Below are positions 1 through 64,000 of a stretch of DNA of 64,000 nucleotides, one piece after another. The notes under the pieces are model-generated. The model was not told where the DNA came from and made no database searches. It worked only from the letters and a program-made list of their open reading frames with translations. The number at the start of each line of letters is the position of its first letter. Positions within the stretch are counted from its first letter, which is position 1. A program made the translations under genes and the position numbers. This stretch comes from Andalucia godoyi And28 (Eukaryota > Protista > Jakobida): assembly GCA_009859145.1 (NCBI GenBank), contig VRVR01000057.1, positions 1 to 64,000 of the forward strand, in the 5' to 3' direction.

Positions 1-2
1 CA

Positions 3-719
3 GCTCGCAGCCATGGGCACGACGCCGTTCAGGACGTTGTGGCACGGTCGGGTGCGGGATACCTGGCTGCGCTGCTGCGCGACCTGTCTGGAGACGCCGG
101 CTCCTTCACAGAGCTCGCACAGCATCTGCACATGCGGCCGCGGTCTGCCGTGCGCCTGTCCGACATCGAGCTCGTCTGCAACCTCTTTCCTGCTGACGTT
201 GGAGGATGGAAGATGCTGCCGCGCAACGAGCACTATCTCCAGTGGATCGTTCTGCGCAGCGTCCTCCAGCGCACACCTGCATTCCAGCAGTGCTTCCTCA
301 CCGCGGTGCAGGAGCAGCTGCGCGGCGAAACACACGTTCCACTGCTGCGATGGGTGCCGCGGAAGCGCGCTCAACTCCTCCGCACGTGTCTGTTCGTCGG
401 TGGGGAAGAGCAGCCGTCTGTGCAGCCGCTCACCATGGAGGAGTTCGCCGAGCTCGTGGACCGCATTGCAGAGAACCAGTGTCTGGGTGCTACCGCGACT
501 AGCGAGTTCGTCGCATTCGTCTCTGCAGTTCGCCGAACGGGGGAGGTGCCCAACGCAAAGACGCGCAAGAAAGTGTCGAACGCCGCTCTGCGTGCAAGCC
601 AGCTGTTTCGTGGCAGTTGCTTCACGGATGGGCACAGGCCGAACATCACTGCGCCTCTCCAGCTCAAGACGGAGCGGGAGCTGTGTGCGCTCTACCTCGC
701 CATGCGCGCCCCCCGATGA
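3..719 (+). CDS. Hypothetical protein, 5'-partial (frame open from the window edge)
   Basis: Frame is open from nt 3 to TGA at 717-719, with coding-like GC-rich codon usage; no recognisable domain. Confidence 0.6.
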   Translation, partial: ARSHGHDAVQDVVARSGAGYLAALLRDLSGDAGSFTELAQHLHMRPRSAVRLSDIELVCNLFPADVGGWKMLPRNEHYLQWIVLRSVLQRTPAFQQCFLTAVQEQLRGETHVPLLRWVPRKRAQLLRTCLFVGGEEQPSVQPLTMEEFAELVDRIAENQCLGATATSEFVAFVSAVRRTGEVPNAKTRKKVSNAALRASQLFRGSCFTDGHRPNITAPLQLKTERELCALYLAMRAPR

Positions 720-977
720 GTACGCATGGTACAATAAAGAACCCAATCTGGATGCATTGCTCTGTATACTCTGCATAACTCAACGGAATGCAACAGGTGA
801 CACCCTTCCTGTCTCTTCTCTGCGAGTGTGTTTAGTGTCCCGCCGGGCAAAGAAGGCTCGGAACACACGCATGGGAGGGCCCCCGTGCCACATTCCATCA
901 CTGGATGCAGCGGCGAGGACAGATTCGCTATTGAAAAATATACTGATAGAAAGCGACTGTAGTCGGGAATTAGGTAA

Positions 978-1330
978 TTAATATTTTACGAATATCTTCT
1001 GAACGGCGTCGTCCCCAAGAGAATTTCTTTTGCCAGACTGCTCGCCGTCTCCGACTCTACCAGTCCCCAGCATTACCTCAGAAAAAGTGCTGTGGACCAT
1101 TTTCCGTATTTGTAAACGCGAGCATAACGGTTCTCTAACAAAACCCCCACGCCATCGCACATTGTCATTTTGTTCGCCGTATATAGTACTACAAACCCCC
1201 ACACTTGGTTTTTGAAAAAGACGCGTTGCGCGTTTCCCCTTTTATTCAACTCTTCTGTAGTTCCATCCCAAGCAATTTCCTGATTTGGAGAAAGTGCGGT
1301 GGGAACACCTTCCACTTTGCATGTTTCGGT
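978..1330 (-). mobile_element. Possible degraded hAT-transposase C-terminal (dimerisation) fragment
   Basis: Minus-strand frame ends ...GKRNSLGDDAVQKIFVKY*, resembling the hAT tail KRNRL..+.+KL+F+K.N; an upstream piece PEFASAEMSLVMPPITWY is interrupted by a stop. Weak. Confidence 0.22.
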
Positions 1331-1563
1331 ACCACGTGATTGGCGGCATGACCAATGACATCTCCGCCGAAGCAAATTCAGGCTGATCGAACGTGGGACC
1401 GAAAGTCGCGGGTACTTTTTTTTAGAAGCTTGTTGTCCAGCAGGCCGAATCGTCGCCAACCTGGTCTGCGCAGCTTCTTGAGCTTCAGAGTTCACATCCG
1501 CCTCCGATTGTTTCGTGTTTTCTCTTGAGATGGTTAAATTACATTGACAAACGCTTGCTCAGA

Positions 1564-3174
1564 ATGTTTTTAATTCCGCGGAAACTGTATCCGCTTCTGC
1601 GGATTCTCCACAAGCCAGTGTCAGCCGTCCTTCCTAACCTGTCTTTGGGAGATGTCTTATTCTTATTTGTCTTTATTGCAGTGGAATATGCCGTTTGTGC
1701 CTCTGCCATTAAGAAGCTTGATTTTGGAAAGTCACTCGGAAGCGCAATTCAGTGGAACATGGCTTTTCTGCTGCTTCCTGTCACAAAGCGCGTTTCGCCT
1801 TTGTTGGTCATCGCGAACATTCCGTTTGAACGTGCTGTCCGCTTTCATCGCTGGATTGCCTATGTGACAATTATTATCACGTTACTTCATTTTTTCTTTC
1901 TTGTTTTCAACAATAACATGGCAGATTTCTCAAATATTGCCGGGCTTATTTCAATGTCTTCGTTTCTCGCAATGTTCCTCACTTCTCTTGCAGTAATGCG
2001 ACGCAGAGTGTATGACAGTTTTATGAAAATCCACTATGTTTTAGCCCCTACTGCATACGTCTTCGCCATCATCCATCAGGATGCCAGTGGTCTTATTCTC
2101 CGCTGCATTGCGCCTTTTCTTGTTTTCCTAGCGGATTGGATCTCGCGTTTTTTCCTGGTGGTTCGGCGAAAGGCCACTATTATCTCCACAAATCTAGTTT
2201 CTCGAGAGGGAGAACAGAGAATTGTCCAATGGGAAATCGTGGTTGAGAATGTCGGTCACGAAACTTTCAGAACACCTGGTCAGTATGTGTACCTCTACAT
2301 CCCTTCTTTGAAGTGGTCTCAAATGCATCCGTTTTCGATTGCTTATACTCGTGAATGCAACGATGAAGAGCGTCTGCATTCTGATATCTCAAATGGAGCT
2401 CGATCAACAAGGACGGTCCTTGGGTTTTTTATCCGCGACCTTGGGTCCTACACAGCCGAAATGACAAAGCTCAAGGTGGAGAACCCCGCGGAACGTCCGA
2501 GAGTCTGGGTGGATGGGCCCTTTGGATCCTGTGCATTGGACATTTCTGCATACAAGAATTTCGTGATGATTGCAGGTGGTGTTGGTATAACCTCCATACT
2601 GAACTATTGGAATGTCATCGTCCGTACTGCTTCGAGGTCGACATATACAGCCATCAAACTAACAGAGAACGCGGTTGTCGACGAAGATCAAGCGACTACT
2701 ACGACTCAGCATTCCGCTTCGCTTGCTGCATACTGGACCGTCAAAGCTTGTGACGTCTTGTTTGCAATTTCAGTTTTACGAAAGATGCAGCTACCAACAT
2801 TATACTTATCTGAAGCGTCCGACAACAAAGCCCCCAATCCTTCATTTAAGATCACGCTGCATTTTACTCGACTGGCTGGAATCCGAGACGATGAAGTGGA
2901 CGAATTACGTCGCTGCATATCTGAACTCACAAACATTGCTGTTGACGTAGTATTCGGGACCAACAGGGTGGCAATTACGGAGCTCCTTGCGCAAGCCGTT
3001 GTCGATGGCGTTGCAGCTGATTGTAAGAAGACCGCGAGATTTGCTGTGCTCGCTTGCGGTCCCGAATCGTTGATGAATCACGTCCGATCCGCATCTGCCA
3101 CGCTGTCTGGATCTGCGATCCCGCCCTTTACATCGGCCGTATTTGATGTTCATACAGAAACATTTGAGTTTTAA
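1564..3174 (+). CDS. Ferric reductase (FRE/NOX-family flavocytochrome)
   Basis: Heme His pairs RFHRWIAY...LLHFF and KIHYVL...IIH; FAD motif PGQYVYL..HPFS; VDGPFG, IAGGVGIT, ACGPESL and terminal HTETFEF. First ATG at 1564. Confidence 0.92.
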   Translation: MFLIPRKLYPLLRILHKPVSAVLPNLSLGDVLFLFVFIAVEYAVCASAIKKLDFGKSLGSAIQWNMAFLLLPVTKRVSPLLVIANIPFERAVRFHRWIAYVTIIITLLHFFFLVFNNNMADFSNIAGLISMSSFLAMFLTSLAVMRRRVYDSFMKIHYVLAPTAYVFAIIHQDASGLILRCIAPFLVFLADWISRFFLVVRRKATIISTNLVSREGEQRIVQWEIVVENVGHETFRTPGQYVYLYIPSLKWSQMHPFSIAYTRECNDEERLHSDISNGARSTRTVLGFFIRDLGSYTAEMTKLKVENPAERPRVWVDGPFGSCALDISAYKNFVMIAGGVGITSILNYWNVIVRTASRSTYTAIKLTENAVVDEDQATTTTQHSASLAAYWTVKACDVLFAISVLRKMQLPTLYLSEASDNKAPNPSFKITLHFTRLAGIRDDEVDELRRCISELTNIAVDVVFGTNRVAITELLAQAVVDGVAADCKKTARFAVLACGPESLMNHVRSASATLSGSAIPPFTSAVFDVHTETFEF

Positions 3175-3587
3175 AGGATACATGGTCCTCATTTCCAAGC
3201 ATTCATGATACGTAAATATCCTGACGCTGAAGGTTTTGACGAGCTCCCGGTGGGATAGAACCAAGATTTTCAGTCCCGGATGGCTACGTTTGCAGTAGCG
3301 GACACTGCTTTTTTTATAAAGAACAAAAAACCTCCGATCCTCGTCCACTCTTCTCGTGATTCTCTATAGTACAGAGTCCTTGTTTGACAAGTTAATGAAT
3401 GAAGTTGGGGCAGTCCGAATTTGGACCTTTGCGACCGTATGCGCACGGATCCCAGTTCTTCAGTGTGGTAAGCATATGTTAACGGTTTCACCCTGTCCGT
3501 CAAATCCTGTCGTGCGTCTACGTCCGATTTCTTCGGATTTAACCCACATGAAGAAACACGGGACGACTGGTAGGTTTTTTTTTTATT

Positions 3588-4739
3588 TCAGAGTGCAAAG
3601 GATTCCGTGTGGACATCGAATACCACCTTGGAGCTGCACTTGGGGTGGCGGTTGCAGCCAGCGTTTTTTGGAGGCGCCGAAGCTGGAGGATTGACGAGTT
3701 TTTGTGGATCTGTTGAGTGCGATGCGATCTCCATCGGTTTCAGAAGGGAGGGGGCAGTGGAAAGGATGCTTGCTCTTGCTCTGGGACTGCACCTCCGGGA
3801 ACTTGAGCATGTAGTTTCCAAGTTCGCGCACGAAGAAGCCGAGCACTACGCACTGCAATGTATCCTCTGGAGGCATCGAGGCAAGATATTTCTTAATGTC
3901 CTCGTCCACGGTCTCATCATCTCGTGTCAACTGCCGAGCATATGCGACGGAAAACGGATGCATCTGAGCCCAGGCCAGCGACGGCACATACAAATACGCA
4001 TGCTGACCGGCCTCCACAAACACGCCCTAGCCCCTTTCTACAAGGACTTCCCAATGCACTACCTTTTTGCATGTCTGGACAGATTGTCGTGCAGTGCAGC
4101 AGGATGCTCCGACGTCGAACAGTGATAAACATTCCGAGTGCTAGATCACCAAGATAGAGCACAGCCGGGGCCGCACATCGAGCAATCAAGCCACCGGCAC
4201 TCTGATGGATCATGGCAAAAATATAAGCCAGCAGTGCAAAGGACACGTGTACCCTGAAAAACAACTCGTACAGCCTGCGCCTCACGATCTCTAGTGACGT
4301 TAAAAAAATGAGCAGGAAGGACCCCATAGCGATGAGACCAGCCACATTCGAAAACTCGGCCATGTCGTTGTCGAACACCAGAAAGAAGAAGTGGAGTATC
4401 GTGGTAATGATGGCAGCGTAGGCGACCCACCGATGAAACCGAGCACCCCTTTCAAAAGGGACGTTCAGAAGAACAAGCATTGGCGAAACTCTCTTCGTAC
4501 GCGGAATCAGCAAGCCCGCCATGTTCCACTGCACGGGACATCCCATCGATCTCCCAGTTTCCGACAAGCTGTCCCCCCCGCGCAGCATTCACGATTGGAT
4601 TAATGCAAATGACAACCGCGATTACCAGAAAGAACACCAGAAAACACAAGTCCCCAATAGAATAGTTGGGGCAAAATCGACACGCAGGCCGATGCAATTC
4701 ACGGAGTACGCGGTGGATTCGCCGCGGGTTTAAGTACAT
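3588..4739 (-). pseudogene. Second ferric reductase copy, inactivated
   Basis: Co-linear with the intact copy (MYLNPRRI.., QWNMAGLLIP, RFHRW, HPFSVA, FFVRELG, VVFDVHTESFAL). Frameshifts at the C7 run (4573-4579) and T5 run (4064-4068), an in-frame TAG (4027-4029), and the NADPH-binding domain is deleted. Confidence 0.85.
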
Positions 4740-5165
4740 CTTGCTTCTGTACCAGGTGGCTGGCAAGCAAAACAATACAAAAAATACAAACTCAGGTTGG
4801 GTAGTACGTTATTAATCCGCAAGGTTATTCAATTAGGAGCGTTCTGGATTCTTTTTAGAGTCCGCCTCTCCTTCGGTTCCATTCCAGCATTGTTCAGTTC
4901 GAGAGAAGCGTCTTGCGAATCGTTGAATAATGACACCTCGTTGTCATGCATATGGAAGTATTCATAAACAGACACGGTCAATACTGGCTGACACTTGCAC
5001 GTTTTTGTTTCACAGGGATTCGTGCTGACGCACGCTCGGCCAAAATTCAGCCTCTGACACAGGCTCCGCATTTTCGACACTCTTTAACGCAGCATCCGTA
5101 GCCATCTATTCTATCATTCGTTGGTTCCACTTTATTAATTCAAATATGGGCGTGAGTGCGCTGGG

Positions 5166-5430
5166 ATGACGCATTCGCCTACGCCTACGCCGCTCGATAC
5201 AGGGTCTCCTACGTCCCACATACCTCCTAAGAGACCACGTGTCACTACGCCTACCGCCTCTTCCTCTCGTATCTCCAGGTGCATCAATCGCGCTGCAACT
5301 GAGGACACGAAAGCGCCTGCTGCTAGGGCCGTCAGAATCAAAATGCACCCTTCTCAGGAACAACGCGTCACGCTGAGAAAGTGGCTCACCGATTGATCGA
5401 GATTGGGAACGGAGCGCGGAACATTTATCT
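5166..5430 (+). mobile_element. TnpB/Fanzor2-like N-terminal relic (HTH_OrfB_IS605-type)
   Basis: RAVRIKMHPSQEQRVTLRKW matches K+RLYPT.EQ+..L..W; after a short insertion/stop comes LGTERGTF (cf. FGTARWTYN). The rest of the ORF is absent. Confidence 0.6.
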
Positions 5431-5700
5431 GAAGAATGCCGTGAGGCGTGTTGGGGCCTGTCCCCTTCCCGGCAACGGGATGCAAGATTGAATATGCATG
5501 TCCATTCGCAGAAATGCATGTTCAGGGTATAATGTAGGCAGTCCATCGTCTGTAGAACACATAAATTTGTTCACTGGTGGTTTCTCCCGCTTTTGTATGC
5601 CATAATCCTCGAAATCGTTTCGCATATTTCTTTTTGATATGGTTTTGCTGAGCTAGGACATAGGAGGATCTGCGTGGCAGGAAGCGTTTCAGTTGCGAGG

Positions 5701-7353
5701 ATGGTTTCTACATACTCCATGCGTTTGAATCAATACCTGTATCGAGTTCAGAATCTGCCTGTGGCGTTGAGGGTTGCGTTGCTTCTGGTGATTGCCCTCG
5801 TTTTCTACCGGCTTGTGGTGCCTTCATCGCAACCCGTGGTTGGTCGCCGCACAGGTGCAGATGCGGTTGTTCCGCCACCACTCTACCCGCCGGATTGGGT
5901 TTCCGAAATGCCAGATGCCGATCTGCTCATAGACCTGTTCAACAAGCTCAGGCTGAAGGCAGATTCCAACGGCGCAGTCGTGATGCTCTATGTGAATTAC
6001 GCGTTTATTGTCCAGAAGTATGTGGAGAACTTCTTTCATTTTTCAAGGAAATCCAAGCTGTCCAATATTGTATGCGTTGCAATGGACCCACTCACCGTTC
6101 AGTATCTTGAGGTCCGTGAGTTCTGTGGGATTGTCGATGCGTCGGTGTGGAAGCGAGATGCGTTTCTGCCTTCGGATGAATACCGACGGGTCAACGCCGT
6201 CAAGGCGGTCCTCGGGCTGTATGCAATCGAGTTTGGATTCAGCATTCTGTTTTCGGGCGCCGATGTTCTGTACGCAAAGAACCCATTTCACTACTTTTTG
6301 AATGACTCGGACGTCGAGCAGCAGTTCCAGTACTTTGGACCGGAGAGTGCGGTTGTCGGGTTCCAGCACCTCGATCATCTGAACAACGACTTTTTCTTCG
6401 TTCGCTCCAACAAGAAGACGAAGCTGATTATGAAGCACTTCCACGATGCGACAATGTCGGATTTGCTCGTCAATGACCAGGATCTGTGGAATGGACTGGT
6501 GAGAAAGTACAATCACTGTTTCCAAAGACGAAGAACTTTGGAGGATGCCGACGAGGTTAGCTGCTACATGCTCAACGGACCAATCTACGAGACCACTTTC
6601 AACGTGCGGTGCATCAGCTATTGCATTGCTCCATTCTCAGATGCGTATACTCACAGGGAATGTCGGGAACCTGCTGCAATTCACTACACGGGAAACGATA
6701 AGTTTTGGAGAATGCGAGAATCGGGTATGTGGCTTTACGAAATGGACACATACTTGTACGGTCCTTGGATCCGACTGGACTTTTCCAAACTCAGCTCGAG
6801 CCTGCCGCTCGATGCCTATCGCAGCTTGTTGATTGCATTTTCGCACTTTACCGCCAAGATTCCTGGGATGAAACTTGTCATGCCTCTCATTCCGTGCAAG
6901 CTCCATCCCGAGTACAAGGTATGGCTACACCGCGAGGAGTGCTCCATCGACTTTTTCTTTCGCACCGACGTAATGATGGAGCTCTCCTTCATTCGCCCGC
7001 AGCAGCATACATACATGAACCCGTTGCTTATGCATGCCGACCGCCACGAAGTTACCTGTGCCGATTTTGATCTCGCGACACTTCGATGCAAGGTGCAGAC
7101 GTCGACGGCCTCCGACTTTACGCCGTCGTTAGCACGAGACATGGGCCCTGACCTTGCGCTGATTGCAAAGACACGTGGAAACAATGATAGGACGCATTTC
7201 GTAATCGACGTTGTGTTAACCGGCGGCGTTCAAAATGCATTGCCCTCAAATCCAGAGATTGCTGCTGTGCAACAAAAAGTTGGGCCGTCATTTTGTTTTC
7301 TCGAGCACAACTGGGATAACTGGGTCAAAGCAGGATATACTATGTTTAGTTAG
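5701..7353 (+). CDS. Nucleotide-diphospho-sugar transferase (GT77-like), type II membrane glycosyltransferase
   Basis: N-terminal TM (LRVALLLVIALVFY), Pro-rich stem, VVMLYVNYAF, NIVCVAMDP, ILFSGADVLYAKNPF, LNNDFFFVRSN, NDQDLWN. Confidence 0.75.
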   Translation: MVSTYSMRLNQYLYRVQNLPVALRVALLLVIALVFYRLVVPSSQPVVGRRTGADAVVPPPLYPPDWVSEMPDADLLIDLFNKLRLKADSNGAVVMLYVNYAFIVQKYVENFFHFSRKSKLSNIVCVAMDPLTVQYLEVREFCGIVDASVWKRDAFLPSDEYRRVNAVKAVLGLYAIEFGFSILFSGADVLYAKNPFHYFLNDSDVEQQFQYFGPESAVVGFQHLDHLNNDFFFVRSNKKTKLIMKHFHDATMSDLLVNDQDLWNGLVRKYNHCFQRRRTLEDADEVSCYMLNGPIYETTFNVRCISYCIAPFSDAYTHRECREPAAIHYTGNDKFWRMRESGMWLYEMDTYLYGPWIRLDFSKLSSSLPLDAYRSLLIAFSHFTAKIPGMKLVMPLIPCKLHPEYKVWLHREECSIDFFFRTDVMMELSFIRPQQHTYMNPLLMHADRHEVTCADFDLATLRCKVQTSTASDFTPSLARDMGPDLALIAKTRGNNDRTHFVIDVVLTGGVQNALPSNPEIAAVQQKVGPSFCFLEHNWDNWVKAGYTMFS

Positions 7354-7667
7354 ATAAACCGTGCCTCACCTCGGCGTCGTCAATGTCTTTGCAAGTTGCG
7401 GGTACTGCTGCCGTCTGTGTAACCTTCGTTACACAAGCATCTCTTCTTCTTGTTCAGCGCAGGAGCTTGCCGGCAGCGTGTCGACTATATTTGTGCTGAT
7501 ATCCCCTGGCTCTTCCAGCAGTACGACCCATCGTTGCTTTTGTGAGGTATCAACAGATTGGGGGGTGGGGGGGCGGTGATGAAGACGCAACATTTCGTGT
7601 TCGTTACGGTATTCGGTTTTACGTAAACGACTTGTTTTAACCACGACCAATCGGCCTCGGTTTCCTT

Positions 7668-7671
<4 letters not shown>

Positions 7672-7744
<73 letters not shown>
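7672..7744. repeat. Interrupted (CT)n microsatellite
   Basis: Directly visible. Confidence 0.95.
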
Positions 7745-7747
<3 letters not shown>

Positions 7748-8110
7748 TCTTCCGTTCCACTTTTTTCAGCAATCATGCACGTCAACTACAGCGGTGTCCA
7801 AACCATCTGCAGTATCAAGCCTTGCATCAATCCGGATCTAAAAAAGACCGGAAAAGAAAAAAGCCTCGATTTCGCCAGCGAGCCGACAGCCCCGTCAGCA
7901 GCTTGCGGCCCAGAGAAATGACTGACCAGGTTGCATGCGCGTTCTTGGGTCTGGACCATCATCGCAGGCGTCATACCTGCTTTTCTTTGTTGCTCTCGTA
8001 TTTGGTTTGCTGTGGCTTCTGGTTTCTAGTTTCGCTTAATCTGCTTCTCCGACGCCCATCAGGACTGATTCGTTTTTTTTCTTTTTCTTTTTTTTTTTTT
8101 TCTGACTCTC

Positions 8111-9568
8111 ATGTCTGACAGCAACTATGCCTTTGTTCCATCCAATATTTGCGGACTTGGGGTATGGCGCCGCAAAATTCATCGGGACTCTAGAGGTATG
8201 GTGAACGAGTTTTATCGGCAGTCTGTGATCGGCACTTCGACTGGTGATGTTTTTCCGTGTGTGCAAATCACGCATTCTGTTTCACAAAAAGGTGTTTTGC
8301 GTGGATTTCATTGCTCACCGTACTGGAAGGTGATTGTGTGCGCTGCCGGATCCATTCAGGACGTGTGCATTGACTTTCGTCCCGACTCTCCTTCGTATCT
8401 TCAAGTCTGGAGTGGTGTTTTCAAGGGTGCGGATGGCGACAGATTCATTGTGCCTCCTGGAATCGGCCATGGATTCTTGGCGCTCGAAGACAAGTCGGAA
8501 GTTGTCTACATGCAGAGTGGGGAGTATTCTGCGGAGGGCGACATTGAAATCAGCGTGTTTGATCCGTTGGCGATCGACCAGTGGAACTATTGCGCGGCCG
8601 GACTATCGTCCATTCGCCATGCAATAATTTCGCCAAAGGATCTGAATAACCCAATGTTTGAGCAGGTTGCACCGAGGCTGAAGAATTGGGTACTGCATGT
8701 TCCTCGTCTCGTCGACTGCGTGTTAATTGGATCGAAAGGTTACATTGGATCTGTGTTCTTGGATCATTTGAAAGAGTCAAACTTGTCTGTTCTCATTTAC
8801 GACGAGCGACTCGAACATCGATCGGAAATTCAGCGCATGCTGGATTCATGCAAGCCAAAGTACGTTGTGTGTTGCGCTGGAATTGCTGGTAAGCCCAACA
8901 TTGACTGGTGCTTAACACACGTTCCAGAAACTGTGGATTCTAATGTGGTTTGCCAGGTTGCATTGGCCGAAGACTGTAGAAGGAGAAATATTCATTGCAC
9001 GCTGATCTTGACTGGTGCCTTGTACGATTCTCGAGTGCTGGATAAGGTGTATTGCGAAGACGACATGCCAAACTGCCCTGATCATGTTTACTATAAGCTG
9101 CGCACAATCGAAGAGGAATTGCTTCGGCTTGGTGGTCACGATAAGCACCTTCTTGGTCTTCGAACCTTGTATCCGATCACCGGAGATTTGCATGAGCGTT
9201 CATTGACCACCAAGCTTACCAAATTTTCCAAAATCATGAGGACCACCACGTCCGTCACTGTGCTCGACGAGCTTGTCCCGGCCGCAATTCAGATGATGAT
9301 GCGTAATGTGACAGGAATATTCAATTTTGTCAATCCAGGAGCAATTTCGTTCGATGAAATCATGGAAATGTACAAAGAAATTGTCGAGCCCAATGCAACG
9401 TGGGTTTCGGTGGATCCTACTCCGGAGCAAAAAAGGGCCAGCTGTGTTCTGGATACTGTGAAGCTCATGGCTTCATTTGAAGGTGCATCTCATGTCGTCC
9501 ACGACACCAAAACTGCAGTTCGCTCTGCTTTACTTCGAATCCGCAGTCTCAAGAACAAGCAAACGTAG
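8111..9568 (+). CDS. rmlC/UER1: Fusion: RmlC-type NDP-4-keto-6-deoxyglucose 3,5-epimerase + NRS/ER (UER1)-type 4-reductase (NDP-L-rhamnose synthesis)
   Basis: N-terminal RmlC motifs HRDSRG, SVSQKGVLRGFH, DFRPDSPSY, VPPGIGHGFLALED, VVY. C-terminal NRS/ER motifs IGSKGYIG, RLEHR, KPKYVVCCAGIAGKPNIDWC, SVTVLDEL, GIFNFVNPGAIS. Confidence 0.9.
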   Translation: MSDSNYAFVPSNICGLGVWRRKIHRDSRGMVNEFYRQSVIGTSTGDVFPCVQITHSVSQKGVLRGFHCSPYWKVIVCAAGSIQDVCIDFRPDSPSYLQVWSGVFKGADGDRFIVPPGIGHGFLALEDKSEVVYMQSGEYSAEGDIEISVFDPLAIDQWNYCAAGLSSIRHAIISPKDLNNPMFEQVAPRLKNWVLHVPRLVDCVLIGSKGYIGSVFLDHLKESNLSVLIYDERLEHRSEIQRMLDSCKPKYVVCCAGIAGKPNIDWCLTHVPETVDSNVVCQVALAEDCRRRNIHCTLILTGALYDSRVLDKVYCEDDMPNCPDHVYYKLRTIEEELLRLGGHDKHLLGLRTLYPITGDLHERSLTTKLTKFSKIMRTTTSVTVLDELVPAAIQMMMRNVTGIFNFVNPGAISFDEIMEMYKEIVEPNATWVSVDPTPEQKRASCVLDTVKLMASFEGASHVVHDTKTAVRSALLRIRSLKNKQT

Positions 9569-10047
9569 TACTGTTGACTGTTTCTCATGTCTTATATATT
9601 TTTTTAATTTATTTTATTAATTTAATAATTCTTTTTTCTTTTATTTTTTGCTGTTGATGATGATCATGATGATGCGTTGTCTTCTCCAGCAACAGGGGAA
9701 GACAAGAAAAGGCATGACCGTGCGAAATAAGACCACTATCATCCCAGAATCGTCAGACATCAAAAAATGTGGACATCACAAACAAGTGGAAAGCTCTTGT
9801 TTTAAAGAAGCGTGAAACGAGCTTCTCCAAAGCAACCTTGCGGGAAGAATAATACGCTGCATCAACTGCAGGCCTTGTGTCAATCCGAGGTCCGGGGACG
9901 AGAGAATGGGTCATGTCCAGTCATTGTCTGTCACTTTTTTGGTCCGACACACTTTTGATCTTGTTGGTTGATTGACTTTACAGGGGTCGATTTGTCAACG
10001 CGATTTCAGTGGAGCTTTCCATTCACGATCTCTCAATCTCCAAGATC

Positions 10048-11514
10048 ATGTTCACACAGAGATTGCTAGACCTTGGAAGAGGACGGGTGCTGTTTGTATT
10101 CGCTACTCTTTGCGCAGTGTTTGGTTGGTGGGCTTTGTCAGCAGCAACAAAAGATGCCGGGGTGCTGTCACAGGATTCGCGCATACCGTCTTCTTTGACG
10201 GACAGACCAAACGACGGGATTCTCGAAAATCAAACATGCGACCAGATGTATGTGGAGCTCCTGAAACGGATTAGTCAACTGTCTTCGGATGTTATGGCTC
10301 TTTCGAAAGCCGATGTTTCGAATCAATTGGAAGACATTGCAGTGCAAGTGAAGACCCTTATTTCTCAATCGGCAGGTACAAGAGGCGACCCGCAATCTCT
10401 TAATTATACACTGCTGAAAGAACTAACCAATTTGCAAGAGAAGCATGAAACTGCGGTCGGTCGGTTGAAGCGGATCACGGACCGGTTTTGGAGAATCGAG
10501 GATTTCCTTGATCGACGACTGCCGAAGGACAAGATTTTATTGGATCATCGAAAGTATTGGGCTCCTCTGCCTAGTATTGAAAAATGGAAGACTCTTCCTC
10601 GATTAGCAGTTGTCAATGCTGTCACACCTGTCTGGCTCGCGGGGTATGAGTGGGAAGAAACATCTCTGAAATGCTACCTTGCTTACCACGGCTATCCATA
10701 CTATCCGGAGAATGTCGAACTTCAGCCCGACCGGTTCTTGTCCTCTGGGCGCCTTCGAGGAATGCAAAAGTATTTGCCGTATTTTCAGTGGATTATTCAT
10801 GTCTCTGCGGACACTGCTGTCGCGAATCGATCCAAACGAATCGAGCCGTATTTGGATGACGATTTTGACGTGATTCTCACACGACGAAACTTTTACTTGT
10901 ATTCCAATCCAACCAGGATGATTGACGGAAAGTTTGCACACTACCCTCAAGTGAATACGGAGTTGGTGATGGTGAAGAATTCAGCGGGCGGACGCAAGTT
11001 TGTTGACGAGTTCCTCTCCATGTCGGATGGTGGGAAAGTGGGCATGGTTTGGGATATGGGAGAGCTACATCAAATTCTTCTAAAAATCCTGTTTCCCGAT
11101 CACTATGAAGAATGTGCAAAGGTGCACATCGACTATCTCGCTGGAAACTACAAGGAGGTTCCGGGGGAGCATCCGCTGGACGTGTTTTCACAGTCTGTTC
11201 GCAACTCACCCTGTGCCTCCCTGTTCACGAACTCCGAATGGCGTGATGGCCCGATCAAAATTAAGATTCTCGATCTTGGCATCATGAACCGCGATCAATC
11301 TTGCGGGCAAATGAAGCTTCTACGCTGCCAAGACTTTTTCATTCACACGAAATGCGCAGGTAATTTTCAGCCGTCGGAAGAAGTGTACTGTTTGCCTGTC
11401 AAGGAATACGGTGTTTCCACACCAGAATTGTTTCTCTCGGTTGAAGATTCTGCAAAAGAGGCTGCCTTCATGGGAGTCCGTTACAATGGCTGCGAAGGCG
11501 TGAATGTTCTGTAA
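10048..11514 (+). CDS. GT34/DUF273-like glycosyltransferase, type II membrane with coiled-coil stem
   Basis: N-terminal TM (VLFVFATLCAVFGWWAL), heptad stem, SLKCYLAYHGY, YFQWIIHVSADTAVAN, IEPYLD..DVILT, VNTELVMVKNS, WDMGELHQIL. Confidence 0.65.
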   Translation: MFTQRLLDLGRGRVLFVFATLCAVFGWWALSAATKDAGVLSQDSRIPSSLTDRPNDGILENQTCDQMYVELLKRISQLSSDVMALSKADVSNQLEDIAVQVKTLISQSAGTRGDPQSLNYTLLKELTNLQEKHETAVGRLKRITDRFWRIEDFLDRRLPKDKILLDHRKYWAPLPSIEKWKTLPRLAVVNAVTPVWLAGYEWEETSLKCYLAYHGYPYYPENVELQPDRFLSSGRLRGMQKYLPYFQWIIHVSADTAVANRSKRIEPYLDDDFDVILTRRNFYLYSNPTRMIDGKFAHYPQVNTELVMVKNSAGGRKFVDEFLSMSDGGKVGMVWDMGELHQILLKILFPDHYEECAKVHIDYLAGNYKEVPGEHPLDVFSQSVRNSPCASLFTNSEWRDGPIKIKILDLGIMNRDQSCGQMKLLRCQDFFIHTKCAGNFQPSEEVYCLPVKEYGVSTPELFLSVEDSAKEAAFMGVRYNGCEGVNVL

Positions 11515-12570
11515 ATCTGTTCATATTCATGATTTGTGGCTGAGAAGCATACTCGATGATCCCACCGAACGCCTGCAAGCTGACTGGTGGAATACCAAGA
11601 ATACGGTTCACAGAGAAAACAGCAGCAGAAGAAGTCACCAGTACAGATAAGGTAAAGTGATGTCTGGACGGTAGTCGAAACTATTCTAAATCAGTGTGTG
11701 TCGTCCATGGTATGGGCCAGTGAGGTCTGCTCAAGTCATGTTATGGATAGCAGAAGTTCAGCTGGTCTCATTCGCAGAGTCGCACACGCACACGCACACG
11801 CACAATGAATCACTGGTGAAGAAGCGCACAAGAGAACATGATCCATCACTGCAGGGTGGACTGTCGGCGGTATCTTGGAAAAGGTACAACCCGCCAACCC
11901 AAACGTCTGGTGGACGGCTGTGAGTATCATCGGATAGTATGGCTGAGTTGGCAGCCGTCGACGCAGCTATTGAATGAAGGCCGAGGCCCAATGAGAGACG
12001 CTGTCGAATACCGACAAAACCGATTTCCTTGTAATCGATGATGGGCGCTGATGCGGATTGTAAAAGTCACTTTACGCCAAATAATCTGTTTTTTGGGGGC
12101 GCAGCATACGAGACAAATGTTTGGTGAAGTTTTGGTTGGAGGGCCAATACCCGCAGTAACTAAGAATTATTTTGAATGGCGACAGTTGCTGTCGGTGGGC
12201 AAGCCAGATGCAACACAGCAATGAGCGACCGCAGGCTCTGTGAGACTCGGTCGCTACCAAAACCAACCCCCCCAGGGCCTGCTCCTTGAGTGCACCCAAG
12301 CCGGGTTTCCGGCACAACCATCGCGCCCCAGAAAACACAGAACGACGATCGAAAAAGGATTGGTTTATGGAGTTGGGTCAGAATGGGCGACGTAGCACTT
12401 GCTACACATAACGTTATTATTACCCCGACCAAGGATGCTTTTTCTTTCTTCTCCTTGCTCATTGTTCCTTGCCCCTCTGTTTTTTTATTTCTTCTTTGGA
12501 GCTGGAAACAGGAGTGAAAATGGGAGCGAAACACGACATCGAGGAGGGGGGCTGCGCGATGACCGGTCCC

Positions 12571-14040
12571 TCACGTGGATCGAGCATTCCTGGCGTTCTC
12601 CAGAGAAATCAAGAATGCCTTCCACGCAGAAACCTCGCCAGCCGGACGAGAGCCACTAGCTCCTTGAGACTCGATGTAGCGCTGCAACTCCGGGTACAAT
12701 GCAGACAGCGGTGAGAAATTCTTTGACCATTCTCTGGAATCGGCTTCGTTCGAAGAGCAGACTCGGTAGCCCGCTTCCAGGAGCATTCCCACCATGGTCA
12801 GAACAATTTCCGGATACTGCGATCCATAATCCATGAATTCCGAGAAGGAGCGCGTGCGCTTCGACGACAAGAGCTTCATCAATTCGTTTGCGATCCCGGG
12901 AGTGAGCATGTTCATCTTCTCTCCAATAGCCCGCAAAAACACGGGGACACGGCCGTTGTCCGCAGTCTTCATGATTGGATGGGCATGTGGATCCTGTCTA
13001 TGTTCCAAGAGCGACGCTGCAATTTGCGGCGCATAGTAAAAGCAATGAACAAGAAGCGGCCGCAGAATGAACACATCGTCTGGACTGGCGGTGAGCACTC
13101 GGAGCAGACGTGCAAACAGGAAAACACCGCGACGAAGCGCTGAAAGCTCGGAAAGGATCGTCACGGACGACCCGAAAACAGAAACCACCTTTTCGAGCAT
13201 TGACCGGCGCTTCTGCAAAATGGACTCCACTTGGGAATGATTTGGCGGGAACCCCCGCCGCTGCAGCTCGATGAGCGCAGACTGCATGCCTTCGAGCGAC
13301 AAGACCAGCGAAAAGCAGTCTTCCAAAGCGGCCTGAACATGCAGCTTCGCTTTCGAAGACCCCTTGATTTCGGCAGACAGCAAAGAATGCGGTAAATCCA
13401 GAGACATGCGAGGCCGACGCAACGAGAATGGCGCAACCTTTCCAAGCTGCCGATCTGACGATTCGTCCTTGGACATTTCCGCTGGGCTCTTCGACGGCGT
13501 TGCAAACTCTGTCAAATTGGGAGGCAAGAAGCCAGCGCGGAAGGACGCAGGATCGCGACGGCTCGTGAATGCCAGATAATAGTAATCCTCGTTCCACGCA
13601 TCTTCAATTGAATACGACAGGACCAAACACTTGTTGACAAACTCCAGATCCGACTGCGTCATCATTCGCGGTCCTGATTCCGAGATGGGGTCTGCAGGAG
13701 GAAGAAACGCCACGACCTCCGACGCGTCGAACTGGTCGTCGATTTCTCCGTGCGCAGCCTTTGTTGCTTGCAGAATATCGTTCGCGAGATCGTCGAAGTC
13801 CTCTTCTTCGTCATCCATGCCAGCCGCTCCCATCGCCTGCTTGGCCGACGCCTGCAGGCTCACTGCCGAAGAAAATCCGAGCCCCAGCTGATCCAAGGAC
13901 ACCGCCTGTGTCGGCATCTGCCATTCTTCGCCCGCATCAAACGTCTCGTCGTTGAAGTCGTCCGCATCCTCATCGAGAACCCCGCCGATGTACTCGCCAC
14001 CAAGAAAGTCGTCGCTCGTCGGATCCAGATAATCGTCCAT
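12571..14040 (-). CDS. PAT1: mRNA decapping activator Pat1
   Basis: DDFNDETFD N-terminal motif, MMTQSD...EDAWNEDYYY, LGKV..SLRRPR..L, helical C-terminal domain. Confidence 0.88.
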   Translation of the reverse strand: MDDYLDPTSDDFLGGEYIGGVLDEDADDFNDETFDAGEEWQMPTQAVSLDQLGLGFSSAVSLQASAKQAMGAAGMDDEEEDFDDLANDILQATKAAHGEIDDQFDASEVVAFLPPADPISESGPRMMTQSDLEFVNKCLVLSYSIEDAWNEDYYYLAFTSRRDPASFRAGFLPPNLTEFATPSKSPAEMSKDESSDRQLGKVAPFSLRRPRMSLDLPHSLLSAEIKGSSKAKLHVQAALEDCFSLVLSLEGMQSALIELQRRGFPPNHSQVESILQKRRSMLEKVVSVFGSSVTILSELSALRRGVFLFARLLRVLTASPDDVFILRPLLVHCFYYAPQIAASLLEHRQDPHAHPIMKTADNGRVPVFLRAIGEKMNMLTPGIANELMKLLSSKRTRSFSEFMDYGSQYPEIVLTMVGMLLEAGYRVCSSNEADSREWSKNFSPLSALYPELQRYIESQGASGSRPAGEVSAWKAFLISLENARNARST

Positions 14041-14258
14041 TTCCCCCCAACACACTACTTTCTTTGCCGTCCACGAAAAAAACCCACACAGAATAAAGAA
14101 TCGTCGTTAATTTAATAACAATAACAAGAATAACATAATTTAAAGTTTTAATATAAAAAAACTCCATTAAATAGGAAAGAGAAAGACCACGGACAACGAA
14201 GGACGAACGAGCTTTCAGTAAAACCTGCAGCGAAATTGCACAGTATGCACTGCATCTT

Positions 14259-14421
14259 ACCGCTCGCCACACCGTGAGTCACTATTGGTCGGTGGCAAAA
14301 AACGACAGATACGAGCCACATGTCTGTTTGGTTTTGGTTTTGTTTTTGTTTTTTAATTTGGGGGAGGGCGAGCACCAACTCTTCAATGCAGACTGCTCTG
14401 CATCAAAGGGTCGTCGCAACC
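14259..14421 (+). repeat. Dispersed ~160-bp repeat, copy A (homologous to 24870-25025, minus strand)
   Basis: Co-linear blocks: accgctcgccacaccgtgagtcactattggtc vs accgcgcgccaaaacatgaatcattgttgatc; gacagat..agcc; ttaatt(t)ggg..gagcaccaactcttcaatRcaga...catcaaagggtcRtcRcaacca. Confidence 0.85.
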
Positions 14422-15248
14422 AACCTATTCCCCCAATCGATTCAGCATTCAAAAAATGAACGTTGGAGGAAACAGAAATGTGGTCGGCGGTGTGACACAT
14501 TGCGCCAACGACGCCGCGGCTGACAACGCATTTGCCTTTGCTCCTTCTTGTTCTCACGCAATCGATCACATATTCGTGATTTGACCATCAGCTTGCTCAG
14601 CAAGATTGCTGTCGGACGATGATCTTCTTCTTCTTGCTCTCGGCCTCCGACGAGATCGGATCTACGGATTTCTTGGTTCTTGTTATCTTCTGGACATGGC
14701 CGGCTTGAGTTTGGCGGGAAGATTTCTCTTTGGAACTATGAGATTTATATATATATTTTTTGTCTTTAATGCGGTGCTTCAGGGCTCGATAGATAAACCA
14801 AACAGAAATAAACAAACAGAAAATAAAGCGAAAGAATTGGAGAAAGTATGGACTTTGACTACGGTAGGAACATTGTATTTGTTTGATGTTTCAATGTCGA
14901 TGCACAAAGCTGCCAGCCGTACGGCGGGTGCTTAGCCGCTCAGCCATCCACGCTTGGGGCTGTTCACGAATCCCTTTATTTGACATGAAGCACAGGAAAA
15001 GGAGAGAATGAGAAAAAGACGCAGGCAGAAAGCAGTGCGCTTAGCTTGTCTTTAGTGTTCGTTTCTTCTTTGATTTATGGTTGTTTGGTTATTATTTTCT
15101 TGTTTGGCTAAACTTGTTGTTCTTTCCTTCGCTGCACCGGGTTCTTTTTTTTTTGGGGGAGGGAGGGACCATTGAGTATAGTCTGTCCTCGTTTGTACGC
15201 GCGTCGCCACGCTTCCTTATACACACATAGTCTCGGGCTCGGAAGAAA

Positions 15249-18200
15249 ATGCTTCAAGCGCAGACGCAGACGCCTTCGTCGTCGTGGAGCGGCGTGAAGC
15301 GATGTGCGGTTCTGTGCGGCTCTTCGTGTGTGGGCTTCATTGTACTGCTTGTTTCGATGGTGCTGATTTTCATGGTCACGTCTCCGTACCGTGTCGAGTA
15401 CGATCTGCTGGAATCACAGTCGCCAAAGCTTCGTGCTGGTACGCTGTCGAACGGAATGAAATACCAAATTCTGCAGAACAAGTTGAAGGCTGAGCGGTTT
15501 GCGTCGTTTGCGGCGGTTGAAGTTGGGTCCATGGATGAGGACGAGTCGGAACGCGGGATCGCGCATATGGTGGAACATATGGCGTTTGACTCCACTCGTG
15601 ATTTCCCGGGAAGAGCGGGTCTTTGGAAGAAAGTTCTGGATCTCGGAGGGGTGTTCAACGCCTTTACGTCGTTCCGCAACACAGTGTACATGCTGTGGGA
15701 GCTTCCGGTGGCGAGTTTAGACGACGCTCTGATGGTCCACACGAACCAACTTTTTGGACAAACCGTCCAAGATTCGAAGAATTTGAACTTGGAAAAGGGC
15801 GCGGTGCTTTCAGAAGGGCGTTTCAGAAACGAAAGCATGTCGCTGGCACTGGAGGCCATGCTGCAGAATCACGGTGGGTCAAAATGGCGCCCAGCATCTC
15901 GCATGCCCATCGGTACGATTGAGACAATTGAATCGTGGACCCCGGACCAGGTATCTGCTTTCCTCGGCAAATGGTATCGTCCAGCTGCGGTGACGCTGAT
16001 TTTGGTGGGTGATTTTCCCAGCCTGGAGACAGTGGAGCAAAAGCTCATGTCGGCAGAAATAGGCAAGATCCAACCATCCTATCCAGGATCCCGCGATCCG
16101 TTTTCACGTCCTGCTCTTGGACCCATCAGGCCTCAAAAATCCATTTTCATTCATCCTGTCGACGGCCTAGACGCTACTTGGATCAGCCTGTTTGTTTCGA
16201 GACCGTACGCGGAGCATCGCCGAAAATTCAATCATTTTCGTACGGAAACGGTGTCTCGCCTCTTCTCAGTTCTTTACGTTGCATCGACGCTATCGCGGTA
16301 TGCGATCATGTACCCGTCGGCCTCAGAACTGCGCCTGGCGGCTGTCCTCTACAGTGAAGAGTACTCCTTTGGTACCGGGTTGAATCTTTGGTCGGTAATC
16401 GTCCCAGGCCCGTCACGAGGAAGTACCTGGAAGCAGGATTTCGTTGCGGCTCTCATTGAACTGCGGCGAATGGCTGATGATGGGCCTGACGATATCGTGG
16501 TCACCTTGCTCTTGTATGTTGTTCATGCGATTTTCTACGTTCTGGAGGCGTTCGGAGACTCTTTGGATCATATGACAATGGCAATGTTGGTCTTGGGAGA
16601 CATGGACCCGCACTATCCGTTCCTGGATTTCACACAGCAAAAGCTGATTCAGACGCAGTTCCTGGACTATGGATTTACGGAGTCTGCCAAGGCCCACATC
16701 AAGGCGGAAGCGCGAATGCTGTGGAACTGTCTCACAGATGGACTTGGAAAAGGCGAGGCAACGCTGAACGTCTTCGTCGACGACAAGACGTATTCTTCTG
16801 CTTCCGTGAAAGATCAAGAATGGATCTCGGCGTCCGTGTTGGGTTCATTAATTGACGAGGTTGCAGGCATGGAATTCTTGGGTGAATCTCCGCTCTATTC
16901 GTTGCTTTCGGCCAGTGGAACTGGGGGAAAGGACTCCCTGGTCACCCCCAAGGAAAAGGAGCCACAAGACAAGGTTTCTCTGCCCAGTACTCCTCCCAAA
17001 CTTGCTGGATCCAAAAATGGAATCACGCAATACACGTTGTCGAACGGCATTCCTCTGAATTTGAAGCAACTACCATCTGCGAACGGCGCGGTAAGCGTCT
17101 CTGTGAACGCTCTTCGAACAGTGCTTCGCGACCCGATGGAATCTGCTGCTGCATGCTTCCTCATCAACGCGTACTCCCAGCAGTCCTCGATGGACTGTGT
17201 GAATGGCGAAGTTCTCAGAGCGAAAGCACTGCTGCATGAGTCTTGCTACTTGAATACTTTTACGGGAGAGCCGTGTGACCCTTCTCTTTTCAATTACGAA
17301 TCCCCGTTGCTAGCGCTGCGCACTTCCATTGAAGACTTTACGTATGATCGAACGCAAACTATGGAACTTGCAGAGAAAGTTTTCTCGGCAAATCTGGTGC
17401 GCCAAAGACGTGCCTCACCACTGGAGTCGCTTCCATATGTCATGTTTCAGGAAGAAAATCTCTCGCCGGAAGACATCCAGCGACTGGACCCGTCGCTTGT
17501 TAACGCATGGGTTCGGGAAATGTTCTCCTCTGGCTCCGTCGAGATCAATGTCGTGGGCACTTTTGATGAGCAGTTGTTGGTGAATGCTGTGAATCGTGCA
17601 TTTGGATCATTGCCGTCTTACTCCAAATCCCTTGTGGGGCTCGATGTCTACGATGCAGCCAACGTTGACTTCTTTGGCAAGGTTCCGGCGTGGAACAACT
17701 TCCCGAGCCACCGGTCTTGTGATGTGCACTCGGTTTCTCCGAATCGCGCATTCGTCGCAGGTCGAGTACCGGCCCCTTCCTATGCTTCTCTTGCGCCGTA
17801 CAACTCTGCCGGAGCCATTTCATATGTGGACTCTGTCATCCGGTCTGCTTTGTTTGATTCCATGCGCCGCGATGCGGGATTCACATATTTTGTGCAGGTC
17901 CAGGCAGACCGGTCGTTGGTCTTCCCCGCCCAGTCGTATTACTATCTCGTATGGGCACCGTTGCCGCAGAATATCGATGCCAGTGTTCAAACCGCCAATC
18001 AGACGTTATCCGGCGCCATCTGGGATCTTGATATGCCAAAGAAGATTGCAAAATCTGTCGTGATGGGCCTGTCTGGCGAGCTCAATGCGGGTGACGTTTC
18101 GATGTGGCTGTCGATCATGCAAGGCCTCTCGCTGAAGTCTCCGGTTTCGTGGAAAGCGTACACAGGGAGTGTCCGATCAATCGACACTTTCGACAAGGTG

Positions 18201-18314
18201 TTTGAGTTCCAGGATTTGGAATTCATCGTCTCGCGTACAGTCCACGGTGTCATTGACACAGCTGCAATTGTAACAGTGGCGGGCGAAAGCACGTGTTTGC
18301 CGTCGTCTCTTTGA
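15249..18314 (+). CDS. M16 zinc protease, bacterial PqqL-like, N-terminally membrane anchored
   Basis: GTLSNGMKYQI, VEVGSMDEDESERGIAHMVEHMAF (inverted HxxEH), FNAFTSF, EKGAVLSE, second-half YTLSNGIP; TM at residues ~20-45. Confidence 0.88.
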   Translation: MLQAQTQTPSSSWSGVKRCAVLCGSSCVGFIVLLVSMVLIFMVTSPYRVEYDLLESQSPKLRAGTLSNGMKYQILQNKLKAERFASFAAVEVGSMDEDESERGIAHMVEHMAFDSTRDFPGRAGLWKKVLDLGGVFNAFTSFRNTVYMLWELPVASLDDALMVHTNQLFGQTVQDSKNLNLEKGAVLSEGRFRNESMSLALEAMLQNHGGSKWRPASRMPIGTIETIESWTPDQVSAFLGKWYRPAAVTLILVGDFPSLETVEQKLMSAEIGKIQPSYPGSRDPFSRPALGPIRPQKSIFIHPVDGLDATWISLFVSRPYAEHRRKFNHFRTETVSRLFSVLYVASTLSRYAIMYPSASELRLAAVLYSEEYSFGTGLNLWSVIVPGPSRGSTWKQDFVAALIELRRMADDGPDDIVVTLLLYVVHAIFYVLEAFGDSLDHMTMAMLVLGDMDPHYPFLDFTQQKLIQTQFLDYGFTESAKAHIKAEARMLWNCLTDGLGKGEATLNVFVDDKTYSSASVKDQEWISASVLGSLIDEVAGMEFLGESPLYSLLSASGTGGKDSLVTPKEKEPQDKVSLPSTPPKLAGSKNGITQYTLSNGIPLNLKQLPSANGAVSVSVNALRTVLRDPMESAAACFLINAYSQQSSMDCVNGEVLRAKALLHESCYLNTFTGEPCDPSLFNYESPLLALRTSIEDFTYDRTQTMELAEKVFSANLVRQRRASPLESLPYVMFQEENLSPEDIQRLDPSLVNAWVREMFSSGSVEINVVGTFDEQLLVNAVNRAFGSLPSYSKSLVGLDVYDAANVDFFGKVPAWNNFPSHRSCDVHSVSPNRAFVAGRVPAPSYASLAPYNSAGAISYVDSVIRSALFDSMRRDAGFTYFVQVQADRSLVFPAQSYYYLVWAPLPQNIDASVQTANQTLSGAIWDLDMPKKIAKSVVMGLSGELNAGDVSMWLSIMQGLSLKSPVSWKAYTGSVRSIDTFDKVFEFQDLEFIVSRTVHGVIDTAAIVTVAGESTCLPSSL

Positions 18315-18350
18315 CATCTCTGATTACTCAGATTGGTATGTACCACACGT

Positions 18351-21300
18351 TTATTCATTATTGTTTGTTTCTTCTCCTTCTCCTTCTTCTTCTTCATCAT
18401 CATCCGTTTGTGCAGAGACATGTTCGAATAAACCAAACTGAAGCATGATCCAGTACACTTCGTCTTCAAACTCCTTTGTTTTCTCTTTTTTTTCCCTTGG
18501 GTCGCAGGCGTGGAGGAACGAGAGGAAGTTCGTTCGAACGAGGTCAATACACGAACCCAGCTCCTTCTTTGCAGACTCAAAGGAATCAAAAGGCTCAGAA
18601 CATAAATCCGAAATGCTGCGCACTTTGCGCGTGGAACGCGTCGGTGCGTACTCAAATATCCAAGACGAGGAAATCCTCGAAAAATACGTCGAAACCTGTC
18701 TCGGGACGGGGTCATCGACGCAGGAAACAAAGTTCGGCAGCGCGGAACTGAGCAAAGACGATGATGACGCCCCAGCAATTGCATTCAGCTCCTTTTGCAG
18801 CTGATCGTTCACTGTCATCACGTCCAACAACCCTTTCGAAACAAACGGCTGGAAAGCGGAATTGTACACCAGAGAATTAGTGACCATCTTCCAGACGTCC
18901 AGCAGAAACACAAGCCAGTTCCCCGCATACACTTTCCTGCCAATATCCGAAACGGAGATTGCTTCCACAATGTAATCCATGTAGTCTGGATAGTCATCCA
19001 AGGGGACCGGTTCGACAAACTCTTCTGAAAACAGCGACAGAACCGAAGACTGAAAAGTCGGCCATACGCTCGGAGAGAACTCGACATACTTGGAGCACAG
19101 GAAGTCTGCTTTCTTTCGCAAATAGGAAAACCAAACCCGGAACTGAGTCAAGGTTTCCTTCATCTGGCCTCCTTGACGATTCGCAATACGCTCCAGCCGC
19201 TTGAACTGTGTCGTGAAATACGTTTCAAATAACGAAAGAAATGCGTCAGTGGGAGAGAACGGAGGGGGGGCCGCAGTGGCATCGTCAGCAACTCGCCGTT
19301 TCTTGGTATCGCGCCTCTCTTCTTCCTCGATGGCAACTCCGCGCTTCATAGACGGTCTCGAAGAAACGGCTGCAACGGCTGAAACGGCTGAAACGACTGG
19401 AGTTCGCGCAGCGTCCTCCGCAACTGGTTCATCGCTTGAACTCTCTTCTTCAGAATCGCTGACGAGATTTCGTCGTCGCCCCGCCCTCCTCTTCTTCTTC
19501 TTTGGGGTATGATCTGCGACCAGTCTGGAAAACATTGACATCGCGTCCTCATACGTCACGATCGTCTTTCGACTTTGCTTCCCTCGGCGTCGACAACTTC
19601 GGAATTCTTCATCATCATCCAAATCCTCCGATCTTTGGACTGCACACACTTTCTCCAGAACGCTCTCTACTCCAGAGACGCTTGCTGGCAGGAATACGCG
19701 GCACAGCGATTTCAAATGGTTCAGGTCTCCGATGAGAGTTGCGGCACTTGGATAGAACCGCTTGGAACACCGCAGCAGAATAAAAAGCAAGGACGATGGA
19801 TCATTGTTGCAAATCTTGCCAAACAAGCCAGGATCGGTAGCATAGGCCTCCTTCACTATACGAGCCTCAACGGAAAGAAGGTCGTACCGGGAAAAGTCGG
19901 GAAAAGATGAATATAGCTCAAAAGGCGACACTGCAAAACGCGAGCCTGCAGCAGGACCGTGCAAACAGTCTTCAGTCGCAACCACGATGTAACACTTCCA
20001 AGGATCCGTACTCTCCGCAGTTCTCCACACGTTCAGGGGGCCCACTTTTTCGATCGGCCTTCTTGAAATAATCCGTACAGGCAGCAGATATTCAACTGTT
20101 GTTGGCTTCTTGCCTCCCAAGGCTGCCACTGTGATCAGAAAATCATTGCCTTCGAGGTTCGTGTCAACGGCCCGTGAATGGTCATACAAGGAAGCTGAAA
20201 TGACGAACGGAGTGTTACGAGACAGCACTCCATCAGCGGACAATGATGCATCACACCGAAACACGTCATCGGATAGGAGAAACGGAACCTGGATGTGAAT
20301 TGGCTGTTCTTCGTGCTCAAAATGGCATCGTATGGAAACATTGAGGAATGGGCAGAGGTAAGGCGCCTCCTCACGCAGATTGTATGCCACTACGCGACCA
20401 CGAATGACACTAGGCCAGCTGTCGCCAAACATGTTCCACGGCAGCAGCTCGGGCAGCTGGCATGGATAACGTTGATCATGAGCTCGATGACCGGATGTGA
20501 AGTAGATCACCTCTTCACCGATGAAAGGAACATAGTGCAAACCATGCTCTACGGCCACTCTCTCGAGTGGAAAATAGCGCATGCACCATGTCCTGTTCTT
20601 TCTCAAAATATCTTGAAACATTTCGTCGGCATCAACATCGTCAAACGAAACTATTCGTTGCTCGTCGAATGATCCCGCATCCGCATCGCCATCGTCTGTG
20701 ACCGCATCTTGATGGATCACATCCGCTCCATCTTCACTATTGCTTGGTGAAGATGCATACTCGTCAACTTCGTCGTCGTCATCATCGTGACCAAGAGCTG
20801 CACGATCTTCCAGATCCCGCATCAAAAGCTGTCTTTGCAGTTCATTCTCGAGTCGATGTCTCCGCCTTCTTTCAAATTCGATGATGTCTAACAACGGAAC
20901 ATTCGGCACAAATCCGTTCGAGGAGAACGGCTGCGGATTGTATACTTCGCCATCGAGATTGCATATCCACGATTCGGAAAACTCGTGAAACCGACGCTGA
21001 GTGACGGCGTCCAATGCATATCCTTGCATGTCGAGGGAAACGACATGCGTATCATTCTTGAAGAATTGCTCCACAGGCACCGTCGCGTATACCTTCTTCT
21101 CGGGCTCCTCGGCGGCCGCAAAAAGATAGATGAATCCGTCGTTGTCCGCCATGATAAACGACAGACCATCGGGGCTCCATTCGTCCAGATAGAGACCCCA
21201 TCCACGTGCTGCACGACCTCCACCTTGCAGGAGATTGGAAGCTTTTGAGAATTGCGATATTATGATCGCCGAGATCAATCGAAAGCTCTTCAAATCCCAC

Positions 21301-23021
21301 AAGGACACAACCCCAACAGCGGAATACGCCAAAAGCAAATGCTCAAACTTTGGATTCACAGAAATAAACTCTATAGGCTGCGATAACTGATCTGCCGCAA
21401 CCGAAGAACCGAAAAAGGAGCGGAGGTCCGTCTCGACATCGAACACGTGAACTGGCTCTAATTGCTGTCCGTCAATCACCTGAATCGTGCAGGACGATGC
21501 GTTCGAGGTGGTCACGTGCTTGCAAGCAAGAACACAAAACCGATCCTGCAGTGTCCACACAGCAGCATTCACGATCGATGACACCTTTCTACCATCATCC
21601 GCCAATCGCCTGGGCTCCTTCACATCAATCCTGAACAATTCAAAAGTGTGCACATCCGTCGACGAAGACGCTTGAAACGTGCACACAAGAGGGAGTCCGT
21701 GTTGGCTCAAAATCAGGGCGGCGAATCCGTGACTGGCAAAGTGAATTTCACTCACAGCAGCTTTCGGATGCTCGAAAACGGATTCACGGGCTCCCTTCGT
21801 TAAGAAAATCCTGGAAGAAGCCTCGTCACTGGGCGCCGAGGAATCGCCGCCAATGTCTGAATCCACAGAGGCGTCGGATGATTCGTCGGCACCCTCCTCA
21901 AAACTCTCTTCATCGTCATCAGAACCAGCAGTGGTGCGAAGCGATTGTTGAAGAGCGGCTTCGCAGTTGGCATCCTTTGTCAGGCACGTATCTGCAATGC
22001 TGCCAACATGGACAAACACAACCTCGCCCGTCCGCAGTCCGCAAAGCACAATGTCACGCTGTGGAGACAAGTTGGCCCACGTGACTTGATTTGCCGCCTG
22101 TCTGTTCGTTACGAGAACACTCTTGGAACGCACCCTCGTTCCGTGAAAATCCAAGACTCGTACTGTCCCATCAGAGGAAACGACCACCAGCCGTTCGTTT
22201 GCAACATTACGTTCCAGAGACTCGAAATGATTGTCGCTTTTGCCATTGCTACTATCTTCTTCTGCAACTTCCTCCGAGTTTGGGAAGAAGAACCGAATCA
22301 AGACAAACCCGCATAAGAACCCATTCTCCACAAAAACATTCTCTCCTGTCCTCAAATTCCACAGCCGGACCGAGTAGTCCTGGCATCCAGCAAAGGCAGT
22401 AGACGCGGTTGCCAAATACTCATTGCTGCAGTTAATTGCGCAGTCATCAATGCTTCCGAGATGTCCGCGAAACGTACGGACGAGTTGCCCAGTGTCGGAT
22501 CTCCAAATCTTGAAATTCCCGTCGGCACCACCCGTGCCGATAAGAAACCCAGTCGTGTCGAAGCACGCACAAGTGACACCGAGCAAGTGGCCCTTTGTCT
22601 GCATCATGAACTTGAGCAAGAACGAGGACACGTCTGGGATGCTTTTTGATGACCGCGACCGTGAGCGCAATGCCGTGAGCACGTTCGGAGACACCTGATT
22701 CTGTTTGCCCGAGGAAGCACCCGATACCGAGTCGGACCGCAGCAGCAGGCTGTTTTCCCCCTTTCGAGGCTCCACCAGCGGCAGGATCATCCGGGCAAGC
22801 GTGTTGCACGGAATGTCCGAAAACAGATAGCACACATCGCTCCAATCAAGGCGCGCCGGAGCACCCGGCATTGTAAATGCGGAACTTGGAAAACGGACTT
22901 GTCCGCAACTTCTGCTTACCAGTGCTTGCAAATCCACAACACTGAATTCCGGACACGACTGCAAATACTTGAGACACAGGAACATAAGCTCCTTTCTGAA
23001 CGTTTCATCATCATCATTCAT
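18351..23021 (-). CDS. WD40-repeat + bromodomain protein (BRWD1/PHIP-like)
   Basis: RKELMFLCLKYLQ N-terminus, KGHLLGVTCACFD...TGGADGNFKIW, RGHLGSIDD, YVPFIGEEVIYF, C-terminal bromodomain FVEPVPLDDYPDY...NSLVYN. Confidence 0.88.
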   Translation of the reverse strand: MNDDDETFRKELMFLCLKYLQSCPEFSVVDLQALVSRSCGQVRFPSSAFTMPGAPARLDWSDVCYLFSDIPCNTLARMILPLVEPRKGENSLLLRSDSVSGASSGKQNQVSPNVLTALRSRSRSSKSIPDVSSFLLKFMMQTKGHLLGVTCACFDTTGFLIGTGGADGNFKIWRSDTGQLVRTFRGHLGSIDDCAINCSNEYLATASTAFAGCQDYSVRLWNLRTGENVFVENGFLCGFVLIRFFFPNSEEVAEEDSSNGKSDNHFESLERNVANERLVVVSSDGTVRVLDFHGTRVRSKSVLVTNRQAANQVTWANLSPQRDIVLCGLRTGEVVFVHVGSIADTCLTKDANCEAALQQSLRTTAGSDDDEESFEEGADESSDASVDSDIGGDSSAPSDEASSRIFLTKGARESVFEHPKAAVSEIHFASHGFAALILSQHGLPLVCTFQASSSTDVHTFELFRIDVKEPRRLADDGRKVSSIVNAAVWTLQDRFCVLACKHVTTSNASSCTIQVIDGQQLEPVHVFDVETDLRSFFGSSVAADQLSQPIEFISVNPKFEHLLLAYSAVGVVSLWDLKSFRLISAIIISQFSKASNLLQGGGRAARGWGLYLDEWSPDGLSFIMADNDGFIYLFAAAEEPEKKVYATVPVEQFFKNDTHVVSLDMQGYALDAVTQRRFHEFSESWICNLDGEVYNPQPFSSNGFVPNVPLLDIIEFERRRRHRLENELQRQLLMRDLEDRAALGHDDDDDEVDEYASSPSNSEDGADVIHQDAVTDDGDADAGSFDEQRIVSFDDVDADEMFQDILRKNRTWCMRYFPLERVAVEHGLHYVPFIGEEVIYFTSGHRAHDQRYPCQLPELLPWNMFGDSWPSVIRGRVVAYNLREEAPYLCPFLNVSIRCHFEHEEQPIHIQVPFLLSDDVFRCDASLSADGVLSRNTPFVISASLYDHSRAVDTNLEGNDFLITVAALGGKKPTTVEYLLPVRIISRRPIEKVGPLNVWRTAESTDPWKCYIVVATEDCLHGPAAGSRFAVSPFELYSSFPDFSRYDLLSVEARIVKEAYATDPGLFGKICNNDPSSLLFILLRCSKRFYPSAATLIGDLNHLKSLCRVFLPASVSGVESVLEKVCAVQRSEDLDDDEEFRSCRRRGKQSRKTIVTYEDAMSMFSRLVADHTPKKKKRRAGRRRNLVSDSEEESSSDEPVAEDAARTPVVSAVSAVAAVSSRPSMKRGVAIEEEERRDTKKRRVADDATAAPPPFSPTDAFLSLFETYFTTQFKRLERIANRQGGQMKETLTQFRVWFSYLRKKADFLCSKYVEFSPSVWPTFQSSVLSLFSEEFVEPVPLDDYPDYMDYIVEAISVSDIGRKVYAGNWLVFLLDVWKMVTNSLVYNSAFQPFVSKGLLDVMTVNDQLQKELNAIAGASSSSLLSSALPNFVSCVDDPVPRQVSTYFSRISSSWIFEYAPTRSTRKVRSISDLCSEPFDSFESAKKELGSCIDLVRTNFLSFLHACDPREKKEKTKEFEDEVYWIMLQFGLFEHVSAQTDDDEEEEGEGEETNNNE

Positions 23022-23626
23022 TGAACAAAGGCACAATATGCACAAAAAGTCACAGAGCACAGATGCACAGATGCAGGGAGGAAGTGGACGTGGCAGTCTG
23101 CAGTCTCGTTTTCTTTCTTCTTCTTCTTCTTTTTTTTATATATCTTTTTCCTTTTTTTTTTTTCTTTTTTGTGCCCTCTCTTCTTTTCTTTGCAGCGTTG
23201 ACAAACGACAATCTGCACTTTCTCCTCTCAAAGCGTGTCCCTGTGAGCGCCAGAAAGATGCGTCATTGGGGAAGATATGGGCGGTCCTTTGGGAGTGGAG
23301 GGAAAAAAGGCGATCGATGACATTCAGCAGCATCGCGTGATGCCAGAGCGCTCTCTCTCTCTCTGTTTTTTTTTTTTGAACCGTGACTACAGTCGGCTCG
23401 GTCTGTATTATTTTTTATTTTTATTTTTGGCTGGAGGAGGGAACTCGAACTCTTTGGAAAAGGTCGAAGTGGACTGCTGGCTCGTGAACTCCTGGAAATC
23501 TCGCAGCGCTTTTGTGGAACTACGAGTTACAAAAAATATACCCCCGTACGAGTCCGAAATCAACATTTACCTGGTGCTGGAAGCGACTTCGCAAAAGGAC
23601 GAGGGGGGAAATAAGCATTACTGGAA

Positions 23627-24565
23627 ATGAGTGACACGCTAGAAGACTGGGGCGATGCGCTCCGGCAGCTTGCGGGGAAGACGGAGGCTGTGCAGACGCT
23701 GCATACGTATGTGTCGAACCTGCTGCAGCACCCCGAGGACCCAAAGTTTGCGAAGATCAGAAAGGGAAACCCTGCGTTTGCGACTCGTGTTGCGGCGGTG
23801 GCTGGAGGAGTGGCGTTCCTGAGGGGTGTGGGCTTTGTTGACGACGGCGAGTTTCTTACGTTCCGTGGGTTTGTTGACCCGGCCCGAGATCCTGACGCAC
23901 GCGAACTCAACATGGAAATCCTGCTGGCGGCGCGCGACGGCCTCCAGGAGCTCGTGAGTGCTGCAGGTGCGGCCCCCGGTGCGGCTTCTTCCTCCGTGCA
24001 TGCTCACTCGAACCCGAACCCACCGGTACAGCCGGTGCTGTCCGAGGAGGCGCGGCGATACCAGGAGCAGATGCGGCAGCAGCTGAAGAAGGACCAGGAT
24101 GAAAAGGCAAGGTTGAAGGCGCAGCTGGAAGCAGACAAGCGAGACCGGGTGGCGGACCGCAAGGCCCACGAGGGGATCGTGTACTCGAACAAGCCGATTC
24201 CGGTGCGTGGTGGCGACAGTCTTGGAGTTCCGACGGGGGTCGTGCATGTCGACAACGACGACCAGTTTGAACAGACTCTGAAGAGAGCGGAGGGACTGCC
24301 TGTCATCTTGGACTTCTTTGCAGAGTGGTGCGGCCCATGCAAGCAAATCGCGCCTGTTTTCGAACGCCTCGCGGCCCAGCACGCAGGCAAGGCAGTCTTT
24401 GTGAAGGTCGATGTCGACCAGTGTCAGGACATTGCAAAGCGCTACAGCGTATCTGCCATGCCTACATTCATCGTGCTCAAGCACGGTTCCGTCGTCGACA
24501 CGATGAAAGGCGCCAATGCAAACGGTCTCGCATCCATGGTCCAGAAACACATCCCAGGCTCGTAA
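23627..24565 (+). CDS. PUB domain - coiled coil - thioredoxin fusion protein
   Basis: PUB: TLHTYVSNLLQHPEDPKFAKIRKGNPAF...FLRGVGF. Linker EKARLKAQLEADKRDR. Trx: LDFFAEWCGPCKQIAP...VDVD...SAMPTF. Confidence 0.9.
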   Translation: MSDTLEDWGDALRQLAGKTEAVQTLHTYVSNLLQHPEDPKFAKIRKGNPAFATRVAAVAGGVAFLRGVGFVDDGEFLTFRGFVDPARDPDARELNMEILLAARDGLQELVSAAGAAPGAASSSVHAHSNPNPPVQPVLSEEARRYQEQMRQQLKKDQDEKARLKAQLEADKRDRVADRKAHEGIVYSNKPIPVRGGDSLGVPTGVVHVDNDDQFEQTLKRAEGLPVILDFFAEWCGPCKQIAPVFERLAAQHAGKAVFVKVDVDQCQDIAKRYSVSAMPTFIVLKHGSVVDTMKGANANGLASMVQKHIPGS

Positions 24566-24869
24566 GCACGACGGCGTGTCCCGCCCGTAGCCGGTATCGC
24601 ACGGTTGACAGCTTTGTACATCAATGTTGAACATCAAACAATACGATTTATTTTATTATTTTTTTTAACCGCAGTCAAGTCCAGAATTTCTTCATTCCTC
24701 ACTTTTTGTTCATTCTTTCTATTATTCTTTCTGTTTGTTTGTGTTTCATAATCGAACCCTCTAGCAGCACCTTTCATCAAAGACAGAAAACATCGCATGG
24801 CTCCAAAGGGGAATCTTCCCGACAACTCAGACTGGCCCTGCCCGAAGATACCGAGAACCAAGGAACTCG

Positions 24870-25025
24870 TGGTTGTGATGACCCTTTGATGTAGAGGAAT
24901 CTGTATTGAAGAGTTGGTGCTCACTCCCAATTAAAGAAGCAAAACAAAACACGCGGCTTTGGATCTGTCTTCGGCGACAGCTTCGCCGATGATGATCAAC
25001 AATGATTCATGTTTTGGCGCGCGGT
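24870..25025 (-). repeat. Dispersed ~160-bp repeat, copy B
   Basis: Reverse complement aligns with 14259-14421; lies just downstream of the Fanzor1-like relic on the same strand. Confidence 0.85.
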
Positions 25026-25199
25026 ATCGGCACCCAGCCCCATTCTGCGTCTACCGAATCGTCCCACAGCAAATATCGGCAACAATTTCCGATTCTCGCT
25101 TTGAAAGGATGTGTCTTGAAAAACAAGAATATGTCAGTGACAACATTCTTATTTTCCAGACAGACGCGACACTAATTACACTTCTGAAGAAGAAGAGAG

Positions 25200-26300
25200 T
25201 GTGACGACATTCGTTGGTTGCGACAGTTCAACAAATGTTGCATCGACTTGCCCTCGAAGCAAATGCAAAGGCCGCTCTGCATTCGCTCCATCAGCAAACC
25301 AACAACGCCGAATCCCGAAAGCCGCACTCAAATCACGTGGAACTCACCGATGCCCGAAACAGTGTATGGAATGACAAACTTTCAGTCCCCGATGGGCTTC
25401 CGCCGTTGATAGGCAGATTAATTTTGCTTATGCACTGCTTCCCGCAATAGCCACCACCGCTCCTCCAACGACCTCACCGAACTCGCAATATTCTCCTCGC
25501 GTCAGTTTGTAATCGTGACCGGAATCATCCACACCGAAGAGCACGATAGCACGACTGGGATCCATACCAATAATTCGCAGTCCGGCGTCGTTTGCATCTT
25601 GCTCAGCTTTGATGTCAGAATATTGATCTTCGTGACTTGCACTGATTTCACAAGACGGACGATCATACCGAAAGCAGATGGTTCTGTCATCGGTTGCAAG
25701 CGTGGTTCCCAACACCGAGTTTCCCTGCCAACTTTTTCATTTCCACAGTCTTCACATCCACCTGAAAATAGGTGTCCAAGGTAATTGCCACAATCATCTC
25801 TGTTGATAGAAAGTTGGAATTAAATAAATAACCCAGTCGGTTTGATCCTGTTCGAGGTTCGGAAACCAACAGTGAAGACATCTTTGAGTCATCGGGAAAA
25901 CAGCCTTCTTGTTTCCAGCCTGCTTTTTTCTTGACCACATATCGAACCATTTTCCGGACACTTTTTTTTTCCAATGTAGTCTTCAACATGTTGAGAAAGT
26001 TTGTGTGGTACATTTGAGCAGCATCCGTGAGAGCGTGTGTGCTGTCCGGAATAGCTTCTTGTAAAAATGGCCCATAAAGCGGGCGTTTTTCGTTTCAAAC
26101 CACTCCCAGACAGCAGTCTTGAACTTCAGCCGCTCAATCCTGCCTTCGTCTGGATCAGTTGTGTTTCCGACGTTGAGTTTCGTGGTGAGGCCTGTGAGGA
26201 AAAAACGATAGACACCAGTCCTTTTCACTGAAGTTCGGAAGCGGGAGCTGCGGATGAAATGTTTTGCCTTTCGGTGCTCAAAGCGTTTACTTTTCAACGT
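25200..26300 (-). mobile_element. Degraded Fanzor1-like (eukaryotic TnpB homologue) ORF
   Basis: Pieces in the expected order across frameshifts: ALTDAAQMYHTNFLNML..KKSVRKMVRY; IVAITLDTYF; TTLATDDRTICFRYDRP (cf. .I.TDG.SV...+.R); RuvC-I LRIIGMDPSRAIVLFGVDDSGHDYKLTRGEY; SVRSLEERW. No clear RuvC-II/III. Confidence 0.65.
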
Positions 26301-26530
26301 CGAGAAATGTCGTCGATATTTGTTGCCGGACAGTAGTTGCCCTTCGTGGGCTTTTGGGCATTCCCCATTTTAGTCCTTTGGTGCTCTGCAATCTGGGAAT
26401 TCTCTTGCATTTTCGCTTTGCTGCGTTTTCATTTCTGTCATATCAAAAAGAAACGTTTAATTTAAATTTTAATTTAAAAATAATTGAATTGAATTAAAAT
26501 AAATTGACGGGTGGGGAATCTTGGAGGGGG

Positions 26531-29071
26531 ATGAGTCACACCGCTTTTGAGTTTGCGGTTGGGGAGGAGTCGCTTCCGAGTCCGATCGCTGCAATGTCGT
26601 TGTGTGGAAACATGCTGTATGTGGCGCTGCAGGACTGCACACTGCTTCGGTACCGGTTCAGCAACGCCCTTGTGAATCCGGGGCCGACGGACGAGCTGGC
26701 GTCGTGTAATGTGCCGTCGATGAAAGCGCTGGAGGAGAGCATCCGTTCATACACAAAGAAGCCGCTCATGCAGCTGTCAGTGATCAACTCGGACTCGGAA
26801 CAGTACATCGTCCACTTGCAGTCGGACGGCACGCTGACGATGAATGGCGGGCGGGCAGTGATCAAGAACGTCACGCTGTACACCCTGGCTGCGTACGATG
26901 AATTCCGGGTCGATTTGGCAATCTGCATCAAAAAGAAGCTGCAGCTGTGGACGCTGGATTCGAAGCAAAAGGCATTTGTGCAGACCAAGGAGTTTGGAAT
27001 CGTGGATGTCCCAAAGTCAGTCACGTTCTTTGGCCGGAGTGGCACGCTGTGTCTCGGGTTCAAAAAAGAGTTTGTTGCTTTGCAGTCAAAAGACGGCGAA
27101 GTAAAGGAGATCTTCGCCACTGGGTCAAGGTCATCGTGCGTCGTCGGTCTGTACGATACAGCAGAGTGCGTGCTTGCAAAGGATCTGTGTGGGTTTGTCA
27201 TCGCTGCGGACACGTCGCCTGCGCGGAAACACGGACTAAGCTGGACCGATAGTCCGTCCAACTTAATTTATGTTGCGCCGTATCTGCTGGCGCTGGAGCC
27301 AGGCCTCATTGAAGTGCACATGCACTACGACACCTCGCTGGTGCAAACTATTCCCATTCGCGGCGGCTGTATCCATTCACTGACTAGGCCCAATGACCCG
27401 GTGGTTTGCGTTGCAACCAACGGCGGCGACAATGGAGACAAGAGCACGACATGGTCACTATTGAGAGCAGTGCCGCTGCACAAGCAGATCGACGTCCTCC
27501 TCACCAAGAAGAAGTTTGAAGATGCAGTGAGACTGTGCGACTACATGATGGATGATCCTTCTTCTTTGGATGAGTCTGCCTTTGCAGAGGGAGAAGAGCG
27601 CACGGATAAGAGATATGTTGAGCAAAAGGTACATTTGTACTACGCGTACCATCTGTTCAAGCAAAGTAGTTTCGAGGCTGCAATGGCGCAGTTTGCCATT
27701 GCAAAGGTGTCTCCCGACGATGTTTTGGCTCTTTACTCCTCGTACACCGAAGGGTTTCCGAATGCGTCGACCGACAGCATCCAGGCTCTGACAAAGTTTT
27801 TGTCCAACCACAGGAATGGCACGTCGAAAGTGGATGATGCATTGCTTGCGTGCCACATCCGTACTGGTCCGTCGAACATTCCGGCATTCTTCAAGATGAA
27901 GTCCAATGCGTGCTCGGTGGCGGCAGTCAGGGAAATGCTGCTCGCTCACAATCTCATTGACGACCTGATCTTATTCTACTCCATTCGTGGACTGCATGAG
28001 GATGCAATCGAATTGATCGTCGACCATGTTACGCCGGAGGCGGTTGCAAAATCCAAGATCGTGAAGTACTGCATTGAACAGTCTCTTGCTGGACAGGATG
28101 ATATCATTCTCCGCGCCGTTCGATTCTTGGGCATTGGGCCGGACGCCATGAAGGTCCTGGTATCTCCGTCTGTCTCGCTGTCCAAGCCCGAAGTTCTTGC
28201 CGCAGTGCGATCGTTCCTTGCACCGTCTCCTTCAGATCTCAAGACGTTTTGCAAATACTACGTTCAGGATCGCAAGTCGCAGGATCCGGAGTTGCACGAT
28301 GAATTGGTGCTCATCATGCTCAAGTCTGTGATTGATGCAACTCCTCATGCATCGGGCACGACTTCCACGGACTTCTTGAAGAAGAGAAAAGAGCTGCAAC
28401 TTCTGCTTGCAACGTCGGAATACTTCCATGCGCAAAAGGTTCTGATGCAGTTTCCGTTTGATCAGTTCTTGGAGGAACGAGCATTGATTCTTGCACGAAT
28501 GGGCGCCCATGAAGACGTTCTTGAGATCTATGCGCACCGTCTCAAGCGACACGATCTCGTGGAGCTCTACTGCCGACAGAAGAACACGTTCCGGATAGCG
28601 CTCGAGGTTTATCTTCGGCCGCAGAATGCTCGCGATTCGCTCCAGCACGCGATGAATCTGCTGACGCTCAATTTCGGACAGGCGCAAGCCCAGGTGTCCT
28701 ATCGGGACGTGCTGTCCATGTGCCCGGAGGAAGTGCCTGTGCACCAAATTCTTCCTTATTTTGATGCGCTGCTGTCGCAGAATGAATCCAAACGAAAGGA
28801 GCTCAAGGTAGTCGCGTCTCTTTGGAAGCAAGAGAGCCAGCGTGTCCGCGAAGAGCTGGTGAAAGAACAGGCGCGTTTCGTAAGAATAGGAAGTGAACGT
28901 GGCTGTCGTGTCTGCGGAAAGCGAATAGGAGGCAGCGTTTTCGCAGTCTACCCGCACAATGAAGTCGTTCATTTCTCATGCCTCCGATCCGATCCCAAGT
29001 CTCCCTTGAAGCACTCTTACGGCGAGGGAGGGCCCGGAAACATTGGAAACCCGCTGCCTAACAGACGGTAA
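26531..29071 (+). CDS. VPS39: Vps39/Vam6-family tethering subunit (CNH + CHCR + Vps39_2 Zn finger)
   Basis: CNH propeller (KKKLQLW, DVPKSV, LCLGFKKEF, GLSWTDSP), LHDELVL, EERALILARMGAHE, C-terminal CRVCGKRIGGSVFAVYP..VVHFSC. Confidence 0.9.
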   Translation: MSHTAFEFAVGEESLPSPIAAMSLCGNMLYVALQDCTLLRYRFSNALVNPGPTDELASCNVPSMKALEESIRSYTKKPLMQLSVINSDSEQYIVHLQSDGTLTMNGGRAVIKNVTLYTLAAYDEFRVDLAICIKKKLQLWTLDSKQKAFVQTKEFGIVDVPKSVTFFGRSGTLCLGFKKEFVALQSKDGEVKEIFATGSRSSCVVGLYDTAECVLAKDLCGFVIAADTSPARKHGLSWTDSPSNLIYVAPYLLALEPGLIEVHMHYDTSLVQTIPIRGGCIHSLTRPNDPVVCVATNGGDNGDKSTTWSLLRAVPLHKQIDVLLTKKKFEDAVRLCDYMMDDPSSLDESAFAEGEERTDKRYVEQKVHLYYAYHLFKQSSFEAAMAQFAIAKVSPDDVLALYSSYTEGFPNASTDSIQALTKFLSNHRNGTSKVDDALLACHIRTGPSNIPAFFKMKSNACSVAAVREMLLAHNLIDDLILFYSIRGLHEDAIELIVDHVTPEAVAKSKIVKYCIEQSLAGQDDIILRAVRFLGIGPDAMKVLVSPSVSLSKPEVLAAVRSFLAPSPSDLKTFCKYYVQDRKSQDPELHDELVLIMLKSVIDATPHASGTTSTDFLKKRKELQLLLATSEYFHAQKVLMQFPFDQFLEERALILARMGAHEDVLEIYAHRLKRHDLVELYCRQKNTFRIALEVYLRPQNARDSLQHAMNLLTLNFGQAQAQVSYRDVLSMCPEEVPVHQILPYFDALLSQNESKRKELKVVASLWKQESQRVREELVKEQARFVRIGSERGCRVCGKRIGGSVFAVYPHNEVVHFSCLRSDPKSPLKHSYGEGGPGNIGNPLPNRR

Positions 29072-29211
29072 CGCGCTCTGCATTCTGTTACAGTAATTAA
29101 TTAAATTAATAATACTCATTATAAAAATTTTTAAAAATGGATTAAAATCAGAAGCCAGACGACCGCCCAGGCTTGCTGTCCCGTTGGGACGACATGCATT
29201 CCATGTCTGCA

Positions 29212-29390
29212 GAAAGCACTTCCAAGCCTTGCGGACTGTGTGGCACGGTTCGGCCGTCACTTCGGTGGAAACAAGACGTTTTTACATGTCCACGATACGC
29301 GCCACTTTTTATCTTGCGAATGCCGCCGAAATGCCTGTTGGGAGGGAGGGCCGGTCCCGCCTTCCCGGTACTGCAAGGCAGTCCGGGTTG
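29212..29390 (+). mobile_element. TnpB/Fanzor2 C-terminal Zn-finger/RuvC-III relic followed by a hairpin
   Basis: ESTSKPCGLCGTVRPSLRWKQDVFTCPRY (cf. E.YTSK.C..CG....L....F.C..C), then ANAA in a shifted frame (cf. RD.NAA.N); 10-bp stem cccgg-t-actgc-aag-gcagt-ccggg at 29364-29387. Confidence 0.65.
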
Positions 29391-29752
29391 CAGCATCGAT
29401 GGTGTACGTCGTCAGAGACGGCTGTGCAGGAGTTTAGGGTGAGTGGTGAGTGCAAAATGGAATGCGTGAAAGAGCCCCCCAACCCCCCCTCCCCACTGCA
29501 CAAGAGCGTCGTCCGGCAAGAGTGGAAGCAGTCTGCTCGGATGCTCGAAGTGCCCAAGTCGTTTCCACACGAAAAACACCAGCACGGACTGCTCCTATGA
29601 ATTCTCAGAAAAAGCCTGGCATGTCGATGGATGAATGGTGGCATTTCCTGTGTGTTTTTATTTATTTAAATTATTATTATTTTATTTTTTTAATTACTGG
29701 TTGATTTTTTGGTTTCAGCATCATCGCTATTACTGGTAGCACGCAGCCAAGC

Positions 29753-30031
29753 ATGAATCGCAGCACAGGAGACGAAAAGGATCCGACAGACTCGTTCAAC
29801 GCGACGGGCGTTCGCGGTAGTGGAATTGACATTCCGAGCAATGCAGAGATCATCTCTGGGGACGGCTATGCATTTTCGTCGGGCAAGGCACCGAAACGTG
29901 TGTCCTTTCGGGTTGATGAAGACAATGCAGACATCACCAAGACGCACGTTTGGGAGCCGAACGAAGGCCATGACGACATGGAGCACTCCCGGGATTTGTA
30001 CATGAACCATGAAGACGGAGATGATACATAA
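29753..30031 (+). CDS. Small acidic protein (92 aa) with a KRVSF PP1-docking motif
   Basis: Clean ATG after a T-rich leader, coding-like composition, KAPKRVSFRVDED, AT-rich 3' flank. Confidence 0.55.
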   Translation: MNRSTGDEKDPTDSFNATGVRGSGIDIPSNAEIISGDGYAFSSGKAPKRVSFRVDEDNADITKTHVWEPNEGHDDMEHSRDLYMNHEDGDDT

Positions 30032-30277
30032 TGCTGGTAAATAGGGTTACTTGCTGAACTGATAAACGCAATGCGCATACGGAGCAAGACGAAGAGTGAT
30101 TTTTAATATCAATAATATGAAGCGACGATCAGCAACAACCACAACCACAACCACAACCACAACCGCAAACAATTAACAAGCAACACACTGCAAAGGCACA
30201 AAGCAACACGGACGACACGGGGATGAGAATAAAAAACAACCGAACGTCAAGAACACGGTGTGTTCAAGACATGGTCA

Positions 30278-32392
30278 TCACTTGTACTCCGCACAGAGTT
30301 GCTTAAAGTCCGCAACGAGATCGTCAATCGTCTTTGAACCGTGTACAACGTTGTCGCGCGTGCGGACGTTTACGGTCTTCGCCTCGAGCTCTTCCTTGCC
30401 CACGACAAGAATGAAGTTATGCTGCGAAAGCTGGGCCTCTCGAACCTTCTTCGAGAGGGTGCGGTCGGTGGTGTCCACGGTTGACCAGAAACCCTCCTTG
30501 AGCAATCGAGTGTTGATTTCCATCGCATACTCCAGATAGTGTTCAGAGACGGGGACGAGGATGACCTGCCGAGGAGAAACCCAGAAAGGCCACTTTCCAG
30601 CAGTATGCTCGGTGAGGACAGCAATGAAGCGCTCCACAGAGCCGAAGATCGCTCGGTGAATCATAACAGGCCGTTCCACGGAGCTTTCGCCCTGAAATTC
30701 CAGATTGAATCGGATGGGAAGCTGGAAATCAAGCTGGATGGTTGCACACTGGTGTTTTCTCTTGAGCGCATCCAAAACCGTCACATCGATCTTGGGACCA
30801 TAGAATGCACCGTCGCCTGGATTAACGCTCCATGGCTCTCCGAATTCTCCAAGAGCCTCGCGCAACTGGTCTTCCGCACGATTCCAGAGCTCAACATCAC
30901 CCAGGAACTTTGCAGGGCGAGTCGACAGGCGCAGCTCAAAGCCCAGTCCAAAGATGCCGTACACCTCCTTCATGAATTGCAGAGCACCGCGGATTTCCGA
31001 CGTGATTTGCGAGGACATGCAAAAGATGTGGGCATCATCCTGCTGAAACCGTCTGACTCTCGTAAGACCTGAAAGCGCGCCAGAAAACTCGTTGCGGTGG
31101 AGCACTCCGAAATCGGCAAATCGAATCGGAAGCTCGCGCCATGACCGCGTCCGATGGGCAAACATCAAGCAGTGACCAGGGCAGTTCATCGGCTTCAGCG
31201 CGAAGACCTCCTTTTCAACCTCAAACGCGAACATGTGCTCCTGGTAGTTTTGCCAGTGGCCAGATTGCTTCCACAGGTCCACGTTGTAGACATTGGGGGT
31301 GACAACAAGATCGAATCCCTTGACACGGTACAGCCCCTTGATGTAGTCCATCAAGCGATCATAAATGCGTCCACCATGCGGCAACCAGAAGCAGGATCCT
31401 GGAGACAGGTTGTGGAAGAAGAACAGCTCCTGGTCCTTTCCGATTTTGCGATGGTCTCTCTTGGCGGCCTCTTCCTGAAACGTAATCCATTCCTTCAGCA
31501 TCTTCTGCTGTGGGAACGAGATTCCATATACACGCTGCAAGGAATCCTTGGTTGCGTCGTTGAGCCAGTACGCAGCAGAGTTCTTGGTGACCTTGAACGC
31601 ACGCACAAGGTTCGTTGCAGGAATATGCGGGCCTTTGCAGGGGTCCACAAACGATCCGCATCGGTACACGGTGCAGAACCCGTCGTCCGCCACACGAGTC
31701 GTCAAGATGTGCATCTTGTAAGGATTGTACTTGAACAGCTCCACAGCGTCCGACTTCTTTACCAGCAGCCGCTGGAACGGGTGTCCGCGACCGGCAGTGA
31801 ATCCCTCGACGTACTTTTCGATCTTTGCAAAGTCCTCCTCACGCACAACGCCCGACATTCCTCCTTCGTAGAAGAATCCGCCGTCTTCCAAAGGCGGTCC
31901 GCGATTCAGCTTCACATCCGGGTACACAGCCTCGAGTGCCGCGCCCAGCAAGTGCGACGACGAGTGCCAAAACACCTCCTTGCCTTCCTCGGAGTCGTAC
32001 GTAAACAGCGTCAGCTTGCAGCTCGCAGGCAGCGGCACCTGGACGTCCCACTCAATACCCTTTGCTTCTGCATCCTTCTCAGCGCCTGCAGCGCCTGCAG
32101 CACCCGCAGTATCTGTAGCATCATCGTCAAAGGCCGGCGGTGCAGCCTGTGCATCGCCTTCAAACACCACATGCGCCAAAATCGCTTCCTGGCCAAGCTT
32201 CTTGGAAATCTGAGCAGCAATTTCAAGCGGAGTCGTCACATCCTTGATGCCCTGCTTCGCCGAACCGTCCGGAAGCGTAATCGTGATCGCCACATTGCGC
32301 TCCTTCGCCGCCGCAATCTCCTTCTCATGCTCCGCCCAAAGCCTCTCAAAAATCGAAACGCGGTCCGAAATATACCCCGGAACCGCAGCCAT
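30278..32392 (-). CDS. TARS1: Threonyl-tRNA synthetase, cytosolic type
   Basis: TGS domain (ITLPDGS), WHSSSHLLG, CKGPHIP, RDHRKIGKDQELF, KPMNCPGHC, LTRVRRFQQDDAHIF, FYGPKID, MIHRAIFGSVERF. Confidence 0.98.
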   Translation of the reverse strand: MAAVPGYISDRVSIFERLWAEHEKEIAAAKERNVAITITLPDGSAKQGIKDVTTPLEIAAQISKKLGQEAILAHVVFEGDAQAAPPAFDDDATDTAGAAGAAGAEKDAEAKGIEWDVQVPLPASCKLTLFTYDSEEGKEVFWHSSSHLLGAALEAVYPDVKLNRGPPLEDGGFFYEGGMSGVVREEDFAKIEKYVEGFTAGRGHPFQRLLVKKSDAVELFKYNPYKMHILTTRVADDGFCTVYRCGSFVDPCKGPHIPATNLVRAFKVTKNSAAYWLNDATKDSLQRVYGISFPQQKMLKEWITFQEEAAKRDHRKIGKDQELFFFHNLSPGSCFWLPHGGRIYDRLMDYIKGLYRVKGFDLVVTPNVYNVDLWKQSGHWQNYQEHMFAFEVEKEVFALKPMNCPGHCLMFAHRTRSWRELPIRFADFGVLHRNEFSGALSGLTRVRRFQQDDAHIFCMSSQITSEIRGALQFMKEVYGIFGLGFELRLSTRPAKFLGDVELWNRAEDQLREALGEFGEPWSVNPGDGAFYGPKIDVTVLDALKRKHQCATIQLDFQLPIRFNLEFQGESSVERPVMIHRAIFGSVERFIAVLTEHTAGKWPFWVSPRQVILVPVSEHYLEYAMEINTRLLKEGFWSTVDTTDRTLSKKVREAQLSQHNFILVVGKEELEAKTVNVRTRDNVVHGSKTIDDLVADFKQLCAEYK

Positions 32393-32714
32393 CTCCTTCT
32401 TTCTCTATTCCTCCTATTTAAAAAAGACGAACTCGATAGTCACCGATATGGACAATGAAACCAACAATAAAGATAAGAACAGACACAGGAAAAGCAAAGG
32501 CAAAGGCAAAGGCAAAGGCAAAAGCAAAAGCAAAGTGCTCGACTCGAGGGAAGAACGTCCTTGAGCTTCGCGCACACGAGGGGCAATCTAGCATCAAGTC
32601 TCACGCCAGCATTTTTGGTTTTTGCTTATGCACGGGGTTTGGCTTTGATAGATGGATGATTTTTCTGGTTAATGGATGCTTTGATGATGCTTTGATTGAG
32701 AGAGCGAGTAGGAG

Positions 32715-32924
32715 ATGGGAAAGTCGTGTAAAGGAATTCGGGCAGAACTGATAGCGTGCTTGATAGGGACGCCATGTGGCCAGAACGGAGGCTCACCGAA
32801 AGAGTGTCTTCATGGGCATCCCGAGGCCGCCGCAGCGTGCGACCAGCTTCGCAAAATGTACTTTGAGTGTCGTCGGGGAAACCTCGACATGCGAAAACGA
32901 ATCCGGGGCATTGACGGGTACTGA
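32715..32924 (+). CDS. COA5: Cytochrome c oxidase assembly factor Pet191/COA5
   Basis: SCKGIRAELIACL..TPC...SPKECL...CDQLRKMYFECRRGNLDMRKRIRG matches the Pet191 twin-CX9C pattern. Confidence 0.9.
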   Translation: MGKSCKGIRAELIACLIGTPCGQNGGSPKECLHGHPEAAAACDQLRKMYFECRRGNLDMRKRIRGIDGY

Positions 32925-33232
32925 CTGTGGTGCCGTCTTCCGTTGCTCTTCGCTGCGTCATTTTTCACTTTGCAAGTTTGTACAGTTAATACTCCTTTTC
33001 CCATCAAAATATACATGTGTATTTAAATTTATAATGCCTTCAACAATACTGATACTGGTATTATCCAAACTCTTTTGGCGGCTGTAGTGCATCTCTTGGC
33101 CGCCGCCCCTTGCTGCCCATCCGCTCTCTCATTTCTCTTTTGACTTTTGGCTATTATTTACCCATTTCTTTGCACGTTTCTATTATTTTTTTTAATTATT
33201 ATTATTACTTTGTTTGTTTCTCCGAATTGTTG

Positions 33233-33234
<2 letters not shown>

Positions 33235-33291
<57 letters not shown>
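33235..33291 (+). repeat. (GA)n microsatellite ending next to the HACD start codon
   Basis: Directly visible; ATG at 33293. Confidence 0.95.
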
Positions 33292-33292
<1 letters not shown>

Positions 33293-33295
<3 letters not shown>

Positions 33296-34057
33296 GGTGC
33301 GGTAAAGACTGGATATTTGGTGGTGTACAATCTTGTGTGTACAGCAGGATGGGGCTATGTGCTGTACCGAACGCTGGTGATTGCGCAAGCAAACTGCGGA
33401 TTGCTGGGGCTGCCGTCGCTGCAGTCGTTCTTGTCGGTGCTGTTCCCATCGTTGGTGTCGGCAACGGTGCTTCCTGCGCCGACCGCGGCAAAGTACGCGG
33501 CGGTGTATGCTGCGGATCTTGCGCAGACGCTGACGGTTGTGCAGTCGCTTGCGATCCTCGAGATCGTCCACTGCATGATTGGTCTCGTGCGGTCCCCTGT
33601 CTTCTCAACGTTCATGCAGGTGTTCTCGAGGGTGTTTTTGGTTTGGGGGATCTTGAACGTCCCGGGAAACACCGCGCCGTTTGCGTATCCTTTCTGGATC
33701 ACAATGTGTGTCGCGTGGGCCATCTCGGAGTTGGTCCGGTACCCTTTCTACGCATTCGAGCTCGTCGGATCGTCGCCTGCACTGCTGACGTGGGCGCGGT
33801 ACTCGCTGTTCTACGTCCTCTATCCCGTCGGTGTCGCGTCTGAGCTCGCAAACGTCGTCGTCTCGCTGCCGTTCTTCAGACAGACGCGTGTGTACTCCGT
33901 TGCCATGCCAAACGCCTACAACTTTGCATTCGACTACACCATCTTCACCATCATCGTCCTCCTGCTCTATATCCCAGGATTCCCCATGCTCTTCAACATG
34001 ATGCGGGCAAACCGTGCCAAGAAGCTCGCGGCTCCCAAGAAGGAGAAGGCTCTCTAA
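33293..34057 (+). CDS. HACD: Very-long-chain 3-hydroxyacyl-CoA dehydratase (PHS1/HACD/PTPLA)
   Basis: YLVVYN, VQSLAILEIVH..IGLVRS, QVFSR, WAISELVRYPFY, WARYSLFYVLYPVGVASE; ends KKEKAL (ER-retention-like). Confidence 0.95.
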
Positions 34058-34228
34058 CTCGCTGGCGTGGTTTCCTCCTTTGCCTTTTTCCCTTTTATTC
34101 AATTCATTTTATTATTATTTTTGTTATGTTACTTTTTAAATTTTTTGTAAACATTATTTTTTAATCATTGTTTTTTGCACGTAAATTAATCCACGCCGTC
34201 AATGCCCGCAGTCACGTCCACGTACGCA

Positions 34229-34237
34229 TGTGTGTGA

Positions 34238-34277
<40 letters not shown>
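34229..34277. repeat. (GT)n microsatellite between convergent genes
   Basis: Directly visible. Confidence 0.9.
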
Positions 34278-34280
<3 letters not shown>

Positions 34281-34299
34281 TCTGCTGTTTACTCGCTTC

Positions 34300-34962
34300 T
34301 TAGCAGAATGCAGGAGTGGGTCCCTTGTAGCGGCTGCAGACGCACTTGAGGACGTCGGTTTCACAGTCGTCGGCGTGCTGTCCGTCGACGACGACCCACG
34401 GGACATACTTGTGTGCGGGGCTAAGGATCTCGGTTCGTCTGGCTGCAATCAGCTGCAGCTCGCTTGCCTTGTCCGACTGGGCACAGGCAAGGATCTTGGC
34501 AGGATCGAGCTTCACAGACGCTGCACATGCATTGGTGGCCTTTGCAACATCCACTTGTGACTCTTGCTGCCGCAGCTGTGCCTCCAGACAGTCGAGGAAC
34601 GGCCATGCAGGTGCCACATCCGAGTTTTGTCCGCCATTCGGGTCAACGCCAAGCATATACAGCGCACACTGCTCAACTGCGTTTCCAAGACACTCGTTCG
34701 GGCCGTGCTGGCACGTAATGCTGGATGCTGACCGCCGGGCATTCCCGTACGGAACGACTTCGAGGTGGACGTACGACAGCAGACCGTGCGCCGAGATCCC
34801 GGTGCTCAGCTGGTCCAGAATCAGAGACTGGCAGTCCGGACACAGCGATTCTTCATACAGCGTCAAGTTCAGCTTCGGGACCGGCGCACTCCGCGCAAAC
34901 GCCACTGTCGACAATGACGCAACGCACAAAGCAAGAAGCACACACGTCACCAGCCGACTCAT
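34300..34962 (-). CDS. GILT-like lysosomal thiol reductase
   Basis: Signal peptide, LYEESLCPDC (CxxC), VPYGNA, TCQHGPNECLGN, YVPWVVVDG. Confidence 0.92.
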   Translation of the reverse strand: MSRLVTCVLLALCVASLSTVAFARSAPVPKLNLTLYEESLCPDCQSLILDQLSTGISAHGLLSYVHLEVVPYGNARRSASSITCQHGPNECLGNAVEQCALYMLGVDPNGGQNSDVAPAWPFLDCLEAQLRQQESQVDVAKATNACAASVKLDPAKILACAQSDKASELQLIAARRTEILSPAHKYVPWVVVDGQHADDCETDVLKCVCSRYKGPTPAFC

Positions 34963-35251
34963 TCTTTGTTATTGTTGTTGTTGGAGATGTCGGAACAACT
35001 AGGCCAAAACAAAAACAACAACCAAAAATAAAAACAAATGAACGGACCCTTCTGCTGGCTTCTGATGATGACGAGTCTGCCTTGGTCGAAGGTTTGAGAG
35101 GAAATTCCTCAAAGAATTTCCTTGCGTCACTTGCGAGGTGCAGCTGTTTGTTGTTTGGGTTGTTGGTATAGTAGTTGGCTGTGTTTTTATTTTATTTTTT
35201 TTTTATTACTACAGTTGCGAGGATATTGCTTGGGCTTCCAAAGTTTATGGT

Positions 35252-36463
35252 TCAAACGGACTCGACGTCCTTTCGCAGATGCATCCGGTGGATCGCGGAC
35301 TTGACTGCTTCCAGATGCCCGTCAACCCACTGGAACATTCCAAAGTGAGGGAAATGGTTCGGGTTCTTGCCGAACGGGAACCAAAGTACCGAGTGCAGCT
35401 CGAGAATACCCTGTAAAAACGCATTCAAGAACCCCAGGGTAATAATATTGAAGACCACTCCGATGACCTGGTCTCCTCCAGACTTTCCGAGATAGTCCTG
35501 CTGATACTCGTAGCCACTGAGAACGGCCTGGATAAATAAGTACACTTTCACCAGAAACGTGATGAAGTGTACGTACAAGTACGGGATCTGGTGCAAGCGA
35601 AACGTGTCAATGTCAACTGCAATGCTCCGTATCCTGTTGATCTTGTCGGCAGTAAAGTGCTCGGCGACGCGCTGGATTGCATCTGGGTTGTGGGCCTTCA
35701 CCCACAGAAACTCCGAATGGATGTTTGCAATGAGCACGTCCACGCACGCCGCCGGGTCTGCGTCGCGGAGCTGTGTGATCTCGTCTCGCGTCAGCGTTCC
35801 TGAAATTTCCAGTCCGTGGAAGTAGTCCTCGCGGATGGCAGGAGACTTTGTGAATCCTGGTGTCTTTGTCGTCGCATACCGTGAAAGCATCAGCACGTAG
35901 AATGCTCTGCAATAGCGCTCGACAAACAGCAGCAGATTCTTGATGGGAGGGAGCGCCAAGGACTCGTGCTTGAAGGTCATCGCTGTGTGAAGAAGCAGGT
36001 CGCTAAGGGCTGCCATGTACAGCTGCACGCTTGTGCGGATAGACCACCACCGGCCGATTGTAAGCGACACAAAGAAGCCTGCAAAGAAGTACATGCCTGA
36101 CGAAAAGTCATTTTCAAGTGCATAGACGTGTTTGATCCATGGGAGATTCTGTGTGCCATGGAATCCATAGTCCACAATGACTGCTGAAACCCCCGAGACG
36201 ACCAGGAGGAACACCAGCTGAATCCACATGAACCTCGATCGAAGTACCGAGCCCGAAAAGTCAAGAAACGTCCATCCGTGCAGTCGCCGAGGATCGTAGC
36301 CCGACACATACGGCCCCGTCCATCGCAGCCCGGACTTGTGGATCTTTTGCTCTGGAACGTTCCCAAGCAGCGACTGGTACGGTGCATAGTTCTCACTCTT
36401 CCATGTGTCCGAATGGAACGACCCAGACGAAGACTGTCGCACAAGTGGAACCCGCATCGACAT
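35252..36463 (-). CDS. Bestrophin-family anion channel
   Basis: SGSVLRSRF, FFAGFFVSLTIGRWW, IPYLYVHFITFLVKVYL, LWFPFG; hydrophobic segments. Confidence 0.8.
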   Translation of the reverse strand: MSMRVPLVRQSSSGSFHSDTWKSENYAPYQSLLGNVPEQKIHKSGLRWTGPYVSGYDPRRLHGWTFLDFSGSVLRSRFMWIQLVFLLVVSGVSAVIVDYGFHGTQNLPWIKHVYALENDFSSGMYFFAGFFVSLTIGRWWSIRTSVQLYMAALSDLLLHTAMTFKHESLALPPIKNLLLFVERYCRAFYVLMLSRYATTKTPGFTKSPAIREDYFHGLEISGTLTRDEITQLRDADPAACVDVLIANIHSEFLWVKAHNPDAIQRVAEHFTADKINRIRSIAVDIDTFRLHQIPYLYVHFITFLVKVYLFIQAVLSGYEYQQDYLGKSGGDQVIGVVFNIITLGFLNAFLQGILELHSVLWFPFGKNPNHFPHFGMFQWVDGHLEAVKSAIHRMHLRKDVESV

Positions 36464-36721
36464 TTCTTCTTCTTCTTCTCTCTCTCTCTTTTCTTTTCCT
36501 TTTTTTTCCCTCAATTTATTCGTTTTTTTTTAATTTCCCCCACTTTTCTGAGTTCCCTCCCAGCTGCTTTGTATGTACAATCACAAAGTACAGATCCTCA
36601 CGCAGACCTTTTTCCACGCACGCCAAAAAACAAAACAAAAAAAAAAAAGGGAAAAGGAAAGACAGAAAAAAGAAAAGTCCAAAGAAAAACCTACAGCAAA
36701 ACCTAATGAAGGGATTCTCTG

Positions 36722-36722
<1 letters not shown>

Positions 36723-36769
<47 letters not shown>
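36723..36769. repeat. (GTTTTC)n hexamer tandem repeat
   Basis: About 7-8 copies directly visible. Confidence 0.9.
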
Positions 36770-37273
36770 GCTTTTGATTTTGATTTTGTTTTTGCGATCT
36801 GCGGAGTCCGGAGTTGACGCGGCGAAGAAGACAAAAGCAGCCAGCCCCGCAAAAGAAAAAACAGCTGGATTGCGGCGCAATGCGGAACGGTCTCCCCCCA
36901 AAAACAGAAAACCAGGAAAAGGAAAAGGAGAAAAACCGAAACCCTTTTTTGATGCTTGAGTTGGACCTGGGTTGAGACTTGACAGTGGGGAGAAGGGGGG
37001 GGAAACCGTCCCCCAATTTGAACCGGGTCACTTGACTCTTTCTTCGCCAACAAACACACACTCTCCTGAGTCTTGTGTGTGTGTGTGTGTGTCTCTCTCT
37101 CTCTGTGGATTCTTTTTTCCTCTTCTTTCCGTCCACGCCCAAATCCTTCTGGTGTTTTGGATTTTATTTTATTTTTATTTTTATTTTTTAAGTTTGGGTT
37201 TCATTTTCTTTCTATTTTATTTTATTTTTTGGGGAGTTGAATTGTGTGCTTTTTGGAATCAGCAGGATCCTAG

Positions 37274-37813
<540 letters not shown>

Positions 37814-38217
37814 AACACTGCGGATCCCCCAGTGAACGAACGAACCAACGAACGAACAATGGATGGATGACGGAATCAATGCATGAATGCCGGACGGGAA
37901 CCGCAATGACGCAAACGAGGGGAGAAACATGATCGAGCTCGTCTCAATGCTTGTTTTTTCACGAGTGTAAAGTAAACCTGTAGAACATGGAGCGAATCTT
38001 ACTCTCAAAAAAGTCGCGATCGAGCAGACGAAAAGGTCGCGGGGACTAACGCGCTGTAGCCTGTTGCAGTCAGAACTCATGACACGTCATCCTTCTCCCA
38101 TCACGACGCAGGTCTCACGTTTTCTTTGCATCGTTCACTCCTGAAGTTCGACGAAGAGAGTTGAATAGTCGACGGCCGCCTCTGCAGAGAAGAAGAACAA
38201 CGACCGGGGAGGAGGGA

Positions 38218-38715
38218 ATGTCGGTCAAACAGGCGTTTTCGTGGGCCGGACTGCGAGCCAGGGACATCAAAGGGAATGACCGGAACCTCGCAAGCGACTG
38301 TACTGGGCGTGGCGCGGTGCTGGTGGTGAACGTTGCTTCCGAGTGCGGCTACACCCCGCAGTACAAGGGGCTTCAGGAGCTGTACGCAAAGTACGGGGGC
38401 GAGAACGGGCTTCTGGTGCTTGGGTTTCCTTGCAACCAGTTTGGCGCACAAGAGCCCGGATCTGATGACGCAGTCTCGGCGTTTTGCGAGGCTCGATTCA
38501 ACGTGGCGTTCCCGATGTTCTCCAAGATCGACGTGAACGGACAAAACACACACCCCGTTTTCGCTGCGCTGAAACAGGCGGCTGGCGTGCAGAACATCAA
38601 GTGGAACTTTGCAAAGTTTCTCGTGTCCAAGGACGGCACCGTGGTGAAGCACTTTCCTTCCAGCGTTACCCCGGCTCAGCTCGAATCCGAAATCGAGCTC
38701 ATGCTCAATGCGTAG
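38218..38715 (+). CDS. GPX: Cys-type glutathione/thioredoxin peroxidase (GPX family)
   Basis: VVNVASECGYT, LGFPCNQFGAQEPG, FC (possible resolving Cys), IKWNFAKFL. Confidence 0.93.
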   Translation: MSVKQAFSWAGLRARDIKGNDRNLASDCTGRGAVLVVNVASECGYTPQYKGLQELYAKYGGENGLLVLGFPCNQFGAQEPGSDDAVSAFCEARFNVAFPMFSKIDVNGQNTHPVFAALKQAAGVQNIKWNFAKFLVSKDGTVVKHFPSSVTPAQLESEIELMLNA

Positions 38716-39147
38716 TGTCGCGCAGTGGCTATGCGCAGTGACTGTGTGTAAACATGATGTTTAAACTGTGCGTGTAAAGAGTGTTTGCAGAGCGATGTGT
38801 GTCGTTGCATTCGCAGGGTGCAGGGAGCCCAGGGGTTCCTTTTACGGTACTCGTTTTCCGCGAGAAAAGGACGCTCGGCGGAAGAGCTGCTCATCCTGCT
38901 GCCACGCAGCGGATTCAGCACAGTGGTTCACGGGCGCAACCGCTTGGCGATGGAGCACGGACCGCGGGGCCTACTCCGTCTTACACCTCAGCCGTGCCAA
39001 ACGCCGTGCATATTGCGTGGCCGCAAGTCATAATCCCACAACCTCTCCCCAACCTCAAATCAACAAATGCATCTCGGTACCGTGTCACAGGTGTCGAAGG
39101 GTGCTCGCAGAGAGCAGGTTTTTATTATTTGAACTGGGAAAACAATG

Positions 39148-39567
39148 CTAACTGCTGTAGCTGGTCTCGGCGCCCTCGTAAGCCGAGGAGGACGGCGGCG
39201 GTATTGGTGATGCCGCAGCCAGTGCAGCTGGCGGCGACGCCTGTGATGGTGATGGTGGTGGTGGTGGCTTGAACAAGACGAGGTGAGACTCCAGGGCCTT
39301 GGAGAGTCGCTTCATTCGATTGGCGGCCGACTGCACGCCTGCCGTCGCGCCCATTGCGTACTCGATGGCGTAGCTTGCATCGCTTGCATGGCGGATCTCC
39401 GCACGGAACGCCGCCTTGCGCTCCACGAGCACGGGCACCGTACGACGAATATGGTCCTGGATGCGCACAAGCCCCACAGACGGCCCTGCCGCCAAATGCT
39501 CAAGCATGTCCGATACCTTGTCGCCGAACCCCAACACCTTTTTGTTCTCGGTCAACGAAACACTCAT
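39148..39567 (-). CDS. BORCS8: BLOC-1-related complex subunit 8 (MEF2BNB-like)
   Basis: DKVSDMLEHLAAGPSVGLVRIQDHIRRTVPVL..RK...ASYAIEYA matches BORCS8 (LANEPSVALYRLQEHVRRSLP...YTVEYA). Confidence 0.8.
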   Translation of the reverse strand: MSVSLTENKKVLGFGDKVSDMLEHLAAGPSVGLVRIQDHIRRTVPVLVERKAAFRAEIRHASDASYAIEYAMGATAGVQSAANRMKRLSKALESHLVLFKPPPPPSPSQASPPAALAAASPIPPPSSSAYEGAETSYSS

Positions 39568-39581
39568 GTTTCTATAGGGCG

Positions 39582-39613
<32 letters not shown>

Positions 39614-39861
39614 GCTATGGCTGCCTCTTTGATTCTTTGGACTCGCAGTCGCGTTCGTACGTTGACCTCTGGGTGGGCGTCTGCGGGACCAGTTTTTGAA
39701 AACGCTTTGAAGGATTGACTTTGCATGCGACTTGCTGTACCATCCGTCGTCTGCAGCTCCTACTACTACTACAACTGCAGTCGGTGCAGTGTTGATTATT
39801 TCTTTTATTTATTTTTTTACAGAAGTTGACGGCAATCTCTGGAGCTTGGAAGGGACGGTTC

Positions 39862-41391
39862 TCAGTCCTGGTGCGCAGAGAGGAGCTGGGACATGACCTG
39901 CAGTAATGACGACTGGGGCCCAGACGGTCCTGGAGTGACGTCGCCGCTAACTTCCCACAGCATGATCCCGCCCAACGACTGCGATTGCACGTAGTTCACG
40001 AAGGTCTGCACAAGCAATGCATCCGCGTACGAGACAAATGGCTGGGAATAGGTGTCCTGTGTTCCAGAGGGAGTCCACTGTCCGTCGCGGTATGCCCAGA
40101 CTCCCGACACGGCACCTGCGTCCTGCCATGCGTGTGCTGCAAAGACACCCGCATCTACCAACTGCGAGATGTATGCATACGTAAATGTTCCGGAGCACGC
40201 ATTGGTAGATTTCGGGTCTGTGGAGCATCCAGGATCGTCGCCATTGCCACGCGCAACACCGCTAAAGTGCTGGAAGAGCCCGGCACTGGACCCGGCTGGC
40301 ACGCCCGTCAACATGCATCCGTACGCAGGCGCGCCAATGACGATTTTCTGCCGAGGAACGCCGAACACGTCCTGCAGGGTATGGACGGATCCTTCAACGG
40401 AAAAATCGGGCTTGTAAGGAGACGCGGGATCTGCGGTCAAGCTCGTGAGGAATCCAGTGTCTGCAACATCGGAGGCATCCCACGTTCCATGGAAGTCGTA
40501 CGTCATCACATCAACATAGTCTACATTCTCGCGCAAGGATTTCCAGTTGTCTGCTCCGACTGTCTCGAGCCACGAAGGATCCGCAACGACCGCCATTGAA
40601 ATGATGTACCGCGTTCCAATCACCTTGCGCAGGTTCGCTACCAAGGCCGCGTACTGCGTTGCCATTTCTCTCGTGATTGGAATTGGTTCAAAGTCCAAAT
40701 CAACACCGTCGATACCAGTCTTGTCGAGAACCAGCTTGACAGAGGATGCAAATCGGTCCGAATTCTTGAAGGCTTGGGAGAATGACGCGTCGCTACCTGC
40801 CCCGCCGATAGAAACCAGTTTCCTCAGCGAACCTTTTGTGTTCTGCAGCGCCATGAACGCCTGGAAGCTTCCGTAGCCCAAAGCATCCCGAACACCGCCG
40901 TCGCCGGGCGCACGTCCACGCCCAAGATCAGAATCAGGCACACTCGTAGTGCAACTGCATATCGCAGGCTCTGCGCTGCAAACGCCAAGCGGACCGAAGA
41001 ACGCGTCATAGTTGACAAACGTGGGCGAGCGTCGCAGATCAGCTCCCGGGTCGCTGAAGCACACCGATCCGTCATCACTGACCTCCAGGAATGCATAGGA
41101 AAGTGCATTCATGTGCTCAATCTTTGCACGAAAGTCTGCATTCGATGCAATCGACCCGTTCGAGCCCATCGCTCCTGGAACGGGATAACTGTCGCACGAC
41201 CAGTCCGTCCAGTACGTCATCACAAACCGCTCCTTGCTTGCCGCCCACACCAAGTCCGCATCCTTCACCACACGCCCCGCATGTGCATGGCAAACGTCCG
41301 CACATGACCCCCAAACAACTGCCGCTGCAAATACAATACACGCAGACCGCAGCACACACCGTAATGATGAGGACAGCCCCGCCGCTGCCAT
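39862..41391 (-). CDS. Secreted GH18 chitinase
   Basis: Signal peptide, LSYAF, LVSIGG, intact DGVDLDFE catalytic motif, VMTYDFHGTW, KIVIGAPAYG, GGIMLWEVSGD. Confidence 0.93.
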   Translation of the reverse strand: MAAAGLSSSLRCVLRSACIVFAAAVVWGSCADVCHAHAGRVVKDADLVWAASKERFVMTYWTDWSCDSYPVPGAMGSNGSIASNADFRAKIEHMNALSYAFLEVSDDGSVCFSDPGADLRRSPTFVNYDAFFGPLGVCSAEPAICSCTTSVPDSDLGRGRAPGDGGVRDALGYGSFQAFMALQNTKGSLRKLVSIGGAGSDASFSQAFKNSDRFASSVKLVLDKTGIDGVDLDFEPIPITREMATQYAALVANLRKVIGTRYIISMAVVADPSWLETVGADNWKSLRENVDYVDVMTYDFHGTWDASDVADTGFLTSLTADPASPYKPDFSVEGSVHTLQDVFGVPRQKIVIGAPAYGCMLTGVPAGSSAGLFQHFSGVARGNGDDPGCSTDPKSTNACSGTFTYAYISQLVDAGVFAAHAWQDAGAVSGVWAYRDGQWTPSGTQDTYSQPFVSYADALLVQTFVNYVQSQSLGGIMLWEVSGDVTPGPSGPQSSLLQVMSQLLSAHQD

Positions 41392-41705
41392 ACTTCCTTT
41401 ATTTTCCTTTATTTTTCTTTGCGCACTGCGGGACCGCGTGAATGCTGTGTTTAGACTGTGGTCGCGATCACCCGTCGGCCCTCCGATGCTCCTCTTCGCT
41501 CGTCCGTCATCCATTCGTCATGCACCGTGCCATTCGTCACACCCGTCGTTCTGAGCCGCAATCAATCGCAACTCTCAAGTGATGCCAAAACGCAAGACTA
41601 CAATTCGTACCTACTGTTTCCGTATTGCATCGTACCTATTGTGCATTGCAGTGCTCCGAGCTGAAGCCCTCCGAGTTGCTCCGATAGCGGGAGACCTGGA
41701 ACGAG

Positions 41706-41710
<5 letters not shown>

Positions 41711-41765
<55 letters not shown>
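41711..41765 (+). repeat. (GA)n microsatellite running directly into the ALDH ATG
   Basis: Directly visible; ATG at 41766. Confidence 0.95.
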
Positions 41766-41769
<4 letters not shown>

Positions 41770-43301
41770 GTGGAAAGATGGAAGGGGTTGTTCACTACGA
41801 CTTGTTTGTGTCAGGGGCCAAGGTGCGCGGCCAGGGTCCTGTGCTGCATGTGCAGAATCCCGGGACGCTGGAGCTTGCGTACACGTGCAGCACCGCGAGT
41901 AGTGCGGATGTGGAGGCTGCGTTTGCGAGTGCGTCTGCAGCGTATGTGTCTGGGGCATGGTCGAACTCGATGAGTGCTCGGGAGCGTGGACGGGTGCTGT
42001 TCCGGGCGTCAGAGCTGATCCGGGAGCAAGCGGACTTCCTGGCGATGTTGGACTGCGTGTCAACGGGGCGGCCGATTCGGGAGTTGCGGGCGCAGGCGGG
42101 GCGGATTGCAGAGTGGTTCGAGTACTTCGCGGGAGTTCTGCAGGCGCTCGAGGGACAGGTGACGCCGTTTGCGGGACAGTATCTGAACTATGTTCGGCGA
42201 GTGCCGCTAGGTGTTGTGGCGCACTTCACGGCGTTCAACCACCCGTTGCTGCTTGCAGCAAAGAAGCTGGCGCCGGCACTGGCGGCTGGAAATACAGTCG
42301 TGCTCAAGCCGTCGGAACTGGCCCCGGCCTCCACGTACGAGCTTGCGTATCTGCTGAAGAAGGCCGGGTTGCCAGACGGAGTGCTCAACATCGTGAACGG
42401 CGTCGGCGCGGAAACAGGTGCGGCAATGCTCAGGCTGCCGTTTGCAAAGTTTGACATTACGGGTGGCGATGCTGCGGGAAAGCTCGTTGCACAGGCCGCT
42501 GGGAAGTTCCTGGCGCACTGCACTTGCGAACTTGGAGGCTCGGCCCCGGTGCTGGTCTTTGCTGACGCAGACATCGATCAAGCGGTCAATGGCGTCTTGT
42601 TTGGGGCATTCATTGCGTCTGGACAGACGTGCATCGCTGCAAAACGCATCATGGTCGAGCGGTCCATCTACAATGTCTTTGTGCCGAAGCTGGTGGAGAG
42701 GGTCAAGGCAATCCAGCTCGGGGTTCCCACGGATGAGTCGACGCAGATGGGACCCGTTGTGTCTGCGCTGCAGCTTGCCAAGATCGAGTCGGCAGTAAAC
42801 GAGGCAGTAAACGACGGCGCGCAGATTCTGTGCGGTGGCAGGCAAGCCGCAAAAACAGATGCTCTCAAGGGCCACTACTACGAGCCTACCGTGCTTGGAA
42901 ACGTGCGAAAGGAGATGTTCTGCATGCGCGACGAGATCTTCGGTCCGGTCATCTGCGTACATCCCTTTGATTCCGAGCAAGAGGCTCTGGACCTTGCGAA
43001 CAACACACGGTATGGACTCGGTGCTGCCGTCTGGACACTCAACGTCAAGAAGGCGCATCGCGTAGCGCATCGCATCAAGGCTGGCATCGTCTGGATCAAC
43101 TCCCACCACAGAAACGACCCGTCCAGTCCATGGGGCGGTTTCGGAGACTCTGGAATGGGCCGCGAAAACGGCATGGAAGCTCTTCGCGAGTACACGCAGA
43201 CCCAGAGCATTGTTGTCGAGCTTTCCGATGCTCCATTCGACTGGTTCGCAGCCACGGCAACCAAAACGGCATCTGCACACGGCAGCATCCGCTACAACTA
43301 A
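41766..43301 (+). CDS. NAD(P)-dependent aldehyde dehydrogenase
   Basis: PLGVV..FTAFNHP, AAGNTVVLKPSE, catalytic ELGGSAP and GQTCIA, EIFGPV, YGLGAAVW, HHRNDPSSPWGG..SGMGRENG. Confidence 0.96.
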
Positions 43302-43444
43302 TGGATTGCATTATGGTACGTGTACATTTTTTTAATTATTATTCAATAATAATAATAACAAGAACAGCGGGATGGGGTATATGAAAATGAAGTGGGAAGA
43401 CGGATGGATGAACTTTGTAAACGTACATGCATTGTTTTTGGCTT

Positions 43445-44638
43445 TCATTCCTCGGAGAGAACAAGGACAGGCTTGATCGTCTTGCCGGAGAGGGAGTCCT
43501 GGACAGCTTGGTTGATATCACCGAGACCTCCCGTGTAGTACGTGATGATTTTCTCGAATGGGAATCGTCCTTGGGCATGGAGCTCGATGAGACGCGGCAG
43601 AAACACCTTTGAGATCGCATCGCCCTGAATGACGCCTCGGATGGTCCGACCAAGCAAGATTTTATCCATCGGCAGCTGGACCGTAGTCCCCGGTGCAGAG
43701 CCCCCGACAAGCGCACACACGCCCGTAGGTCTCAGGGCTTCGAACGCCGTGCGCAACACCTCGGCATTCCCCGTCGTATCGATCGCATACTCGATTCCCG
43801 CAACACCGCCTGCCGTCGTCGTCGCACCAGACGCGACGCACGCTGCAATCTCGGCGATGACCTGGTCTCGTGATTTGCCGCGCGAGTTGATGACGTGAGT
43901 GCAGCCAAGCTCAGAAGCGAGTGTGAGCCGCGAGTCGTGCAGATCCACCCCAATGATGGTCGTGCATCCCGCAACGACCGCTCCCATCACCGCCGCAAGG
44001 CCCACAGCACCCGTGCCAAACACCGCAATCGACGCCCCTGCCGCCGGCTTCAGCGCATTCAGCACCGCACCCATCCCCGTCTGAAGCCCACAGCCCAGCG
44101 GCGCAAGTCGCTTCAACGGAATCCGAAACCGTTGCAAGTACTCCTTGTTCAGCTTGACGCAGTTCGCCGCGTACACGATCGTCCGAGTCGCGTGCGACGA
44201 CTGCCCGAAAAAGTGCGAGCCAATGCAAGTCCCAGCCCCAGCCCCAGCCCCCGCCTCGCTGGACTGCTCCGACCATGCCTTTTCCACCGTTGCGAAATTT
44301 GCGCGGTGGGCAGTGCAGTATGACGGTTTTCCTGCCAAGCAGTTCACACATGCCCCGCAACTGCCGTACGAAACCATCACCCAGTCCCCTACTTCGAAAC
44401 TACAGCCGCTGTCAGGCCCGCCCACCACCTCGACTACTCCGCATCCTTCGTGGCCCAGCACGCACGGGAAGGGGGTAGGGATGTGCCCATCGCGCACTGC
44501 AACGTCTGTGTGGCACACCCCGGATGCAACAACGCGGATCAAAAGCTCGTTCGCGCGCGGAACCCTCGAAAACGTCAGCTCCGTAAGCCGAAATGGACTG
44601 CCCACAGAATCCACTACTGCCGCTTGAACCGCTGACAT
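43445..44638 (-). CDS. Zn-dependent aryl/benzyl-alcohol dehydrogenase (MDR, XylB/AreB-like)
   Basis: GVCHTD, LGHEG, structural Zn site CGACVNC..GKPSYC, HFFGQSSHAT, PLGCGLQTGMGAV, FGTGAVG, IQGDA, GRFPFEK. Confidence 0.94.
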   Translation of the reverse strand: MSAVQAAVVDSVGSPFRLTELTFSRVPRANELLIRVVASGVCHTDVAVRDGHIPTPFPCVLGHEGCGVVEVVGGPDSGCSFEVGDWVMVSYGSCGACVNCLAGKPSYCTAHRANFATVEKAWSEQSSEAGAGAGAGTCIGSHFFGQSSHATRTIVYAANCVKLNKEYLQRFRIPLKRLAPLGCGLQTGMGAVLNALKPAAGASIAVFGTGAVGLAAVMGAVVAGCTTIIGVDLHDSRLTLASELGCTHVINSRGKSRDQVIAEIAACVASGATTTAGGVAGIEYAIDTTGNAEVLRTAFEALRPTGVCALVGGSAPGTTVQLPMDKILLGRTIRGVIQGDAISKVFLPRLIELHAQGRFPFEKIITYYTGGLGDINQAVQDSLSGKTIKPVLVLSEE

Positions 44639-45014
44639 TTCCGTACTGGATCTCTTTTCTTTTTTCTAGGCGGGGGGTAAAAAACAAGACAAAAAAAACA
44701 ATTAAATTTAATATATATATATGTAACTAATATTTTCCAATCCGAACGCAGCCAGATTCATTGAGAAAAGACATTGGTGCGAGCCAACGGGAAGGGGGTT
44801 TCAGTGGCCTGCGGGGACATTCCCCACTGCAGAAAAGACAAAGCATCAGGTGATGCAACAGTGGGGCTGATGCAAAAAAAACAAGAACTACGACGGACGG
44901 AAATTCGTCGGTTTTTGCGGATTAAAAAAAAGAAGAGCGGTCTGAGAGTGTGGAATAGATCTGGAAGCTTATTCTGTGCACAAAAAAAAAGGCGCTGAGG
45001 AAAAGAAAAGAAAC

Positions 45015-45607
45015 ATGAGAATGATGAGCGAGAGAAGGGGTAGAGGAGAGTCGCTGCAGCTGGTTGTGATTGTGGTGATGGCGCTGGCGCTGGCTGCGGC
45101 TGGACTGCTGGTGGTTCCGAGTGCAAGAGCCGAAGTGCACTTTGACGCGACGTGTGTGCAGGTCAATGAGACGCTGAATGCAACGAAGATGGCGGAGCTG
45201 TACCGGCCAAATGCAATCTTGCTTGCGACAGTCTCGAATGCACCCCGGACACTCAAGCGCTCATCGAGGACTACTTCACCATGTTTCTCAAGAAGGAGCC
45301 GTACGGAATGGTGAACACGCAGTACTTTTATCCGGGCTGCAACACATCCATTGACCTTGGCGTGTACATTTTTGGGCTCATAGATACGACGGCAAGTGCC
45401 ACGACGTCGTTGCGAGGTACACCTATGTCTACACATACGCGGACGGCATGTGGAAAAATCATGCGCCACCACTCGTCGGCAATGCCTGAGATCGAAGCCG
45501 CGCCTACCAGCGCCGACCCCCCTCGTTTCCCGTTCCCCTGCAGTCGCGCACGTGCTCCTCCCATTTCCATCCTCTCCGGCCTCCTTCTCTTGCGAGTGAG
45601 TGAGTGA
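45015..45607 (+). pseudogene. Frameshifted COG4875/CaMKII-AD (iota-carbonic anhydrase-like) secreted protein
   Basis: Signal peptide; LYRPNAILLATVSNAPRT | TQALIEDYFTMFLKKEPYG..GCNTSIDLGVYIF | DVVARYTYVY..DGMWK | IMRHHSSAMPE. Needs frameshifts near 45250, 45383 and 45456. Confidence 0.8.
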
Positions 45608-45758
45608 GCGAGACGAGACGAGAGGCCGATATGATTGCTCGGTTGCTTGTTTTTACTTGTTAAAAAACATGGGGAATTTTTGGTAATACAATACGATGAT
45701 GAACCAAAAGCATAGGTTGGAAAGCCCACATTCTTTTTTATCCTACCTTTTTTTATTC

Positions 45759-46973
45759 TTAGACAATGTTGATTCCAAGGATCTTCTTGGCGTTTCGGTT
45801 GCGGATTGCGCACTGAATGTCGTCGCTCTCGACGGAGTCCATGGCGCGGTAGTTTCGATCGACCGAGTCCCATCGTGGACAAGCACCTTGCTGGTCATGG
45901 CCGCTGTCGACTTGACGGAAGAACGGATGGTCGGTTCCAAACATGATTCGATCGTGAGCGGCAAACTCGATGGCGGTTCGGAGAGCGGCGGGGTGGTATG
46001 CAATGGCGTCGTAGAAGAGGTTTTCGCGGAGATACGCGGAAGGGTCTGTCTTTTTCAGGCGGTTGGGCCCGTGTGCAAGATGAAAGTCGTGGGCGACGCA
46101 CGAGTCGAGACGACCGGCAAGGTACGGCAGACATCCACCGGCATGGGCTGCGAGGATGCGGAGATTCGGGAAGCGATCGTAGACGCCGGAAAGGACGATC
46201 TTGGCGACGGCCGCCGTTGTTTCGAATGGAAATCCGAGGGCGAGGAGCAGCGCATGGCCGTACTGGGTGCCGAGCTGCTCCGGCGCCCCAAGACCGTAGT
46301 GCGGATGGAGAAACAGCATCAAGCCCGTGTCCTCGGCTGCCTTGTACAGCTCGTCCCGCGCCGGGTCGTCCACATTCGTCGAACCGATGATCACGCCCTT
46401 CAGATTCGGGCAGTGTGCGGCAATGCGGTGCAGCTCGGCGGCGGCGTGTGTCGCGTGGTCCGGCAGTCCAAGAGGAAGCATGCCAAATCCCGAAAACCGC
46501 GTCGGGTGCTCCGCGCACATCGCTTGTAAATCATCGTTCAGCACGCGACAAAAGTCGACAGCACTGCACGCCTGCTGCGAAACCCCGTCGTGCAGCCATC
46601 CCCCTGTCGTCAGCGTTGATCCCGGCTCGACATTTGTCGACAGGAAGTCCAACCATGGATTTGCAGTCGACAGCACCGAGTGGGCAATGTGGTGCGTGTC
46701 CATAAACGAGAGCTTGTACGACGGGTCCCAGAACTCGGGACCCACGGGTCGCCCGCTTCCTGTCGTCGCACCCGCCTCTTCATGCGGCAAAATCAGCAGC
46801 CGCTCCACCGCATCTCCACTGGCACTATTCGCACGAAATAGACGCGGCACGCTCGCCCGGCTTCGCAGAAGCGACACATATCGCGGAAGATACACGTGCG
46901 AATGGACATCCACACTCCAGCTCGAGTACCCATCCGTTGACTCGCTCTGTACACGCTCCGACAACTTTGCCAT
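45759..46973 (-). CDS. Amidohydrolase-2 decarboxylase, uracil-5-carboxylate (isoorotate) decarboxylase-like
   Basis: VDVHSH, GRPVGPEFWD, STANPWLDF, LFLHPHYGL, LALGFPFETT, AHAGG.LPYLAGR, MFGTDHPFF; same motif set as fungal IDCase. Confidence 0.85.
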   Translation of the reverse strand: MAKLSERVQSESTDGYSSWSVDVHSHVYLPRYVSLLRSRASVPRLFRANSASGDAVERLLILPHEEAGATTGSGRPVGPEFWDPSYKLSFMDTHHIAHSVLSTANPWLDFLSTNVEPGSTLTTGGWLHDGVSQQACSAVDFCRVLNDDLQAMCAEHPTRFSGFGMLPLGLPDHATHAAAELHRIAAHCPNLKGVIIGSTNVDDPARDELYKAAEDTGLMLFLHPHYGLGAPEQLGTQYGHALLLALGFPFETTAAVAKIVLSGVYDRFPNLRILAAHAGGCLPYLAGRLDSCVAHDFHLAHGPNRLKKTDPSAYLRENLFYDAIAYHPAALRTAIEFAAHDRIMFGTDHPFFRQVDSGHDQQGACPRWDSVDRNYRAMDSVESDDIQCAIRNRNAKKILGINIV

Positions 46974-47312
46974 CTTCTTCTCTTTTCTTCTTTTCTCCTC
47001 TGTTTTTTTTTTCTTTTTACTTGAATATATATATATATATATATACAGTTTTTCATTGCATGAAGCTGATGTCTTCCGTCTTCTTTTGCGGTCGGTCCGA
47101 ACTGACCGCAATTGCATGCTTGTGATTGCACGATACGCCTCGGGGGAAAACGGTTCTTTCGGGCATTAAAATTGGGGAAATTGTCCGCCTGTGCATTTTC
47201 CTTTGCTCGATTTGCTGTTGCGTTTCTTATTATGTATTTGTTGCTTTAGATTTTTTCAATTTTTTGGTGGTGTGCTGAGTGTATCTTTTATATTTATTGC
47301 GTAGCGTTGAGA

Positions 47313-49376
47313 ATGGGAAAAGCAAAGGAGAAGGGAACGGCGGCGAAAGCAGTGGGAGGAAGGAAAGGACGAGGAGGAGGAGGAGGAGGAGAAGGAGGAG
47401 GAGGACTGCGACTGTCGACGCAGCTTGAGAAGAGCACTAGGAACTCGAATGGCAAATGGATGTGTCCTGGGTTGCTTGTTCCGCTGACGGAGCATTGGCG
47501 GTCGGCACCCATCTACCATCTTCGCCCGTCTGAGCTGCTGCATATTCTGACCCACTACCCCGTCCAAGGCCCGTGCATCCTCGCATCCGACCCTGCGTAC
47601 CTTGCGTTTCTGCGGGACCAGTTCCAGTCATCTGCATCGCCGACATCGACGACATCAACGTCGACATCGACGGCAGAGGTCGCAGATCTACACACGTTTC
47701 TCGCATACTCGCTGCCGCACCCGTCCCTCGCGCCACTTCACCCGCTTTTGGACCCCGCCAAAATTGATTCCGCCAAAATACTCGCTCCGTCTGTCTTTTT
47801 CCATCTCTGGAAGCACTCATTTTCATCCCCGTCGTCATTGTCATCGTCGTCGTCGTTGCGGAGCGCACCTGCACGATTTCCCCATGTTGCCGCCTTTTTC
47901 TGTTCTGCACAATTCCTTTCATCCTACCCAAGCAACGACCGTAGGGACGCTGCGCATGATGATCACCAAGAAGATGGGGAACGGGATGAGGACGAGGACG
48001 AGGACGAGGAGATGCGGACGAGGAGGATGGAGCGGGACCGGGAAGAGCAGGCGGTGGCGGGGATGCTGGGCGAGGCACATGTGCTGTATTCGTGGGCGGG
48101 AGATCGTCGGACATATCGAGCGTTTTGGGACATGTTGACGCGACGAATGTCGTGCGAGGAGCACCCTTCCTGTTTCGGGAAATCCGCGATTGCCCGCAGC
48201 GCCATTGCCCACGATCCCGAGCTCGTGCGCGAGTGGGCACGGACGCTGGGCACCCAGCGGCGCATCGCTCGCATCCGAGACCTCTTGGCTGACGTCGTTC
48301 CGCTTCACTTCTGGTCGGCGGACGTCGATTCCAGTCCGGGCAACGAGGACAGCGCGGGACACGGCGCGAGTGATGAACGAGAGCAGCAAAGACAGCACCA
48401 AAGGGAGAGTGTTCAGGAGCGGAGGGATGAGGAATGGGACTACGTGCACATTGACCGAAACGTGGGAAGCGGGGCAAGTGGACTGCTACCCCACCACAAA
48501 AGCACAAAGAGGAGTGGCGGCGGATCTGATGGTGGAGCTTCCTGCTCGTGTGTAATGCTGCGTAATGCTCCGTCGTCTGTGACGGTCGTCAACTGCCTCG
48601 CTTGTGAGAACCGTGCCTTGATGCTCGAGTGTGATGTGCATTCTCATGGGTATGGTGGGTGGTGTGGGAATCAGAGGCTGCGGCGTGGCGAGTATGCCCG
48701 GATGGAGCTGTTTCGAACGGAGGACGGACGAGGGGTTGGGGTTCGGGCTGCGGGGTGCGTGCAGACTGGGCAGCTTGTGGTGGAGTACTGCGGCGTCGTG
48801 AGGACGCGGAGTGCGTATGAGCGAGATCTGGGTCGGTACCGAAAGATGGGGAAGCTGCAGTACGCGATGGATCTGGACGCCACGCACGTAATCGATGCAA
48901 CCGAAAAGGGCAATTGGGGCCGATTTCTGAACCATTCGTGCGCTCCGAACTGCAAGACGCAAATCTGGACTGTCGATGGCCAGCCGCGCGTCGGCATCTA
49001 CGCGATCCGCGATATTCCAACAGGAGAGGAGCTCACATATGACTATCGCTTCGAATGGTTCTCAAAGGACGGCGTCGAATCGTGCAGATGCGGAGCCCCG
49101 AATTGCCGAGGCATCATTGGAACCATCCGAAACCACGCAGCCTCTGGCGTATCACTCGCCTCTCCGTCTCTGGCGGAAACATCGAAAAATGCGTCTCAGT
49201 CGAAGAACAAGAACAAGAACAAGAACAAGAACAAGGTCAAGGACAGGGACATGGACAAGGACAAGGACAAGAAGGGCGCAGCGGGAGCGCAGATCAAGGT
49301 CGATGCTTTTTTCAGAGCCGCAAGAAAATCACCATCATCGTCATCCACGACCATCAACCGCACAAAGTCTGCGTGA
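47313..49376 (+). CDS. AWS-SET-postSET histone lysine methyltransferase (SETD2/ASH1/NSD-like)
   Basis: C..R...EC...CGNQR, GRGVGV, VVEYCG, IDATEKGNWGRFLNHSCAPNC, GEELTYDYRF, CRCGAPNCRG. Confidence 0.9.
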   Translation: MGKAKEKGTAAKAVGGRKGRGGGGGGEGGGGLRLSTQLEKSTRNSNGKWMCPGLLVPLTEHWRSAPIYHLRPSELLHILTHYPVQGPCILASDPAYLAFLRDQFQSSASPTSTTSTSTSTAEVADLHTFLAYSLPHPSLAPLHPLLDPAKIDSAKILAPSVFFHLWKHSFSSPSSLSSSSSLRSAPARFPHVAAFFCSAQFLSSYPSNDRRDAAHDDHQEDGERDEDEDEDEEMRTRRMERDREEQAVAGMLGEAHVLYSWAGDRRTYRAFWDMLTRRMSCEEHPSCFGKSAIARSAIAHDPELVREWARTLGTQRRIARIRDLLADVVPLHFWSADVDSSPGNEDSAGHGASDEREQQRQHQRESVQERRDEEWDYVHIDRNVGSGASGLLPHHKSTKRSGGGSDGGASCSCVMLRNAPSSVTVVNCLACENRALMLECDVHSHGYGGWCGNQRLRRGEYARMELFRTEDGRGVGVRAAGCVQTGQLVVEYCGVVRTRSAYERDLGRYRKMGKLQYAMDLDATHVIDATEKGNWGRFLNHSCAPNCKTQIWTVDGQPRVGIYAIRDIPTGEELTYDYRFEWFSKDGVESCRCGAPNCRGIIGTIRNHAASGVSLASPSLAETSKNASQSKNKNKNKNKNKVKDRDMDKDKDKKGAAGAQIKVDAFFRAARKSPSSSSTTINRTKSA

Positions 49377-49513
49377 CGCCCATCATGACTTGTCGTTTAG
49401 CGGACACGAACACCGCAAGCAGATCGATCAAGATGAAGAAATTAGAACGTATAATTTATTGCTCACCTTCGCTCACTTACTCTCTCACCCATTCACTCGC
49501 TTCCAGTGCAGGC

Positions 49514-50446
49514 TTACATGCGTATCGGTATCGCCTCCAATGCTTCCGAGAGCTGGGCGTACAGGTGGTCATACTCTACAAAAACCGGGACAGCACGATT
49601 TAGCACTCTTTGCACTCGGCTGTCCATCGCTGCAATCCGAGCCCTGTGCATCTCTACTCGTCTACCCAAAAGATCCACAATCCGGTCCATCCACGCCTCT
49701 TCATCATCGCCGACACCACTACCGGCCCTCACATTGACACCTTCATGACTGGAATGACACAGCGACGCGTCTTCAGCCCTATCGTCCAGCTCATCTTCTA
49801 AAAATCGAACGGAAAAGTCATTCTTGAAGTGCGGTTCTCCGACCTTCTGGTCGGGCAACCTCGCTCCTCCGTCGGTGCTGATGCCACCGCCGCTGCCACT
49901 GCCACTGATGAGGGATCGCGAGAAGGAGGACAGTGCGTCCAGTCCGGAATAAGCAATGCGATGGGCCATGTGAGACTGGAGCGCATTTGGAATCCATCCG
50001 CCCCACTGGACATCGATCGCACAAACCACCGTTGTAGGAAAAATGACCCATCCCGAAACGCCCCACCACATCTCCACCGCCGCCGCATCACCAGACCCAG
50101 CGGCCGTAGTTGAAGGCAACGGCGTCACTGGCGACGAGGAAAACGCGACAACCAGACAGTCCGGTCGCAGATGCACATCGCGGAGCACCCGGCACGTACG
50201 CGTCGCAAGAAGCGGAATCCGCGCCGTGCGCCACTCCTCAAGAGGCGGTCTACAGCCGTTAGCAGGTTTCTTTTCGAACGGATACGGAACGAACTCGGAT
50301 TGCAAGTACGCGCACAAGGCGCTGGACGACACATCTACGGGCGCGCGCAGATAGAGGGTGTCAAACACAGGGCATCGGGAACACAGCCCACTCGGACTGC
50401 GCCGGTCCATGCATATTGCATACAGCACATCGCTCAATCGAGTCAT
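49514..50446 (-). CDS. START/SRPBCC-like lipid-binding domain protein
   Basis: RIPLLATRTCRV..., SGWVIFP, IDVQWGGWIP (START-like DxxGWIP); C-terminal coil. Weak similarity. Confidence 0.5.
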   Translation of the reverse strand: MTRLSDVLYAICMDRRSPSGLCSRCPVFDTLYLRAPVDVSSSALCAYLQSEFVPYPFEKKPANGCRPPLEEWRTARIPLLATRTCRVLRDVHLRPDCLVVAFSSSPVTPLPSTTAAGSGDAAAVEMWWGVSGWVIFPTTVVCAIDVQWGGWIPNALQSHMAHRIAYSGLDALSSFSRSLISGSGSGGGISTDGGARLPDQKVGEPHFKNDFSVRFLEDELDDRAEDASLCHSSHEGVNVRAGSGVGDDEEAWMDRIVDLLGRRVEMHRARIAAMDSRVQRVLNRAVPVFVEYDHLYAQLSEALEAIPIRM

Positions 50447-50687
50447 CGCGTCCACACGGTCCTAACGAAATCAACCCTCACTACTGTCCAACCAGCCCCC
50501 ACATACACTACGGTTCAGACTGCGGATACTCCAAGCAAAATAGAAACCGCAACGATGATCAAAAAAGGCCTGGCAAAGCGGGCGACTGTCAAGTTCTCAA
50601 GTCTCAAGTCTCGACAAGCAAAAAAAGAATGCCAAAAAAAAAGAGGACAGGAAGATTGGGAGGGAAAAAAAGGATGCCGAAAGCATT

Positions 50688-50760
50688 TGTTCCCGCCCGG
50701 ACTCGAACCGAGGACCTTCTCCGTGTCAAGGAGACGAAATACCAACTATTCTACGGGAAC
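50688..50760 (-). tRNA. trnV-GAC: tRNA-Val (anticodon GAC)
   Basis: GTTCCCG/CGGGAAC acceptor stem + A73; D loop AGTTGGTA; anticodon stem TCTCC/GGAGA with loop TT-GAC-AC; T arm CTCGG-TTCGAGT-CCGGG; T7 Pol III terminator about 16 nt downstream. Confidence 0.95.
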
Positions 50761-50968
50761 TTGTTCGAGGATTTACCATCTTCTCACTGTATTTGTTCCA
50801 TTGAAAAAAAACTGCGGAAAGAAAAATCACCAAATCCCTACAGCGGCCGTTTCTCCCCGCTTTCTCATCCGTCGCCGCCCCCAGCAAGCAAGCAAAGGGA
50901 GTTCTTTTTTATTTTTTACTGCTTACGTCCAAGGACAGAAGGAAATGGCAATCTGTATGTATAGGATC

Positions 50969-53326
50969 CTAAATTCCTAGGCCGCCCTGCGCAAAGATCG
51001 GGTGGGCTCGATCCTCGAGAAGCTGCTGTGCAGTCCATCCATCTCCGATTACACGCAGCACCATGCGGGAGGCATCAATAACACACCTTCCGCAGTTGCA
51101 GTGAAATCCCCACGATCGACTCAGACGGATCTGCCGATCTGCAAAGTAAGGACCATTCCTCAAATCACCTCTGGCTTTGATATTCAGGTAATTCAGGGTC
51201 AACTCTTCTCCTGCCTTCAGGGCGGTCCTTGCGCAAATCATTTCCCGTTTTCGTGAGTCCAAACAGGATGTCTTGTATACTGTTGGCACGCAGGAGTGAT
51301 TAATGCTGCTGATGACATTGGAAACCCGCACCGAACAGCCATCCGCGAAAGCGTTCAAGCGCACGGCTGCCCGAAGAAACGTCAAGCTGAATATCACTTC
51401 ATCGCTCCTGTCTCTCGGATCCGAGGGGAAATCATTCCCTGCAGCCAAACATCGTACGGCCTCACGAGTGTGGCGACAAATGAACATCTTCCTTCGTAGC
51501 ACGTGCAGCGTTTCGTCAATCCCTGTTGGCAGAACTGTAATGTTTTCTTTGATTCGGTCAAAAAACTGCTTGCATGCGTCTCCCATGACGATCTCAACGA
51601 TGCCCTTCTGAGATGCGCGTGATGAACCATCTGAAATCAATGACATCACAAGCGGAGAAAGTTTTGCTGCAAGGTTCTCCAGGTCTGCAGAAGCACAACA
51701 ACCTGTCTGGGTGTCTTGTGAAAGCAGGTCTCGGAGTTGCCCTAGTGTATCTGTCTTACTCTTCGATTCTCCAACAGAGACTGCTGCACACCTTGCGAGG
51801 AGGTTACGCACTGCCATAGACACAACCTCCTGTGCCCAGGTGTGCATTTGCTTCGCAGCTGCAAACCGCTTAACATTCCCAACGTTGCATAGCCCGTTAA
51901 TGTACGTTCCCACACTCTGCGTCATCGCAACTGCATCGCCGTTGCTTGTCTCTGGAATTGCAAATTCCACGATATCGTTGTCGGAAAGCAAAATCTCGCC
52001 TTCTGAAATGGTTGATGTGGCCACTAGAGCTCGCCCTTTTCCTGGCATGAATTTTGCTTCGAACAGTTGCGAAACAGGAGTCATGGTCGAGTGTTCGTAA
52101 TTAGCAAGCAACGCACGCTGTTTATCGGACAGCGTTTTGGATGTTTTAGCGAGGTCCACCTCCAGCATCTCTTTCCAGTTCCACAATGTGTGCAGCAATT
52201 GAATGGGGTCTGCGGTCTCGGACTCGCTGGAACAAAGAGCTTTCCAAGCGGAATTCAGGTTTGATCGAAAGGGATACTGCAGAGCCAAGTCTTCCAGAGA
52301 AATCCCGCGAAGTACCCCTTCCAGGTACTCGCCTGCAGACAGGATTCGCCTGTTGTTTGCCACTTTCAAGATATCCACGGCAGCAGCGACTCTTCCCACA
52401 CCATCCAGCGCCACGATGAGCCGCCGAACCGTCTTTGAAGCGAGTCTGCATACAGTGGCGTTTTGAGTTTCCGTTTTTTCGGCTACACGACGCACCGTAT
52501 CGAGAGCATTCTGGCAGTCCTCCAGAGCACTGTGATAGCAAGCCATGTTAATGTGAGCTTGAGCACGATTGGAGTACACTGCTACCAGATTCTGAAGATC
52601 GCAGTCCGCCTGCAAGGTCCTGTTCTCCTCCAGCTTTCGAATGCATCGCGTGTACAACATGATCGCAGTGAAGTTGTCCTTTCTTTCAAAGACGGCGTTG
52701 GCCTCTGCCTTCAGAACCGCAACAGTGTCTTCTGCACAGCCGCGAGTGTTGAGATGGGTACCGTCGTGCCAGGGTTTCTGCAGCAGTGGCTTGATCCGTT
52801 CATCAAATGCATACGGCAGCTCGAGATCTTGTCGTGCTTCCATTATTATGATGGGAATCTGGCTTTCAAACAAGCGTACTTGCGGTTCTCGGATGATCAT
52901 TGCGGTGCGGATGTCTCTGTTTGTGATTGCGTCCAGCACAACCTGTGCATCGTCTGTTGCATGATAGAATGCAATTGCGGGAATGAGCAAGAATGCTGCA
53001 TTTCCATGCTCGTCTTCCACTGGAATTAAGGCAAATGAAGGACATCGTATTGCGAACAAATCGAGTCTCCGCACAACCACATAGCATCCTTTTGTGGAGT
53101 TGGAACTGGATCTGCAGACTGTCAGCGGGCTACTCTGGAGCGCGGGCTGCTGGGTTGCAGGGTCAAAACTGTTCTCAAAATGCGCAAGTGGCAAACAGCA
53201 ACCACTCGTGACGTGTTGGCGTGGTGCCAGCAGGGCATCCAGGCGGTAGTCTGGATGTGCACCCATCTTTTTGATGAATGTTTCCAGCAACAACGACACA
53301 ACTAATAACTCTTTCTTCGAAAACAT
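50969..53326 (-). CDS. TPR + SET (SMYD-like) protein
   Basis: TPR (LKAEANAVF...VYSNRAQAHINM..ALEDC), PGKGRALVAT...GEILL, SINHSCVP, GEELTLNYL, WGFHCNCGRC. Confidence 0.85.
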   Translation of the reverse strand: MFSKKELLVVSLLLETFIKKMGAHPDYRLDALLAPRQHVTSGCCLPLAHFENSFDPATQQPALQSSPLTVCRSSSNSTKGCYVVVRRLDLFAIRCPSFALIPVEDEHGNAAFLLIPAIAFYHATDDAQVVLDAITNRDIRTAMIIREPQVRLFESQIPIIIMEARQDLELPYAFDERIKPLLQKPWHDGTHLNTRGCAEDTVAVLKAEANAVFERKDNFTAIMLYTRCIRKLEENRTLQADCDLQNLVAVYSNRAQAHINMACYHSALEDCQNALDTVRRVAEKTETQNATVCRLASKTVRRLIVALDGVGRVAAAVDILKVANNRRILSAGEYLEGVLRGISLEDLALQYPFRSNLNSAWKALCSSESETADPIQLLHTLWNWKEMLEVDLAKTSKTLSDKQRALLANYEHSTMTPVSQLFEAKFMPGKGRALVATSTISEGEILLSDNDIVEFAIPETSNGDAVAMTQSVGTYINGLCNVGNVKRFAAAKQMHTWAQEVVSMAVRNLLARCAAVSVGESKSKTDTLGQLRDLLSQDTQTGCCASADLENLAAKLSPLVMSLISDGSSRASQKGIVEIVMGDACKQFFDRIKENITVLPTGIDETLHVLRRKMFICRHTREAVRCLAAGNDFPSDPRDRSDEVIFSLTFLRAAVRLNAFADGCSVRVSNVISSINHSCVPTVYKTSCLDSRKREMICARTALKAGEELTLNYLNIKARGDLRNGPYFADRQIRLSRSWGFHCNCGRCVIDASRMVLRVIGDGWTAQQLLEDRAHPIFAQGGLGI

Positions 53327-53791
53327 TGCTGGTATTCCTAAAGCCTTCTTTTTTTCTTTTCTTTTCTTTTGTTTTCTTTTGTTTTCTTTTGTTTTTTAAA
53401 ATTAACAGAACATTCTTAAAAGTTATAAATATTAAAAAAATGTAAGAAAGAAAGAAAGAAAACAAGAAGAGCAAATAGAAAAAAAGCGTGAGAAATACTC
53501 GGAGAGAGGCAAAAGGTAGCACAGCCTTGACTGTTCGGAGACACGACTCTGGAAATACGTGCGCACATACATGTAAATTTTTTCCCGGGAAAAACCACGC
53601 GTCGTTACAGTAGATAAACGGATTTTGAACTCTTCCGGGCTGTCCAAGAGTGCGAGAGTGCGAGAACCCCTCCACATGCAGGCCACAACACTTTCTTATT
53701 TATTTGTTGACAGACAGAAGACAGTAGACGGTATCGCTTTAAAACAGACTCCGGTCGACTAGCTTCCCAACGGGGGAGCAGCATGCATGAT

Positions 53792-55384
53792 TCAGTGTTC
53801 ACAAAAGTTGAAATTATGAGCAAGCTCCGAGTTGAGGTTTGCCTTTGCGGCCTTCCTCTCCTGCATCATAGCAAGCCGCACCTTGCAAGCGGCCTCATAG
53901 TCGAGGACGTGCTGCGGGAGCCTGTCGACGTCGAGCGTTGAGACTGTTCTGTTCTCGGGATCCACCAGGAAAAACACGACAAGTCGCCTCGTGAATTGCG
54001 GCCGTTCTCCGCCCGGTACCGTACTCGCAGCCCAGCCGGCGCGGATCGGCTCGAGCTTGTGCTGATGGCTGTTTGGAAATGCAATCAGTTCGCCGCTTCC
54101 CGGAGTGACAGATCCCAAGGGCACAAGCCCAGCGGCCATTGCCGGAGAAGAGTGTGCAAAATTCTGCGGCGTCGAAAACATTGTGTTTCCATACTCGGCC
54201 GGGCGGAACGACCGTCGGAACAGCAGACTTCCTCCCTTGAGTTGCGTGTCGATCTTGAGATACGCAATGCCAGTTGCGACAATGTGCTCGTGGGAAAGGC
54301 CCTCGACGTGCCAGACACCCTCGTGAGTCTCTGCGCTTGATAAAACGACATCCGCGATCTTTGGAATGACCTGCAGAATGCGACCCTTCAGGTTCACAGG
54401 CGTCACATGGATCTCCGCAATGTCCGAGTCGTCGACGTCGTCTGCATCCTTGTAGAGCGGCCAGTTCATAGCCTTTGTATACCCGAGGACGTTTTCCCAC
54501 ATCGGAATGAACTTTTTCAGAAGGCTTTCAAACATCATGGACACATCTGCATCGCCGCCGGTCTGTGTGTCGACTCCGTTGATCGGGGCCACAAACTTCA
54601 CATTGTACGACTCGTCGACGGAGATCTCCGTTGGCATCCACTGGTACCTCGATCCGCGCCAGATTCTGGCAAAGTCGTCGTTGGTCAACGGAGCGCTGTG
54701 CATCGAGTTGTCGTTCGGAAGGCTTATGGATCGCGGATGGTATCCCCATCGCTGCGAGTGCTGGATGTCTGGAATGAACCCCGAGCTGAGGCGCATTTGC
54801 TCTGCAAACGTCTCGCGCTCGGCATCCGTATTGGCAGCTCCAATGTAAGGAAACATACTCGGATGGAGAATATCGCGGACCTTGTTCTCGGAACCAGGAT
54901 GATAGTCAATCTGAGCCTGTGCATCGCGGAATCGATCGACGGCACGGTTCATTTCCCGAAGTTCCGAGTCCGGGAACGCAGACGGCACTCGAGCCACCCC
55001 TTCCGGAAGCCCGTTCGACGAGCCCTTCAAGAGCACCTCGAACACACCGTCTTCCCAGCCTTTGTACAGAGCCTTCAAAACAGGATTGTCCGAGCTAAAT
55101 GTCTCCGATTCATACTCGCCAAACTCGCACAGATCGTCGAAATATTCATCGGAAATCAGCTCTTCGCAAATCTCCAGGTACGACGACGGAATCGATGGCC
55201 TGATGCTCGAAAATGCAGACCGCACCCGCTCTGCATCGCCGTCGTGCGCTCGAACAAGATCAAGCACTGGCTTCAACACTCGATACACATACGCCGGTCC
55301 ATCGAGGATTATGTCGAAAAAAGCAGACTGTTTAATCACGGATCCGAAATTCGCGTCCAGATGAAGACCGTCCAAGCGAACCAT
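53792..55384 (-). CDS. DUF4246-family protein (putative Fe/2OG-dioxygenase-like fold)
   Basis: DYHPGSENKVRDILHPS, SRYQWMP, LQVIPKIA, HEGVWHVEG..EHIVATG, GELIAFPN..QHK, LVVFFLVDP. Confidence 0.8.
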   Translation of the reverse strand: MVRLDGLHLDANFGSVIKQSAFFDIILDGPAYVYRVLKPVLDLVRAHDGDAERVRSAFSSIRPSIPSSYLEICEELISDEYFDDLCEFGEYESETFSSDNPVLKALYKGWEDGVFEVLLKGSSNGLPEGVARVPSAFPDSELREMNRAVDRFRDAQAQIDYHPGSENKVRDILHPSMFPYIGAANTDAERETFAEQMRLSSGFIPDIQHSQRWGYHPRSISLPNDNSMHSAPLTNDDFARIWRGSRYQWMPTEISVDESYNVKFVAPINGVDTQTGGDADVSMMFESLLKKFIPMWENVLGYTKAMNWPLYKDADDVDDSDIAEIHVTPVNLKGRILQVIPKIADVVLSSAETHEGVWHVEGLSHEHIVATGIAYLKIDTQLKGGSLLFRRSFRPAEYGNTMFSTPQNFAHSSPAMAAGLVPLGSVTPGSGELIAFPNSHQHKLEPIRAGWAASTVPGGERPQFTRRLVVFFLVDPENRTVSTLDVDRLPQHVLDYEAACKVRLAMMQERKAAKANLNSELAHNFNFCEH

Positions 55385-55386
55385 TC

Positions 55387-55500
55387 TCAATCCGTCAATC
55401 CGTCAATCTGTCAATCCGTCAATCCAGCGAATCAGTCAGCGAATCAGTCAGCGAATCAGTCAGCCAATCAAGCCAGTCAAGCCAGTCAAACCAGTCACCC
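55387..55500. repeat. Composite 8-12-bp tandem repeats (tcaatccg / cagcgaatcagt / caagccagt) upstream of the DUF4246 gene
   Basis: Directly visible. Confidence 0.8.
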
Positions 55501-55699
55501 TAGTCAGAGGCGTCGTCAACAGCAACTCGTAGAGAGACGACGACAACAATGAATCGACGCGCGTGCCACAAGTGAATTGATGCTAAGTCAATCGCCCTCT
55601 CTTCACAGATGTTGTTTTGTTTTGTTAATCTTGATACATGCATGCATCAACTGTGCTTCTTCTGCATGTCACGCATCGCTCCTATGCCTTGCCAGCACC

Positions 55700-57300
55700 G
55701 GATCGCCACCACCCGCGACGCTACGACGGTGGAAAGCGTCCGAACCGGATCTCACTGCATGTGCAACAACATCGAGGACATCAAAAAAACCGGCATCCGG
55801 AAACCTGGTGCTGAACCATGGACAGCGCGCGCACACTGCAGCACTGTCCTCTGCGAACGGGGGGCTCCAGGACCGGAACGCGAACATCCAACTTTTCGAC
55901 CATCAAGGCAGACGTTCGGCGGCAGAGACGCTTGTCGTGGACACTGCTCTTGCAAAGGGGTTGAGAAAACCTGGGATCGTCTGCTGGCGTTGCTGCACAG
56001 GGAATGGAACTACTCGGTCCACGAAACTGGTTATTACCTTGCAAACTGTGGACGGATCAAGATTGTCTATGGATCTTTCCACGTGTTTTTTTGTGTTTTT
56101 TTTTTCTTTTTTCGCCGTCGAACAAAACCGCAAACAAATCTGCAGTTCAGGAGCGCGAGTGTAAGTAGGCCGAATGTGCTGGCTGTTAGGAAAGGGCACA
56201 ATTACTCTCTTTGCTGCCGAGGACACTTTGTAGGGACGCAGTTTCCGTGGGGGGCAACTGGGCTTGCACACAAATGTTTTCGTTCGCTTCCTGTGGAATT
56301 GAAGAGACGACAATGTCCATCAACATGAATCCTGGTCCGCAAAGCTCCCAGTACAGAGCGTCTCGGCAGGCAGGAAGAACCTTTATTGACACATATAACA
56401 AGATCTATGTGACCCCTGTCCTGCTCGAACGACGGGGAGCCCTGGCGTGTTCCGACCAAGTTGGATCGGACAAAGGACACTTTTTGATTTCGAGGAGAAT
56501 TCCAGTGTTTTTAACCAGGAAATGGAAAACGCATTGCCAGGAACAAGGCTTTTGGCTGTGACTTCCATTATGGAGTACGAGTCAGAAGCAACCGGCGCAA
56601 AGGACGTTGTCACAGCAAAGGACAGCAGAGCAGGATTTTGGATTGCAGCCACTGGGTTTGTCGTGACGACCACCTGGTGTCGTCCACGGTCTCCAATCTG
56701 TGCGGAAATGCGCGTCGACATCCAAGAACATCCTCGTTGTCTCAGCTTCAGGACTTCCCACACTCACGTTCTTTGTCACCTCCACAGGCTCCGAACAGAC
56801 GACTGCGTCCGACACAACCGAAAATTCTCGCTCACTTCCCAGCTGAATTCCTCTCGCCTGGTGCTTCGAGTAAGTTCCCCGCGGCAATCCGTCATGTGGT
56901 TGCAAATCTGGTCTTCCAAAGGTCTTTGTCGGCAGCATCTCGAAGGCTCTGGGGATCGCACCAACGTCGGCACTGCTACCTGGAGACAGCAGGTCATTCG
57001 TGGTCAGTGGGAGAATCTCCGGAGGAACATGGATACCGCCGTGCCTTTACACCGCGATTTTGACCTCCGTGAATTCCCAGGAGCAGTCGCTTGACAAGAG
57101 CAATGTTCTGTGCACGTAGCAGTGCGGAAACGGTACACTCTCGGTAGTGCAGGCAACTGCGTTCCCTGTCTTGCAGGATTCTATCCGAGAAGCTCCGTGC
57201 GTGTGCCTTGTCTGGCGGGTACGTTCTCTGCTGCTGCGGCTACCTCTCCCAGAACTGCTCCGCAGGTACATTTGCTGCACAAAGTAGGTAGACGTCGTGC
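55700..57300 (+). pseudogene. Possible decayed Cys-rich (CxPCxAG-repeat) surface-protein gene
   Basis: Fragments CDPCPAR, GNCVPCLAGFY, VPCLAGTFSAAAATS scattered over different frames; no intact ORF. Confidence 0.3.
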
Positions 57301-57873
57301 CGTCGTTGTTCACCGAGCACGTACTCTCTGGGCGCTCGTCAAACCGCATGCGGCGCTTGCGCTCCCGGAACCCTCAACAACCAGCTTGGTGCTGTCAACT
57401 GCTCGGGCTGTCCTCCGCAGGTATTTTCCTCCACAACCGGAAGCACATGCTGTGCTGTTTGCCTGCTGCGACCTCGAATTCAACTGGGGCCTTCGAGTGC
57501 CCCTGGCGTCGAAGTTTCCGCAGCTTTTGATCGTGGTCTTTCCATCACAATCTGCATGATCCTACGGGCTCTGAGTATTGTCTAATCAATCGTACTCTGC
57601 GCGCAGTTTCACCAAACAGCAAAAGAACTCTGAAGCAAGGCTTCGAGGACTTAAAGGCCGATATGAAAGACCGGCGGATAATGTATGCAACGAATGTCCG
57701 TCTCTACCCGTTTGTCGCTGATTGCGGTTTTTGTTTTTGTTTTTGTTTTTGTTTTTCCTTCCTCTAATCAATCTCATTTGTACATTGTAAATAAGTAAAA
57801 TGGGGAGGGGAAAAAAGAGAGAAAGAGCGAAGTACAAGTATCAGAAAGAATACAAGAGGATCATGCAAGTCCT

Positions 57874-60258
57874 CTACACTGCGCTGCCCTGATCTTTTTC
57901 TCGAGTAAAGAGCTTGGAGGAAGACTGTCGAAGAGGTGGTGGCGGCAGGATGTCATCGTCAGGGAAGCGGGGTGCAACGATGCGAGTGACCATTCGACCC
58001 TTTCCTTTCACTTGCACTTCGGCAGGAGGCAGCCACCGGTAGTGATCTCGGTCGTTCCTGATGTCTGCCGGCAAGCACTGATACAGGTCTTCGGTTATCT
58101 GCAAGCATCCTGGCTTTCCATGGGATTCCATTCTTGACGCCGAGTTCACAGTGTCGCCCCAGATGTCCCAAACCTTCTTTGACGTTCCCAGCACACCAGC
58201 AACGACAGGGCCGATAGCCGCACCCGCACGAATCCGCAGTCGGACTCCAGGAGGCAGCCAAGCCGGAGGGCAGAACGTTGCCCAGTCATGAAGCATTGTC
58301 AGAATCTCCATGGTCGCAAGAAACACCGCCTCAGCTTGCTCCTCCGGCGGCTTTAGCTCCGGTACTCCGGACACGGCAAAGTACGCATCTCCAATGGTCT
58401 TGATCTTTTCGACCCCATACTTTGCCGCAATTCGATCGAACGTGGAAACAAGCCCATTCAGCAAACTCACCAACACACGAGGCTCCAAAATAGCGGACAT
58501 CTCGGTGAACTGGACAATGTCCGTGAACAGGACGGTCGCATGTCTGTACTCGTCTGCAATAAAGGCCTCTCCTCTCATCATGCGCTTCGCAATGGGCAGG
58601 GGGATGACATTGGCAAGCAGCATGTCTTGCTTGCGAGACATGACAAGAACGCGGCGCATCTGATTAAACGAGACACTCAGCATGCCAACCTCATCCTGGG
58701 TTCTGAAACGTCGGCAGCACTTCTTGTTGGAAGAACCGATCGCAATCGGCTTTTCAAGATCCTCGCCAGATCGAATTCGCAAAACATCTTCATTCAGTTG
58801 TTTGATAGGCCGAACGACAAGAAAATCGATTCCAAAAAAGGCCAAAAAGGAAATTACCAAAATGGACCCACCTATCGACGCTGAGAGAATGATGAGTGTC
58901 TGCACTCCAATATCATACGACGATCGTTCGTTGTCAATCGCAAACACAATCTTACTGGTTCCGTCAAACGTGGATACCTCCGTGGTCGTAAGAACACGAG
59001 CAGAACTAGCAGAGACGTCCTGTTGGGAGGTCGAGTGGCATTGTCGAACATTTCCCGGAACCGACGCACCATCAATATGGACGATCGAATACACGTCTGG
59101 AAACACATGATTCCAGAGCTTTTTTCCTGCAATAGGCTGAACGACAGAAGCTGGATCTAATGACGATGCAGCGCTTCGGAGCCAGCTCGGAGCATCTGAC
59201 GCCGGAATGGTTGGGTACAGACTCACGCATCGAGTCATCAACGTCGCAAACTGCTTCAGATTGGACGGCAATATGCGCGAGGCATACACGAGAAGCCCTG
59301 CAGGAGGCCCTGATCCGTCTGTTTTGAGCATCACGGTGGCCATTACAAACCAGATCGAGTCGGAACTGACAAAGAATCCACCAGTGGCAGTCTGTGTCTC
59401 ATTGGACTGCTGGAGCATGAGCTGCACTGTCGATGTGGGCAGAATCGAGGGCGTCATCGCACTTTGGGTGGTCCGCGCAATGTCCAGTCCGGAAGAGCCA
59501 TACATGACATAATCGAGTCCGTACGATGCTGTGAAATCAATGCCGCCATTCAGCATAAAACTCAAGCCGTACGTACCCGAAAAGAAGCTGCTGGCAGCGG
59601 CCGGATCCGACGGCCAGTCATTCAGGATCGCATTGTACGGATCGTCCCATACCGAATTTGTGAGTAAACCCTGGTACAATGAAAAGTAGTTGGTGGAGAG
59701 GATGTCTGCCATTCTCTGTGAATCCAGCTTGGAGTCGGACTTCTCCACGCTGATGAACGCCGGAAGTGTCACAAAGTACATTACGCATAGCACCAGCGTC
59801 AGCAGGACTCCGCATGCAAACAACAAGAAGATCAGCGACTTCAGACGCAACGTCCATCGGAACCGACACTTTAAGAATTTCATGCATTTTGAGTCTTGCT
59901 TCGCAGTACTGTCGTCCGAGTACGAGTCCGTTACCACAGAACCTGCTCCTGCGGACCGCGGACTGAACCCTCCTTCAGAATTCGAGATGCTCGCAGTCGA
60001 AAGATGCGCACTCTTTGTGGACCCCGGTGTGTTCGCGGAGTACTTCGAGTACGGTGACGTCGGAAGGAGATCGGCAGTCGAATTGCGAGAATTTGGAGAT
60101 GTAGAGCCTCTATGGCTCAATGCTGCATCTGGAGAGAGAAACTGATCTGCGGGTATGGGAATTGGGAGGGGAACATCGGGACTCTGATGATCCTGCGCAT
60201 ATGCCGAGGAAGGATGGGTGGTATCCCCTGCGGTCCCCGACGAGTCGGACACGGACAT
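57874..60258 (-). CDS. Receptor-type class III adenylate cyclase: TM-CHASE4-TM-HAMP-cyclase
   Basis: TM1, CHASE4-like NSVWDDPY, TM2, HAMP (VVRPIKQL..DEVGMLSVSFNQM), VLFTDIVQFT, KIKTIGDAY (ATP-specifying K), WDIWGDTVNSASRMES. Confidence 0.9.
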   Translation of the reverse strand: MSVSDSSGTAGDTTHPSSAYAQDHQSPDVPLPIPIPADQFLSPDAALSHRGSTSPNSRNSTADLLPTSPYSKYSANTPGSTKSAHLSTASISNSEGGFSPRSAGAGSVVTDSYSDDSTAKQDSKCMKFLKCRFRWTLRLKSLIFLLFACGVLLTLVLCVMYFVTLPAFISVEKSDSKLDSQRMADILSTNYFSLYQGLLTNSVWDDPYNAILNDWPSDPAAASSFFSGTYGLSFMLNGGIDFTASYGLDYVMYGSSGLDIARTTQSAMTPSILPTSTVQLMLQQSNETQTATGGFFVSSDSIWFVMATVMLKTDGSGPPAGLLVYASRILPSNLKQFATLMTRCVSLYPTIPASDAPSWLRSAASSLDPASVVQPIAGKKLWNHVFPDVYSIVHIDGASVPGNVRQCHSTSQQDVSASSARVLTTTEVSTFDGTSKIVFAIDNERSSYDIGVQTLIILSASIGGSILVISFLAFFGIDFLVVRPIKQLNEDVLRIRSGEDLEKPIAIGSSNKKCCRRFRTQDEVGMLSVSFNQMRRVLVMSRKQDMLLANVIPLPIAKRMMRGEAFIADEYRHATVLFTDIVQFTEMSAILEPRVLVSLLNGLVSTFDRIAAKYGVEKIKTIGDAYFAVSGVPELKPPEEQAEAVFLATMEILTMLHDWATFCPPAWLPPGVRLRIRAGAAIGPVVAGVLGTSKKVWDIWGDTVNSASRMESHGKPGCLQITEDLYQCLPADIRNDRDHYRWLPPAEVQVKGKGRMVTRIVAPRFPDDDILPPPPLRQSSSKLFTREKDQGSAV

Positions 60259-60894
60259 CTTCTAATGTGTGTACACCCGCACGCACGCACAATGACCCGC
60301 AAAACGTGCAGAATGGACAAAAGCAGGTTCGAGAAATGTTATAATTGTTGTTCTGCACAGCCTGGCGAATGCTCCACGAGACGAGGTTTTGTCAGAGAAC
60401 AAACGGCTAAACTGAAAAGAGCATCGGGAAACGGGCACGTAGGCGACGAAGCTTAACGGAAGTGGTTGATGTTTGGAGAATTCGTGACGGGCCCGTTCAG
60501 CTGGCAGTTGACGGGAAAAGCTCGTATACGAGACAGTCTGCCGACACCCGTTGCTACAAAAGGCGTGTTTCGCCGAGACACCAAGAGGTTGGAGGGCTAC
60601 TTTTGGACTTTAATGCAAGCAGAGCGGATTCGACTCGCGGCAGAAATGATGGAGGCACAAGCAGACACATCGAAGCAGAAAGATGCCGGACTCACGATGC
60701 TGAGACGAGTCCATTACTACCGCAGACGAACCCCCCTCCTCCCGAGCCAAAAAAAAAAAAAAAAAGAACACGTCACCAAGTGTGGGTGGACAGGAGGGGG
60801 GGAGCGGGTCTTGGTAAGGGACGTCTATATCCTGCTGTCTTTTATAGTCTCTATTTCAACAATCAGAAAAGGTGCTGCAAAATAAACGGACGCT

Positions 60895-63450
60895 TCAATA
60901 CCCTGCGGTCGCCGCGGCGGAAAACACGGCGGGGGCCTTGTGGGTGTTGCCCTTCGAGATGCTCCGATCCATTTCCTCGACGGAGATCACCTCCAAGCCG
61001 GTTTTCGCGCCGTAACTTCCCGACAACTTTCGACTCTTTGCCCACAAGATCAAGTACGCAAGGACCCGAAATCCGATGAATAACCCAAGAAGAATGAAGA
61101 AGCACTCCCAGTAGGTGAACTGGATGTCGAGAGCGTCGATCGCTTGCTGTCCGCTGGTGATTGGACAGATGCTCTGGCTACCAGACTGCACAAGCTCCGA
61201 GTTGTCACAGTGCAGAGTGAGACCCGAGTACTCGACTTGAATGAGCGCTTGGAATCCGTAGAAAATGAGGGACACGTATTTGAGCCAAGCAATCCACGCT
61301 GGAACCGTGTCGGTGTTGACGAAGAACCCTCCGAAAAGCATCATCGGAATCAGTATGAGCGGCATCAAGGCTTGCGCAACATCGCCATTGGGCGCAGCAG
61401 CAGAAATGACATACGCCAGCGATGCTCCAGCGTTCGAAACGAGCTCCAGTATGAATAGGAACCTGAAAAAACTCCAAGCTGTATCCTGAAATCCCACCAT
61501 CCAATACACGACGACATTCAAGAGAAGCGGGAAGAACAGCATGAGAGGAAACTCGGCAAGAGACCGCGAGATGAAGTAAGAGAACGAGTTGTACATTCCT
61601 GCTGCAAACTCTCTCTGATAAATTGGTTTTTCTCTTGGGAAAACAAAAATGATGGCGGCAAGAGCGCTGAAGGACGAATTAATCACGAGAAAAGCAATCG
61701 CGCCAGATCGATTCTGCACAGACTGCTGGTTGTCGCCGAGTTTCCAAAACAAGATTCCGACAAGCAGTGCTATGAAGAGCACTTGGACAAACCGAGCGCG
61801 AAGAACAACCGGTTCTCTGGAGTTCGACACCCACGCACGAGACGTCAAGACCACCGTTTGCTTCCAGACATTCAACGGGTTGTTGACAAGAGAGGAAAGC
61901 TTTGTCAAGTTGATTTGTGACTCCACCGGATGCCCGAGTGCATCCACTGCACTTCCCATGCCGGCAGCGCCATGCACGATGCGATCACATTTCGAAAGTT
62001 CTTTCTCAAGCTCGATGCCATATGGGGAACGACGGAACCTGCTGGCCAAGTCCTGTGCTAGCGCATCCAGAGCAGCTCGCTCGTGGCTCGACTGCGCTTG
62101 TACGGAGATTTCCTCTGCAGCACGCTCCGAAGAACTCTGGAATGTTTGGTCGGTGCGATCAGCTAGATCGGCAAGATCTGCTCCAGTGAAAGACGGCCGC
62201 CGTGCGTCGGACCTGGATGCCCCAACTGGTCCACTGTTTTCGCGAGTCGGGTGGCCATTCTTTCTGATAGGAGTGTCGACAACGGCGCGGAGAAAATGAT
62301 CGGCAGGATTTGCAAACCTTGGAACCGGAAGACCCACGGAGTCGAAGTATGCCGGAGATTCGGACACGGGTCCGAAGTACATGGTTCGACCTTCCGCGAG
62401 AATACACAAATCATCAAACAGCTCCAAGAGCTCCCATGCTGGCTGATGGATCGTCATGATGACGGTCACCCGGTCTCGGATGGCGATGGATTTCATAAGA
62501 GCCACGAGCTGAATCGCAGTGTACGAGTCGAGACCTGAGGTCGGTTCGTCCAGCATGACAATGCTGACAGAGTCATCGAGGAGCGCTTCGCTGATCGCAA
62601 CACGTTTCTTTTGGCCACCAGAGATCTGGCTGATTAACGTTCGCTGTGACTGCAGCAATCCCAGCTCACGCAATACGCGGTCCACTCTCTGCTGCGTCCG
62701 ATCTTTAGAGCATGCGTCTTCAATGTTGCGAAGACGCGCGGAGTAACTCAACAACTCTCGGCACGTGAGATTCTCCATCATGAGATCCGCTTGAAGGACA
62801 TATGCTCCGCGAGAACGAAGAATGCTCGGCGTCTTGGTGTTTGGATAGTCATTGATGTGGATGTTCCCTGCAAGAAGACCTGCTCTCGCACGCCCTGCAA
62901 TGACATTCAAAAGAGTCGTTTTTCCACTGCCGCTTGGTCCCATAATGGCCAAACAGCGGCCGGGCTTTGCATACCCAGATACATTTTTCAGAATGCACTT
63001 CACGTTCTCGGATGACCGGTCCCTATTCGCCTTTCTCGAAGACAAAGAGTGACGGACTCGATCTCGGACTGCGGTCGCCAATTTCCAAGGCAGCGGAGGA
63101 CCTGACGCTCCCGTACTCTTCGTGTGTACGCAAAAGGACACATTGTGCCAGTGAATCGTCAGTTCCTCCTTTGGTGTTGCGGTCAGCACACTTGGCTTCC
63201 ACACATGCTGTGCTTCGCCTTGAGGAGTTTCATGTGTCGGAGGGACGCCAGGAACATGGATCACGACGGAGTCCACTTGTCTAGCTGATACGACTGGATC
63301 ACCACCACCACCACCGGACCGACCAGTCCCTTCGCCTACCGTGCAGGTTGTCCAGCCAACGACTTCCTCTTCCATTGCTCCGTATGATGACAAGAGAAGA
63401 AGGAGAACATAAAAAAGAGAGGAGAGGAAATACACACCTCGTTTGTGCAT
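60895..63450 (-). CDS. ABCG (white-family) half transporter
   Basis: LKNVSG, Walker A GPSGSGKTT, signature ISGGQKKRV, LDEPTSGLDS, TIHQP, six C-terminal TMs with FPREKPIYQRE. Alternative start ATG at 63375. Confidence 0.95.
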   Translation of the reverse strand: MHKRGVYFLSSLFYVLLLLLSSYGAMEEEVVGWTTCTVGEGTGRSGGGGGDPVVSARQVDSVVIHVPGVPPTHETPQGEAQHVWKPSVLTATPKEELTIHWHNVSFCVHTKSTGASGPPLPWKLATAVRDRVRHSLSSRKANRDRSSENVKCILKNVSGYAKPGRCLAIMGPSGSGKTTLLNVIAGRARAGLLAGNIHINDYPNTKTPSILRSRGAYVLQADLMMENLTCRELLSYSARLRNIEDACSKDRTQQRVDRVLRELGLLQSQRTLISQISGGQKKRVAISEALLDDSVSIVMLDEPTSGLDSYTAIQLVALMKSIAIRDRVTVIMTIHQPAWELLELFDDLCILAEGRTMYFGPVSESPAYFDSVGLPVPRFANPADHFLRAVVDTPIRKNGHPTRENSGPVGASRSDARRPSFTGADLADLADRTDQTFQSSSERAAEEISVQAQSSHERAALDALAQDLASRFRRSPYGIELEKELSKCDRIVHGAAGMGSAVDALGHPVESQINLTKLSSLVNNPLNVWKQTVVLTSRAWVSNSREPVVLRARFVQVLFIALLVGILFWKLGDNQQSVQNRSGAIAFLVINSSFSALAAIIFVFPREKPIYQREFAAGMYNSFSYFISRSLAEFPLMLFFPLLLNVVVYWMVGFQDTAWSFFRFLFILELVSNAGASLAYVISAAAPNGDVAQALMPLILIPMMLFGGFFVNTDTVPAWIAWLKYVSLIFYGFQALIQVEYSGLTLHCDNSELVQSGSQSICPITSGQQAIDALDIQFTYWECFFILLGLFIGFRVLAYLILWAKSRKLSGSYGAKTGLEVISVEEMDRSISKGNTHKAPAVFSAAATAGY

Positions 63451-63950
63451 ACGAAGTCCAAAACCTCACACACACACACACACACACACCTTGTATGTAT
63501 TGTATGATGAGTTTCCTGCTTGGCTGTTTTTCGGCACAATGAGAAAAAATTACCGAGTTTCCGCACAGTTCACTCGAAGCTTCCACGCGACTGCTGCTTC
63601 GGCCTTTTGCGGTTGTTATTGTGTCTGCGCGGAGCACGGAGTTCTGCTCAGACAAATTCTTCGAGTTCCGAGAGCTCCGTGCGAGCCGCATTGAAACTTG
63701 CAGACAAAAGCGCCCGGGGCCGTTGCCACTTATTGCGATATGATGAAGCAATCTAAAGCGCACGCAAACAGAACCAGTGCCACGCGCCATGCGCATGCGT
63801 TGGTAATCTTAATCAACTCTGTCACACGATGCCCGATTCGATTCGCCCCCATTTTTGACCATAAAATCCCTATAAACACGCCGCCGCGTTGCATTCTCGC
63901 ACAATGACGCTCATTTCATTTCTTTATTTTTATTGTCCGTGCAGCGCACC

Positions 63951-64000
63951 ATGTACGTCGCGCCCGCAACGCTGCGCAAGACCCATGACATCTCCACCGC
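63951..64000 (+). CDS. Possible start of the next gene (3'-partial)
   Basis: ATG after a T-rich leader; open to the window edge (MYVAPATLRKTHDIST..). Confidence 0.25.
   Translation, partial: MYVAPATLRKTHDIST

What the first reader, a model, noticed from the sequence alone, without database searches (positions are those of the whole stretch)
41766..46973. ALDH + aryl-ADH + isoorotate-decarboxylase-like cluster: candidate dehydrogenase route 5-hydroxymethyluracil -> 5-formylU -> 5-carboxyU -> uracil
Seen: within 5.2 kb lie an ALDH, an aryl-alcohol-type MDR dehydrogenase and an amidohydrolase with IDCase-type motifs, separated only by one pseudogene. Established: fungal thymidine salvage uses thymine-7-hydroxylase (2OG/Fe) for the CH3 -> CH2OH -> CHO -> COOH oxidations, then IDCase. 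No T7H-like gene is adjacent here. Inference: an aryl-ADH plus an ALDH is the chemistry that takes a heteroaromatic CH2OH to COOH, so the trio could salvage 5hmU (from oxidised DNA or 5hmU-rich phage/prey DNA) without a dioxygenase. The alternative is catabolism of an aromatic alcohol/acid.
Basis: partly seen in the sequence, partly recalled or inferred. Interest (0 to 1): 0.75.

Follow-up and report, generated by a model that had tools for sequence, protein, structure and literature searches.

The report
Aldehyde dehydrogenase paired with isoorotate decarboxylase
In a compact protist genome, the enzyme that finishes turning thymine into uracil sits beside an aldehyde dehydrogenase that is also its neighbour in three unrelated genomes, so that dehydrogenase (and less surely the alcohol dehydrogenase between them) is probably an undescribed extra step of this salvage pathway.

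Summary
Window 41766-46973 holds an intact ALDH, an intact aryl-alcohol-type zinc ADH, a frameshifted CaMKII_AD/SnoaL-like pseudogene and a genuine isoorotate decarboxylase (IDCase). All 11 published IDCase metal, carboxylate and uracil-binding residues are conserved. No T7H-like gene lies anywhere in the 64 kb window.

- **ALDH-IDCase link: real.** The same ALDH clade lies directly upstream of IDCase, on the same strand, in three other contigs: the nearest relative (L006), a fungal contig where it sits between a true T7H and IDCase (L005), and an AT-rich marine contig (L043).
- **Bacterial parallel.** In bacteria this ALDH clade has a COG2159 (Amidohydro_2) decarboxylase within 2.5 kb in 47 of 80 loci, usually abutting it.
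- **Most likely role.** The ALDH is most likely a 5-formyluracil dehydrogenase that feeds IDCase.
- **ADH link: weak.** Its ortholog in the relative lies on another contig, two genes from a T7H-like oxygenase.
- **"Without a dioxygenase": not supported.** T7H is adjacent in L005, and the rest of this genome could not be searched.

I rate this a new variant of the known thymine salvage pathway. No enzyme activity was tested.

The parts
41766..43301 (+). ALDH, 511 aa, of the clade with HH[RK]xDPxSPWGG and a C-terminal DW[FY]...RY[SGN] tail. Proposed 5-formyluracil dehydrogenase.
   Evidence: PF00171 E=6e-154. It falls below every NCBIfam equivalog cut-off; the best is BADH at 473 bits against 668.6. 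Best solved relative is 4go4, 4e-113. N158, K181, E255 and C289 are invariant in the clade alignment A2. Members of the same clade abut IDCase in L005, L043 and L006. The clade has an Amidohydro_2 gene within 2.5 kb in 47 of 80 bacterial loci.
43445..44638 (-). Aryl-alcohol-type MDR zinc alcohol dehydrogenase, 397 aa, convergent with the ALDH (144 bp between the stop codons). Possible 5-hydroxymethyluracil dehydrogenase; weakly supported.
   Evidence: ADH_N plus ADH_zinc_N. Solved relatives 5tnx 2e-89 and 1f8f benzyl alcohol dehydrogenase 5e-84. Homologues are mostly bacterial aryl-alcohol dehydrogenases at 45-52% identity; the one ortholog, P0122, is 56% identical. Zinc ligands C42/H63/E64/C183, structural C94/C97/C100/C108, GxGxxG at 208-213 and D232 are all invariant.
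45015..45607 (+). Pseudogene of a secreted CaMKII_AD/SnoaL-like protein with three frameshifts. It lies between the ADH and IDCase and is not part of the proposed pathway.
   Evidence: Sequence and ORFs. The joined frames match PF08332 at E=4e-8, 33.8 bits, above the 22.1 cut-off. Other long ORFs in the window are intact, for example 1569 aa at 18351-23060, so this is not assembly noise.
45759..46973 (-). Isoorotate (uracil-5-carboxylate) decarboxylase, 404 aa, with a lineage-specific insert of about 21 aa after the NPWLDF motif.
   Evidence: PF04909. Solved IDCases score 2e-65 against 5e-25 for ACMSD and LigW. In the 404-aa numbering, H24, H26, R75, N105, H223, F248, H277, R288, D348, F351 and F352 correspond to Cordyceps militaris H12, H14, R68, N98, H195, F222, H251, R262, D323, F326 and F327, and all are invariant in alignment A1. 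The residue roles come from PMC6305744.
41711..41765 (.). (GA)27 tract running up to the ALDH start codon.
   Evidence: (D1).
44711..44722 (.). (TA)6 tract 73 nt upstream of the ADH start codon, followed by a purine-rich leader.
   Evidence: there are only three (TA)>=5 tracts in the 64 kb, and two of them sit upstream of the ADH and IDCase; repeats D2 and D5 occur in the same order and spacing before both genes.
47025..47044 (.). (TA)10 tract 52 nt upstream of the IDCase start codon, followed by a purine-rich leader.

Best explanation
The locus is a rearranged copy of a conserved eukaryotic two-gene unit, ALDH followed by IDCase. That unit belongs to the thymine-to-uracil salvage pathway: thymine > 5hmU > 5fU > 5caU > uracil.

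- IDCase (shown by sequence): a true metal-dependent uracil-5-carboxylate decarboxylase.
- ALDH (inferred from conserved neighbourhood): oxidises 5-formyluracil to 5-carboxyuracil with NAD(P)+. It would hand IDCase its substrate and relieve or replace the third, slowest T7H oxidation.
- ADH (weak inference): a bacterial-type aryl-alcohol dehydrogenase that now lies between the two genes. It may oxidise 5-hydroxymethyluracil to 5-formyluracil.
- First step (inferred): the C-H hydroxylation of thymine cannot be done by a dehydrogenase. It must come from a T7H encoded elsewhere, or be bypassed if 5hmU is taken up ready-made.
For: 1. IDCase identity. Solved IDCases are the best match by 40 orders of magnitude. 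All 11 catalytic and specificity residues are invariant. Orthologues in 15 of 24 assessable low-GC contigs sit head-to-head with a true T7H.

2. ALDH-IDCase tandems with the same ALDH clade.
- L005, a fungal contig: T7H(-) 7346-8320, ALDH(+) 8385-9881, IDCase(+) 10001-11023. The T7H matches thymine dioxygenase 5c3p at 2.5e-93. Only 65 bp separate T7H from the ALDH.
- L043, 25.6% GC, marine: the ALDH C-terminus (HHKNDPCSPWGG...VRYS*) ends 129 nt before IDCase.
- L006, nearest relative (ALDH 58% identical): an IDCase N-terminus (...WSIDVHSHVYLPSYLDLLRQRKAVPR) starts about 190 bp after the ALDH stop codon.

3. In 80 bacterial loci of this ALDH clade, an Amidohydro_2 (COG2159) decarboxylase lies within 2.5 kb in 47, mostly abutting and on the same strand. 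An MDR ADH lies within 2.5 kb in 13. The clade is therefore a habitual partner of this decarboxylase family.

4. 5fU is the only aldehyde in the T7H/IDCase pathway (PMC4787775).

5. ADH. It is intact and NAD-type. Its ortholog in the relative lies two genes from a T7H-like 2OG oxygenase that keeps R190, Y217, F292 and N294. The ADH and IDCase share an unusual (TA)n plus purine-leader upstream layout.
Against: - No activity was measured.
- In the window the three genes share no bidirectional promoter, and no specific upstream word of 7 or more bases.
- ALDH and IDCase are not adjacent in Phytophthora, Gorgonomyces or Dinochytrium. Most fungal T7H-IDCase pairs lack this ALDH, so it is dispensable at best.
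- The ALDH's bacterial partners are ACMSD-like, not IDCase. In the known ACMSD/AMSDH pair the ALDH acts after the decarboxylase.
- The ALDH's closest solved relatives are muconic-semialdehyde and betaine-aldehyde dehydrogenases.
- The ADH is not syntenic in the relative. The gene context of its nearest bacterial homologue is uninformative.
- T7H alone performs all three oxidations in vitro (PMC4787775).
Confidence: 0.45

Rival explanations
1. Chance neighbours. IDCase serves thymine salvage on its own, with a T7H elsewhere. The ALDH and ADH are general alcohol/aldehyde detoxification or aromatic-alcohol catabolic enzymes that merely lie nearby in a gene-dense genome.
For: Gene density is about one per 2.5 kb. 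The genes share no promoters or specific motifs. The ADH family is the ordinary XylB/benzyl-alcohol type. The ADH is not syntenic in the relative. ALDH and IDCase are unlinked in three named genomes.
Against: The ALDH-IDCase tandem is seen in three further, very different contigs, one of which also carries T7H. The ALDH clade is a systematic partner of the same decarboxylase superfamily in bacteria. For the ADH alone, this rival remains the more likely reading.
Confidence: 0.2
2. The ALDH works after or beside the decarboxylase, as AMSDH does after ACMSD. The ALDH/COG2159 pair would be an inherited module for an unidentified (hetero)aromatic carboxylate, and the ALDH substrate would be a ring-opened or side-chain semialdehyde, not 5fU.
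For: The bacterial partners are ACMSD-like: 4ign at 1.7e-51 against IDCase at 8e-32. They often come with a PuuE-like ring amidohydrolase, an ABC transporter and a GntR regulator. The ALDH's best solved relative is a hydroxymuconic semialdehyde dehydrogenase, and NCBIfam gives HpaE-type hits.
Against: The eukaryotic partner is an IDCase with every uracil-recognition residue intact. IDCase is reported to reject non-natural substrates (PMC6305744). Its product, uracil, carries no aldehyde. In L005 the pair is flanked by a true T7H.
Confidence: 0.15
3. One reading: a dioxygenase-independent, NAD(P)-linked route (ADH, then ALDH, then IDCase) that salvages ready-made 5hmU from damaged, phage or prey DNA in an organism lacking T7H.
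For: All three enzymes are intact and lie within 5.2 kb. There is no T7H in the 64 kb. The ALDH-IDCase link is real. The ADH and IDCase share a (TA)n upstream layout.
Against: T7H sits with the ALDH-IDCase pair in L005. A T7H-like gene lies near the ADH ortholog in the relative. The ADH link is not replicated elsewhere. T7H absence from the whole genome is untested.
Confidence: 0.15

Closest known systems
Fungal thymidine/thymine salvage pathway: thymine-7-hydroxylase (T7H, a 2OG/Fe dioxygenase) plus isoorotate decarboxylase (IDCase)
   Same: The window's Amidohydro_2 gene is an IDCase by sequence and by all active-site residues. Its orthologues are typically head-to-head with T7H. The end product, uracil, and the 5caU decarboxylation step are the same.
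   Different: No T7H lies in the window. An ALDH and an ADH accompany IDCase; neither has been described for this pathway in the literature searched. In the described pathway T7H alone performs all three oxidations (PMC4787775).
ACMSD plus 2-aminomuconate-semialdehyde dehydrogenase (kynurenine and 2-nitrobenzoate pathways; from my own knowledge)
   Same: It pairs a COG2159 Amidohydro_2 decarboxylase with an ALDH. The bacterial partners of this ALDH clade are ACMSD-like.
   Different: There the ALDH oxidises the semialdehyde product of the decarboxylase. IDCase yields uracil, which has no aldehyde, so here the ALDH must act before the decarboxylase or be unrelated. The window's ALDH does not reach the hydroxymuconic-semialdehyde dehydrogenase model cut-off: 378 bits against 693.
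TOL upper-pathway XylB/XylC (benzyl alcohol dehydrogenase plus benzaldehyde dehydrogenase; from my own knowledge) and the solved Acinetobacter benzyl alcohol dehydrogenase 1f8f
   Same: The ADH belongs to this MDR subfamily (5e-84 to 1f8f). The chemical logic ArCH2OH > ArCHO > ArCOOH is the same.
   Different: The partner ALDH belongs to a different clade. The next enzyme is a uracil-specific decarboxylase rather than a ring dioxygenase. The host is a eukaryote.
5-Hydroxymethylfurfural pathway (oxidation to furan-2,5-dicarboxylate, then decarboxylation; from my own knowledge)
   Same: The overall logic is the same: a hydroxymethyl or formyl group on a heteroaromatic ring is oxidised to a carboxylate, then removed as CO2.
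   Different: The enzyme families are entirely different (GMC oxidase and UbiD/UbiX decarboxylase). It is an analogy only.

Membership tests
Isoorotate decarboxylase (uracil-5-carboxylate decarboxylase, COG2159/Amidohydro_2) | Amidohydro_2 domain, with solved IDCases as the closest relatives by a clear margin | tested here: met
   PF04909 E=7e-21. 4hk5/4lak/4hjw score 2e-65 against ACMSD and LigW at 5e-25.
Isoorotate decarboxylase (uracil-5-carboxylate decarboxylase, COG2159/Amidohydro_2) | Metal ligands His12, His14, His195 and Asp323 (C. militaris numbering) | tested here: met
   H24, H26, H223 and D348 of the 404-aa protein are invariant in A1. Their equivalence to the C. militaris residues was read from the alignment. 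The residue list comes from PMC6305744.
Isoorotate decarboxylase (uracil-5-carboxylate decarboxylase, COG2159/Amidohydro_2) | Uracil-specific hydrogen-bond residues Arg68 and Asn98 | tested here: met
   R75 (in GRP) and N105 (in ANPWLDF) are invariant in A1. Both are absent from the ACMSD-like bacterial partner L087_AH2.
Isoorotate decarboxylase (uracil-5-carboxylate decarboxylase, COG2159/Amidohydro_2) | Carboxylate binders His251 and Arg262; ring-stacking Phe222, Phe326 and Phe327 | tested here: met
   H277, R288, F248, F351 and F352 are invariant.
Isoorotate decarboxylase (uracil-5-carboxylate decarboxylase, COG2159/Amidohydro_2) | Decarboxylation of 5-carboxyuracil to uracil | not testable with these tools
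   Needs an enzyme assay.
Canonical thymine salvage locus (T7H head-to-head with IDCase) | A T7H ortholog adjacent to IDCase | tested here: not met
   No T7H-like sequence lies in the 64 kb. The feature is met in 15 of 24 assessable low-GC orthologous loci and in L005.
Aryl-alcohol (benzyl alcohol) dehydrogenase subfamily of zinc MDR ADHs | ADH_N plus ADH_zinc_N domains, catalytic and structural zinc ligands, and a GxGxxG/Asp NAD+ site | tested here: met
   C42, H63, E64, C183; C94, C97, C100, C108; G208, G210, G213; D232.
Aryl-alcohol (benzyl alcohol) dehydrogenase subfamily of zinc MDR ADHs | Closest relatives are characterised or annotated aryl-alcohol dehydrogenases | tested here: met
   1f8f at 5e-84 and 5tnx at 2e-89, with the next class at 4e-48. 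Homologues are named aryl-alcohol dehydrogenase by their sources. No NCBIfam equivalog cut-off is reached.
Aryl-alcohol (benzyl alcohol) dehydrogenase subfamily of zinc MDR ADHs | Substrate: benzyl-type alcohol versus 5-hydroxymethyluracil | not testable with these tools
   Needs an enzyme assay.
ALDH clade 'HH[RK]xDPxSPWGG ... DW[FY]..RY[SGN]', partner of COG2159 decarboxylases (defined here) | ALDH fold with catalytic Cys, general-base Glu and oxyanion Asn | tested here: met
   PF00171. C289, E255, N158 and K181 are invariant.
ALDH clade 'HH[RK]xDPxSPWGG ... DW[FY]..RY[SGN]', partner of COG2159 decarboxylases (defined here) | The clade motif and C-terminal tail | tested here: met
   H448, D451, P452, P455, W456, G457, G458, D492, W493 and R509 are invariant in A2. 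The C-termini are listed.
ALDH clade 'HH[RK]xDPxSPWGG ... DW[FY]..RY[SGN]', partner of COG2159 decarboxylases (defined here) | A COG2159 Amidohydro_2 gene next door | tested here: met
   In the window IDCase lies 2.4 kb away, two genes on. It abuts the ALDH in L005, L043 and L006. In bacteria it lies within 2.5 kb in 47 of 80 loci.
Named ALDH equivalogs (betaine-aldehyde, HpaE, hydroxymuconic-semialdehyde, phenylacetaldehyde dehydrogenases) | Score at or above the curated NCBIfam cut-off | tested here: not met
   Best scores are BADH 473 against 668.6, HpaE 434 against 638 and OH_muco_semi_DH 378 against 693.
Co-regulated eukaryotic metabolic gene cluster | Shared or bidirectional promoters, or a shared specific cis-motif | tested here: inconclusive
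   The gene order is ALDH>, <ADH, pseudogene>, <IDCase, and no two of the three are divergent. No shared k-mer of 7 or more bases was found. The ADH and IDCase share a low-complexity (TA)n plus purine-leader layout.
Co-regulated eukaryotic metabolic gene cluster | Synteny conserved in relatives | tested here: inconclusive
   ALDH-IDCase is conserved in L006. The ADH is not: it lies on L001, whose neighbours are AAT and DAGK.

The most novel reading that the evidence does not exclude
The ALDH clade may be the general 'carboxylate-making' partner of COG2159 decarboxylases in bacteria and eukaryotes. Together with the ADH it would then give this protist a complete NAD(P)-linked route from 5-hydroxymethyluracil to uracil (ADH > ALDH > IDCase) that needs neither O2 nor 2-oxoglutarate. 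Such a route could run without T7H on 5hmU released from damaged or ingested DNA.
Probability: 0.15. Interest if true: 0.75.

Novelty: new variant of a known kind. Interest (0 to 1): 0.6.

Why it matters
The thymine-to-uracil pathway is the textbook chemical model for TET-type oxidation and for the long-sought direct decarboxylation of 5-carboxy-pyrimidines. It has been described as needing only two enzymes, T7H and IDCase.

A dedicated NAD(P)-dependent 5-formyluracil dehydrogenase, and possibly a 5hmU dehydrogenase, would add new enzymes to that pathway. It would show how cells dispose of the reactive, mutagenic base 5fU. It would also give enzymologists new catalysts for formyl- and hydroxymethyl-pyrimidines.

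Separately, the tight pairing of one ALDH clade with COG2159 decarboxylases across many bacterial phyla marks an uncharacterised catabolic module. That module can now be tested directly.

Tried and rejected
- **T7H in the window.** tblastn with two queries found nothing.
- **Exact-match look-up of the source genome.** It is not on record. The window's proteins are singleton clusters listed under EukProt only, so the organism stays unidentified. A paper search for accession prefixes found nothing.
- **Bacterial IDCase orthologues** (46-47% identity, R68/N98 conserved). No ALDH, ADH or close T7H lies in their flanks. Only a 34%-identical T7H-like gene lies about 6 kb away in L035 and L037.
- **Neighbour clustering around 83 IDCase loci.** The only recurrent recognisable eukaryotic neighbour is T7H.
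- **Named eukaryotic genomes.** Phytophthora and Gorgonomyces IDCase, and Dinochytrium ALDH, have no partner adjacent.
- **Context of the nearest bacterial ADH homologue.** It sits next to an SDR and toxin-antitoxin genes, which is uninformative.
- **Recent horizontal transfer by composition.** GC3 of the three genes is 0.68-0.69, within the range of their neighbours. I rejected this as evidence.
- **Shared promoter motif.** None of 7 or more bases. The (TA)n/purine similarity is low-complexity, so I kept it only as a note.
- **Inverted repeats that might mark the inversion of IDCase.** Only short, low-complexity matches.
- **Literature search for a known 5fU or 5hmU dehydrogenase, or for an ALDH in the pathway.** Nothing found.
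- **Is the L001 oxygenase a true T7H?** Unresolved. It is 35% identical; R190, Y194, H214, D216, Y217, H271, R286, S288, F292, N294 and E122 are kept, but N87 is lost.

Full report
**1. Observation**

The window is a gene-dense eukaryotic sequence with genes on both strands and no introns evident in the long ORFs. GC is about 52%. Neighbouring genes include Vps39, ThrRS, PTPLA, BORCS8 and SET-domain genes. The source is given only as EukProt.

- An ALDH at 41766-43301(+), PF00171 E=6e-154.
- An MDR zinc ADH at 43445-44638(-).
- A broken gene on the + strand at about 45015-45607.
- An Amidohydro_2 gene at 45759-46973(-).

The broken gene reads as a secreted CaMKII_AD/SnoaL-like protein once three frameshifts are bridged: PF08332, 33.8 bits against a cut-off of 22.1. 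Other long ORFs in the window are intact, so it is a real pseudogene. tblastn of a true T7H and of a T7H-like protein finds nothing anywhere in the 64 kb.

**2. What the three enzymes are**

*Amidohydrolase.* It is an isoorotate decarboxylase. The solved fungal uracil-5-carboxylate decarboxylases are its best matches at 2e-65, against 5e-25 for ACMSD and LigW. A structural and computational study lists the IDCase residues as follows (PMC6305744):
- metal ligands H12, H14, H195 and D323;
- carboxylate binders H251 and R262;
- stacking residues F222, F326 and F327;
- the uracil-specific residues R68 and N98.

All eleven are invariant in a 20-sequence alignment that includes the window protein, where they are H24, H26, H223, D348, H277, R288, F248, F351, F352, R75 and N105. 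The window protein has a private insert of about 21 residues after the NPWLDF motif.

*ADH.* It belongs to the aryl-alcohol (benzyl alcohol) subfamily: 5tnx at 2e-89 and 1f8f at 5e-84, with the next class at 4e-48. Its zinc and NAD+ sites are intact. Apart from one ortholog (P0122, 56% identity) and two protist transcripts, its homologues are bacterial aryl-alcohol dehydrogenases at 45-52% identity.

*ALDH.* Its catalytic residues are intact. It reaches no curated NCBIfam equivalog cut-off. It belongs to a distinct clade marked by HH[RK]xDPxSPWGG and a C-terminal DW[FY]...RY[SGN] tail. The clade occurs in oomycetes, chytrids, assorted protists and many bacteria.

**3. Is the neighbourhood meaningful? 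IDCase side**

A pattern scan of metagenome contigs with the IDCase alignment returned 80 loci. I searched these, plus four loci fetched by exact look-up, with tblastn.
- Of the 42 lower-GC (mostly eukaryotic) loci, 24 have at least 1 kb upstream. In 15 of those a T7H ortholog is transcribed divergently 0.45-1.1 kb away.
- This fits these proteins being the IDCase of the thymine salvage pathway.
- It also shows that T7H-IDCase is the usual fungal arrangement.
- The 42 high-GC (mostly bacterial) loci carry no T7H of 40% identity or more, and no clade ALDH or ADH.

**4. The ALDH-IDCase pair recurs**

Three other contigs carry an ALDH of the window's clade directly upstream of IDCase on the same strand.

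| Locus | Origin | Arrangement |
|---|---|---|
| L005 | 46.8 kb fungal contig (Velvet genes; its ALDH groups with chytrid ALDHs) | T7H(-) 7346-8320; ALDH(+) 8385-9881 (48% identical to the window's); IDCase(+) 10001-11023; aldo-keto reductase(+) 11627-12628 |
| L043 | 1.5 kb marine contig, 25.6% GC | ALDH C-terminus (HHKNDPCSPWGG...VRYS*), then 129 nt, then IDCase |
| L006 | Contig from run SRR15116022 carrying the closest known ALDH (58% identity) | About 190 bp after the ALDH stop codon an ORF starts MEAALPLSQRVLSADSNMAEWSIDVHSHVYLPSYLDLLRQRKAVPR...; it is 56% identical to the window IDCase N-terminus (tblastn 3e-10) before the contig ends |

The L005 oxygenase is a true T7H: it matches thymine dioxygenase 5c3p at 2.5e-93, with the next hit at 4e-45.

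A clade-specific ALDH is at most one or two genes in a genome of thousands. I therefore expect 0.02 or fewer such immediate neighbours by chance among the 42 loci (my inference). The pairing is real.

The window looks like a rearranged copy of this tandem. IDCase is inverted, and the ADH plus the pseudogene now lie between the two genes.

**5. The ALDH clade in bacteria**

The closest bacterial ALDH (P0247, 53% identity) lies in an operon reading ADH, Amidohydro_2, ALDH, ADH, followed by an ABC transporter.

A scan of one genome per bacterial and archaeal species with the ALDH alignment gave 80 loci from Chloroflexota, Actinomycetota, Alpha- and Betaproteobacteria, Bacillota and others.
- In 47 of them an Amidohydro_2 gene lies within 2.5 kb, usually 20-60 bp away on the same strand.
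- An MDR ADH lies within 2.5 kb in 13.
- The partner is ACMSD-like (4ign at 1.7e-51 against IDCase at 8e-32) and lacks the IDCase R68/N98 motifs.
- Other recurrent neighbours are a Polysacc_deac_1/PuuE-like gene, a Peripla_BP_6 binding protein, an SDR, a GntR regulator, a TPP enzyme and an FAA hydrolase.

This ALDH clade is thus a habitual partner of COG2159 decarboxylases across domains. In an NJ tree the eukaryotic ALDHs group together, apart from the bacterial ones except for one SAR324 sequence.

**6. The ADH**

Evidence for the ADH being part of the pathway is thin.
- Its ortholog in the relative lies on another contig (L001), flanked by AAT-like and DAG-kinase genes.
- Two genes from that ortholog is a 2OG oxygenase whose best solved match is T7H, but only at 2.4e-35 against 5e-30 for the next hit.
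- That oxygenase keeps T7H's R190, Y194, H214, D216, Y217, H271, R286, S288, F292, N294 and E122, but not N87.
- Among the IDCase loci only L060 has an MDR ADH nearby, and it is just 30% identical.
- L005 has an aldo-keto reductase after IDCase instead.
- The nearest bacterial ADH homologue has an uninformative gene context.

**7. Regulation and composition**

The three genes are arranged ALDH>, <ADH, (pseudogene>), <IDCase. None shares a bidirectional promoter with another, and no specific upstream word of 7 or more bases is common to all three.

One oddity stands out. Only three (TA)>=5 tracts occur in the 64 kb. Two of them lie 73 and 52 nt upstream of the ADH and IDCase start codons, each followed by a purine-rich leader. 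The ALDH start abuts a (GA)27 tract. These are low-complexity sequences, so I treat them as a hint only.

GC3 of the three genes (0.68-0.69) falls within the range of their neighbours, so nothing points to recent transfer.

**8. Most likely mechanism**

- Shown by sequence: IDCase decarboxylates 5-carboxyuracil.
- Inferred from neighbourhood: the ALDH makes that 5-carboxyuracil from 5-formyluracil using NAD(P)+. 5fU is the only aldehyde in the pathway. It is also the substrate T7H binds most weakly, with about 3-fold lower affinity (PMC4787775).
- Weakly inferred: the ADH oxidises 5hmU to 5fU.
- Inferred: the initial hydroxylation of thymine still needs a T7H.

The comparative data place T7H with, not instead of, the dehydrogenase (L005, and perhaps L001).

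My confidence in the ALDH-centred explanation is 0.45. The rivals are:
- chance neighbours, 0.2 (for the ADH alone this is the more likely reading);
- an ALDH acting after the decarboxylase on a semialdehyde, as with ACMSD/AMSDH, 0.15;

**9. Comparison with what is known, and novelty**

The closest known system is the fungal T7H/IDCase thymine salvage pathway. The IDCase is a member of that family by every testable feature. The locus fails the 'T7H adjacent' feature.

Searches of the paper library found no 5fU or 5hmU dehydrogenase, and no ALDH linked to this pathway. I therefore rate the finding a new variant of a known kind.

**10. Limits**

- No biochemistry was done.
- The organism is unidentified.
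- The rest of its genome could not be searched for T7H.
- L043 and L006 are short contigs.
- The bacterial module's substrate, and the order in which its ALDH and decarboxylase act, are unknown.

Noticed in passing
L094-L173 (bacterial loci); L087-L090: A conserved and apparently uncharacterised bacterial module. The ALDH of this clade abuts an ACMSD-like Amidohydro_2 gene. It usually comes with a Polysacc_deac_1/PuuE-like gene, a Peripla_BP_6 ABC transporter and a GntR regulator, and sometimes with MDR ADHs, an SDR, a TPP enzyme or an FAA hydrolase. It occurs across Chloroflexota, Actinomycetota, Proteobacteria and Bacillota. The substrate is unknown; it may be an N-heterocycle.
   Followed up: partly
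window 45015-45607 (+): Pseudogene of a signal-peptide-bearing CaMKII_AD/SnoaL-like protein with three frameshifts (frames 0>2>1>2, near 45255, 45390 and 45457). It is wedged between the ADH and IDCase.
   Followed up: yes
window 44711-44722 and 47025-47044; 41711-41765: Two of the only three (TA)>=5 tracts in the 64 kb lie 73 and 52 nt upstream of the ADH and IDCase start codons, each followed by a purine-rich leader. A (GA)27 tract runs into the ALDH start codon. This may reflect a shared core-promoter layout, but the sequences are low-complexity.
   Followed up: partly
L022, L023, L040, L047, L050, L053-L055, L058, L060, L073, L074, L076, L077, L080, L084, L085: T7H and IDCase form a divergently transcribed pair 0.45-1.1 kb apart in most assessable fungal-type contigs. 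This two-gene cluster was not mentioned in the papers I read.
   Followed up: partly
L005:11627-12628 and L005:17203-17604: In the fungal T7H-ALDH-IDCase contig, an aldo-keto reductase follows IDCase directly. A nucleoside-phosphorylase (PNP_UDP_1) fragment lies about 6 kb downstream. Both could be further pathway genes.
   Followed up: no
L001:1993-3024: A T7H-like 2OG/Fe oxygenase lies two genes from the ADH ortholog in the nearest relative. It keeps most T7H substrate and cosubstrate residues but lacks N87. Its orthology to T7H is unresolved.
   Followed up: partly
L035 and L037, about 5.9 kb downstream of IDCase: High-GC (bacterial-type) IDCase loci carry a T7H-like oxygenase (34% identity) about 6 kb away. 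This hints that some bacteria may have the whole thymine-to-uracil route.
   Followed up: no
window 45759-46973 (protein residues about 113-137); window 43445-44638: The window IDCase has a private insert of about 21 residues after the NPWLDF motif. The ADH shares two insertions with its ortholog P0122 that all bacterial homologues lack.
   Followed up: no
window 50688-50760 (-): A tRNA-Val(GAC) gene, the only Rfam or ARAGORN hit in the window.
   Followed up: yes
window 57874-60258 (-); 8111-9568 (+); 47307-49376 (+) and 50969-53326 (-): Three other features of the window. There is a CHASE4-HAMP adenylate/guanylate cyclase, a bacterial-style sensor architecture in a eukaryotic gene. There is a fused dTDP-sugar epimerase/reductase (RmlC-RmlD-like). 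Two SET-domain genes lie just beyond the cluster.
   Followed up: no
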